From a virus: a stretch of DNA of 36,671 bases. How positions within the stretch are numbered: position 1 is the stretch's first letter; each line of letters begins with the position of its first letter. Of this stretch, positions 1 to 36,671 are shown piece after piece. Under the pieces are notes generated by a model. It had not been told where the DNA came from. It made no database searches and was given only the letters and a program-made list of their open reading frames with translations. The translations under genes and the position numbers were made by a program. Where the stretch lies: the IMG/VR virus record IMGVR_UViG_3300038415_000180; one strand, given 5' to 3'.

Positions 1-8541: not shown

Positions 8542-8643
8542 CTAGTGCTCGCACACTACCAGAAGTACACCGATTATTAGCAGGGCAATACCAAACCCCT
8601 TGGCTACTTGAAGTAGGATCTCTTGTCGTATTTTGGTTGTCAT
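8542..8643 (-). CDS. Small hydrophobic peptide, 33 aa (MTTKIRQEILLQVAKGFGIALLIIGVLLVVCEH).
   Basis: Short ORF with one TM-like segment, positioned between two genes of the same operon. It is below the track cutoff. Confidence 0.25.
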   Translation of the reverse strand: MTTKIRQEILLQVAKGFGIALLIIGVLLVVCEH

Positions 8644-8698
8644 CGTCTCCCCCACGGTGGGACATCAGCGGGTTCACGCCCTTCAATAGCAACAAAGG

Positions 8699-8917
8699 TC
8701 ATCGTCGTATTACTCCACCTTCTCCCCAGTCGTCAAAGCCGAGTCCGCAGTCTGGGCAACTCCAATGTCCACACTTGGGGTGGCATTCTCTCATCCGTCG
8801 ATGCTGACACTGGTAGATCATGGGTACCCACCAGTTGGGTCTAACCTTGCGGTCGTTACCCCCCAGGTCCCGAACTCCTTGCTTCGTCAGTTTCGTCCCA
8901 GCTGGGAATACCCTCAT
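8699..8917 (-). CDS. Small Cys/His-rich protein, 72 aa (CQHRRMRECHPKCGHWSCPDCG).
   Basis: ORF with a 4-nt overlap with the upstream gene 8914-9273. Confidence 0.3.
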   Translation of the reverse strand: MRVFPAGTKLTKQGVRDLGGNDRKVRPNWWVPMIYQCQHRRMRECHPKCGHWSCPDCGLGFDDWGEGGVIRR

Positions 8918-9273
8918 GCAATACCAATGGTGTTGGTCGTGTACCGGTATTCATTGTCAAAGGTAAACAGTTGGACGTGATAGCTGTCTGGAAACGCTAC
9001 CACGAACCAAACGACTATGGCATGTCGTTGCAGAACTTGAGTTCTTGACGCCACAAGCATCGCCGGGTCATCGAGCTTACGCCGGATAGAGGGGTGCAAC
9101 TTCATCCTGGCTATGAAAAGGTTCCGGTCATAGGCTAGGATTTCGTCGCTATTCCTGGTATCCAAGTAGATTACCAAGTCGTCTCCGATATTCTCCCAAC
9201 CTCTCCTGGCTATATGCAAGAGGTTCCCATTCACATACGGTCGTACTGGCGCGGGTATACTTTCTGTCTCCAT
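8914..9273 (-). CDS. Hypothetical protein, 119 aa.
   Basis: ORF that heads a minus-strand operon. Confidence 0.45.
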   Translation of the reverse strand: METESIPAPVRPYVNGNLLHIARRGWENIGDDLVIYLDTRNSDEILAYDRNLFIARMKLHPSIRRKLDDPAMLVASRTQVLQRHAIVVWFVVAFPDSYHVQLFTFDNEYRYTTNTIGIA

Positions 9274-9373
9274 TAGTCGCTACTTCGCTTTACAGCTTGT
9301 CTTTGATTGTAGGGCCGCAATACTCAATAATCAATACTTTTCTAAGATAAGTGACGAGACATGGGATACCATG

Positions 9374-10411
9374 TCAAATAACTGGCTTTCTCTTGTACCT
9401 AGTGGGTATACTTGCCCTATCTTCGTGGGTTTTAGGGGTCGGTTGAGTACCTTCTTGGTTACGATTTGGTCTACGGGTACGCTGATGACTAACGAATTGG
9501 ACTGGGTCGATACCTGAGGCAATTTGCCCCTGTACACCTCGTAGGAACTCTCGTTGCTGTATCTCACGGGGGGTTGGAGCCCTTGTCAAGACATTGGTCC
9601 ACGCCTCCCGCCAGGCTTGCCGACGCTCTGGGTCTTGTGGGATGTTAAGTTCACTGACTGGAAGTTCAGTGTTCATGCCGAAGTTGGCATCATCGAGCCT
9701 AGCCCCTAGCTGCTGGCGCCCCAGGATTTGGTCCCGACCTTCCATCACCCGTTGTTCCATCACCTGATTAAGGGCCTCCTCTAGGGTTTGAGTCGGCTGC
9801 GCCAGAAGCTCGGCCAGGGTCCGGTCGCTTAACACTCCCCGGGAGTTCAAGTCCCTGAGTGCTCTGTCCCTCTCCCTTTCACCCCCCTCACCCTCTACAG
9901 GGGGTAGGGCCTCCCTGATTCGATCAGCGAACTGCTCAGAGGTCTCAGCGACGAACTCTACCCGCTCCGTAGCCTGCTCCATAACCCTCCCCCCCTCCGC
10001 TCTCGCGGCTCCATACACACCTTCAATACACCTTGCGAAATCTGGGTCTGATACATGAAATTCGCTTGGGATTTGTTCATCAGGGTCCACATATCTTAGG
10101 TTATTGGCAGCGTCTCTCAGCTGTTGCACCAACTCATCTCGAACCCCTTCACCAACGTGATCCCCCATCCCCTCCCATGCAACACCCCAGGTTCGAACCG
10201 AACTGATCCCATCCTGTGGCAAAGTCCGAACCCGATAGAGGACCTGCATGCACTGGATCCGAAGTAAATCCCCGAAGTAGGCGGCCATCCTCTCAGGAGT
10301 GAAATGGTGGGATAATTCGTTGACAATCTGGGGTTCTAGACTGAAGGTCGCGTGACCGTTGTCCTGTCCAGAGTCATCGCGGACACGAACGAAAATGTCT
10401 ACTCGTGGCAT
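9374..10411 (-). CDS. Hypothetical Arg/Glu-rich protein, 345 aa, ending ...ASIPTRYKRKPVI*.
   Basis: Long ORF that carries the conserved C-terminal tag. Confidence 0.6.
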   Translation of the reverse strand: MPRVDIFVRVRDDSGQDNGHATFSLEPQIVNELSHHFTPERMAAYFGDLLRIQCMQVLYRVRTLPQDGISSVRTWGVAWEGMGDHVGEGVRDELVQQLRDAANNLRYVDPDEQIPSEFHVSDPDFARCIEGVYGAARAEGGRVMEQATERVEFVAETSEQFADRIREALPPVEGEGGERERDRALRDLNSRGVLSDRTLAELLAQPTQTLEEALNQVMEQRVMEGRDQILGRQQLGARLDDANFGMNTELPVSELNIPQDPERRQAWREAWTNVLTRAPTPREIQQREFLRGVQGQIASGIDPVQFVSHQRTRRPNRNQEGTQPTPKTHEDRASIPTRYKRKPVI

Positions 10412-10459
10412 GGGCGTGTATGCAATCTACCTCATGCTACGTCCGGTGTATAGTCCGAT

Positions 10460-10702
10460 ATGGGTAAGCCTGAGTTGATCACGAGTTACAAGTACGAGAA
10501 GGAACGTCTGGCCAAAGTCGAGAAAGCCCTTGAAATACAGAAGAAAAAACTGGCCGGGATCTGCAAAGAACTGCTTGAGCAACATGGGAAAGGCCCCCAC
10601 GACATAGGCGACGGCAACACCGATGGTTACATCGTGATTCAAAAAGGGGAATCGTGCTACTTGAGCCCTTGCAGAGCCTCGAAAAAGGCTGCAAGCGGTT
10701 GA
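10460..10702 (+). CDS. Small hypothetical protein, 80 aa, helical with a Lys/Glu-rich N-terminus.
   Basis: ORF only. Confidence 0.35.
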   Translation: MGKPELITSYKYEKERLAKVEKALEIQKKKLAGICKELLEQHGKGPHDIGDGNTDGYIVIQKGESCYLSPCRASKKAASG

Positions 10703-10756
10703 CTTGTGTGACTATTTTGGGCAAGATGCAGTCCTCACCGTTCCTGACGAGACTGT

Positions 10757-10975
10757 ATGGAAGACCTGAAACCCAAACCTCGCTCACCACTCAGTGTCGA
10801 AAAGCTCCGAGAGCTTGAGGCCTACGTCACTGGCTTCATAGACGAACAGGGCTTCGGTAACGACGAGTGTATCTACCAGTCCGATTCTGCTTCACTTGAA
10901 GGCCCGACGCTCATTGACGGGTTGTGCAAGATCGTGGGCTACACTCAGTGGTTAGAGGAGTCACCCTCAAAGTGA
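10757..10975 (+). CDS. Small acidic hypothetical protein, 72 aa.
   Basis: ORF whose stop overlaps the GTG start of the next gene (GTGA). Confidence 0.4.
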   Translation: MEDLKPKPRSPLSVEKLRELEAYVTGFIDEQGFGNDECIYQSDSASLEGPTLIDGLCKIVGYTQWLEESPSK

Positions 10976-11412
10976 CTCAGATTCAAGCGTTTTGTGAGTT
11001 ATGCGCGATTCTCTTGGCAGCCGCTTGTGCATGTGCGCTCATCATAGAACTGGTTGAAAGCAGAGAATATCGGTACCCAACCTGGAAGGTTGGGTGTTGT
11101 GAAGCACCGATCGTTCTTTATATTATACTTTTATCTGCATTCCTACTGCCCCCGAAATTGTCTTGGCTACACGTACTCGGGGTAGTGTCATCCTATTTGG
11201 CTCTTGTACAAGCCTTCATGCTTCGGCTACGTATCTACAATACGAGGCGAGAGGCTCGGGAGCATGCTCGACTGTTGGCTGTTAGTGCTGAGGTAAGCAA
11301 AAAAGTTGAAGGTGTCAAGGTTAGGGTCATGGATCTGATGGAGAGAGAACGGCTCTTGAAGGCTATCAGACCTAAATCCAAGAGTCGTTACGAGCGCGAC
11401 CCAGTCATATGA
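10972..11412 (+). CDS. Membrane protein, about 146 aa, ending ...SKSRYERDPVI* (the shared tag). The likely start is GTG 10972. The ORF track extends it to 10924.
   Basis: There are 2-3 hydrophobic helices (AILLAAACACALIIELV and IVLYIILLSAFLLPP...VLGVVSSYLALVQAFML). It carries the conserved C-terminal motif. Confidence 0.5.
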   Translation: MTQIQAFCELCAILLAAACACALIIELVESREYRYPTWKVGCCEAPIVLYIILLSAFLLPPKLSWLHVLGVVSSYLALVQAFMLRLRIYNTRREAREHARLLAVSAEVSKKVEGVKVRVMDLMERERLLKAIRPKSKSRYERDPVI

Positions 11413-12025
11413 CCCACGGTCTCTCGTACCGAGTCAGGTATCGGACCTCGGAAGCGGTAAGCGGAAGCGGGAACAACTCTCGAATGTCATTCGCTTGAGT
11501 TCTAGGTTCTTGTGGCTGATAGATCACGGTATCATCAGTCGTTTCTTGATCTCTGAAGAACCTGAATCGTTCAGCCCCAGTGGCTGAATTCAATGCCATC
11601 CCACAACTACGGGCATCATTGCAACAGGCCCAGGCTATCGCCAAGTTAGCATGGCCCTTGGACTTGGTTGCGTTGTCCTCACGCATGATCCTGTTGAGAC
11701 CGATGGCTCTCGAAATAGCCGCTTCAGGGTCGTAGTCCTCGTTGCCTGCCACTAGGGAGGCCTTCTTCCTAGCTAGGTGGTCTAGGAGCTGTTCATCAAG
11801 ATCCCCATCCTCAGCTTGAACAGTCCTCAGTGCGGCCCTCATTGCCACCCAGTGCAGGTTCTTGGATTTGGGGTTCAAAGTGAGGAGTACCTTGAACATC
11901 ACATTGCCATCGTGGCAATGTTCCCAAGCTGTATCGAAGTCCCCAATCTTAGAGTTTTCCATCCACTCAAGGAACACCTTGGACACTTCAACCGCCCGAG
12001 CCACCTCTGGGGAAGGAAAAGTCAT
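11405..12025 (-). CDS. Hypothetical protein, 206 aa, ending ...LTRYERPWVI* (the shared tag).
   Basis: ORF with an ATGA overlap with the upstream gene. Its 3' end overlaps the convergent gene through the palindrome GTCATATGAC. Confidence 0.6.
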   Translation of the reverse strand: MTFPSPEVARAVEVSKVFLEWMENSKIGDFDTAWEHCHDGNVMFKVLLTLNPKSKNLHWVAMRAALRTVQAEDGDLDEQLLDHLARKKASLVAGNEDYDPEAAISRAIGLNRIMREDNATKSKGHANLAIAWACCNDARSCGMALNSATGAERFRFFRDQETTDDTVIYQPQEPRTQANDIRELFPLPLTASEVRYLTRYERPWVI

Positions 12026-12432
12026 AACACTGGCTTTCTGTGATACCTATTCGGGAACCCAGGGCGTGGAATGTCCTCACCCTCCTTTGGCTCCAAGACC
12101 TGAAGGGGAAGTTGAAGACACCTAGCCCCCTCTTCACTGTTCAGGGAGGCCGCCATCAAGGCCATTCTATCTGCCGTACCCATGTTGTGGTCGTCAGCAT
12201 ACTGATCAAGCCTCTTGAAGTACGCGGTACCTGCAGCACTACGCGCCCAGTAATTCACGAAGTGGTGAAGGCTCTTCATCAAGAACCCGAAAGTCTGGCA
12301 GAAGGCGTGGCGCCGGTCCTCTTCGTTGACTAGGTCCGGATCTTGGAACTCGGACAGGGGCAAGTCCATCTCGTTATGGTGTACCTGCCCATCATCCTCG
12401 ATGAGCTGGACTATGAGCCTGAGTGACGCCAT
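12022..12432 (-). CDS. Hypothetical protein, 136 aa, ending ...PNRYHRKPVL* (the shared tag).
   Basis: ORF with a near-consensus promoter directly upstream. Confidence 0.6.
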   Translation of the reverse strand: MASLRLIVQLIEDDGQVHHNEMDLPLSEFQDPDLVNEEDRRHAFCQTFGFLMKSLHHFVNYWARSAAGTAYFKRLDQYADDHNMGTADRMALMAASLNSEEGARCLQLPLQVLEPKEGEDIPRPGFPNRYHRKPVL

Positions 12433-12439
12433 GTCGGTA

Positions 12440-12469
12440 TTTATATCATAGTTAGCGCGGTATTGACAA
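12440..12469 (-). promoter_or_regulatory. Sigma-70-like promoter TTGTCA -18- TATAAA, 7 nt upstream of ATG 12432.
   Basis: Near-consensus hexamers read on the minus strand. It implies a very short leader. Confidence 0.45.
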
Positions 12470-12491
12470 TGCTTTGATAAAGGGTGTAACC

Positions 12492-12872
12492 ATGGGCCAG
12501 AATCAAGTGGTACCTAACCAAAAAGACATCGAACAAGCTACGCAGGTCTATCAGATCTTGGCCCCCTACCTGGACAGCCAAATCTTGAATTCGGTTGTGG
12601 AAGCCAAGAACTCCGGGATCAAGGACATTGTCATCTACTTGGACACCATCAACCACCAGATCTATGAGCTGGAGAGGGAGGGGTTCCTCAAAGAGCCCGG
12701 AGCACCCGATGACCTCAAGAAACTGCTCTGCAGACCCTCCTGCGAGATAGCCTCCTTCGGCGCCGAGGTACCCGGGTACTTGAGCTTCTGGTTTATAGTG
12801 CTGCTTCCGGATAGTCAAATAGCTGCGATGGCTATTTTATCAGTCCCTAAGCGGGACAATGGAATCAACTGA
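12492..12872 (+). CDS. Hypothetical protein, about 126 aa. The start is set at ATG 12492.
   Basis: ORF only. Confidence 0.4.
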   Translation: MGQNQVVPNQKDIEQATQVYQILAPYLDSQILNSVVEAKNSGIKDIVIYLDTINHQIYELEREGFLKEPGAPDDLKKLLCRPSCEIASFGAEVPGYLSFWFIVLLPDSQIAAMAILSVPKRDNGIN

Positions 12873-13367
12873 CATCCCCTGTTCGTGGACCAACTCGTCG
12901 TTGAGGCCGATCTCTTTGATGTTCACGAACGGTAGCAGACGCTTCAACAGGTTAAGGTACCTGTTGCCACTGGTCTTGAACCCATCTGAAAGACCATCGA
13001 TCTCACTGCTTAGGATCTTGACCTCTAGGTGAGTAGTAGCTGACTTGGACGAGGCGTTCAGAGTCAGTTCCTGAATCATCCCAACAGGCTCACCCCCAAC
13101 ATAAACTCTGACGACGGGTCCGCAGGGTATGCCAGCCTTGGCTTCATGATGCTCGAACACGATCATCAGGTCGTTCTTACCTAGCTCATGAGTCATGGGC
13201 TTCGGTGGATCAGATTCAGCGCTCCGAGTGAACACGAAGACCTGGTCATTGTCGCCTACATCAACGGTCGCCATTCTCGTCTCCCTTGGGTAGTATCTCG
13301 TCATAGGTAAACCACGATGGTTTATACTTAACGATGTCCTCTGGTGGTACCCAAATCCGACAAACAC
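12840..13367 (-). CDS. Hypothetical protein. The true start is probably the internal Met (MATVDVG..., about 13272).
   Basis: ORF whose long overlap with the upstream gene suggests a shorter real start. Confidence 0.4.
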   Translation of the reverse strand: MFVGFGYHQRTSLSINHRGLPMTRYYPRETRMATVDVGDNDQVFVFTRSAESDPPKPMTHELGKNDLMIVFEHHEAKAGIPCGPVVRVYVGGEPVGMIQELTLNASSKSATTHLEVKILSSEIDGLSDGFKTSGNRYLNLLKRLLPFVNIKEIGLNDELVHEQGMSVDSIVPLRD

Positions 13368-13683
13368 AAGAGGCGATCAAGATCCCCCTTGGGTCTTCCT
13401 TCCAGGAGACAATGAGACCTTGCTCAGGGGTTACTTGATCCTGCAAGAACTCTATCAGCCACTTGATTAGGTTGTTGGCGCGCTCGGGGGGATAGGGTCC
13501 ACACCAAGGGAGGGTGTAGTTGTAGCTCTCAGGTGGTTCACACTCGAAGTAGCTCACTGCCTCGAATAGCCTGGTGAAGTTTCTATTGTGCTCCAGTACG
13601 AAGAATCTCTTTCCGAAACTCATGTCGTAGATCGGAACCGCGTCAGTTGGTGGTGTGTCCCAGTGAATACATCCAATGCCCAT
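13261..13683 (-). CDS. Hypothetical protein, 140 aa.
   Basis: ORF. Confidence 0.45.
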   Translation of the reverse strand: MGIGCIHWDTPPTDAVPIYDMSFGKRFFVLEHNRNFTRLFEAVSYFECEPPESYNYTLPWCGPYPPERANNLIKWLIEFLQDQVTPEQGLIVSWKEDPRGILIASCVCRIWVPPEDIVKYKPSWFTYDEILPKGDENGDR

Positions 13684-13703
13684 GCCACTGGATACACCGG
13701 GGC

Positions 13704-14063
13704 TTAGTCATCCCGGATAGTGATCTTCTCAAGCATCTTCTTGCGGTCGCTGAAGTCCAGGTTAGTGGGCTTTCGCTTAAAAGTCCTTCTGAGGTTCCTG
13801 ACTGTAATCGTCCACATCTTGGCTTGCTCGTCATCTGGGTTGTCACGATACGCTACCCAACCCAACCTCGGAACCCTTGGTGGTTCATGATTGAATCCTG
13901 GGTCATCTGCGCAGAGGAACATGTGGCCTTGATGCTCCTGGGCAAACTTCTCCATGTCAGCCCATAGGTCGTGAATGTCTTCCCAATCGGTATCGATTGG
14001 GCTGGCGTCGACTCCGATGATTCGAAACAGGTCGGTCATAGTGGCTTGTTCTTCAGTTGGCAT
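13704..14063 (-). CDS. Hypothetical protein, 119 aa.
   Basis: ORF. Confidence 0.5.
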   Translation of the reverse strand: MPTEEQATMTDLFRIIGVDASPIDTDWEDIHDLWADMEKFAQEHQGHMFLCADDPGFNHEPPRVPRLGWVAYRDNPDDEQAKMWTITVRNLRRTFKRKPTNLDFSDRKKMLEKITIRDD

Positions 14064-14064
14064 A

Positions 14065-14619
14065 TCAACCTCGTAGTTTTACAATACCTTCAGCCAATGG
14101 GACACAAGTCTTGTTCAGGTAAAAGGTGACAGCCGGTTGCGAGTTGTGCTGGAACACGAAGCTAGCAAGATCCTTTGACAGCTCACCGACTGTATGGGAC
14201 TCATTGAGCAAGTGAAGGTAGGGCCAGGTTGAATCACGGGACGTGGTCCATTCCCCGCTTCTATCCGTTGGACCTCTCTTGTTTCGTCGGTAGACGATCA
14301 TCGATCGAAAGAGGTTGTGCATGTCGAACGGGTTGAAGATCTTCTCTTCGTTGGTGCTACTGAAGACCAACAAGGGGATGGCCACCGGAGTCTCGTAGTA
14401 GGCATGCTCCAAGAGCCAGTAGGTGTTTTGCCAATCCATCCCGTCTACCCAAACCTCAGCGTAATAGTCGTCCTTGGGACCACCAACTGACGTCATTGTT
14501 GGGTAGGTGTAGTTCTCGCTGGCGAGGCCGTACCTCCCTCGACCCTCCTTGATAAGCGCAGGACCCGCCAAGAAGTGAGTGGGAAATTGAGCTACGTCGT
14601 TGTTATAGATGTCAGCCAT
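14065..14619 (-). CDS. Hypothetical protein, 184 aa.
   Basis: ORF with an 8-nt overlap with the upstream gene. Confidence 0.55.
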   Translation of the reverse strand: MADIYNNDVAQFPTHFLAGPALIKEGRGRYGLASENYTYPTMTSVGGPKDDYYAEVWVDGMDWQNTYWLLEHAYYETPVAIPLLVFSSTNEEKIFNPFDMHNLFRSMIVYRRNKRGPTDRSGEWTTSRDSTWPYLHLLNESHTVGELSKDLASFVFQHNSQPAVTFYLNKTCVPLAEGIVKLRG

Positions 14620-14971
14620 ATTCGTTCGTCAATCGGTCAAAGATGGAACGAGTGCTCTCGTCCCATGCAGTTACTTCGTCAAGGGTCGCTCGGCGCCAGA
14701 CACCTGAGAACCTTGCAGAGGTTGGTTCATTGTCTGCGTCGAGAGTGAGTGAACCCTCCCAGACCCAGAATCCGGGAGATGAGGGGAGGTCTGAGAACAG
14801 CTCCCAGAGGCTTACCCGATCATTGTCCACCTCGATAACGAATTCCCAGATTGAGGTCATATCCTTGGGAAGGTTATCCCAGTGGCTCTCGTATGACTCA
14901 AGGATCGCTGATTGGACAGGGAAGAGTCCGATGGCAACCAGGATGGCGTGAGAGCTGGTGGTCGAGATCAT
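14612..14971 (-). CDS. Hypothetical protein, 119 aa.
   Basis: ORF with an ATGA overlap with the upstream gene. Confidence 0.5.
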   Translation of the reverse strand: MISTTSSHAILVAIGLFPVQSAILESYESHWDNLPKDMTSIWEFVIEVDNDRVSLWELFSDLPSSPGFWVWEGSLTLDADNEPTSARFSGVWRRATLDEVTAWDESTRSIFDRLTNEYG

Positions 14972-15678
14972 ACCTGACTAGTCCATAACTGGTCTAGTCG
15001 TTGGATCTCTTGGCGGATGAGGGCTATGTTCTCGTTGATCTCGTCCTTCAGGTACTTGAGGTATACCTGTCGGTGTTTGACCATCCAGGCTTCCCTCTCC
15101 TCGCCATCCTCCTTGGGTGCGGGTCCTAGCATCTTTGACTCAGCTAGGATACTGGCGCCGGTTGGATTAGAGAACATCCCTGAGCAGGACCCAATCTGAT
15201 GGTCGATACCAGTTGGACCGACTCGAACCCCCCACTCATCGACAGCCCAGTGGCGATGCTTCTCAGGTAAGGCCGCCTCTTGCTCTTCCGTGGCTATCAA
15301 GATTGGGGTGAAGTACGAATCGCAGTCGTACTTGTAGTATGGGGTTGGTTCGGGAAAGGTAACTGGCTCAGTTGGTCCTTTTTCACCCTCGTCGGTATTC
15401 ATCACCGGCTTGCGGTCACCAACCTTGATGGCCATCCAGCGAAGTACGCTGTAGATGTAGTCCCTCTCGAATCCAGCCATTGGCCCATAGTCAAACCCTA
15501 TCGATGTCTTGGATCCACCATAGGACAGATCATCAGTAGGGCCACGAGAGGACCCACTCCACTCATTGGGGTCCTTCCCACAGACCACCGACCACCGGCG
15601 GTAGTTGGCTTCCATGAAGCCAAGCATCTTCTTCCGTATGGGTGCTAACTTGACGTGAATGGATATTGAGTAGCCCAT
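14968..15678 (-). CDS. Hypothetical protein, 236 aa.
   Basis: ORF. Confidence 0.55.
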   Translation of the reverse strand: MGYSISIHVKLAPIRKKMLGFMEANYRRWSVVCGKDPNEWSGSSRGPTDDLSYGGSKTSIGFDYGPMAGFERDYIYSVLRWMAIKVGDRKPVMNTDEGEKGPTEPVTFPEPTPYYKYDCDSYFTPILIATEEQEAALPEKHRHWAVDEWGVRVGPTGIDHQIGSCSGMFSNPTGASILAESKMLGPAPKEDGEEREAWMVKHRQVYLKYLKDEINENIALIRQEIQRLDQLWTSQV

Positions 15679-15874
15679 TGATCCTGGCTACACCGTGTCA
15701 CCACCCCTTATGAATGAAGTGAACAGCAACCCAAATAATCAGCCCACTTAGACTGAGAACGAGCCCAAGGAATACGGGAAGAGGACCTTCCCGTATTTGA
15801 CCCCCTTGTCGATGGCCTTGAAAGCTAGCTGCTTGCCTTCTTCAGTGAAGATAGATGGAATGTCGTTGTCCGGT

Positions 15875-16558
15875 TTAGGTGGGGGCGTGATTACATTCAG
15901 CATCGTCTTTAGTCTCCTCTGTCTGTGGCCCGCGCTCTTCCGCGTCTGCAATCGCCTGGGCAATGGACTTGTACAGCTCGGCTCTCCCATGAAGATCTCC
16001 CATCAGGTAGACCTCGTGGGCCAATGTTCGATGCCTCTCGGTTCTGACCTCTACGGCCCCTATGACACAGATCTTGTGGGTAACACCGGTTCCCTTACCG
16101 CGAGTCTTCCCACCGATGAAGACCTCATCAACCTCAACGGGATACCCCCAACCGATGCTGTCCCTCTCGGGTCGAACCATGCTTGCTCGGAGCTTGTGAA
16201 GCAATTGGAACGCGGTTTCGTACCTATTGATGTCGAGTTGCCTTTGAAACTGCAAAGCACTCTGTCCAGGTGTCTGAGTCGTCACTAGGTAGGCTCCCCA
16301 GAACCAGGTTGAGAGCGAGGTATGGGTGTTCTGCATCACGGTACCGGCCGTAAGAGAAGTGTCGGCCATACAGGCTCGGCATCGAAGAACCCCGGGACGA
16401 TTAGCAAACCGGTAGGGCTCCTTTATTACTACGCCGCACTTGGGGCAAGTGAAGCCTTCCGGCCAACGAAGCTTCTCAAGATAGTCGGCGCAGGCAGCAT
16501 CGTTCGGGAAGACTCTTTGAAACTCAGGTAGTGAAGTTGGGAAACCGCGAGAATCCAT
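15875..16558 (-). CDS. IS1595-family transposase-like protein reduced to its N-terminal zinc-ribbon and HTH part (227 aa). It diverges and stops before any DDE catalytic region. It is either a truncated pseudogene or a domesticated DNA-binding protein.
   Basis: FPNDAACADYLEKLRWPEGFTCPKCG matches the transposase zinc-ribbon signature of IS1595/ISXO2-like elements. It is followed by ...VEVDEVFIGGKTRGKGTG...KICVIGAVEVRTER, as at the start of the IS1595 DDE domain, but the rest is absent. I saw no inverted repeats flanking it. Confidence 0.55.
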   Translation of the reverse strand: MDSRGFPTSLPEFQRVFPNDAACADYLEKLRWPEGFTCPKCGVVIKEPYRFANRPGVLRCRACMADTSLTAGTVMQNTHTSLSTWFWGAYLVTTQTPGQSALQFQRQLDINRYETAFQLLHKLRASMVRPERDSIGWGYPVEVDEVFIGGKTRGKGTGVTHKICVIGAVEVRTERHRTLAHEVYLMGDLHGRAELYKSIAQAIADAEERGPQTEETKDDAECNHAPT

Positions 16559-16561
16559 GCT

Positions 16562-16602
16562 TTAGTATAGATCTTTGATATTGGGTGTCAACCGTATATA
16601 CG
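16562..16602. promoter_or_regulatory. Compact bidirectional promoter region. On the minus strand, TTGACA -18- TACTAA lies 3 nt before ATG 16558. On the plus strand, TTGATA -16- TATACG serves gene 16649.
   Basis: The two sets of hexamers overlap and are read on opposite strands. The palindrome CCGTATATACGG sits in the centre. Confidence 0.4.
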
Positions 16603-16648
16603 GAAAACACCCAAGAATAGGTGGTAGGGTAGTTTACATGAAAATCAA

Positions 16649-17257
16649 GTGACTTCACGTCCGGTGTGGGCTATGCTACCAAAAGACGTTATGGTTGAAG
16701 ATCTCACGAAAAAAGTGGCCGAGCGGTACCAAGAGAAGACCGCGATGGCCGTGGTCATCCGGAACGTGGCTCGCCACAACTGGGGTTGGTTCTCTAGGGA
16801 AGATCCCAGGATGCACCTTCAGACGGTTGATGAGGACAGCCTCAGAGGGCCTTTCAAAGTCAAAGTCTGGTTGGAGTCCAAGGGAAAGAGGGTGTTCGAG
16901 TTGGCCGAAGGTCAGATCTCTGGCCCAGATCTAAAGAAGCTTCGAGACAGGGTGGAAACTGAACGGGAGAACATCGAAGACCGATGGGCAAACTTCATGT
17001 ACCAGAATGGTTGGTTGAAGTACCAATTGAATGGTTCAACTCTCACTTTAACGGCGTACCCCGGGGGTCATAACTCATTCACTCGAACCGTTGACCTTGG
17101 TAAAGAGTACCCTGGAATGGATTGGGATCGGGCTCCGATGTATGTCGACTTTGATGTGACCACTGGAGCTTTATTAGCCGTCGGCCCTGAGAAAAACATG
17201 GATGCCAGGATTCACATCCCCACAAGTGTCATCTTGTGGGGGACTGGTAAGTGGTAG
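16649..17257 (+). CDS. Hypothetical protein, 202 aa.
   Basis: ORF. Confidence 0.5.
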   Translation: MTSRPVWAMLPKDVMVEDLTKKVAERYQEKTAMAVVIRNVARHNWGWFSREDPRMHLQTVDEDSLRGPFKVKVWLESKGKRVFELAEGQISGPDLKKLRDRVETERENIEDRWANFMYQNGWLKYQLNGSTLTLTAYPGGHNSFTRTVDLGKEYPGMDWDRAPMYVDFDVTTGALLAVGPEKNMDARIHIPTSVILWGTGKW

Positions 17258-17292
17258 CGGTCATCGAGGTTCAAGTGGTGTAAACCACTTCC

Positions 17293-17760
17293 ATGATTGA
17301 ATACCTCGAATACTCCCAAGCCGGCGGGTTCAAAGACTCAAGCTACAAGCTCCCTGTTGACATTGATAGCTATGAGGAATCCCTGAAGCAATCAGGTTGG
17401 CATCACATGCTTGGTTCAGGGGATGGGGACACTGACATCAGACAGCTAATGAGTTACTCATACAGTGGTTCTCAACCATCCGAGTTTACTCACTTGGTGA
17501 CTGTTTGGAATGGGTGTGAGGAAGAAGCCTCGATTCTCACTCGTGGTAAAGCTGATTGGTTAGCCCTGAGGGTAACCTTGGCCCCATTGATTACCGGCCC
17601 TCAGGTAGCCTTTCACTCAGAAGGCCTTAACGATTTGGCTGAGAAGGTATTCAAGATCTGGCATGGACACGACCGCTATGCTGTCTGCATGGAATGTGAC
17701 CCAGAGGAAACCAGAAAATTGCGAGATGCTCGGGCCTCTCGAAATAAAAAGATCGGTTAG
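17293..17760 (+). CDS. Hypothetical protein, 155 aa.
   Basis: ORF. A small hairpin (AAGTGGT-gtaa-ACCACTT) lies just upstream. Confidence 0.5.
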   Translation: MIEYLEYSQAGGFKDSSYKLPVDIDSYEESLKQSGWHHMLGSGDGDTDIRQLMSYSYSGSQPSEFTHLVTVWNGCEEEASILTRGKADWLALRVTLAPLITGPQVAFHSEGLNDLAEKVFKIWHGHDRYAVCMECDPEETRKLRDARASRNKKIG

Positions 17761-17817
17761 AAACTAGCCAACCAGGTGTAGAAGCTGTCAAGGCGCGAGT
17801 CTTAGATCGGATGAAAC

Positions 17818-18516
17818 ATGCACTACGGTAAAGAAGTTAGAACGTTAGATAAGCTCACAATGGCTCAACAAACTAGACTTTCTCAACTACGGGAAGAGTT
17901 CTTCGGGTACGCAACTTCAACGGTGACCGACCGTCAAGCTGCTGAAGCTGCTGCTAGGGTACTGTTATCCTCGGATTTAGAGCCTAACTATCAAACCCAT
18001 TGGGTCAAGAACCCAGAAGAGGGGTGGGTTCTACTTGGGGACCTTAGGCTAACTGCTGTTTCTAGTGTACGAAGAAACCCCACTTACGCCATTTGGTGTG
18101 ATAAATTCAACCTAGCACAACTCTCAATCTCAAAAGAGATCGAGAATTTAGTGGGTAACACCTTGTGCTACCCACTTCAGAATAGCCTCAGTAACAACCG
18201 CAACTCGGCAATATACTTTGGGTTAGGGTACCTTCAGAAGCTGATAATGGCTCCTGATAGCCTAATCCTGGACTCCCTACAAACCCCAGGATACATAGCC
18301 AGTAGCAAGTTTTACCGAGAGCTTGGTGTCAGGTACACCCCGAGAACAACTGATCAATTAGGGGCGGTTGAAGAGATCATAAAATCAGCCTTTGCGGTTT
18401 GGGTGATCCCAACCGACATGGTTAGTACCCTGTCGAGCCATGTAGTCCTCTGCGATAAGCCAACTTCAATCGAGATTGAGAATGACATCGTAGTGGGTAT
18501 GGATTTTGCTGACTAG
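17818..18516 (+). CDS. Hypothetical protein, 232 aa.
   Basis: ORF. Confidence 0.5.
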   Translation: MHYGKEVRTLDKLTMAQQTRLSQLREEFFGYATSTVTDRQAAEAAARVLLSSDLEPNYQTHWVKNPEEGWVLLGDLRLTAVSSVRRNPTYAIWCDKFNLAQLSISKEIENLVGNTLCYPLQNSLSNNRNSAIYFGLGYLQKLIMAPDSLILDSLQTPGYIASSKFYRELGVRYTPRTTDQLGAVEEIIKSAFAVWVIPTDMVSTLSSHVVLCDKPTSIEIENDIVVGMDFAD

Positions 18517-18608
18517 ACCAACCCTAGACCCTTTGGGAGAAAACCGGATAGGCAAGGACGAAAGCCGTCGGAACGGCCGATTATGACAAATCAGAGTGGA
18601 AGCGCATG

Positions 18609-18716
18609 AGCGACTTCATCTACTCGCACATCAAGCTCGACCCCAGCCGGCGGAGCCAGTCTCTGGACCCGCTGCTGCCGAGACCATCGAGGTATAATCG
18701 CAAGCCGGTGATCTAG
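18609..18716 (+). pseudogene. Orphan C-terminal tag remnant ...PLDPLLPRPSRYNRKPVI*. It has no in-frame start codon.
   Basis: A 35-codon open frame ends in the conserved tag. It is bounded upstream by TGA 18606-18608 and contains no ATG, GTG or TTG. An ATG at 18605 in another frame gives a 30-aa ORF that ends at 18697. Confidence 0.3.
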
Positions 18717-18875
18717 GGCTGGAACTTTGGTTCGACTTCCTTGACTACTTTGTTCAAGAAGTCAGCCAGATACTTTGCTACCTGCGCAGGAGCCCCGGTC
18801 CTTCCTCGAAGCTTGTACTCGCGGGGGAGCGCTGATACTCGCATCTCAATCTTGACCCTGCCCGTTGGGGGTGGA

Positions 18876-19247
18876 CTATGGGGGGTTTCCCTGCCGAAAC
18901 CTTCGATCACAAAAAGACATTCGATTGTTCTCGGCTTCTGCCCCGCCACCTCCACCACGTCCAGTGGGTAGGTTGTAGAAGTTCACGAACACTGTGTCGT
19001 AGCGGTCTCCAGCAAGCCGGGATCTGTTTTCAAAGTGGACCTGACGACCCTGAAGGTTGAGATGGGACTCTACCATCTTGATGAACTCTTCAGACCCGCC
19101 ACCTTCAGCGGCGAACCTTGTAGCTACTCTTTGGACAAGCGGGTCGTGAGTCATACTCTTATCCCTAGAATAAAGGATTACCGCTTCGAGGCCTTCTTGT
19201 GGTGTTTGCCTTGCTTCTCGACGAACTGTGCGAATCGCTCTAACCAC
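18876..19247 (-). CDS. Hypothetical protein, 123 aa. It may be the frameshifted continuation of 19178-19477.
   Basis: The two ORFs overlap by 70 nt in different frames. Confidence 0.3.
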   Translation of the reverse strand: MVRAIRTVRREARQTPQEGLEAVILYSRDKSMTHDPLVQRVATRFAAEGGGSEEFIKMVESHLNLQGRQVHFENRSRLAGDRYDTVFVNFYNLPTGRGGGGGAEAENNRMSFCDRRFRQGNPP

Positions 19248-19477
19248 TCTGCCTCGGTAAGACGAATAGGGTGACCTTTGGTCTGCACTTCTTGGATGAA
19301 GTTGTTGACCGTTGTGGAGATCCCAGCTGCAAACAAGTGCACATCACATCGGTTGTCTGCGGGGAGGATTTCAAACGGTAGTGGTGAGTAGAGCAGCGTA
19401 TCCCTATGCTTTGAGTGTTCTGGGATTGGATGTCCCTTGATACTGTGCTGATGTCGGTCTAGTTCCTTTTCGTCCAT
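19178..19477 (-). CDS. Hypothetical protein, 99 aa.
   Basis: ORF whose start lies 2 nt downstream of the stop of the small TM ORF above it. Confidence 0.4.
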   Translation of the reverse strand: MDEKELDRHQHSIKGHPIPEHSKHRDTLLYSPLPFEILPADNRCDVHLFAAGISTTVNNFIQEVQTKGHPIRLTEAEWLERFAQFVEKQGKHHKKASKR

Positions 19478-19479
19478 GG

Positions 19480-19599
19480 CTACCCTTCAAGTAAATTACT
19501 GACTAGTTCGTAAAGGCCCCACCCGATAAAGATCAGGACAACTAGGGACCAACCTAAGACATCCCATCCAGTAACTCCTGATTGCTGTTTTTGCGCCAT
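19480..19599 (-). CDS. Small membrane peptide, 39 aa (MAQKQQSGVTGWDVLGWSLVVLIFIGWGLYELVSNLLEG).
   Basis: One TM helix. Its start shares a TGATG overlap with the stop of 19599-19871, and it ends 2 nt before the start of the next gene. Confidence 0.35.
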   Translation of the reverse strand: MAQKQQSGVTGWDVLGWSLVVLIFIGWGLYELVSNLLEG

Positions 19600-19871
19600 C
19601 ATGCCACAATGTGCTCAGCGAGAGCTTCAAGCTCTGCGATGACTGACTCAAGTTTATTCTTCCGGTCCAAGTGTTGGGCCGTCGCTATGATAAGGTCACC
19701 CAGCTTTGAGTAGTCACGACCATTCGGAGCTGTAACATCCAAGGCGCAAAGAGCATCCCGGAGAGCGCTCAGCGCATCTGAAGTGTCCTCGAACAAAGTG
19801 GCCCTAGCAGTACCGCCAAGGTGGATGGTAGGTAGAACGACTACTGGCTTGCTCGATTCTGCGTTGTCCAT
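19599..19871 (-). CDS. Hypothetical protein, about 90 aa. The start was moved to the internal ATG 19871, just downstream of a family promoter.
   Basis: The promoter TTGAGA -18- TATTAC at 19867-19896 lies inside the 5' extension of the ORF track, which argues for the shorter gene. Confidence 0.45.
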   Translation of the reverse strand: MDNAESSKPVVVLPTIHLGGTARATLFEDTSDALSALRDALCALDVTAPNGRDYSKLGDLIIATAQHLDRKNKLESVIAELEALAEHIVA

Positions 19872-19896
19872 ACTCAGTAATACGCGTAAACTATGT
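19867..19896 (-). promoter_or_regulatory. Family promoter TTGAGA -18- (ACGCG)TATTAC.
   Basis: Conserved motif. Confidence 0.45.
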
Positions 19897-20029
19897 CGAT
19901 TCTCAACTACTAATTTGCTACTAATCCAACCATTATTTAGTATTTGGCTGGCCGAACTATCAAGAGCATTAAACGTCTCAGCCCCCGAGAGGTAATTCAT
20001 CGGAGGCTGTAACGCTATGTAGAGCCTGA

Positions 20030-20875
20030 TTATACGGAGGCGACCGCTTCACGTATGCGTTTATTGGCTTCTTTCACCCCTTGAGCATCACGTGGGTCAT
20101 ATACCACCACAGTAACCCTGTGTCCGTTGGCCACAGCTGCAACCCTTGATACCGACTCAACCACGACCGTTTCTGGCTTGTGGATCTTGATCTTGGCTGT
20201 CTTCTTTGCAACCTTCTTGGCTGTCTTCTTGGCTGGCGATGCCGAAGCCCCAGCATTCTTCTTGTCCGTGCTACGAACCGAGTAGATCAAACCCTCAGCG
20301 ATGGTCTGACCCATCGCTGCAGCTGCAGCAACGATCTCCCTAGCTGTTTGATTTGGGTGCTTGCGGATGAACTCGGACTTGTTGAAGTCGGAGTCCACAG
20401 CTATAGGCTTCTTCGCCTGCACAGGAGCGGAGACCCTCTTGGCTGCCTTCTTCGCTACCTTCTTGGCTGGGACTGCCCCGGCAACCTTCTTCTTCTCTGT
20501 ATTCCGAATCGAGTAGACCAACCCCTTGGCGATGGTTTGACCAAGAGCTGCCGCGGCCGCCACAATTTCACCAGCTTTTTGATTTGGGTGCTTGCGGATG
20601 AACTCGGACTTGTTGAAACTTGAGTTAGGGTCGTTAGACTCCTTCGTCTGCACAGGATCAGCAACCTGGGCTGCCTTCTTGGACACCCTCTTCTTGGACA
20701 CCTTCGGTTGCTTGGAGCCAGCTTCTGCCCGTAACTTACTCCGAGTGGTCCAGACCTTTTGAGGGCTGATGTCCAGACCAAAAGTCTCAGCTTCAGCGCT
20801 GATCTCTTGCGGGGTCAGACCCGGGCGGGCGCGGATGAATTCTGTCTTAGCCGTCTTGTCATTGGTGATTGCCAT
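20030..20875 (-). CDS. Lys/Ala-rich basic protein, 281 aa, with three copies of a helical module (…SEFIRKHPNQ.A.EIVAAAAA.GQTIA.GL.YS.R…) joined by KKAAKK-type linkers. It is a candidate H1-like or nucleoid DNA-binding protein.
   Basis: The ORF is preceded by an SD (AAGGAAAAG). The internal repeat is visible at both the protein level and the DNA level (about 231 bp, 2.5 copies). The net charge is strongly positive. Confidence 0.65.
   Translation of the reverse strand: MAITNDKTAKTEFIRARPGLTPQEISAEAETFGLDISPQKVWTTRSKLRAEAGSKQPKVSKKRVSKKAAQVADPVQTKESNDPNSSFNKSEFIRKHPNQKAGEIVAAAAALGQTIAKGLVYSIRNTEKKKVAGAVPAKKVAKKAAKRVSAPVQAKKPIAVDSDFNKSEFIRKHPNQTAREIVAAAAAMGQTIAEGLIYSVRSTDKKNAGASASPAKKTAKKVAKKTAKIKIHKPETVVVESVSRVAAVANGHRVTVVVYDPRDAQGVKEANKRIREAVASV
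20200..20660. repeat. Intragenic tandem repeat of about 231 bp x2 that encodes the repeated module of the basic protein.
   Basis: The 39-mer TTGATTTGGGTGCTTGCGGATGAACTCGGACTTGTTGAA occurs twice exactly, about 20347 and about 20579. Confidence 0.6.
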
Positions 20876-21018
20876 AGATACTTTTCCTTGTTTGAGCCTT
20901 TAGTGGCGATTCCTAGTAATAGTGGATCAAAGTATGAGAGGCTACAACATTAAAAGTACGTTGAAGCCTGACTATTCTAGAAATCTACAACTTCAGCCCT
21001 AAGGCCTAACTGCCAGTA

Positions 21019-21047
21019 TTGACGAAAACCTATACGCAAAGTAAGAT
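21019..21047 (+). promoter_or_regulatory. Sigma-70-like promoter TTGACG -17- TAAGAT upstream of 21078.
   Basis: Hexamers with a 17-nt spacer. The leader is about 30 nt. Confidence 0.35.
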
Positions 21048-21077
21048 AGTAGCCGGGTAGTAGGTAGCACTAAGTAC

Positions 21078-21473
21078 ATGGAATCATTAGAAAACAACAC
21101 TGCAAATGAGGCCTTCAAGCTTCAACTAAGGGCTCGCGAGATTATCAACTATGCTGAGTTGGCTCGGGAGAGGTATGAGCACCACAAGAAAGCCGCCCAG
21201 TTCTACCTGAGGAGGACTGCAGCCCTCTTGGCCCTCAACGTGGTAAGTGGGTCAGTAACGCTGTTTGGGGGTCCCAAGGCTTTCTTGGTAGCCTCAATCG
21301 TCAGCACATTGGTGCTCTTACTGCGCAAGGTGGATGGATCACTCGCGACTCATCTTCAGGCAACCATCGAATACAAGATGAGCCTGGATGAGTTAGAATC
21401 AGTCGAAGAAACCAATGGAATGGCGCACGCTATCAGTCAATTTGAAGAGCGGTGTCAGAGGTTTGAATCATGA
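21078..21473 (+). CDS. Membrane protein, 131 aa.
   Basis: ORF with a TM segment (LLALNVVSGSVTLFGGPKAFLVASIVSTLVLLL). It shares an ATGA overlap with the next gene. Confidence 0.5.
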   Translation: MESLENNTANEAFKLQLRAREIINYAELARERYEHHKKAAQFYLRRTAALLALNVVSGSVTLFGGPKAFLVASIVSTLVLLLRKVDGSLATHLQATIEYKMSLDELESVEETNGMAHAISQFEERCQRFES

Positions 21474-21829
21474 TCCCTATTGATCCCCAATATACACCCG
21501 AAGAGATGATTGCGCACTACGCCAGAATGGCTCGGGAGGGGTTTGATCGCCACCAAAGGCTGCGTACTAGGGCCTCAAGGCTAAACACGGTCCTGCTCAG
21601 CTCTGTGGCGATCCTAGGCGTACTCGCAATCAAGTACCCATGGTGCGGAGTAGCCTTGATGTTCGTAGCCATCATACTTCTCATTTCTGGACTGACTCAA
21701 AAGGCTGTGACTCATGCCCTGGCCGCCATGAGGTACTTGGGACATGCCCAAAAGTTCGATCGCTTGACAGACTTGGCAGCCCTTCCCCGAGCTATTGAGC
21801 TATTCGAGGCGGACACCCTACACGATTGA
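21470..21829 (+). CDS. Membrane protein, 119 aa.
   Basis: ORF with TM segments (VLLSSVAILGVLAI...VALMFVAIILLISGL). Confidence 0.5.
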   Translation: MIPIDPQYTPEEMIAHYARMAREGFDRHQRLRTRASRLNTVLLSSVAILGVLAIKYPWCGVALMFVAIILLISGLTQKAVTHALAAMRYLGHAQKFDRLTDLAALPRAIELFEADTLHD

Positions 21830-21884
21830 GACCCACTCAAGCTTAATCGAGCTTGAGTGCTACAAATCCGGTGTAGATCATTGC

Positions 21885-22082
21885 ATGGCAAAGCCCACCA
21901 AGCACAAGCACATTTACCGCAACGGAACGAAACTCACTTTTTTGGCCACTCAGAAGGGGTTACGTGTCCATTGGAAACAGGGTGGGGCTGAAAAGCGCCA
22001 CCCTGCTTTTACCGTATCGTGGGACACGGTGGATGAACTCAGGGCCGCGCTAACTCAGCAGACGCAACAGCAGTCTGCATAG
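21885..22082 (+). CDS. Small basic hypothetical protein, about 65 aa. The start is set at ATG 21885.
   Basis: ORF whose listed start in the track is a TTG. Confidence 0.3.
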   Translation: MAKPTKHKHIYRNGTKLTFLATQKGLRVHWKQGGAEKRHPAFTVSWDTVDELRAALTQQTQQQSA

Positions 22083-22311
22083 AGAACCGCAACTGTTGGT
22101 AGACAGATAGTAGCTCACCCAGAGCCGCTAGGACCAATGGTTCCGGATGAGCTTCTGCGTTCACCCTCTTGAGCACCCATTCGAGATGCCACCAGGCTTC
22201 GTCCAGGTACAATCCCTCGTTGGGGTCTCCAGGAGCTGCCTCGACTAGAAGGCAGCTCACCATCTCGATGCTAGCTTTGATTGGATCTGGGTCTAATCGG
22301 ATGAGGAACAT
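22039..22311 (-). CDS. Hypothetical protein, about 90 aa. The start was moved to ATG 22311, which is 5 nt downstream of a family promoter.
   Basis: The promoter at 22317-22346 lies inside the extended ORF of the track. Confidence 0.4.
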   Translation of the reverse strand: MFLIRLDPDPIKASIEMVSCLLVEAAPGDPNEGLYLDEAWWHLEWVLKRVNAEAHPEPLVLAALGELLSVYQQLRFSMQTAVASAELARP

Positions 22312-22316
22312 ACCCT

Positions 22317-22346
22317 GTATTACGCGCCAGCTCGCGCGGATCTCAA
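22317..22346 (-). promoter_or_regulatory. Family promoter TTGAGA -18- (GGCGCG)TAATAC.
   Basis: Conserved motif. Confidence 0.45.
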
Positions 22347-22357
22347 CCAAGATTCGA

Positions 22358-23548
22358 TTACTTGAAGTATTTAGGGTCCAATACCCCTGGGTTACGGTCA
22401 AGGATGTCATTGACCGTCTTGACCTTGATGTTCAAGTTGGTCCGTGCTTGAGCCCGAGCTTCCAAACGGTCATTCGACGTACCAGATGCCCAAGTGTCCA
22501 ACCCCTCGATGTGGATCTCGGCTGTCCAGAAACCAAGACTACTGAACTTCTCGGTGAAAATGGTCTCTTGGTTCTCGTCGTGATAGTGAGAGCGGGTGGG
22601 ACTAAGGTGAACCATTGGCTTGCCGAACCAAGTGTCAAATACTGACTTCTTCTCAACTTTGGATTCAGGTACAGGCTCGGGCTCGGGCTCCGGTACAAGC
22701 TCGGGATCGGTCTCAGGCAACGTTGCCGACTCAAGATGCTCGGTAACCTCCTCTGAGTCATCATCCGATTCGACTTCCAATGGTTCGACCACCCCTGTCT
22801 CTGCGCTGACCTCAGAAGGTACGGAAACCGTCTCCACCGCCGCTACAACCACCCCGTCTGATTCTACTGGCGAGACCTTCGGCTTCGAGCGAAGAGCGTA
22901 CATACCCTTTTCTGGGCAGTGAAATAGGTTCTTGTGCGCACTCAGCACATTGCTCACCGAGGATCGGCGCTTTGGGAACCACTCCCGTGCTTCCAACCTC
23001 TTGCAAATATCGTCGAAGCTTATGGTTTCCCTGCCTACGACATAGAGGATGCATTCAAGTAGACTTTTCGGCTTCGTAGTTTCTTCAGGGGTAATCTTCT
23101 TGGCCACAACATTCTCCACGGGGATTAGAATTTCGAGTTCGCTAAGTGCTAGGTCCAGGTTTACCACAGGATGAGTGGAACCCAAAGACTTATTCTCAAT
23201 AATTTCTTGGTCATTCGGGAGGGAGTCGATGTACTTTGACTCTTGTTCGGCCCTGGCGAGTAGGACTTTCGTCTGCTTTATCTCTTGCCGCTCGATTCTG
23301 GCGAGTAGCACTTTCGCTTGGTGCACCTCCTCTTCATGGAGGCGACCGGACTCTTTCATGGCTAGGTCTTTATCCGTGAATAATGACCCCTCGCTTGCCA
23401 CGAACTCGAAGTAGTCTGTTACCGAGCGAACAACAACTGGGTCAGGGGGAACGAAAGCTAGGTCTTGCCCCCCAGTACCTGTCTCTAATATGACAACAGG
23501 TGTGATGCCCAGCGTCCCCGCTATCCAATGGGTGGGTGTGGTTGTCAT
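22358..23548 (-). CDS. Hypothetical protein, 396 aa. It has an N-terminal region, a helical repeat (KVLLAR x2), a winged-helix-like middle, and an acidic Pro/Glu-rich linker (PELVPEPEPEPVPES).
   Basis: Long ORF directly downstream of a family promoter. A 45-bp intragenic tandem duplication lies at 23253-23342. Confidence 0.6.
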   Translation of the reverse strand: MTTTPTHWIAGTLGITPVVILETGTGGQDLAFVPPDPVVVRSVTDYFEFVASEGSLFTDKDLAMKESGRLHEEEVHQAKVLLARIERQEIKQTKVLLARAEQESKYIDSLPNDQEIIENKSLGSTHPVVNLDLALSELEILIPVENVVAKKITPEETTKPKSLLECILYVVGRETISFDDICKRLEAREWFPKRRSSVSNVLSAHKNLFHCPEKGMYALRSKPKVSPVESDGVVVAAVETVSVPSEVSAETGVVEPLEVESDDDSEEVTEHLESATLPETDPELVPEPEPEPVPESKVEKKSVFDTWFGKPMVHLSPTRSHYHDENQETIFTEKFSSLGFWTAEIHIEGLDTWASGTSNDRLEARAQARTNLNIKVKTVNDILDRNPGVLDPKYFK

Positions 23549-23556
23549 TCTACGTT

Positions 23557-23585
23557 TTATTACGCATGACTCGGGCAGAACTCAA
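23557..23585 (-). promoter_or_regulatory. Family promoter TTGAGT -17- (ATGCG)TAATAA, 8 nt before ATG 23548.
   Basis: Conserved motif. Confidence 0.5.
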
Positions 23586-23680
23586 CTAAATTATCAAAAT
23601 AACTTTGGGTTTTGAAATATGCCTAGCGGCCAGTTCTTAGTTTGAACATCCGGTGTACTGATTGGACGAAAGGACGGGCT

Positions 23681-23791
23681 CATGCCTAAGTCAACCACTA
23701 GTACAGCTAAGACGCAAAAAATTGGTACCAAGAAGACTGCGGAAGTGACCAAGGTCACCCCCAAGAAGAAGGTAACCAAGAAAAGCAAGTG
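23681..23791 (+). CDS. Small, highly basic Lys/Thr-rich peptide, 36 aa (MPKSTTSTAKTQKIGTKKTAEVTKVTPKKKVTKKSK).
   Basis: Short ORF with an upstream AAGGA. Its composition resembles a histone-tail or DNA-binding peptide. It is below the track cutoff. Confidence 0.3.
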
Positions 23792-23828
23792 ACCGGGTAG
23801 AGGGCCATCCGCGGTGTAAAGACCAAAG

Positions 23829-24329
23829 ATGGCCCTTCTCGATTTCGTACTAGATAGCTACGAGAGTTACATCCAAAAAGCTTACCATCACTCACAATGT
23901 GAGCCACATGATGCCAGCCGAGAAGAGGTCATCCTGTGGCGTCGAGTGAAGGAGCTAGAAGGGATCCTTCAGAATCTAAGGCCGCCAATTGTCAACGAGA
24001 TGCTGGAGTCTATCCCCAGAGATGTTGATAAGGTGTGGGTGAACATCGAGAGCATGGAGCTTCTACAACGACACGCTCTCGATATCCTACGACTGGAGTC
24101 GCTCCCGCCCACTGAGGGTGTCTACCAAGAGATCTGGGGTTCGATTCAGTACCTTGTCGACTACGACGGCATAGAGGAGCCTCATACAGTATGGCTCGCT
24201 TGCGACCGCAACCTACCCTTTGGAACGGTCAGCACTGAGAGAGCTTCCACTTATCTGACGCCGGTAGCTGCAACGCTTCGATCTCAACCTTGCCATCAGG
24301 TAGCTGTGAAGGATCCAACACAACCTTGA
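23829..24329 (+). CDS. Hypothetical protein, 166 aa.
   Basis: ORF. Confidence 0.45.
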   Translation: MALLDFVLDSYESYIQKAYHHSQCEPHDASREEVILWRRVKELEGILQNLRPPIVNEMLESIPRDVDKVWVNIESMELLQRHALDILRLESLPPTEGVYQEIWGSIQYLVDYDGIEEPHTVWLACDRNLPFGTVSTERASTYLTPVAATLRSQPCHQVAVKDPTQP

Positions 24330-24612
24330 TGTTGCTGTCCTTGAAGCTCTTTAGGAACTCGCTCCCGACACCAATTCGTTTGACCTCATAATCGAAGACC
24401 TGGGCCCGCAACATGAAGAGTCGTAGAGCGTCAATGTCGGTGAAACAGGGTAGGTAGTACTGCCCATGGTGGGATTTGGACGGGATGTAGATCGGAGCTC
24501 CATTCCTCCAAGGTAGAAGGGCTCTGGAGAGATCAACCTCCTCGAACTGATTCCCTCGAACTGATTTAGGTCCTTCGGTCATCTTTTCCAACACACGAGC
24601 CAACGATAGCAC
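24229..24612 (-). CDS. Hypothetical protein. The listed start is a GTG, and the real start may be the internal ATG about 24580.
   Basis: ORF. Confidence 0.35.
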   Translation of the reverse strand: MLSLARVLEKMTEGPKSVRGNQFEEVDLSRALLPWRNGAPIYIPSKSHHGQYYLPCFTDIDALRLFMLRAQVFDYEVKRIGVGSEFLKSFKDSNIKVVLDPSQLPDGKVEIEALQLPASDKWKLSQC

Positions 24613-24617
24613 TAACT

Positions 24618-24911
24618 ATGGACTCAACGCAAATCCTAAAAATATCAAGTAAATACGAAACCATACTTAAGGCTACAGGTGTATACGCCGTAAAATCAGA
24701 TACTTCACTGAACGTAGGACCAGGGAATAGTAAGGCTTTTGAGCATTGCCTTTGGATGTGCTATGAAATCGAGCGCCAGGTGAGGGCCGGAGAGCGGGAT
24801 AAGGCCATGCGCTGGGTGTGCTTTATCCAAGGAGTTCTATGGGTTTCCGGCCTTTTGAGTATTGACTCGATGCGTGATGATAATCGACCCGCGGTCGGAA
24901 GTGCAACCTGA
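24618..24911 (+). CDS. Hypothetical protein, 97 aa.
   Basis: ORF. Confidence 0.4.
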   Translation: MDSTQILKISSKYETILKATGVYAVKSDTSLNVGPGNSKAFEHCLWMCYEIERQVRAGERDKAMRWVCFIQGVLWVSGLLSIDSMRDDNRPAVGSAT

Positions 24912-25065
24912 ACTTATTCCACCCCTAGTTGATGGACAACTTCATTGACATCGGGTGCGGGGTATCAATCGCGTTCGCCGAGTATCAAGGTCAAGTAGTC
25001 GGCCTCCACGAGCGCCACCCCAACAGGAAGGACCCTTCCCAACCCTGTTGCGGCTTCGTTTGGTT

Positions 25066-25116
25066 CGACTTTCCAGACCGGGTACCCGTTGCACGGGTAC
25101 CCGGTCTGGAAAGTCG
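25066..25116. repeat. Perfect 23-bp inverted repeat with a 5-nt loop (CGACTTTCCAGACCGGGTACCCG ttgca CGGGTACCCGGTCTGGAAAGTCG). It contains a nested palindrome CCGGGTACCCGG.
   Basis: Read directly. It lies in a noncoding region of about 300 bp between the convergent genes 24618-24911 and 25208-28495. Confidence 0.7.
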
Positions 25117-25207
25117 AGTGCATGGATCCCCTGACGCTATCCCCATCCATTCTATGTCGCGGGTGCGGCAAACATGGGTATATCCGTCAGGGGAGGTGGG
25201 TCCCGGC

Positions 25208-28200
25208 CTAGTTGTTGACGTCGGCCAAAAACTGACGAGCGTTCTCATACACAAGCTTGGCTGTCTGGATCTCATTGCGGATAGCAATGTTGTTGAGGTG
25301 CAAGTCCACTGAATCAATCAGATCTTGGGGCTCGACCTGAACGAACGGGCGCATGATCTTGTGCATCTCATCCCGTTGCTTCTGGGTGAACTTCGACGGA
25401 TGGAACTTGTTCCCACCTTGGTTGAGCAACTCTAGGACGATGTCAGCAGCCTCCGGCTGAGTGTTCACGAAGTGACTCATCTTGATCCGCCAGACATGGT
25501 CGACGACCTTGCGCATGATGTCCCCAACGGCCCCGTCAAGGCGTGTGGAAGCCTCTGTGAGGACTCCGTTGCCCATTGACTCTGAACAGGGTAGGTAGGC
25601 CAGGAACTGCTTCAGAAGCCTGATACGGTCGTCCTGGCTTAGCTCGCCAACGATGATGACTTTGCTGAACCGACGGATGAGAGGCATCGAGATCCGCTCG
25701 GGATGGTTCGTGGCCCCCCAGAGAGCCAGGTGAGGGTAGCTCGTGATGCCATCCATCAAGACCTGGAACTCAGTGGCGAGGTTGGTCCCACCAAAGGCCG
25801 CATGCCCACGGTCCCCGTTGAGAATCGTATCGATCTCGTCGATGAGGAAAAACACTTGTTTCTTTGACTCCCGCTGAATCTTTAAGCCAGCTTCGAACAG
25901 ACGCTTTGGGTTCTTCTCACTTTCCCCTTTCCAACAAGTAAGGAAATCTGAGGCTTGCGCGAAGATTCCGATGCTCTGTCGATTCGAAGCCACACCTCGA
26001 AGGATCTCTGTTTTGCCCGAGTTATGAGTTACTGTGAAGTCACCCAGTAGATATCGTCCATCACCGTCAAGGGTAAATCCGTAATATCTCTCTTGAGGGA
26101 GTTCTCGTATAGTAAGCCCCGTACGAAGGACGTCCTTGATTTGCCTTCGTTCTCCAGCTTTCTTATGTGGAATACGCACTGGTATCAGACTCACATCTCC
26201 AGAGATCTTCACTCGGTAGTAAGTCCTCAATAACCCCTTGGTGTCTTTCTTTTGAAAAGTGGATTGATACGCAGCGAACCCTAAGCTGCAGGCAACAAAC
26301 CTCACATCATTAGCCAAGTGTTTTGACTTTGATTGAAAGTCAAAACACACATTCGACAGACTACCATCTGTGTCGATGAGTCCAGCTAGTAATTTTAGTC
26401 TATCCTTACGAGAGGCCATCTTGTAACAATTGGGTATGAACTTATTCCTTGTGGATGTCCCACCCAATCCTAAGTCACGTAGGATCAACATGATTGGATT
26501 TGGCTTATGACAGGTACCAGATAGCCAGTATCGAGTTACAGAAGAGGTTGGGTCAGGTGATGGGTTGACATGAAGCCCAAACTTCTTAGCTTGTTTGTAC
26601 ACTTCCCGGACTAACTCTGGGTCGCCAGTGGTGAGTGCTGGACAGGCTCTAATAGATCCGTCCCCAAGAAGTGCTCCTAAAAAATATGGGTCAAGCGGTA
26701 GTCTAGGTTTATGGGTAAACTCAACCCCAACTCGAAACAACTTGAATTCACGCTTCATATAAGCGGACCAGCCTAAGTAATCAGTAACCGCTACATCTCT
26801 AACCTCACCACTCAACTTCTTGTGTCCCATACGAACAAGTGTCAGAACATGACCCTTGTTCACAACCCAAGGTTCTCCTTTGGTTGGAAGGATCTCGACC
26901 ATATCTTCAGACCCACGATGTAGCTCCAGTACCCTACGGGGTTTGCTGTCAGGACCCATCAACAAGTCCCCAACCCTAATCCGCTCCACAGACTTCAAGG
27001 ACCCATCGAACATCAGGATCTTCTGTCCCTTACGATGACATCCCTGTGGCCCGACAAGAAGCACGTTGCTCTTGTCCGCCTTCTTCGATGGGGAGGTGGC
27101 CAGGAACACATCGAACCATTTGGCCCCATCGAGGATGTTGCTCATGAATTCGAGAACTTCCTTGAACCCAGATCCAATGACTTCGGACAGGTCCACCATA
27201 GGCTTGATGCCAGGAATGACTGTCAACTCCCCTGGGGCATCGCCGGTGAACGGGTTACCATTACCGATCTTGCAGACATAGAATGAGTTCTCTTCGAGGT
27301 TGTAGTCCCTCAGCTCTTGCTTGCGGCCGAGAATGTACTTGATGAGCGCTTCGACACTAGAGCGTTCCCTCAGCAACATCGCCACCATCTCAAGGGTCTT
27401 GTTTCTGAACTCCAACTCTTGGCGCTCCTCGATGGTGAGCAGCCCCGTCTTCTCCTTGTAAGTAACACTCTGTGGGTTCAGATCTTCGATAAAGCTCAAG
27501 GATTGTTTGAACTGGGAATCTTGATTCCTGTGTTCCTTTTGGTTAAACTTGGTGATGGTCTTGACCACCTCTGCAAAAGGGTGAGCTAATCTCTGGATCC
27601 GTGAAGACGAGTCCCACAGCCCATTCAGGCCATCAACGAGGAATCTGATGAACTTACTAGGGTCTGAGGTGAAGTCACCGAGCATTCCTGTCTGGAGTGA
27701 CTCGGCGAGGAGTACAGCCTTCCTCATCGTGTAAGCCGAGATCTCATCCGGCTTCTTGCCATCTTGGATCTCTCCATGGGAGTCTACATTCTCGTAAATC
27801 GAGATGGCCACATCCGTCGTGATGGGGTCGAAGTGAATCTTGATTCCCTCGACCGAGTGGCGATGGTTGAGAGCCTTGTAGTACCTGTCGAGGCAACCGG
27901 TGATGTGGCTGCAGATGTTGAGGATCTCCCTCTGACAGGAATTGGCTACCAGGAGATGGTTCGAGAACCTGTTTACAATAGGCCCAAACATCTGGTACTG
28001 AATCGAGAAGGTCTGCGCCTGCTCAAAAGTTCGAGGGTACCGCTCATCAGAAAGTAGTTCTATCTTCTCTGGTCGGAGGCCTCTGACAATCCCCAGCAGT
28101 TGTTGGAACCCGTTGTGCAAGTCACTGATTACTTCCAATACTATTCGAATGAAGCTGTTTCCGGCTGCATGCTTCAAGTCATCCAGCGCATCAGTGTCAG

Positions 28201-28495
28201 ACGTCATGTCCTCGAACGGGTTGCGCCTTCGGGTACTGTGTCTGACCTCCGATAGAATCGACTCAAAAGACTGACTCAAACTCGTGGTCTCGTCTTCTAG
28301 CTGACCGGTCAGGAAGGTGATCCTCTCGATCAACTCCTCGATGTCCTTCGCGAAGAGAGACTCCGCAGCATCGTTGACTACCTGAACCATCTGATAGAAC
28401 ATCATCGGATTCATCTCGACGACGTGGCTTTTACTCAAAGAGCGTTCTAGATCGTGTGAATCGAACATTTGAACGCTTGATACACCGGAACCCAA
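25208..28495 (-). CDS. Classic-clade AAA+ ATPase with a large N-terminal domain of unknown function (about 480 aa). It is interrupted in its P-loop by an intein, and the mature extein is about 755 aa.
   Basis: Once the intein is removed, the Walker A reads LLVGPQG-SGKTE. The Walker B is VFFLIDEID. The sensor-1 and second region of homology reads GATNHPERISMPLIRRFSKVIIV, with the RRF arrangement typical of Vps4, spastin and katanin ATPases. The listed start is a TTG, and an ATG lies at 28468. Confidence 0.85.
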   Translation of the reverse strand: MGSGVSSVQMFDSHDLERSLSKSHVVEMNPMMFYQMVQVVNDAAESLFAKDIEELIERITFLTGQLEDETTSLSQSFESILSEVRHSTRRRNPFEDMTSDTDALDDLKHAAGNSFIRIVLEVISDLHNGFQQLLGIVRGLRPEKIELLSDERYPRTFEQAQTFSIQYQMFGPIVNRFSNHLLVANSCQREILNICSHITGCLDRYYKALNHRHSVEGIKIHFDPITTDVAISIYENVDSHGEIQDGKKPDEISAYTMRKAVLLAESLQTGMLGDFTSDPSKFIRFLVDGLNGLWDSSSRIQRLAHPFAEVVKTITKFNQKEHRNQDSQFKQSLSFIEDLNPQSVTYKEKTGLLTIEERQELEFRNKTLEMVAMLLRERSSVEALIKYILGRKQELRDYNLEENSFYVCKIGNGNPFTGDAPGELTVIPGIKPMVDLSEVIGSGFKEVLEFMSNILDGAKWFDVFLATSPSKKADKSNVLLVGPQGCHRKGQKILMFDGSLKSVERIRVGDLLMGPDSKPRRVLELHRGSEDMVEILPTKGEPWVVNKGHVLTLVRMGHKKLSGEVRDVAVTDYLGWSAYMKREFKLFRVGVEFTHKPRLPLDPYFLGALLGDGSIRACPALTTGDPELVREVYKQAKKFGLHVNPSPDPTSSVTRYWLSGTCHKPNPIMLILRDLGLGGTSTRNKFIPNCYKMASRKDRLKLLAGLIDTDGSLSNVCFDFQSKSKHLANDVRFVACSLGFAAYQSTFQKKDTKGLLRTYYRVKISGDVSLIPVRIPHKKAGERRQIKDVLRTGLTIRELPQERYYGFTLDGDGRYLLGDFTVTHNSGKTEILRGVASNRQSIGIFAQASDFLTCWKGESEKNPKRLFEAGLKIQRESKKQVFFLIDEIDTILNGDRGHAAFGGTNLATEFQVLMDGITSYPHLALWGATNHPERISMPLIRRFSKVIIVGELSQDDRIRLLKQFLAYLPCSESMGNGVLTEASTRLDGAVGDIMRKVVDHVWRIKMSHFVNTQPEAADIVLELLNQGGNKFHPSKFTQKQRDEMHKIMRPFVQVEPQDLIDSVDLHLNNIAIRNEIQTAKLVYENARQFLADVNN
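26021..27040 (-). mobile_element. Intein of 340 aa with a LAGLIDADG homing-endonuclease domain, inserted between G and S of the Walker A motif.
   Basis: The N-terminal splice block is CHRKGQKILMFDG (Cys1). Block B is GHVLTLV. The two LAGLIDADG motifs are FLGALLGDGSI and LLAGLIDTDGSL. The C-terminal block is LGDFTVTHN, followed by Ser+1. Confidence 0.85.
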
Positions 28496-28515
28496 TACTT
28501 ATTTGATAATTCCAG

Positions 28516-28935
28516 ATGATTGAGACCAAACCAATGCCTAAGTCGCGCCGCCCCAGAATGCCTGACGCCCCAGTGGACTTGGATTTCTCTGCGATTGTAG
28601 AGGGGAGTGTCGTTACCCACGAGGACCAAGCGAATACCCACTATGCCATTGTCATAGTGGTCACCCTCGATGGATTTGCTGACATCCTCATGTTCAGCTC
28701 AAAGCAGCTTGGGTACCGATGTCGCGCAGTCACGAAAGAGGAGCTGGCCCTCTCCGGCTTCATTAGCTCGAAGAAGACCTTCCTCTCCCTGAAAAGGAGA
28801 CCCCTCTGGGAACTCAGGCCTCGCGGGCTAGAGTTCCCAAGTCATCGGGTTGAGAAACTCAAGCAGGAGTTCTTGTCAGTCGGGGAACCTATCCTCGACC
28901 TTGTCAACCATAGAGCTAATTGCTTCAACCAATGA
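28516..28935 (+). CDS. Hypothetical protein, 139 aa.
   Basis: ORF that diverges from the AAA gene. Only about 20 nt separate the two listed starts. Confidence 0.45.
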   Translation: MIETKPMPKSRRPRMPDAPVDLDFSAIVEGSVVTHEDQANTHYAIVIVVTLDGFADILMFSSKQLGYRCRAVTKEELALSGFISSKKTFLSLKRRPLWELRPRGLEFPSHRVEKLKQEFLSVGEPILDLVNHRANCFNQ

Positions 28936-29143
28936 CTCACTGGGGTCCCCAATGATCGCCGGCTCCTTGCCAATCAACTCCGCTAGGGCTCGGTAGCACC
29001 CGCTCGGGGGTCCGGACTCACCATTGGGGCGCCGGAGACGGATGGTGTCTATGTTCGGCTTTCGTTCTACCCAGTTGCTGAGATCTGAGAGGGTTGTACT
29101 TCCGGTGACATGCAGTGGCATATTCGTTCTCGTTTCAGTTGGT

Positions 29144-29665
29144 TTAATCTGCGGACTCACCTTCACCCTCTTGCTCTATCCGGGCCAAGTATTGTTCAGC
29201 ATTTTCACCAGGAGCCGCAGCGTGACTCTCCTCGATGCATCGCTTCGCAAACTCGATAGCCTCATCTTTACTGCTGAATGGAACGAACTTGATGGGTTGA
29301 AGCCCATCTCTAGCGTCGTCTGAGACTACGTACCAAAAGGTATTGTCCTCAGTTCCAACCTTGACCGTGACGTCAAGCGCTATGACCTCACCACTGGTCT
29401 CGTCCTCATCAACGTAGACATAGGTCCCAATGGTGCTGAGCTGAGTGATGTCCGCCAGGTCCGGCTTAGGTACCAAGATCGACTCGGGTACGAAGAAGCC
29501 TGTCTGAGGCCCAAACTCTCCATCGATAGGGGTGTCGAGTTCAACCACGTACATGTAGACTGGACACACATACGAGATTCCAGTGACTTCAGCTCGGATC
29601 TCGTCACCATTGATACGGACTTCTACCTCATCATGGAGTTGATTTATTGGGTACTGTTCAGTCAT
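29144..29665 (-). CDS. Hypothetical acidic protein, 173 aa.
   Basis: ORF with an 8-nt overlap with the upstream gene. Confidence 0.5.
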   Translation of the reverse strand: MTEQYPINQLHDEVEVRINGDEIRAEVTGISYVCPVYMYVVELDTPIDGEFGPQTGFFVPESILVPKPDLADITQLSTIGTYVYVDEDETSGEVIALDVTVKVGTEDNTFWYVVSDDARDGLQPIKFVPFSSKDEAIEFAKRCIEESHAAAPGENAEQYLARIEQEGEGESAD

Positions 29666-29930
29666 GTTTCAGTCTTTCCCCCAGGCCTACCCCCTCGGCG
29701 AACTCAGCCGCTTTGATGTAGTCGATGTCTGGGAAGTGGTTATTGTGCAGGGCTACATAGGCAAGGTAACCCATTCGGAGTGAATAATCGGAATGACCAG
29801 TGATTGCGCCGAGTACCTCAATCGAGGCAACCTTCGCCATGTTGTAGCCACAAATGAAGTCATTCTCATTGATTTCTTGTGGTCTCAACGTAGCAGAGGT
29901 ATCAGGTCTGATGGTCTCAACGTTTTTCAT
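29658..29930 (-). CDS. Hypothetical protein, 90 aa.
   Basis: ORF downstream of a family promoter. Confidence 0.5.
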   Translation of the reverse strand: MKNVETIRPDTSATLRPQEINENDFICGYNMAKVASIEVLGAITGHSDYSLRMGYLAYVALHNNHFPDIDYIKAAEFAEGVGLGERLKHD

Positions 29931-29941
29931 CGGTCTCTCAT

Positions 29942-29970
29942 GTATTACGCATGTTAATTCTGATTTTCAA
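29942..29970 (-). promoter_or_regulatory. Family promoter TTGAAA -17- (ATGCG)TAATAC.
   Basis: Conserved motif, 11 nt before ATG 29930. Confidence 0.45.
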
Positions 29971-29991
29971 CCTAAATCTCCGGTCCTATCC

Positions 29992-30228
29992 CTAATTGGT
30001 CCGTCGAGGTGGGAGTAGCTCGGAGCAAACCATGCACTCATCAAACGCTTTGGCGAGTATTAGACGAGATCCCACCTTCAACTCGGTGTACTTTTCGGAG
30101 TCTTCCTTAGTAATAGTGAACCGGAATATGGTACCGTCCACTTCATCAGCTTCACCTCTTTGGGCGCGGCCCCAAAAGTCCTTCACATACTCTGGTTGTC
30201 CTTCAAACATATCGGGTCGGTCGGTCAT
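29992..30228 (-). CDS. Hypothetical protein, 78 aa.
   Basis: ORF downstream of a family promoter, with a leader of about 36 nt. Confidence 0.45.
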   Translation of the reverse strand: MTDRPDMFEGQPEYVKDFWGRAQRGEADEVDGTIFRFTITKEDSEKYTELKVGSRLILAKAFDECMVCSELLPPRRTN

Positions 30229-30264
30229 GTCTCACTCTCTTTGGGGCCAGTAAGCTCTCTTAAT

Positions 30265-30293
30265 CTATTACGTTTCAGGGGCTTAGAACTCAA
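30265..30293 (-). promoter_or_regulatory. Family promoter TTGAGT -17- (AACG)TAATAG.
   Basis: Conserved motif. Confidence 0.4.
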
Positions 30294-30478
30294 CCAAGAT
30301 CAGCGAGTTATAGATCTTAGGACCCTTCCGCAGAAGTAGGACCCCGGGAGTATGACCCAGAACAGCTTGATGGATTCCAGCCACAATCCATGCATCCGGT
30401 TCATGGTAGCCCAAAAGATGATGAGGAACCCAATGAGGAGCATGTAGGCAGCGGCGAGGTCTAGTAGTTTGAATCGGA

Positions 30479-30856
30479 TCAAGGTTTCCAACCCTTCGGA
30501 GGCTTCCAACCGGCGGCGGAGGCTTGCACAGCCCAGTCAGGCCAAGGTATCTCACTCAAGGATGATTTCATCAAAGCCCTGATTTTGGTGAAAGCCTTAG
30601 CAGCCTGGGTTTTACTCTCCCACCAGAAACCGATAGCATCGTGGCCGCGAGTATCCCGGTCACCCTCTTTAATTACCTGGAAACCAGCCCTTTCAGCTGC
30701 CCAGTAATCACGATCCATTTTTGAGGCCTTGTTGTAGTCTGCCGGCGGTTCGCGCCTCTCCTGCCCGAGGAAGGCCCCCATATCATCACCGTCATCTAAC
30801 TCCCATTGGATACGGTAAACGCTACGATCTTCAACAACAACGAGTTTGTCAGCCAT
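30479..30856 (-). CDS. Hypothetical protein, 125 aa.
   Basis: ORF 5 nt downstream of a family promoter. Confidence 0.5.
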   Translation of the reverse strand: MADKLVVVEDRSVYRIQWELDDGDDMGAFLGQERREPPADYNKASKMDRDYWAAERAGFQVIKEGDRDTRGHDAIGFWWESKTQAAKAFTKIRALMKSSLSEIPWPDWAVQASAAGWKPPKGWKP

Positions 30857-30861
30857 ACTTC

Positions 30862-30890
30862 TTATTACGCGCGAGCCGCCCAGATCTCAA
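30862..30890 (-). promoter_or_regulatory. Family promoter TTGAGA -17- (CGCGCG)TAATAA.
   Basis: Conserved motif, 5 nt before ATG 30856. Confidence 0.5.
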
Positions 30891-31004
30891 CTAAGTCACT
30901 CAATCGGCTCACTGATTAGGGTTGGCTTCTAAGTCGGATTCCAAAGCGTCATCCAACCCACCTAGTGATTGACAGGCCGTGGTTAAGTCTGCACCCTGTC
31001 CGCA

Positions 31005-31442
31005 GTGTTCGGGGATCACATAAGCCGTCAGGCCAATCATAATATCCGGATATGGGGATCCATAGTATTATTCACGGTATACCTGTCCTGCATAGCACTA
31101 GTCAAGACCAGTGATTATGCCTGGGTCGGTCCGCCAGTATTCTTATCTTGGATAGGTGGGGTCTCCCTCTATGATCACCAAGAACGTAGAAGACTGCAAC
31201 AACGTCTCCTTGGTAGGGTCTCTAACTTTGGGGTTCCCGCTGGGTTTACAAGTAGGCTATTGGGTGATGACCCCCCTCGACCAGACCCACAGCCTACCCC
31301 GATAGCTTTCAACCCTGAAACGAATATTTGGGCTGTTGTACCCAACCCAGAGGTTAGCAAGGTAGAACGAATCGAAGTCCCCAAGCCAATCCGAGTCTCG
31401 CGCTACGAAAGAATTTCAGACCCGGTCAAGTGGGTCATCTGA
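31005..31442 (+). CDS. Membrane protein, 145 aa with a GTG start, ending ...RVSRYERISDPVKWVI*. This is a longer variant of the shared tag.
   Basis: ORF with N-terminal TM segments (IWGSIVLFTVYLSCIALV and VFLSWIGGVSL). The tag motif carries a 5-aa insertion. Confidence 0.5.
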   Translation: MFGDHISRQANHNIRIWGSIVLFTVYLSCIALVKTSDYAWVGPPVFLSWIGGVSLYDHQERRRLQQRLLGRVSNFGVPAGFTSRLLGDDPPRPDPQPTPIAFNPETNIWAVVPNPEVSKVERIEVPKPIRVSRYERISDPVKWVI

Positions 31443-31449
31443 GTGCTTG

Positions 31450-31911
31450 CTAGAACCTTGAGTTGATCCTAGCAAATTCTGCGTCTTCTTTATCCTTGTC
31501 CGCCTTGAAGAGCAGTTCGACTTGCCTCTTGGGGATCCCCTCAGTGCGCCAGTTTGGATAGGGCTTCTCCGCCTTCTTGTCCCACCAACGGATGCGGTAA
31601 CCTCGGAACCCTGGGACATCCTCAGGAATGGTACAGGCAACAGCTCCCCCGCGCCGACAGATCCCCCACCCATGGTCACCCTTACTGATGACGCGGGTGA
31701 CCGGGGCATACCCGCGGAGCCTACCCCAAGAAACAATGTACAGACGTTCCCCAGCCTCAATCTTGGGCTTGGCCCCACCAATCCAGTAGGCCCACTCCTC
31801 ACCGCTCTCGGAGGTCCCCGCCGGGTCACCCTCCTTGATCCAGTAGGCCCATACGTTCTTAGGTACGGTTACGACGAGGTCCGACATGGCTACACAGTAC
31901 ACCTCGTCCAA
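31450..31911 (-). CDS. Hypothetical protein, 153 aa (W/G/R-rich; possibly a PUA-like fold).
   Basis: ORF directly downstream of the sigma-factor gene. Confidence 0.5.
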   Translation of the reverse strand: MDEVYCVAMSDLVVTVPKNVWAYWIKEGDPAGTSESGEEWAYWIGGAKPKIEAGERLYIVSWGRLRGYAPVTRVISKGDHGWGICRRGGAVACTIPEDVPGFRGYRIRWWDKKAEKPYPNWRTEGIPKRQVELLFKADKDKEDAEFARINSRF

Positions 31912-31919
31912 AAGGAATA

Positions 31920-32504
31920 CTAGGGGTCGAGGCCAGCACTCGATGCCCTCGCCAACTGGTCCAATGCTTTATCCTTGATCTGACACACGCGAGCCTCAGT
32001 GAGACCTAGTATCTTGGCTATCTCACACAGGGAATAGTCCTCAAAGCAGTACTTCGAGAGAATGAATACCTCCTTTGGGGTGAGAAAGCTGAGAGACTCC
32101 AACACCTTTCGGAGTTCAATTCGTGCATGAACTAGCTCATCAAGAGGGCTAGTATCCGGGTCAGATAGGTTGGGATCAAGCAAATCGAACTTGGGCATCA
32201 CGCCACTCATCGTGCGCTTCTTGCGCCTGAGTGGCGTCGAGTTACGAATCTCATCTATGATGTGGCCCTTGATCCTACTACGAGCGTAGTGGCGAAACTC
32301 ATCGCGAGAGCCAGAATACTTGCGACAGGCATCCCATAAGCCGATCAAACCCCACTGATAAAGCTCCTCGTATTGTAGAAAAGGTGTACACTTTTTGGTG
32401 TAGTACCCAGCGATACTTGCCGCCATATTCATGTGGTTTTCGAACAACTCTTGAGTATCTCTAGGGGTGCTTAGTGCGGACACAAGTAGGTCCAACTCCT
32501 CCAC
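31920..32504 (-). CDS. Sigma-70-family RNA polymerase sigma factor, 194 aa, of the compact FliA/sigma-28 or SigF type.
   Basis: Region 2 reads QWGLIGLWDACRKY...FRHYARSRIKGHIIDEIRN (compare FliA GGIGLLNAVERYD...FTTYAVQRIRGAMLDELR). The region 4.2 HTH reads LTPKEVFILSKYCFEDYSLCEIAKILGLTEARVCQIKDKALDQLA. The listed start is a GTG. Confidence 0.8.
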   Translation of the reverse strand: MEELDLLVSALSTPRDTQELFENHMNMAASIAGYYTKKCTPFLQYEELYQWGLIGLWDACRKYSGSRDEFRHYARSRIKGHIIDEIRNSTPLRRKKRTMSGVMPKFDLLDPNLSDPDTSPLDELVHARIELRKVLESLSFLTPKEVFILSKYCFEDYSLCEIAKILGLTEARVCQIKDKALDQLARASSAGLDP

Positions 32505-32616
32505 TTTTAGGTAAAGCGGGTCACCTAGATCAGATAGGATAAGTAGAAACGATTGCCCACATCAGTATAAAACCGTGCATTAGTAACCTTAACAATCCTA
32601 CCTTTCGGTGTAGCAG

Positions 32617-32844
32617 TTGAATATGTCTTCAATCAAAGGTGAGCCTACGTTTGTTGAGGTGAGTTGGGTTGACATCACCGACCAGGATATAGCAAAAGTA
32701 TCAGAGGCATCAGGCCTTTCCCCTGAAAGGATCAAACAGTACTTGGAGAGCGAGGAGCAAGACAATAACGTTTTGCGATACTTCGCGCTAATTAGGGTCT
32801 ATCCGAGGGGTAAACTCTTCCAATCGTACAAGCAACCCGCTTAG
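32617..32844 (+). CDS. Small acidic hypothetical protein, 75 aa, divergent from the sigma-factor gene.
   Basis: ORF. Confidence 0.35.
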   Translation: MNMSSIKGEPTFVEVSWVDITDQDIAKVSEASGLSPERIKQYLESEEQDNNVLRYFALIRVYPRGKLFQSYKQPA

Positions 32845-32869
32845 GATCTGTTTTTGGGGTATTAGTGGC

Positions 32870-33400
32870 ATGGCAAGCAACCATTATCGTCGGGTGTATC
32901 TTGCCGGCCCGGATGTCTTCTTCCCTGATGTGGCCGAGCGATCAGCTAGGTTGAAGGATACCTGCCGTCATTATGGCTTCGAGGGAGTGTTCCCCCTCGA
33001 CTCTGGAGTCAAGATCACAAGCGCTCTTGCGCGCGAGGAGAACGGCTACCTCATCTACGAAGCCAATATCAGTCTCATTCGTTCCTGCCAGGCCATCCTG
33101 GCCAATGTAACCCCCTTTCGAGGCCCGTCGGTTGATGCCGGGACCGCTTTCGAGATTGGTTTCGGTCGCGCTCTCGGTCTCGAAGTTGTCGGGTACACAG
33201 CTATCCGCAACTTGTACAAGGAGCGGGTAACCCCGGATGGTCTGATGGTCGAAGACTTTGACATGGTCGACAACCTCATGATTCACTCTGCTATGTGTGG
33301 GGATATTTTCAGCACCCCACAAGAAGCACTTGACTACTTGGCCATCTTGTTTGACTCTGGCGAGCCCACAGCCCGCGTGAGCAGCATCAGACGAACATGA
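32870..33400 (+). CDS. Nucleoside 2-deoxyribosyltransferase / deoxynucleotide N-glycosidase (Rcl/DNPH1) superfamily protein, 176 aa.
   Basis: VYLAGPDVFFPD and SVDAGTAFEIGFGRALG match the family hallmarks (IYLAGP.F and D.GT.FE.GYA). Confidence 0.65.
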   Translation: MASNHYRRVYLAGPDVFFPDVAERSARLKDTCRHYGFEGVFPLDSGVKITSALAREENGYLIYEANISLIRSCQAILANVTPFRGPSVDAGTAFEIGFGRALGLEVVGYTAIRNLYKERVTPDGLMVEDFDMVDNLMIHSAMCGDIFSTPQEALDYLAILFDSGEPTARVSSIRRT

Positions 33401-33675
33401 GTTCTCGTCGCCTAGCAGTCAAAGTCATCCACGGTCAAGGAACAGAGCCAGAGCTCTTTGAGATCCCACTGAGTGGTCCTATTGGATCAAAGTTCAACCT
33501 GTTCGTGTTCCGCGGCGAGTCTACAATGAGTGAGAAGGAGATTCAAGACTTAGTAGAGATCTCTGGCAGACTGTCAGGTAATCCTTGCACAGCACTCATT
33601 CTGGGGGCAAATGACCAGTTCGAGGTGTATGAAGTCGAGATTCCAACCCGTTACGAACGTGACCCGGTGATCTGA
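33397..33675 (+). CDS. Hypothetical protein, 92 aa, ending ...EIPTRYERDPVI* (the shared tag).
   Basis: ORF with an ATGA overlap with the upstream gene. Confidence 0.55.
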   Translation: MSSRRLAVKVIHGQGTEPELFEIPLSGPIGSKFNLFVFRGESTMSEKEIQDLVEISGRLSGNPCTALILGANDQFEVYEVEIPTRYERDPVI

Positions 33676-34163
33676 TGCCTCGCTTATCCATCCGAATTGC
33701 AATGACGGACGATGAGAATCGTACCTTGGTCAGTCATGCTTGGGCCCCACTGAGTTACGAGGACTTTAACAACCCAGCTTTACTTGACCACTCTGACGGG
33801 TCGCTCGTAAACCAAACCGAGCGAGACTTGCTAGAGAGAATTCGGACTGCAATTGACCGGTCACTCCTAAGGTTTTCACGCGGGGAGCGAAGACGATTCG
33901 AGACAAGAGCGGCTAGACCAGATCTTACCGATATCAGTTTCTCTGAGAACTATGATATTGATGAGCCACGAGACGTACCCCTAGGTATAATCAGTGCTAT
34001 TCAAGCTAGTAGGGCTAATATAGCTGATCCTCAGTATATGCATATACTCACTGAAGCAGAGCGTATGGCCGTTATAGGTAAGGTCATCCCAAAAGAGGAC
34101 GAGCCTCTACTGAAACCAGAACCAAAGCGCCTGAATCGTTACCAGCGTAAGCCAGTCATCTGA
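33675..34163 (+). CDS. Hypothetical protein, 162 aa, ending ...KRLNRYQRKPVI* (the shared tag).
   Basis: ORF with a TGATG overlap with the upstream gene. Confidence 0.55.
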   Translation: MPRLSIRIAMTDDENRTLVSHAWAPLSYEDFNNPALLDHSDGSLVNQTERDLLERIRTAIDRSLLRFSRGERRRFETRAARPDLTDISFSENYDIDEPRDVPLGIISAIQASRANIADPQYMHILTEAERMAVIGKVIPKEDEPLLKPEPKRLNRYQRKPVI

Positions 34164-34179
34164 TGGTGTAACCGATTGG

Positions 34180-34821
34180 ATGCGCCAACGTTATGGAGAC
34201 TGGGTTCAGACTTTGACTGGGAATAGGTTCTATGTCCTGGACCCGGAACCCGAAGACATTAGAATCGAGGACATATCGGGCTCATTGGGGAAGATTTGCC
34301 GCTTCAATGGCCACCCGCGCGTCCCCTATTACGTGGGGCAACATTGTACTCTCGGCTCGTATGTCGTGGAGGAGCAAACCAAAAACCTGATCTTGGCCCT
34401 TGCCTTTCACCTCCATGACTCTGGTGAATCCTATCTTGGAGATATGACGCGTCCCCTGAAAGGAATGCCCGAACTCGAAGCTTACCGACTGGCTGAAAGT
34501 AAGCTGAGTCGGACCATCGAAAAAAGGTTTAGGCTCCCAGAGGGCATACTCGAAGACAAGGTCATCAAGGAAGTGGATAACCGGATGCTTTTCACGGAGA
34601 AGAGGGATCTGCTCGTGGCTCTTCAATGGGGGCATTCCGTTCAACCGTATGACTTCAAGATCAAGCCTTGGGGGTGGAGAAAGACCCAACGTAAGTATCT
34701 GGAACGATACCACGAGCTGTGCTTGAGACTCGATGGGTACCCGAAGATCGCTACTCAAGCTCTTCAACTCACTCGGTTACTACCCATCATAGGTACGGCT
34801 TTCTCGACAAGAGAGCAGTGA
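34180..34821 (+). CDS. HD-domain phosphohydrolase, YfbR-like 5'-deoxynucleotidase family, 213 aa.
   Basis: H...(GQHC) and HLHDSGESYLGDMTRP match the HD motifs of YfbR-type enzymes (LLHD.AEA.TGD.P.P). Confidence 0.65.
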   Translation: MRQRYGDWVQTLTGNRFYVLDPEPEDIRIEDISGSLGKICRFNGHPRVPYYVGQHCTLGSYVVEEQTKNLILALAFHLHDSGESYLGDMTRPLKGMPELEAYRLAESKLSRTIEKRFRLPEGILEDKVIKEVDNRMLFTEKRDLLVALQWGHSVQPYDFKIKPWGWRKTQRKYLERYHELCLRLDGYPKIATQALQLTRLLPIIGTAFSTREQ

Positions 34822-35496
34822 GTGACCCGGACTCCAACGTATGTCTACTACCACTTAGCCCAAATCGGGAATTGGGTTGAAGTGGTGCACGACCAGGTAA
34901 AGTCGCTCCAGGATTCTGGGTTATATGGATTCGCTGACAAGATATTCTTCGGAACACTAGGTGAAAACCGAGTATCGCTCCCTGACAAGTTCGAGATGCT
35001 CTTTCACAACCCCGACATCCGGCTGTACGAGATTCCTACCCTGAATGCCCTGAGAGAGCATGCGTTGAAAGAAGACTTCAATGTCCTGTACATGCACGCC
35101 AAGGGTGTGGCCTTCGAAGAAAAGGGTAACACTATCGAGATAGTGACCTATTGGCGTAAATATCTGGAGTACTTCTGTATAGGGAAGTGGGCCGAATGCT
35201 TGCAGGCTCTAGCGAACTTCGATGCCGCAGGGTGCGAGTTTTATGGGTCTGACGAAGTTGTCGACCCACATTTCAGTGGTAACTTTTGGTGGGCTAGGTC
35301 TAGTTACCTGAGAACCCTACCTAGGGTGGAAGACATCATAGTCTCAGAGGAACACTCTTTTCCCCCACGAATGAAAGCTGAGTTCTGGGTGGGTAGCAAC
35401 CATCAGATCCGAGTCAAGGAGCTGTTTCATCACGGTCTTGATGCTTACCGTTTTGAGATCAGACCCGAGATTTACACAGTTTGGAGAAGCAAATGA
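34822..35496 (+). CDS. Hypothetical protein, 224 aa.
   Basis: ORF that starts 1 nt after the stop of the upstream gene. Confidence 0.55.
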   Translation: MTRTPTYVYYHLAQIGNWVEVVHDQVKSLQDSGLYGFADKIFFGTLGENRVSLPDKFEMLFHNPDIRLYEIPTLNALREHALKEDFNVLYMHAKGVAFEEKGNTIEIVTYWRKYLEYFCIGKWAECLQALANFDAAGCEFYGSDEVVDPHFSGNFWWARSSYLRTLPRVEDIIVSEEHSFPPRMKAEFWVGSNHQIRVKELFHHGLDAYRFEIRPEIYTVWRSK

Positions 35497-35729
35497 AGAT
35501 CTCATTCTATGTTGCGTCAGAGCCTCTCATTACGCGTACGAGGGAGGTGATAGTCGTCCCTCGTGTCGGGGAGTATGTCACTTGGCATAAGGACACGGAG
35601 TCACTCAACTTCAGAATCCTGAAGGTGATCCATGTCATGGAAGATCGTGAAGACTACAAAGTCAAAGGACAGCCGCGCGAGTCCGTCTGTCTGGTTGTCG
35701 AAAAGGTGGACCGAAGAGAATTCCAGTAA
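35481..35729 (+). CDS. Hypothetical protein, 82 aa.
   Basis: ORF that overlaps the upstream gene by 16 nt. Confidence 0.45.
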   Translation: MEKQMKISFYVASEPLITRTREVIVVPRVGEYVTWHKDTESLNFRILKVIHVMEDREDYKVKGQPRESVCLVVEKVDRREFQ

Positions 35730-35734
35730 AGGTC

Positions 35735-36064
35735 CTAGCCCCCAACTCTGCCCAACCGACCAACTCTCGATGTCCTACCCAGAGCCACATTGATGAGATC
35801 AAGAAGCGTGTCGATGTGGAACGGTTTATAAAGAAAGTAGGGGAACCCCTCTACCTCTGGCCACCCGGAAATCACGATAAACCGGTCGCGCATATCCGGA
35901 TACTGGCCCGATATCCACTTGTACAGATCCTCGGCAGATTGAAGCCCCAGCTTCAGATCAGACACGACAAGGTCGATTAACTCCGTGGTGCTTAGTGAGG
36001 ACGACAACCTGAACCCACCTGTGGGGGACGCTGTCTTGAAGATGTGGAGAGAACTTCGGGACAC
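35735..36064 (-). CDS. Hypothetical protein, 109 aa.
   Basis: ORF that converges with the preceding + gene. Confidence 0.35.
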   Translation of the reverse strand: MSRSSLHIFKTASPTGGFRLSSSLSTTELIDLVVSDLKLGLQSAEDLYKWISGQYPDMRDRFIVISGWPEVEGFPYFLYKPFHIDTLLDLINVALGRTSRVGRLGRVGG

Positions 36065-36114
36065 CCCAGAAGAGACGCTGTCAGATAACTACCAGACACT
36101 AAGAGCCCGTAGTC

Positions 36115-36671
36115 ATGCTAAGGATTGAAAATGTAAGCCCAGTCCCACTATCGGGACAGTACTGGGCTATGCTCAACCCACTGAGTCTGCTCAAGATACG
36201 CTACGGATCGTTTGGTAGTTACGGGGATGAACTCTACACCATCATTCGTTGGGGGACTGGTGGGGCGGAGGAGAGTGACCTGACTATCATGTGTCCTTTG
36301 AATGACAACTTCAGGTTGCTTAGGTGGGCCTATCCTTACACTGAATATCTGATTGCTAGGGACCTTGATGTTGACGAGTTCCGGGCTCGAACAGGGGATG
36401 TGTTCGAAGCTACCAATGGGATGCTTGTGTTCGCTGTACTAGAGACAGGAGGGGTCACTCTGTACAGCGACGAGAAGATGCCTGAGGCATCAGAGTTGAT
36501 TACCTCCGTGGTTCAACGTGGACCCGGACCGCCCATAGAAGCCCCAGTGAAGTCTCGCTACGAGAGGATAATCGATGAAGCTAAAACCAATTTTTCGATG
36601 GTACGACCTGTGGGTGGGGTTCTTTTACGAGCGAAAGTCAAAGACCCTCTACTTCTTCCCCCTACCAATGT
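36115..36671 (+). CDS. Hypothetical protein (5' partial, runs off the window end). It contains an internal tag-like KSRYERIID segment.
   Basis: An open frame runs from ATG 36115 to the window edge. An in-frame TAA at 36100 rules out an earlier start. Confidence 0.5.
   Translation, partial: MLRIENVSPVPLSGQYWAMLNPLSLLKIRYGSFGSYGDELYTIIRWGTGGAEESDLTIMCPLNDNFRLLRWAYPYTEYLIARDLDVDEFRARTGDVFEATNGMLVFAVLETGGVTLYSDEKMPEASELITSVVQRGPGPPIEAPVKSRYERIIDEAKTNFSMVRPVGGVLLRAKVKDPLLLPPTN

Follow-up and report, generated by a model that had tools for sequence, protein, structure and literature searches.

A classic-clade AAA ATPase is encoded on the minus strand of the window (the whole stretch of DNA analysed; 36,671 nucleotides, IMG/VR virus record IMGVR_UViG_3300038415_000180). 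Its Walker A motif is split by an intein of the PI-SceI type, and its motor module is preceded by an N-terminal domain for which no relative was detected. The protein is likely to be a phage protein-remodelling ATPase that would become active only once protein splicing is done.

Gene organisation

A single uninterrupted open reading frame runs from 25208 to 28495 on the minus strand and gives 1095 aa when counted from the first TTG. The ATG at 28468 (aa 10 of that count) matches the start Met of the homologues, so that the precursor has 1086 aa. Its main parts are:

25208-28468, minus strand: precursor gene, ATG to stop codon inclusive (1086 aa); free of stops, the frame extends back to the TTG at 28495
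27041-27208, minus strand: start of the AAA module, through the first half of Walker A (…LLVGPQG)
26021-27040, minus strand: intein of the PI-SceI type, 340 aa; a LAGLIDADG homing endonuclease lies within a Hint splicing domain
25211-26020, minus strand: C-extein, 270 aa; second half of Walker A (SGKT), the remaining AAA module and the C-terminal helices

Conceptual splicing yields LLVGPQG-SGKTE and a mature protein of 746 aa. An earlier note, made from the letters of this DNA, had placed an intein in Walker A in the arrangement GPQG/C...HN/SGKT; its coordinates proved exact to the base, and so did both splice junctions. The 480-aa N-terminal domain described there was correct as to a large N-terminal part but not as to its extent. 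The N-extein is 476 aa long from the ATG; only ~420 aa of it are family-specific, and the AAA module begins with the final ~55 aa. In line with its assignment to an uncultivated huge bacteriophage, the window also encodes a dNMP phosphatase and a fragment similar to the terminase large subunit (TerL).

AAA motor module

The following elements were located in the C-extein:

25916-25942, minus strand: pore loop 1, LTCWKGESE; Trp and Gly invariant in the family
25829-25855, minus strand: Walker B, VFFLIDEID
25661-25720, minus strand: sensor-1 (WGATN) and the second region of homology with adjacent arginines (MPLIRRFSK)
25211-25498, minus strand: C-terminal helical extension, extein aa 651-746; no known domain matched

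The spliced extein matched PF00004 (AAA) in Pfam at 1.9e-16 (61.2 bits; cut-off 21.2). Walker A, Walker B (DE), the pore-loop Trp and Gly, the sensor-1 Asn and the Arg-Arg pair were invariant among 34 homologues. Pore loop 1 reads Trp-Lys-Gly, with a basic Lys as its middle residue, whereas this residue is hydrophobic in the aromatic-hydrophobic-Gly form.

Scores against NCBIfam were 78 bits for CdvC, 49 for CDC48, 41 for PAN and 39 for FtsH. The best single-stretch match in a PDB sequence search was M. sedula Vps4 (77 bits), which also topped the Foldseek list (TM 0.71-0.75 on target); the Foldseek E-values of Vps4, p97 D1, Rix7, FIGL1 and Msp1 all lay within about tenfold of one another. Alignment of the second region of homology with p97 needed a gap of 2-3 residues, and CdvC and spastin were the best single-stretch matches for this segment. 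The spliced protein is a classic-clade AAA ATPase with archaeal CdvC/Vps4 nearest, at modest discrimination between clades. A profile search with the extein alone, which the earlier note had suggested, returned this same placement, and Vps4/CdvC was the nearest family by profile, by PDB sequence search and by fold.

The narrower assignment to the Vps4/spastin family had to be dropped. No MIT domain (three-helix bundle) was found in the ATPase, Pfam gave no match to Vps4_C (PF09336), and NF041006 (CdvC), although the best-scoring NCBIfam family, reached 78 bits against an equivalog cut-off of 650. The RRF motif, taken in the same note as a clade marker, is by itself not diagnostic. RRF is also present in D1 of ClpA/B. 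Neither the lid nor the C-terminal extension was detected by Pfam, and the C-terminal ~100 aa gave no domain match. A HbYX-type proteasome-docking C-terminus was considered and rejected on inspection of the homologue alignment, where it is absent and the C-terminus is not conserved.

Intein anatomy and mobility

Within the intein and at its downstream junction, the conserved blocks are:

26837-26878, minus strand: block B, GEPWVVNKGHVLTL; Asn and His invariant in 21 related inteins
26654-26686, minus strand: LAGLIDADG motif 1, YFLGALLGDGS; aligned to the PI-SceI motif bearing Asp218
26360-26392, minus strand: LAGLIDADG motif 2, LLAGLIDTDGS; aligned to the PI-SceI motif bearing Asp326
26018-26038, minus strand: block G and the +1 residue, FTVTHN/S

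The intein matched Hom_end_hint in Pfam at 1.9e-17, also LAGLIDADG_3 and Hom_end, and it matched PI-SceI at 4.9e-15. It begins with Cys and terminates in His-Asn, with Ser next. It has Cys1, the block B Asn and His (VVNKGH), block F, THN, Ser+1 and both LAGLIDADG aspartates (LLGDG and IDTDG), none of which varies among 21 related inteins. The catalytic residues and the two LAGLIDADG motifs are all there, as the earlier note had it, and blocks B and G are not degenerate.

With its essential P-loop interrupted, the ATPase would lose its function through any defect in splicing, and the gene might on that ground be a dead allele, with an intein that no longer splices and an ATPase that is non-functional in this phage. 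This is very improbable. The splicing residues from Cys1 to Ser+1 are retained without exception, the reading frame is intact across 3.3 kb, and the exteins, which share 99-100% identity with those of other intein-bearing alleles, have lost none of the residues that are invariant in the family.

An intein was present in 23 of the 120 best homologues, always at the identical site and in two unrelated types. P0003 (locus L017), with an extein 89% identical, has no intein, and GPQGSGKT is contiguous there at the same codons; this homologue and ~95 further ones are uninterrupted at GPxG[CS]GK. The empty-site DNA at L017 reads …GTCGGACCGCAGGGG directly followed by TCCGGCAAGACAGAA…. P0002 combines an extein 98.7% identical with an intein 66% identical, and P0021 an extein 60% identical with an intein 86% identical. 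Since intein and extein identities disagree in this way across homologues, the intein has moved horizontally in recent time. GC3 is 0.44 in the intein versus 0.68-0.70 in the exteins. Mobility had been merely suspected before; the discordant identities and the foreign GC3 now bear it out, and by these sequence measures the intein is a horizontally mobile and separate selfish element. P-loops are a documented hot spot for inteins (PMC4760082). The gene is a clear case of intein traffic, in which two unrelated inteins compete for one P-loop site and intein alleles are exchanged between nearly identical host genes. The empty sites in close relatives provide the probable target sequence of the endonuclease.

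N-terminal domain and family distribution

The part of the N-extein upstream of the AAA module contains:

27209-28468, minus strand: family-specific N-terminal domain, aa 1-420; all-alpha, ending in a conserved beta-hairpin
27743-27865, minus strand: most conserved core of the domain, HRHSVEG...TTD...ENVDxHGEIxDGKxPDE; invariant columns, mean column identity 0.73
27209-27289, minus strand: beta-hairpin NSFYVCKxGxGNPFxGxAPGxLxVxPG, immediately before the AAA module; column identity 0.81

The structure model of the domain was confident. The core forms an acidic loop with invariant positions between helices, and the first 190 aa are the most variable part (column identity 0.48). No relative of the domain was found in Pfam, NCBIfam, PHROGs, PDB or BFVD, by sequence or by structure, in agreement with the novelty claimed earlier. 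Designed helical bundles and PspA (E 1.6), returned by a PDB profile search, were rejected as coiled-coil noise. PHROGs matches were restricted to the AAA part.

Among 1.84 billion representative clusters the domain occurred in only 109. Seven members were scanned with Pfam, and in all of them the domain lay N-terminal to a PF00004 AAA module, save for one marginal match of 379 aa; the lengths of the other cluster members are consistent with the same layout. Fifteen IMG/VR loci of the AAA family were collected, on contigs of up to 448 kb. A GTDB profile scan of 185,579 species genomes gave one match, on one MAG contig, and a single-sequence scan of GTDB gave none. No near-identical DNA was found in deposited phages, and a protein search of the same collection with the N-terminal domain found none. 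The domain is found just as a fusion with the AAA module, almost always on huge-phage contigs. The family is compact and sharply bounded (~109 clusters) and pairs a classic unfoldase motor with an N-terminal domain without known relative. Since it is almost confined to uncultivated huge phages, it can serve as a marker of this phage group and is a candidate for a phage-specific protein-remodelling function.

Search for partners

An all-against-all comparison of open reading frames from 18 loci gave no conserved operon partner; the AAA gene alone was common to all. A 97-aa open reading frame without annotation recurs nearby in ~8 phages. No ESCRT-III-like partner was identified.

Nine mutually non-homologous proteins of the window end in a common tag, RxSRYERx[PW]VI, which appeared in 0 of 200 shuffles; a peptide that represents it is PVRVSRYEREPVI-COOH. 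Pooling across loci gave 52 tagged proteins in 32 clusters, with a Pro/Glu-rich linker preceding the tag. A Pfam scan of 12 tagged proteins gave no match. By inspection, some tagged proteins have transmembrane helices.

The distribution of the tag was judged within ~10 kb of the AAA gene and with two strict DNA patterns, which a distant or diverged tag set in other genomes might escape. The tag lies near every AAA gene of at least 67% identity for which flanks were obtained (the window, L017, L051 and L203). Within ~10 kb of the AAA gene it is absent at L202, where the AAA protein is 62% identical, and at ~90 further AAA loci. Neither the tag nor another recurrent portable C-terminal tail was found in the ~10 kb flanks of L001-L016, of 79 of 80 metagenome loci and of L200-L202. 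The two strict patterns matched only three tag-rich contigs in IMG/VR, none of them an AAA contig, and matched none of ten AAA-bearing contigs of 257-448 kb. The recurrent tail DGKRYKLEEV on the L015 contig was rejected as a portable tag, since it belongs to a tandem array of paralogues, and other recurrent tails in the AAA phages were mostly Arg-rich artefacts of spurious frames. Recurrent tails were also seen in L068 (paralogue-like) and L087.

The earlier note had paired the ATPase with the tag. In that reading the N-terminal domain recognises the tag, and the phage proteins that bear it are then unfolded, extracted or passed on by the AAA motor. AAA unfoldases often recognise short terminal peptides. 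The tag is real and portable, as its nine non-homologous carriers in the window and the 52 proteins in 32 clusters attest, and it accompanies all AAA relatives at or above 67% identity with flanks obtained. The transmembrane helices of some carriers would suit an Msp1-like extraction, and the variable first 190 aa of the domain could co-evolve with the tag. Against this, the AAA family reaches far beyond the range of the tag, even L202 being untagged, the three tag-rich IMG/VR contigs are not AAA contigs, and the conserved positions of the N-terminal domain are kept across the family with or without the tag. We consider a tag-reading N-terminal domain unlikely. The distribution gives the pairing no support, with the tag confined to the AAA subclade of at least 67% identity; given the ~90 other AAA loci without the tag, the pairing stays speculation. 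The tag carriers comprise dozens of unrelated phage proteins, both soluble and membrane-bound. It is a similarly doubtful proposition that the subclade's variable N-domain start was recruited to read the tag, and that the ATPase would drive a tag-directed system, encoded by the virus, of unfolding, extraction or delivery, possibly feeding a vault-like shell. Because its distribution lends tag reading no support, the tag's real receptor can be looked for in a more focused way.

An 878-aa protein at 1457-4093 was considered as a further partner. Its family profile matches rat and human major vault protein (MVP) at 1.7e-43 over the repeats, the shoulder and the cap helix, and on this profile evidence it is a true MVP homologue. 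The ATPase might assemble, load or dismantle a vault-like shell made of it, in loose analogy with the way in which the HflK/C cage surrounds the FtsH motor. The fold of the MVP shoulder is SPFH-like, and FtsH is enclosed by cages of SPFH proteins. MVP and AAA genes were found on equal-sized contigs (225778, 435302, 65607, ~448 kb), with AAA identities of 45-89%. Such a partnership is nonetheless improbable. One of the 15 IMG/VR AAA contigs was among the at least 77 MVP loci listed with two peptide patterns, a weak negative; the MVP homologue is present, too, in a bacterial chromosome for which the GTDB scan gave no such AAA gene; and in the window the two genes lie 21 kb apart on opposite strands. 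A scan of close relatives for co-distribution with MVP gave nothing, and MVP was rejected as a co-distributed partner after a profile scan, in which it was much more widespread than the AAA family with little overlap of contigs.

Proposed mechanism

The preferred reading is a remodelling ATPase that is activated by protein splicing. The splicing steps follow established intein chemistry. In the 1086-aa precursor the PI-SceI-type intein sits between Gly and Ser of Walker A. Splicing would be initiated by an N-S acyl shift at Cys1, the chain would then pass to Ser+1, the terminal Asn would cyclise, and the exteins would next be joined to give GPQGSGKT. On its motifs and on what is known of the family, the mature 746-aa protein would be a classic-clade AAA ATPase with one ring, closest to archaeal CdvC/Vps4. 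The protein, modelled here as a monomer, is most likely hexameric and would draw polypeptide through its central pore by means of the Trp-Lys-Gly pore loop. The all-alpha domain of ~420 aa with its hairpin would select the substrate or partner. As the conserved positions of the domain are kept family-wide, what it recognises is probably not the subclade-specific C-terminal tag but some protein or assembly that these huge phages, or their hosts, share. In alleles that lack the intein, the LAGLIDADG endonuclease would cleave the P-loop coding sequence, and the intein would then be copied in.

Comparison with known systems

AAA chaperones noted in jumbo phages include BCS1-like, MoxR-vWA and ClpA/ClpX proteins (Iyer et al., 2021; PMC7824862), and jumbo-phage AAA+ proteins have been proposed as chaperones or translocases in infection or assembly (PMC7824862). 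None of these chaperones has the N-terminal domain of the present family, and the family was not in the deposited phage genomes searched.

The type II classic AAA proteins p97/Cdc48 and Rix7 share the classic-clade motifs with the phage ATPase. In the PDB search their total sequence scores were the highest, and their fold scores were similar, but they have two AAA rings and N-terminal domains of their own, their second region of homology aligned only with a gap of 2-3 residues, and their per-domain scores were below that of CdvC.

PI-SceI, the intein of the yeast V-ATPase subunit A (VMA1), has homologous Hint and LAGLIDADG domains, and the phage intein retains both catalytic Asp motifs as well as the Lys of K-x-I-P. 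The VMA1 intein likewise lies inside a P-loop, immediately ahead of [C/S]GKT. The phage intein differs in its length (340 aa versus 454 aa for PI-SceI), in having Ser as its +1 residue, in its host protein, which is a different and non-orthologous ATPase, and in its occurrence in phage genomes.

CdvC/Vps4, together with katanin, spastin, FIGL1 and Msp1 (the "meiotic" classic AAA group), has a single AAA ring module, as does the phage protein. Likenesses to CdvC/Vps4 extend to the short second region of homology with adjacent Arg-Arg (PLIRRFSK) and no Pro-Gly insert, and to a pore loop of the type aromatic-x-Gly-Glu-Ser-Glu-Lys. In place of MIT the phage protein has an unrelated all-alpha domain of ~420 aa. 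It is without Vps4_C or a detectable beta-domain and carries a C-terminal extension of ~100 aa extra, and, in contrast to CdvC/Vps4, it is encoded by huge phages.

Gene, splice junctions and intein

The gene under study is a single open frame on the minus strand, running from 28495 to 25208 and encoding 1095 aa counted from the first TTG. Homologue starts match the Met encoded at 28468, and the likely product is therefore a 1086-aa precursor. Intein residues CHRKGQ…FTVTHN correspond to window 26021-27040, and their removal fuses …LLVGPQG with SGKTE…. The insert matched Hom_end_hint (1.9e-17), LAGLIDADG_3 and Hom_end in Pfam, and the spliced sequence matched AAA (PF00004, 1.9e-16; 61 bits, cut-off 21), confirming the earlier note, which had placed an intein in the Walker A motif of an AAA ATPase at these exact coordinates. 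In the homologue P0003 (locus L017), which has 89% identical exteins and no intein, the GPQGSGKT codons are unbroken at the same place and thus mark the empty site.

In yeast the intein has a homologue in PI-SceI, the VMA1 intein (4.9e-15), whose catalytic-aspartate motifs align with the two LAGLIDADG motifs here, LLGDG and IDTDG. Cys1, block B (PWVVNxxH), block F and the terminal THN were invariant in 21 inteins of this type from the family, as were a K-x-I-P motif and both endonuclease motifs; the catalytic residues were found intact. An intein interrupted 23 of the top 120 homologues, invariably between GPxG and [CS]GK. Two unrelated kinds occupy this site, one a LAGLIDADG type (339-354 aa) and the other measuring about 278 aa. 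P-loops of ATPases are a documented intein theme (PMC4760082).

Intein and extein identities were discordant. The homologue P0002 is 98.7% identical to the window protein in the exteins and only 66% in the intein, and P0021 is 60% identical in the exteins and 86% in the intein. GC3 was 0.44 for the intein and 0.68-0.70 for the exteins. Together with the empty P0003 allele, these values show recent horizontal movement and replacement; the earlier suggestion that the intein may still be mobile can be sharpened to an element that is, or recently was, mobile.

AAA module and N-domain

The spliced Walker A, Walker B (DE), the pore-loop Trp and Gly, the sensor-1 Asn and an adjacent Arg-Arg pair were invariant in 34 homologues. 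NCBIfam models ranked CdvC (archaeal Vps4) first with 78 bits, followed by CDC48 (49), PAN (41) and FtsH (39). In a PDB search the best single stretch was M. sedula Vps4 (77 bits); the two rings of p97/Cdc48 explain why its summed score was the highest. With the second region of homology and lid alone as query, the best single stretches were CdvC (20.5-20.8 bits) and spastin (18.8 bits), and p97 alignments of this segment required a gap of 2-3 residues where p97 has Arg-Pro-Gly-Arg. Foldseek with the full-length model (pLDDT 80.5) returned M. sedula Vps4 first (TM 0.71-0.75 on target), then p97 D1, Rix7, FIGL1, Vps4 and Msp1 within an approximately tenfold E-value range. On these profile, PDB, second-region and fold results the Vps4/spastin-type assignment stands, with this clade as nearest neighbour only: the CdvC/Vps4 score falls far short of the family cut-off, the C-terminal 100 aa were without match and, in a difference from Vps4/CdvC, both the MIT and Vps4_C domains are absent.

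The N-terminal part, put at a 480-aa domain in the earlier note, is a 476-aa N-extein of which only about 420 aa form a distinct domain. AlphaFold with 21 homologues gave a confident model (pLDDT 81, pTM 0.73) in which long helices lead into a beta-hairpin at 396-420. This domain had no match in BFVD at E<=0.001 or in Pfam, NCBIfam and PHROGs, and a PDB profile search returned coiled-coil noise only. Just 109 clusters emerged when the domain's profile was run against 1.84 billion representative proteins. Full-length members measure 720-770 aa, rising to 1020-1180 aa where an intein is present, and have the N-domain at the N terminus; an AAA module lay downstream in 6 of the 7 members scanned with Pfam, weakest matches included, the exception being a marginal 379-aa match. 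The architecture is thus fixed and the family narrow. Conservation within the N-domain was uneven.

Mean column identity by region of the N-domain (extein numbering)
aa 1-190: 0.48
aa 191-260, acidic loop HRHSxEG…ENVDxHGEIxDG: 0.73
aa 391-425, hairpin: 0.81

Phage lineage and gene neighbourhood

No near-identical DNA was found among 50,697 deposited phages. The AAA family occupied 15 loci in IMG/VR, 10 of them on contigs of 257-448 kb. In GTDB just 1 of 185,579 species genomes had it, on a MAG contig of 205 kb, and for homologues from protein databases the contigs reached 502 kb. The window carries phage-typical genes, namely a fragment resembling TerL (terminase large subunit) and a dNMP phosphatase; a sigma factor and a nucleoside 2-deoxyribosyltransferase are encoded there as well. 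The phage-typical genes, the large IMG/VR contigs and the near-absence from GTDB place the gene in an uncultivated huge-phage lineage.

Neighbouring genes in the window
7310-8227 (+), 305 aa: matches only the mid-part of TerL profiles (phrog_2 positions 351-455 of 807); possibly a terminase gene that is split or fragmented
15875-16558 (-): IS1595-type transposase remnant, with a zinc ribbon (3.9e-14) and a weak, truncated DDE domain
24618-24911 (+): 97-aa ORF without annotation
31920-32504 (-): sigma-70-like factor
32870-33400 (+): nucleoside 2-deoxyribosyltransferase
34180-34821 (+): dNMP phosphatase

The last three genes form a set that, joined by a CCA-adding enzyme and a response-regulator receiver, is syntenic with the AAA gene in the loci of the homologues P0003, P0005 and P0011. 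The 97-aa ORF is the most widely kept neighbour: about 8 distinct phages, with AAA identities of 42-89%, have it no more than 10 kb from the AAA gene.

C-terminal tag

Nine window proteins, otherwise mutually dissimilar, end in …RY[EKQHN]Rx[PW]V[IL], a pattern reached in 0 of 200 shuffling trials.

Ends of tagged ORFs in the window
Plus strand: 7288, 11412, 18716, 31442, 33675, 34163
Minus strand: 9374, 11405, 12022

The window form is R-x-[ST]-R-Y-E-R-x-[PW]-V-I-COOH behind a Pro/Glu-rich linker, and some bearers have transmembrane helices. Pooled over related contigs, 52 tagged proteins in 32 clusters gave the consensus R-[VPL]-S-R-Y-E-R-x-[PW]-V-I-COOH, again with a Pro/Glu-rich linker ahead of it. 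The codons vary synonymously, and what is selected is therefore the peptide.

The earlier note had raised a pairing of the AAA protein with this tag as an alternative to the vault-cargo idea. The tag is real and striking, and it adjoins AAA genes 89% (L017), 68% (L203) and 67-74% (L051) identical to that of the window. However, within about 10 kb of the AAA gene it was absent at L202, where the AAA protein is 62% identical, at the AAA loci L001-L016 and L200-L201, and at all but one of 80 metagenome loci (786 kb in total). When IMG/VR was scanned with two DNA patterns, only three tag-rich contigs came up, none with the AAA gene, and there was no match on any large AAA contig. The distribution of the tag differs from that of the AAA family, and the pairing, conceivable within the tag-bearing subclade, is improbable.

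No other portable C-terminal tail was found near distant AAA genes. DGKRYKLEEV was considered in an AAA-bearing huge phage (IMGVR_UViG_3300023202_000247, 321 kb; L015, L195-L197, L199) and rejected, as it belongs to a tandem array of at least 20 MORN-like paralogues of about 146 aa each, all with this ending; one unrelated protein has the same tail.

Vault protein

Window 1457-4093 (+), 878 aa, encodes a genuine homologue of the major vault protein (MVP): the family profile matched rat and human MVP at 1.7e-43 across repeats, shoulder and cap helix, and the protein itself matched Pfam MVP_shoulder at 3e-9. Phage MVPs were already reported (bioRxiv 10.1101/2023.11.10.566534). That the AAA ATPase acts with the vault protein is a lead and not a finding. 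AAA and MVP genes occur on same-sized contigs at four divergence levels, but MVP is far commoner (at least 77 IMG/VR huge-phage loci), only one contig is common to both among the matches listed, and a 45%-identical MVP copy lies among ribosomal genes in the small bacterial chromosome GCA_027425155.1. This copy in turn offers a clue to the host or to gene transfer.

Proposed function and comparison with known systems

On the best-supported reading, the product is a classic AAA ATPase of huge phages that forms a single ring, remodels proteins and depends on splicing. Splicing is predicted to yield the functional ATPase, whose family-specific N-domain would pick a target common to the whole family, and the intein would be an independent selfish passenger. 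In distant relatives the AAA gene lies among small accessory genes.

Accessory genes near the AAA gene at two such loci
L200 3806-4936: AcrVA2-like
L200 13639-13932: Cpn10 (GroES)
L201 15981-16538: Acb1/2',5'-RNA-ligase-like

This neighbourhood hints at a role in infection-stage proteostasis or counter-defence. The intein is a further member of an already known class, and the AAA motor is likewise of a known type; the N-domain and the phage-restricted family are new.

Follow-up and report, generated by a model that had tools for sequence, protein, structure and literature searches.

A small two-domain FliA-like sigma factor of a huge uncultivated phage and its candidate promoters

The stretch of viral DNA analysed here (the window; 36,671 nucleotides) encodes a genuine phage sigma factor, FliA-like and unusually small, which we call sigma1. 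The window also contains seven copies of a bipartite promoter motif (class B) that sigma1 might plausibly read, a pairing that we place somewhat short of an even chance. Phage-encoded sigma factors are already known; what is distinctive here is the unusual domain build of the protein and an unusually well-defined promoter set that extends across the clade. The presence of several sigma factors in one phage genome is well known in jumbo phages without their own polymerase, and sigma factors occur in group 2 jumbo phages (PMC7824862). They have also been reported in huge phages, among which those with possible rpS1 genes seldom show recognisable Shine-Dalgarno sequences (PMC7162821). Almost all knowledge of huge phages comes from metagenomes, and how they programme gene expression is unexplored. 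The present clade has two sigma proteins and three sharply defined types of promoter, all kept in several genera. If sigma1 does read class B, the two would constitute an orthogonal sigma/promoter pair with a specificity of approximately 25 bits and provide a first regulatory map of the clade; if it does not, sigma1 would be an ordinary phage-encoded alternative sigma factor. The predicted leaderless, Shine-Dalgarno-free organisation bears on phage takeover of translation as well as of transcription.

A two-domain, FliA/WhiG-like sigma factor

The gene for sigma1 is located as follows.

31920..32504, minus strand: sigma1 gene, 194 aa, GTG start; FliA/WhiG-like, two-domain

The first-pass annotation of the window had called this gene a sigma-70-family protein with regions 2 and 4, and profile searches bear this out. 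Both regions exceed their curated Pfam cut-offs (Sigma70_r2, PF04542, residues 20-88, 38.7 bits against 24; Sigma70_r4, PF04545, residues 141-184, 40 bits against 24.1), as does the whole protein with the NCBIfam sigma-70 superfamily model TIGR02937 (81.5 bits against 42.9), which places sigma1 in the sigma-70 family. PHROG 351 ('RNA polymerase sigma factor') also matches it at 1.6e-26. The best specific family is FliA_WhiG (TIGR02479) at 95.5 bits, a score below the cut-off of 189.6 and therefore outside that family as formally defined. The SigB/SigF/SigG model (TIGR02980) gives 43.8 bits against a cut-off of 234, likewise outside. Its closest solved relatives by sequence are WhiG (7lq4) and FliA (9wsm, 1rp3, 6pmi), and the top Foldseek neighbours of its predicted structure are a model of B. 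subtilis SigD, WhiG and sigma-28. On the strength of these scores and relatives, the earlier label of 'sigma-28/SigF-like' is right in its first half and wrong in its second, and we propose that sigma1 descends from the FliA/WhiG branch. The lineage appears to be rare. Only 7 of 1.84 billion cluster representatives match sigma1 at E <= 1e-30, and past about 12 short relatives that align in a single stretch, the matches are ordinary FliA-like proteins of ~240 aa that align in two.

Region 3, which had been described as reduced, is in fact absent. Residues 15-90 and 118-184 of sigma1 align by HMMER to residues 22-98 and 177-242 of FliA, such that 27 residues replace the ~78 (residues 99-176) that form the sigma-3 domain of FliA, and Pfam detects no region 3 in sigma1. 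In an AlphaFold2 model built from an 11-sequence alignment (mean pLDDT 75), the sigma-2 (15-88) and sigma-4 (120-187) domains are confidently predicted and helical (pLDDT 82-93), and the intervening linker (89-119) is disordered (pLDDT < 50). Sigma1 is thus a two-domain sigma factor, with a build like that of group 4 and a sequence like that of group 3. It resembles ECF (group 4) factors in its sigma-2 - linker - sigma-4 arrangement, its length and its passing of TIGR02937, but its specific similarity is to FliA/WhiG and not to ECF subfamilies. FliA, in contrast, has ~240 aa including sigma-3, and the 194-aa sigma1 falls far below the cut-off for the FliA family.

The residues with which FliA-type factors contact their promoters are well preserved. 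Comparison with FliA and WhiG chains in the PDB using HMMER shows that sigma1 retains equivalents of Y76, R80, D87, R90, R97 and Q228 (P. aeruginosa numbering; the alignment around R97 is ungapped and the equivalence is sequence-based). The promoter-contact residues among these (Y76, R80, D87, R97 and Q228) are invariant or nearly so in the sigma1 family alignment. The group 3 factors FliA/sigma-28 (E. coli, P. aeruginosa, Aquifex), Streptomyces WhiG and B. subtilis SigD share with sigma1 the first five of these equivalents and the helix pattern TE(A/S)RV(C/S)Q, which in the sigma1 family takes the form (S/T)E(A/P)(R/Y/F)(V/I)(C/S/A)Q(I/V/L)K and is kept down to 37-42% overall identity. The residues by which sigma-70 reads TTGACA (R584, E585 and R588) are missing from sigma1, with an invariant Glu at the R584 position.

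Metagenomic contigs of up to 442,082, 435,302 and 443,068 bp carry homologues of sigma1 (52-99% identity), and the local gene order is kept in these relatives; it takes in the 73-aa divergent ORF, sigma1, the 145-aa gene p145, an operon for nucleoside 2-deoxyribosyltransferase and dNMP phosphatase, a response-regulator gene, a gene for a CCA-adding enzyme and an AAA ATPase gene with or without an intein. Small unannotatable genes form the majority, and inteins and homing endonucleases are present. We interpret the window as part of the genome of a huge uncultivated phage (~440 kb). Given a true sigma factor on a phage-like element of this size, redirection of host core RNA polymerase, as suggested in the first-pass annotation, would be its natural function. 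Searches with the window and with sigma1 against the 50,697 phage records of INPHARED (tblastn, megablast) returned no match.

Class B: a bipartite motif at a fixed distance from start codons

Class B has the form GTTGAGA-N14-GCGTAATA, followed after 6 nt by ATG, and occurs at seven places in the window.

30863..30890, minus strand: class B (TTGAGA...GCGTAATA), 6 nt, then ATG of a 125-aa gene
30266..30293, minus strand: class B variant (ACGTAATA), leader of ~37 nt
29943..29970, minus strand: class B (TTGAAA...TGCGTAATA), precedes a 90-aa gene
23558..23585, minus strand: class B, precedes a 396-aa gene; conserved in relatives L001, L007 and L008
22318..22346, minus strand: class B, 6 nt, then ATG of a 90-aa gene
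19878..19906, minus strand: class B (GCGTATTA), 6 nt, then ATG of a 90-aa gene
5968..5995, plus strand: class B, 6 nt, then ATG of a 118-aa gene

The six copies on the minus strand all fall in the stretch from 19.8 to 30.9 kb, which lies downstream of sigma1 in the direction of its transcription. That the motif is real, as the first-pass annotation had held of its recurring promoter, is clear from several comparisons. A relaxed bipartite pattern matches the window 5 times where 0.02 matches are expected, and the 10-mer CGCGTAATAC, with at most one mismatch, occurs 5 times against an expectation of 0.64. When the window and its relatives were searched with the -10-like half alone, GTTGAG was found at a fixed distance upstream of 29 of the 30 copies of GCGTAATA. 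Relatives have copies at orthologous positions, and only the sequence of the spacers drifts. The consensus from 38 non-redundant family sites is t.GTTGAGat - N - cTCg.GC GTAATA, with a spacer between TTGAG and GTA of 17 nt (n = 27 sites) or 18 nt (n = 10); in other lineages the same two lengths account for 31 and 11 sites, respectively. In 42 of 58 cases an ATG that opens an ORF lies exactly 6 nt past GTAATA, and the ORFs behind class B are mostly of 55-180 aa and without known function. A few sites have no ORF behind them (L134 13013 and 12467, L051 5183 and L135 10920, all on the minus strand), and it is possible that these specify small non-coding RNAs.

A motif scan of IMG/VR together with a search based on the sigma alignment also located class B in the distant lineages L134, L135, L173, L174 and L175, and a genome of 512,571 bp carries the variant tttGGTGAGAT ... 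CCTCaaaC GTA(A/G)TAC, with GGTGAGAT as its -35 box. Class B is thus an old promoter type that has been kept across the genera of a clade of phages of 440-510 kb.

Shine-Dalgarno sequences are almost absent from the window as a whole and none stands ahead of a class B gene. The start codons of promoter-proximal genes keep a constant spacing from the -10-like element, either 6 or 9-10 nt. From this geometry we infer that the transcripts of such genes, those of class B among them, are leaderless.

The architecture of class B closely follows that of sigma-28 promoters. In the open complex formed by P. aeruginosa sigma-28 the promoter reads (-36)TCTAAAG(-30) and (-15)GCCGATAA(-8); R97 reads both G:C pairs at -15/-14, A-11 is flipped, the base at -7 is neither conserved nor flipped, R80 contacts G-12, and Q228 of region 4.2 reads position -36 (PMC12784957). 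Placed in this register, class B becomes (-36)GTTGAGA(-30)-N14-(-15)GCGTAATA(-8), and the two agree in spacing, in the GC at -15/-14, in A at -11 and at -8, and in a variable -7, but differ at -12, where sigma-28 promoters have the G contacted by R80 and class B has T. The boxes themselves also differ (TAAAG and a CGATAA core for FliA as against GTTGAGA and GTAATA for class B), as do the genes concerned: FliA serves flagellar targets, whereas sigma1 is phage-borne and its candidate targets are not flagellar genes. The canonical FliA consensus can be set aside as a promoter of the window, which contains no full site of the form TAAA-N15-GCCGATAA and no excess of GCCGATAA with at most one mismatch (18 against 17.75 expected). 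Canonical sigma-70 promoters are likewise not enriched in the part from 18000 to 36671 (11 against 14.6 expected), and class B itself fails the test for a canonical sigma-70 -10 hexamer because it lacks T at -7.

Class C and the TAWTCC box

Class B is not the only phage-specific start signal. A second motif, class C, consists of (y)GGTGTA followed after 9-10 nt by ATG, has no -35 box and is commoner than class B. In the window GGTGTA is 2.5-fold enriched (33 occurrences against 13.5 +/- 3.7 expected) and is one of the hexamers that are most overrepresented ahead of ORFs; at 33 of 48 family sites an ATG follows it after 9-10 nt, again with no conserved -35 box. Class C sites are conserved at orthologous positions in relatives. 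In the window they precede the small divergent ORF and the genes for p145, the AAA ATPase and the dNMP phosphatase, and a GGGGTA variant precedes the deoxyribosyltransferase gene. A further element, the TAWTCC box, is located 9-16 nt upstream of the GTA core of some of these signals.

4224-34170: class C, 14 sites in the window, for example 32607-32612 (plus strand), 31898-31903 (minus strand), 28481-28486 (minus strand) and 34165-34170 (plus strand)
31914-31919, minus strand: TAWTCC box
32594-32598, plus strand: TAWTCC box
L135 8368, L173 9811, L174 592, L175 9973: TAWTCC box in other lineages

The TAWTCC box precedes sigma2, a paralogue of sigma1 described below, in every lineage that was examined, as well as the two window genes that flank sigma1 (p145 and the small ORF). 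The apparent enrichment of 'TACTTA' as a third promoter class proved to be mostly one orthologous site counted in several relatives, and it was rejected.

GGTGTA is found in the 16-40-nt gaps inside co-directional gene arrays and is missing where a gene start overlaps the preceding stop codon. In three relatives, divergent gaps of 17 nt contain facing pairs of the motif (L001 671-685, L005 2751-2765 and L007 2719-2733), each copy 9-12 nt ahead of its own ATG. The array gaps, the face-to-face pairs and the absence at overlapping starts together argue that GGTGTA is promoter-like and not ribosome-binding. A Shine-Dalgarno role was rejected on account of the facing pairs and the overlapping starts, and also because base pairing with the 16S 3' tail is limited to GGUG, 11-12 nt from the ATG. 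Aligned on its A, class C reads G-16 G-15 T-14 G-13 T-12 A-11, and so the triplet G-13 T-12 A-11 is common to classes B and C, at the same distance from the ATG.

A second sigma factor in the same genomes

The paralogue, sigma2, which came to light at the distant sigma loci, has 216-290 aa and carries a conserved N-terminal HTH extension.

L177 6001-6801: sigma2, ~266 aa, on contig Ga0265338_10000010 (443,068 bp); also in L133, L134, L135 and L173-L175

Its region 2.4 (GQIWDEIR) is nearly identical to that of sigma1 and has the same Arg and Asp contact residues; Pfam detects region 4 in sigma1 but not in sigma2. At the position of sigma-70 R584, sigma2 has Q, L, E, V, T or K even among proteins less divergent than those of the sigma1 comparison, and the GTTGAG box is kept in those same lineages. 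Both paralogues are present in the 512-kb genome. On the 443,068-bp contig, which belongs to the family of the window, sigma1 and its usual neighbours occupy 27.6-33.8 kb and the sigma2 region occupies 128.8-141.6 kb, a separation of ~100 kb. Class B sites are denser near sigma2 (8 sites in 12.8 kb) than near sigma1 (7 sites in 36.7 kb). The upstream signal of sigma2 is TATTCC-N10-16-(G)GTA in all lineages.

Two further leads were not sustained. The '584' residue of sigma2 does not covary with the -35 variant, since V and E both occur with GTTGAG and GTGAG is confined to the 512-kb genome. In the 512-kb lineage, a sigma-70-like extended -10 promoter that precedes sigma1 falls within the 3' end of the neighbouring ORF upstream, where its conservation is inseparable from coding constraint. 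A variant of the 442-kb phage locus (L003 3918-4253, minus strand) encodes a 111-aa protein that consists of region 4 only and adjoins an HNH endonuclease gene.

The neighbourhood of sigma1

The features that flank the sigma1 gene are listed here.

32623..32844, plus strand: small divergent ORF, 73 aa, likely ATG start at 32623; close family only
32594..32612, plus strand: AATCC box, 8 nt, GGTGTA (32607-32612), then 10 nt to the ATG of the small ORF; class C, TAWTCC-box subclass
32537..32549, minus strand: invariant 13-mer TTTCTACTTATCC, ~32 nt upstream of the sigma1 start
31898..31919, minus strand: TATTCC (31914-31919), N10, GGTGTA (31898-31903), then 10 nt to the p145 ATG
31450..31887, minus strand: p145, 145 aa, ATG at 31887, 32 nt past the sigma1 stop
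31329..31349, minus strand: terminator-like hairpin, ~100 nt past the p145 stop

No signal of class B, class C or the TAWTCC-box type lies in the gap upstream of sigma1, nor was an AAC/CGT-type promoter, the kind by which ECF factors are autoregulated, noticed there. Its only strongly conserved block is the 13-mer TTTCTACTTATCC, kept down to 53% sigma identity, which is possibly a promoter of another class or an operator.

The small divergent ORF, placed at 32617-32844 by the first-pass annotation, does exist, with a likely ATG start at 32623. The suggestion that its product could be an anti-sigma factor or a regulator is neither supported nor contradicted; by sequence and by fold it is unlike any known anti-sigma family. 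Its model is a three-helix bundle (pLDDT 73.5) for which the fold search returned nothing significant (best PDB match E = 0.87); the weak resemblances are to LacI-type headpieces, with AsiA at a probability of 0.03 only. Neither this ORF nor p145 gives a Pfam match even at E <= 1, and p145 has no PHROG or PDB sequence match. ECF factors have co-transcribed anti-sigma factors, whereas p145, downstream of sigma1, has no anti-sigma domain, and no FlgM- or RsiG-like partner was detected in the 36.7-kb window searched, out of ~440 kb. Nor are these two genes deeply syntenic with the sigma gene, as both are missing near the distant sigma loci.

The gene downstream of sigma1 had been thought to be co-transcribed with it. 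This is possible but not required, because the 32-nt gap after the sigma1 stop is filled by p145's own start signal (TATTCC...GGTGTA). The hairpin at 31329..31349 is a possible end of a sigma1-p145 unit; terminator-like sites show no enrichment over shuffled sequence. A gene-poor stretch of ~560 nt (30891-31449) separates p145 from the class B promoter that comes next, and its content varies among relatives.

Which factor reads class B?

A phage factor of the sigma type is the most likely reader of class B, given the sigma-28 register, the retained contact residues, the failure of the sigma-70 test, the absence of FliA sites and the spacer of two lengths. Such a spacer, with a -35 box on one side and a -10 box on the other, is consistent with a factor whose two domains are joined flexibly. 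The first-pass annotation had put sigma1 forward as a candidate reader, with this promoter class as its obvious candidate target, and promoter geometry and contact residues agree with this, but with sigma2 in the same genomes it is not the sole candidate. Several observations favour sigma1: its recognition helix is conserved where position 584 of sigma2 varies, Pfam finds region 4 in sigma1 and not in sigma2, and the sigma1 gene is without a class B or class C signal, the lack of a class B promoter being expected if sigma1 acts upstream of class B. The pairing is weakened by the fact that sigma2 shares region 2.4 and the contact residues and sits among denser class B sites, by the loss of R584, E585 and R588 from sigma1 even though the class B box resembles TTGACA, and by R80, which contacts G-12 in sigma-28 where class B has T. 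Furthermore, class B genes look like early genes, being numerous short ORFs that each have a promoter to themselves, and the earliest class cannot need a factor that has to be made first.

With sigma1 as the reader of class B, we infer the following scheme for which sigma factor serves which promoter class, where transcripts begin and how the cascade is ordered. Sigma1 would bind host core RNA polymerase and direct it to class B promoters, its region 4.2 helix reading the -35 box and its FliA-like region 2.3/2.4 residues reading the GC dinucleotide and a flipped A-11. Transcripts would begin with, or immediately beside, the ATG that lies 6 nt downstream; they would have no leaders and would encode mostly small proteins. 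Sigma2 would serve the GGTGTA class, which has no -35 box, and the TAWTCC-box promoters, including the one ahead of its own gene, and the small ORF and p145 would be expressed with sigma2 and not with sigma1. A fuller version holds that two sigma-3-less, FliA-derived paralogues with a shared G-13 T-12 A-11 core run the programme of these 440-510-kb phages and differ in their upstream readers, region 4 of sigma1 reading GTTGAGA and the HTH of sigma2 reading TAWTCC or nothing; that the mRNAs of nearly all promoter-proximal genes are leaderless and free of Shine-Dalgarno sequences; and that the small ORF, expressed from a sigma2-type promoter, shuts sigma1 off. Taken as a whole, this joint reading is unlikely.

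The converse arrangement, in which sigma2 reads class B and sigma1 reads either the TAWTCC-box promoters, and would thereby activate sigma2, p145 and the small ORF, or the GGTGTA class, is in our judgement rather doubtful, though it has the most to recommend it among the alternatives. The dense class B clusters around sigma2 would be explained, the -10-reading residues are common to both proteins just as G-13 T-12 A-11 and the distance to the ATG are common to both promoter classes, and the TAWTCC box at sigma2 in all lineages and at both genes flanking sigma1 would fit a cascade from sigma1 to sigma2. Against this, the region 4.2 helix of sigma2 varies at base-contacting positions in the very lineages in which GTTGAG is invariant, Pfam finds no region 4 in sigma2, and the TAWTCC box could instead be read by the conserved HTH at the N terminus of sigma2.

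Readers other than the two paralogues seem less probable still. It is quite improbable that the host primary sigma holoenzyme reads class B as early promoters and leaves only later classes to the phage sigma factors. TTGAGA does match TTGACA at five of six positions and stands 17 bp from TAATAC, class B genes are small and numerous like the early genes of large phages, and a canonical TTGACA-N16-TATACT promoter is present in the window at the same 5-nt distance from its ATG. Class B, however, has no T at -7, carries an invariant GCG in place of the TGn of an extended -10 and has an information content far above that of host promoters, and the GTGAGA of the 512-kb relative, in which the TTG expected of a host-type -35 box is lost, favours a phage factor over a host sigma. 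We regard it as very improbable that a phage RNA polymerase or another non-sigma factor reads class B, class C or both, in which event sigma1 would have few targets or would be directed at host genes, perhaps by mimicking FliA or serving as a decoy for FlgM. Only ~100 kb of a genome of ~440 kb is covered, other groups of jumbo phage encode their own polymerases (PMC7824862), and the GGTGTA class has no -35 box; roughly a quarter of each genome has been seen, and further sigma factors or a phage RNA polymerase could be encoded elsewhere. Yet the polymorphic spacer of class B fits a two-domain sigma factor and not a polymerase with a single contact, among the jumbo phages compared in PMC7824862 the groups that encode sigma factors are without an RNA polymerase of their own, and FliA-type sites are absent from the window.

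SPO1 gp28 and gp33/34, T4 gp55/gp33 and phiEco32 gp36 are phage-encoded sigma cascades. Like them, sigma1 would be a phage sigma factor that redirects host core polymerase to phage-specific promoters of high information content, in a genome with more than one phage sigma factor or promoter class. Unlike them, the present phages have a leaderless promoter geometry, no detectable homology to any phage in INPHARED, and two sigma factors that are paralogues with a common -10-reading region.

Other features of the window

Scans of the window for tRNA genes and Rfam families found none. An IS1595/ISXO2-like transposase gene (15875-16558, minus strand) has a canonical TTGACA-N16-TATACT promoter 5 nt ahead of its ATG. 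Many MAGs, proteobacterial and other, contain relatives of the transposase (66-77% identity), and as these relatives extend across Proteobacteria, Nitrospirales, Verrucomicrobia and others, the gene was rejected as a marker of the host. The AAA ATPase gene (25208-28495, minus strand; 1095 aa) is interrupted by an intein with Hint and LAGLIDADG domains, which is lacking from the 750-aa orthologues of L007 and the 435-kb contig. An 878-aa protein (1457-4093, plus strand) contains a shoulder domain of the major vault protein (PF11978, 3e-9). Finally, the operon that adjoins sigma1 (32870-34821, plus strand) encodes a nucleoside 2-deoxyribosyltransferase (PF05014, 9e-31) and a dNMP phosphatase (phrog_318, 3.6e-49), and may be a nucleotide-pool or DNA-modification module.

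Follow-up and report, generated by a model that had tools for sequence, protein, structure and literature searches.

The DNA analysed here, called the window throughout, is a stretch of 36,671 nts (IMG/VR virus record IMGVR_UViG_3300038415_000180) from what appears to be a giant uncultivated bacterial element of phage-like character, whose phage nature is putative; no capsid, portal or clear terminase gene was found in the window. Seven tightly packed genes on the + strand form a block at 32617-35729, bounded upstream by a divergent sigma-factor gene that is syntenic in all relatives and downstream by a convergent response-regulator-like gene:

31920-32504, - strand: sigma-70 family factor (Pfam Sigma70_r2 8e-10 and r4 3e-10; phrog_351 1.6e-26)
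32617-32844, + strand: small conserved ORF, first gene of the block (73-75 aa, probable ATG at 32623)
32870-33400, + strand: predicted nucleoside 2-deoxyribosyltransferase (NDT) family enzyme, 176 aa (PF05014 9.4e-31)
33397-33675, + strand: tag92, 92 aa, small alpha/beta domain, ending in …IPTRYERDPVI
33675-34163, + strand: tag162, 162 aa, N-terminal beta-hairpin and long helix, disordered linker and tag, ending in …LNRYQRKPVI
34180-34821, + strand: HD-superfamily metal-dependent phosphohydrolase (HD), 213 aa (phrog_318 3.6e-49)
34822-35496, + strand: DUF8361-type protein, 224 aa, GTG start (PF27674 in the precomputed annotation of the related contigs L003/L004)
35493-35729, + strand: small conserved ORF, last gene of the block (78 aa from ATG 35493; 82 aa from TTG 35481)
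35735-36064, - strand: response-regulator-like gene (orthologues with PF00072 in precomputed annotation)

All six ORFs that an earlier note on this DNA had placed between 32870 and 35729 are present there on the + strand, and its statement that their junctions all overlap or abut holds with one exception, since 16 nts separate the end of tag162 from the start of HD. NDT and tag92 overlap by 4 nts, tag92 and tag162 by 1 nt, and HD directly abuts the 224-aa ORF. Across the seven genes, the successive junctions measure +25, -4, -1, +16, 0 and -4 nts, the last one with the ATG at 35493 (ATGA overlap), which is called in related contigs and is a better start than the TTG. A single strand, short or overlapping junctions and a gene order that is kept in relatives are the marks of an operon. 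Since a promoter/terminator consensus scan of the block gave no signal above chance (the element has its own sigma factors), the term rests here on orientation, spacing and conserved order, from which the seven genes look co-transcribed.

The two small ORFs at the edges of the block are without family match in Pfam and PHROG searches (no significant one in the case of the last ORF). Every relative has an orthologue of the first, 62-100% identical, immediately upstream of NDT, and those of the last are 72-100% identical. The window copy of the response-regulator-like gene has no Pfam match at E<=0.1. DUF8361 homologues fill 3553 representative clusters at E<=1e-3, and their multidomain relatives are fusions with GT2, GT1, GT17, GT61, RgpF, Methyltransf_24 and FkbM. 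The gene is absent in L001, L002, L005 and L006 and fused to a methyltransferase (Methyltransf_24) in L009; it thus appears to be an accessory gene of glycan-synthesis type that is variably present.

The first enzyme of the block matches PF05014 over profile positions 1-117 of 117 with 106.8 bits (cut-off 28.8), and its PDB matches include T. brucei NDRT (2A0K, 1.5e-18) and the L. mexicana enzyme (6QAI, 1.1e-16). NDTs are characterized by a Tyr-Asp/Asn-Glu triad, an Asp/Asn pair holding the 5'-OH and a transferase-type Pro (PMC12884076). The catalytic triad Y10/N66/E95 is present and aligns to the TbPDT residues, D89, which precedes E95 by six residues, and N135 are kept as 5'-OH ligands, and all of these residues as well as P42 are invariant in 24 sequences. 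By these signatures, the protein appears to be a genuine member of the NDT family, of the transferase/nucleoside type. The earlier assignment to NDT was therefore correct, while its qualifier “Rcl-like” falls, since the retained Asp and Asn indicate a nucleoside rather than a nucleotide type. An Rcl/DNPH1-type dNMP N-glycosidase was considered and rejected on the same residues, which are not replaced by uncharged small ones; neither DNPH1 nor MilB structures occur among the PDB matches at E<=0.01. The closest cellular NDTs are just 41-55% identical to the element enzyme, and only 3 of about 50,700 catalogued phage records contain an NDT. A C-terminal extension (…FDSGEPTAR…, GEPT) is common to the element NDTs, and the cellular homologues are without it.

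For HD, the sole PDB match at E<=1 is Atu1052 (2GZ4, 1e-12), with which the metal-binding residues H55, H79-D80 and D133 align. Homologues at 33-38% identity were found in 299 phage records, the family being frequent in phages, and the gene is split by inteins in L013, L105 and L131. While an HD phosphohydrolase had been correctly recognized beforehand, its description as YfbR-like does not stand: Pfam assigns the protein to no family at E<=0.1, YfbR is missing from its PDB matches, and NCBIfam gave no match either. Homology to the Dmp protein of T5 was also rejected (BLASTP E=3.6; Dmp belongs to phrog_415, HD to phrog_318). The label “dNMP phosphatase” attached to phrog_318 is a propagated annotation, the characterised T5 Dmp being unrelated to HD. 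DatZ was not detected as a relative by phmmer at E<=1.

Throughout the clade of the window (L001-L008, L112, L131, L135), at most 1.5 kb separates NDT from HD. They are also linked in a clade of ~60% identity (L013/L014), in which a different gene, for an untagged HExxH protein, stands between them. In comparison, the surroundings (+/-6 kb) of 80 cellular NDT genes contained no such HD gene. The linkage, conserved in the element family and absent at these cellular loci, makes it plausible that deoxynucleotides are converted in two steps, first to deoxynucleosides and then by base exchange, and NDT and HD are a conserved pair specific to this element family. This, together with the 41-55% identity of the cellular NDTs, does not point to housekeeping enzymes shared with a host core genome. 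The pair is nevertheless separable, since L009 carries a tag92-tag162-HD block with no NDT within 10 kb and L015 has NDT without a nearby HD. The order NDT-tag92-tag162-HD is found in at least seven sub-lineages, in which tag92 and tag162 are 42-98% identical. Moreover, a thymidine kinase gene (PF00265) lies ~6 kb downstream in the sister contigs L001, L004 and L005, and an OMP decarboxylase gene 2-4 kb upstream of NDT in L013-L015.

The two genes between NDT and HD had been noticed for the peptide at the end of their products, and they do indeed end in RYERDPVI and RYQRKPVI. In a six-frame translation of the window, the pattern RY.R.[PW]V[IL] occurs eight times, always directly before a stop codon, against a mean of 0.01 expected by chance (200 shuffles). 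The other copies are:

6878-7288, + strand: Cys-rich tagged protein, …TRYERKWVI
9374-10411, - strand: tagged protein, 345 aa, …TRYKRKPVI
10924-11412, + strand: tagged membrane protein with three hydrophobic segments, …SRYERDPVI; 8 nts of its 3' end are shared with the next gene
11405-12025, - strand: tagged protein, 206 aa, …TRYERPWVI
12022-12432, - strand: tagged protein, 136 aa, …NRYHRKPVL
18552-18716, + strand: tagged ORF remnant, …SRYNRKPVI, N-terminally decayed compared with a 70-aa orthologue

Since the codons for Arg, Val, Ile, Pro and Tyr vary synonymously between copies, the tag is a conserved peptide and not a DNA repeat. Its extended form, [R/I]-x-[S/T/N]-R-Y-x-R-x-[P/W]-V-I-COOH, follows a Pro/Arg/Glu-rich linker, and the proteins bearing it are unrelated beyond their last 10-25 residues. 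A further 65 tagged ORFs were found in metagenomes. In the sampled regions of the family of 225-512 kb elements, over 10% of proteins bear the tag; its carriers are soluble, Cys-rich or membrane-anchored, and in a related 443-kb contig they extend over about 130 kb. Among the tagged family proteins scanned, 40/42 are without a Pfam domain, 2/42 are Tad2-like and 0/42 are recognisable enzymes.

Tag92 and tag162 are likewise not enzymes. Tag92 has no match in Pfam, PHROG or NCBIfam; its single-sequence AF2 model (pLDDT 70, pTM 0.59) has a beta3-alpha-beta2 topology, for which Foldseek against the PDB gave only E=0.3 as its best hit and thus no known fold. Its orthologues are 67-98% identical and keep the tag. 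For tag162 (AF2 pLDDT 59), just 7 homologues were found among 5.8 billion proteins. Its invariant residues are concentrated within positions 1-74 and the C-terminal 11 residues, and orthologues at 41-84% identity have kept the tag while the linker has diverged.

The tag is a previously undescribed C-terminal short linear motif. Because the two enzymes are untagged, the carriers are unrelated and another gene stands between NDT and HD in the deeper clade, it appears to be a genome-wide portable motif and not a device of nucleotide metabolism. Two earlier proposals, a tie of the tag to nucleotide or DNA metabolism and the delivery of enzymes to a compartment, find no support in these data: NDT and HD do not bear the tag, the 42 tagged proteins include no recognisable enzyme, and the gene between NDT and HD in the L013/L014 clade is untagged. 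The position of tag92 and tag162 between the two probably reflects a clade-specific gene order.

The element family consists of metagenomic contigs of 225-512 kb that also encode two proteins with a possible bearing on the tag:

1457-4093, + strand: major vault protein (MVP) homologue, 878 aa (PF11978 3e-9; rat/human MVP in the PDB 6.5e-14, residues 440-780)
25208-28495, - strand: Cdc48/p97/Vps4-type AAA ATPase, interrupted by a Hint+LAGLIDADG intein

By context and co-occurrence, the MVP homologue is a candidate partner of the tag and the Cdc48-like ATPase an alternative candidate. MVP orthologues are found on the same 225-, 435- and 443-kb contigs, and an intein-free orthologue of the ATPase in L009 matches Cdc48/p97 at 1e-28. 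In a second MVP-bearing lineage (L137) no common tag was seen, nor were tags found at cellular MVP loci.

An explanation of the locus as a whole, which we favour though with little to spare, combines a salvage pair of NDT and HD that reshapes the dNTP pool with tagged non-enzyme proteins that share a docking motif. HD, whose substrate is putative, would strip the phosphate(s) from deoxynucleotides to yield 2'-deoxynucleosides. With Glu95 as nucleophile, NDT would then transfer the deoxyribosyl moiety of one base to a second base or to water, a chemistry suggested by its intact catalytic and 5'-OH-binding residues. Together, the two enzymes would re-allocate host-derived deoxyribose among bases, the downstream thymidine kinase could re-phosphorylate the product, and the outcome would be a dNTP pool reshaped for the replication of the element. 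The tag most likely docks its carriers onto a single shared receptor, which either the element or the host would encode. Tag92 and tag162 might in addition be coupled functionally to NDT and HD, e.g., as adaptors. A real tie of this kind would be compatible with their retention between the two genes in at least seven sub-lineages; simple descent can explain a conserved order in related genomes.

Alternatively, HD and NDT might act against host immunity by breaking down the nucleotides that it employs or by restoring the balance of those that it depletes, with their tagged neighbours as further anti-defence factors. Enzymes that deplete dNTPs, nucleotide-sensing systems and chain-terminating nucleotides can be named as targets of such counter-defence. 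Phage enzymes of the dNTP pool are sensed or targeted by defence systems, as illustrated by the T5 mutants in Dmp and NrdAB that escape Clover (PMC12265719). The two Tad2-like proteins among the tagged ones carry a Thoeris anti-defence domain, and genes for GmrSD_N and a ppGpp-hydrolase-like HD_4 protein lie nearby. This argument proceeds by analogy, and NDT, HD, tag92 and tag162 are without homology to characterised anti-defence proteins in Pfam, PHROG and NCBIfam, which leads us to regard a role in counter-defence as unlikely.

Distinctly unlikely, in our view, is a targeted enzyme complex in which tag92 and/or tag162 bind NDT and HD, the tag carrying the untagged enzymes to its receptor. 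This refines the compartment idea of the earlier note; the receptor could be a vault-like shell, the virion or a membrane, and nucleoside remodelling would be localised there. The translationally coupled order NDT-tag92-tag162-HD, kept in at least seven sub-lineages even where tag162 is down to 42% identity, argues for such a complex, and the GEPT extension of the element NDTs could provide the docking site. However, the deeper clade keeps HD and an NDT with the extension in the absence of tag92 and tag162, while L009 keeps tag92-tag162-HD without NDT. A more specific version, in which [S/T]RYxRx[P/W]VI is the cargo or docking signal of a vault-like nanocompartment and tag92 and tag162 are adaptors that bring in the untagged NDT and HD, we hold to be improbable. 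Were it true, it would amount to a virus-encoded, vault-based site of deoxynucleoside remodelling, and a cargo code would be defined for the first time for a vault of prokaryotes or viruses.

DNA base replacement or hypermodification, the stronger reading of the earlier note, is equally improbable. NDT would here install a non-canonical base, HD would remove the canonical competitor nucleotide, and decoration of the product would fall to the GT-like DUF8361 protein, in some relatives together with a methyltransferase. The precedent is DmtZ of Z-genome phages, an NDT-family enzyme that hydrolyses dAMP and transfers deoxyribose-5-phosphate to 2-aminoadenine, acting alongside dATP/dGTP hydrolases (PMC12884076). 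The rarity of NDT in catalogued phages (3 records) and the fusions of DUF8361 to glycosyl- and methyltransferases in relatives, including Methyltransf_24 in L009, are also in its favour. However, PurZ, DpoZ, hydroxymethylase, DpdA and other hallmarks were not found in the window or within +/-10 kb in relatives, nor, over the same regions (~15-25% of each genome), were base-modifying or non-canonical nucleotide enzymes with a matching polymerase or kinase. In addition, NDT keeps D89 and N135, unlike the 5'-phosphate-binding DmtZ/DNPH1, DUF8361 occurs in only some sister contigs, and its fusion partners (RgpF, GT2, TPR) are those commonly seen in polysaccharide synthesis. Nucleotide-pool remodelling, as originally proposed, is a reasonable reading of the conserved pair in the light of DmtZ (PMC12884076); in the regions covered, neither a hypermodification enzyme nor other evidence of DNA modification came to light.

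Least probable of all is that there is no functional unit and that NDT and HD act independently as neighbours by descent in a gene-dense element: L009 and L015 have one enzyme without the other nearby, the accessory gene content of the block varies and the consensus scan detected no regulatory signals, but NDT and HD stay linked although the genes between them differ from clade to clade, there are overlaps of start and stop codons and the two chemistries fit consecutive steps.

That a giant element carries the conserved NDT-HD pair points to a salvage route in which deoxyribose is recycled through base exchange. Such a route is unlike the known phage strategies, in which host dNMPs are recycled or discarded, and both enzymes may be useful biocatalysts. 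Finding the reader of the tag would show how giant elements organise dozens of otherwise unannotatable proteins and could give the prokaryotic and viral vault homologues their first function.

Among known systems, the phage phrog_318/Atu1052-like HD proteins, of which we know of no characterised member, are the nearest to HD, which shares their profile and the H…HD…D residues of Atu1052. C-terminal targeting peptides are found in encapsulin cargo (cargo-loading peptides) and in the HK97 protease (capsid-targeting tail), and C-terminal tethering peptides of AAA+ adaptors and substrates include the XB motif of SspB and the ClpX signal of MuA. The tag resembles all of these as a short conserved C-terminal peptide behind a flexible linker, portable and with clustered carrier genes. 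However, its motif matches none of them, it is on dozens of proteins, some membrane-anchored, and its receptor is only a candidate; unlike in the encapsulin and HK97 systems, the nearby shell candidate is an MVP homologue and not an HK97-fold protein. MVP homologues of bacteria and phages, some of them phage-encoded, have been reported (bioRxiv 10.1101/872010; 10.1101/2023.11.10.566534), and the 878-aa protein matches MVP in sequence and length; prokaryotic and viral MVPs are not known to have a cargo or a tag. The nearest cellular relatives, in Candidatus Uhrbacteria (41-45% identity), have a housekeeping context and are untagged.

With the trypanosomatid and bacterial NDTs (2A0K, 6QAI), the element enzyme shares the full-length Pfam match, the triad, the 5'-OH ligands, Pro42 and the DxGTAFExG motif. 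It is, however, only ~35-40% identical to the solved enzymes and differs in its GEPT extension and in adjoining an HD hydrolase gene on a giant mobile element. DmtZ is DNPH1/Rcl-like and binds dNMP without the 5'-OH-holding Asp/Asn, both of which the window NDT keeps (PMC12884076), and its PurZ/DpoZ context was not found around the window NDT. Nevertheless, both are NDT-superfamily enzymes of phages or phage-like elements found beside nucleotide hydrolases, and with DmtZ base swapping has a precedent in the nucleotide metabolism of viruses.

The two enzymes lie in a block of seven plus-strand ORFs across 32617-35729, separated by junctions of +25, -4, -1, +16, 0 and -4 nt and bounded on either side by genes of opposite orientation:

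31920-32504, divergent to the block: sigma-70 gene, block boundary
32617/32623-32844 (+): p75, small ORF, first gene of the block
32870-33400 (+): nucleoside 2-deoxyribosyltransferase (NDT)
33397-33675 (+): tag92, small protein with a C-terminal tag
33675-34163 (+): tag162, small protein with a C-terminal tag
34180-34821 (+): HD phosphohydrolase (HD), 213 aa
224-aa ORF of the block: DUF8361 protein
from 35493: last gene of the block
35735-36064, convergent to the block: response-regulator-like gene, block boundary

Six of these ORFs had been listed in the earlier note and are found where it placed them. The overlapping or abutting junctions it described hold throughout this six-gene run except before the HD gene, where a gap of 16 nt intervenes. 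For the last gene the ATG at 35493 (78 aa), which is also called in sister contigs, is the better start. Since a scan for consensus promoters and terminators gave no signal above chance, the term “operon” is based here on orientation, spacing and conserved order. The DUF8361 gene is an accessory member of the block, present in some sister contigs only and joined to a methyltransferase in one of them (L009). Its family is large (3553 representative clusters), and because multidomain relatives are fused with GT2, GT1, GT17, GT61, RgpF rhamnan synthesis, Methyltransf_24, FkbM or TPR domains, DUF8361 is taken to be a glycan-synthesis-type domain.

The 176-aa protein is a bona fide member of the NDT family. 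It matches PF05014 over the entire model (9.4e-31), its nearest structures are the purine deoxyribosyltransferases of T. brucei and L. mexicana, and an alignment of 24 homologues shows Y10, P42, N66, D89, E95 and N135 to be invariant. The catalytic triad of the superfamily is Tyr-Asp/Asn-Glu; nucleoside transferases hold the 5'-OH by Asp/Asn, whereas dNMP hydrolases such as DNPH1/Rcl and DmtZ have small uncharged residues instead, and in transferases a Pro keeps water from the active site (PMC12884076). The window enzyme possesses the complete set of transferase/nucleoside features defined in that work. Of the former label “NDT/Rcl-like”, the first half is upheld and the second finds no support. 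The alignment also reveals a C-terminal extension (…LFDSGEPT.R…; window 33360-33400, NDT residues 161-176) that is common to the NDTs of the element and missing from cellular homologues, possibly a docking or oligomerisation segment.

In the HD protein, residues H55, H79-D80 and D133 line up with those of Atu1052 (2GZ4, 1e-12). The protein falls into phrog_318 (3.6e-49), and the family is found in 299 phage records at 33–38 % identity. Its earlier description as YfbR-like finds no support: no YfbR structure was matched, and the Pfam and NCBIfam profile searches returned no model at E<=0.1. Identity with Dmp, the characterised dNMP phosphatase of T5, was rejected as well (BLASTP E=3.6; Dmp belongs to phrog_415). 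As T5 Dmp is unrelated to the HD protein, the name “dNMP phosphatase” is a propagated annotation. In three separate relatives the HD gene is interrupted after residue ~50, immediately ahead of the first metal-binding His, by ~265 aa that look like a mini-intein (L013 11297-12721; L105 91-1521; L131 18-1448). In another (L112 4378-5017) it aligns as two pieces overlapping at residues 33-38, a sign of either a frameshift or a faulty assembly.

The order sigma(-)-p75-NDT-tag92-tag162-HD is seen in at least seven sub-lineages of the window's clade, across which identity amounts to 76–100 % for NDT, 81–100 % for HD, 67–98 % for tag92 and 42–98 % for tag162; one of the related loci (L006) has one additional 211-aa gene 3' of NDT. 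In a clade of ~60 % identity (L013, L014) NDT and HD remain neighbours, a 244–248-aa HExxH protein stands in place of the tag92-tag162 pair, and the tagged proteins are located elsewhere, past the CCA enzyme. This comparison of order and identity across clades therefore identifies the enzyme pair as the deeper conserved association; tag92-tag162 is a stable but clade-specific occupant of the space between its members. There are exceptions: L009 has tag92-tag162-HD and no NDT nearby, and L015, of the deeper clade, has NDT without HD. None of 80 cellular NDT loci (41–55 % identity; Alpha- and Gammaproteobacteria, filamentous cyanobacteria, Bathyarchaeia and others) has this HD gene within 6 kb. 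The HExxH protein (L013 10542-11288, L014 10667-11401) carries the motif LIHEVTHALD, has no family match and is cut short in L015 (10559-10861). Two relatives contain an extra gene of 211–236 aa adjoining tag92 (L006 9097-9732, L009 9016-9726); the C-terminus of its product, …PKTRYTRVLEGQVI or …PKTRYNRNIECHERTES, resembles a tag that has decayed or diverged.

Exact copies and relatives of the window proteins occur on metagenomic contigs, near-identical ones of up to 96 kb and others of 225, 435 and 443 kb; two contigs of 473 and 512 kb carry more distant relatives. A megablast comparison of 24.7 kb with 50,697 phage records was negative, HD peptide-pattern scans yielded no confirmed relative in IMG/VR or GTDB representatives, and the NDT profile picked up in GTDB cellular homologues alone, at <=55 % identity. 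Nearly all neighbouring genes lack a Pfam domain; those that have one include sigma factors, a CCA-adding enzyme, thymidine kinase, OMP decarboxylase, NAD kinase, an HD_4 hydrolase, GmrSD_N, PLD, RNA ligase, HNH, transposases and inteins. We call the element giant and phage-like, the latter as a provisional label; neither capsid, portal nor convincing terminase is present in the window, and no tRNAs were found. Two of its genes are:

1457-4093 (+): full-length homologue of major vault protein (MVP), 878 aa; PF11978 3e-9, rat/human MVP 6.5e-14 over 340 residues
25208-28495 (-): Cdc48/p97/Vps4-type AAA ATPase with a Hint + LAGLIDADG intein

The L009 orthologue of the ATPase is intein-free (745 aa). 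The MVP homologue is kept at 64–82 % identity on the 225-, 435- and 443-kb relatives, and its closest cellular relatives are MVPs of Candidatus Uhrbacteria (41–45 % identity), which stand in a housekeeping context. The flank 5' of the window (L010 1-9900) encodes GmrSD_N, NAD kinase and an HD_4 (RelA/SpoT-type hydrolase) protein, as well as three tagged proteins in a row (ends …RY.R.WVI) directly before a 333-aa protein and MVP.

Most unusual is the tag itself, a feature of the element as a whole rather than of this block. Both tag92 and tag162 terminate in RY.R.PVI. A six-frame translation of the window contains eight copies of RY.R.[PW]V[IL], all directly 5' of a stop (shuffles expect 0.01), in the following ORFs (minus strand marked):

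6878-7288: tagged ORF
9374-10411 (-): tagged ORF
10924-11412: tagged ORF
11405-12025 (-): tagged ORF
12022-12432 (-): tagged ORF
18552-18716: tagged ORF
33397-33675: tag92
33675-34163: tag162

The Arg, Tyr, Pro, Val and Ile codons vary among copies. Because this variation is synonymous, a DNA repeat or recombination site is rejected; it is the peptide that is under selection. A single paralogous family is rejected too, all-against-all BLASTP similarity being confined, true orthologues aside, to the last 10–25 residues. An N-terminal likeness of three tagged proteins (MPR-hydrophobic strand-DD) is loose and below significance, and some tagged proteins are Cys-rich or have N-terminal or multiple transmembrane helices. 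A degenerate DNA pattern retrieved 38 metagenomic stretches, of which ~28 bear genuine tags in frame; from these came 65 further tagged ORFs, often as tandem runs. The logo of 72 distinct tails reads [R/I]-x-[S/T/N]-R-Y-E-R-x-[P/W]-V-I-COOH, with positions -6, -3 and -1 biased by the seed pattern, and follows a Pro/Arg/Val/Glu-rich linker; the variant of the deeper clade, to which the 512-kb contig belongs, is TRFERE[D/E]VI. At ~28 bits the tag holds too little information to reach significance in a profile search among 1.8 billion sequences, and a literature search for the motif strings found no paper. The predicted structure of tag92 is a small beta3-alpha-beta2 domain (pLDDT 70) without a fold match in a Foldseek search of the PDB. 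In tag162 a conserved beta-hairpin and helix are followed by a disordered linker of divergent sequence and then by the invariant tag; its model is poor (pLDDT 59). The convergent tagged genes 10924-11412 (+) and 11405-12025 (-) share 8 nt (11405-11412) and both end in GTCATATGA, so that their V-I-stop codons sit in the palindrome GTCATATGAC on opposite strands. The ORF at 18552-18716 (+) has no start codon, and in-frame stops where its 70-aa orthologue (L129) runs on; it is thus likely to be a pseudogene or a remnant of 36 aa.

The evidence speaks against the tie between tag and nucleotide metabolism suggested earlier. The enzymes are untagged, and 40 of 42 tagged proteins of the family have no Pfam domain. 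The other two are Tad2-like (Thoeris anti-defence 2, PF11195; best E 1.4e-8); the scan gives these matches without member names, and DUF2829-like sequences make L098 1336-1701 and L126 6131-6388 the most likely pair. A few tagged proteins have weak PHROG matches to virion structural, tail or head-decoration families. On the 443-kb contig Ga0265338_10000010 (loci L135, L129, L124, L125, L110, L121) all nine exact seed-pattern matches lie within 24–152 kb and none in the other 290 kb; the tagged genes are thus spread over a broad stretch and not gathered in a nucleotide-metabolism locus, which suggests that about one third of this genome is tag-rich. Of the 12 tagged genes in the window and the flank 5' of it, 8 are within 10 kb of the MVP gene. 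MVP as an obligatory tag partner was nevertheless rejected, since neither the cellular Candidatus Uhrbacteria MVP loci nor a second MVP-bearing phage-like lineage has the tag, and the link is thus not general. A further Tad2-like gene lies close to the MVP gene of that second, unrelated lineage (L137). As candidate receptors we see the element's MVP homologue and Cdc48-like ATPase, the virion and a host hub. In architecture the tag, a short peptide that sits on a flexible linker at the very C-terminus and is portable among unrelated proteins, resembles encapsulin cargo-loading peptides, the capsid-targeting tail of the HK97 protease and AAA+ adaptor tethering peptides.

What was first observed about the block is confirmed, and its interpretation is supported in part. 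NDT and HD form a putative new variety of phage-type nucleotide-pool remodelling. HD would turn deoxynucleotides into deoxynucleosides, starting from dNMP or dNTP; either activity is known among HD enzymes. NDT would then pass the deoxyribosyl group via Glu95, as its conserved residues suggest, to another base or to water. Finally, a kinase would bring the product back to the nucleotide pool, a candidate being the thymidine kinase encoded ~6 kb downstream in three related loci (L001, L004, L005). The net effect would be that deoxyribose from the host is re-shared among bases. Reading the pair instead as part of a DNA hypermodification pathway has a real precedent in DmtZ and finds no support here. 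In T5, Dmp breaks down host dNMPs for excretion (bioRxiv 10.64898/2026.04.02.716235). The proposed NDT-HD route, with deoxyribose re-allocated among bases, would differ from this, and it would also be unlike the recycling carried out by T4 and T7.
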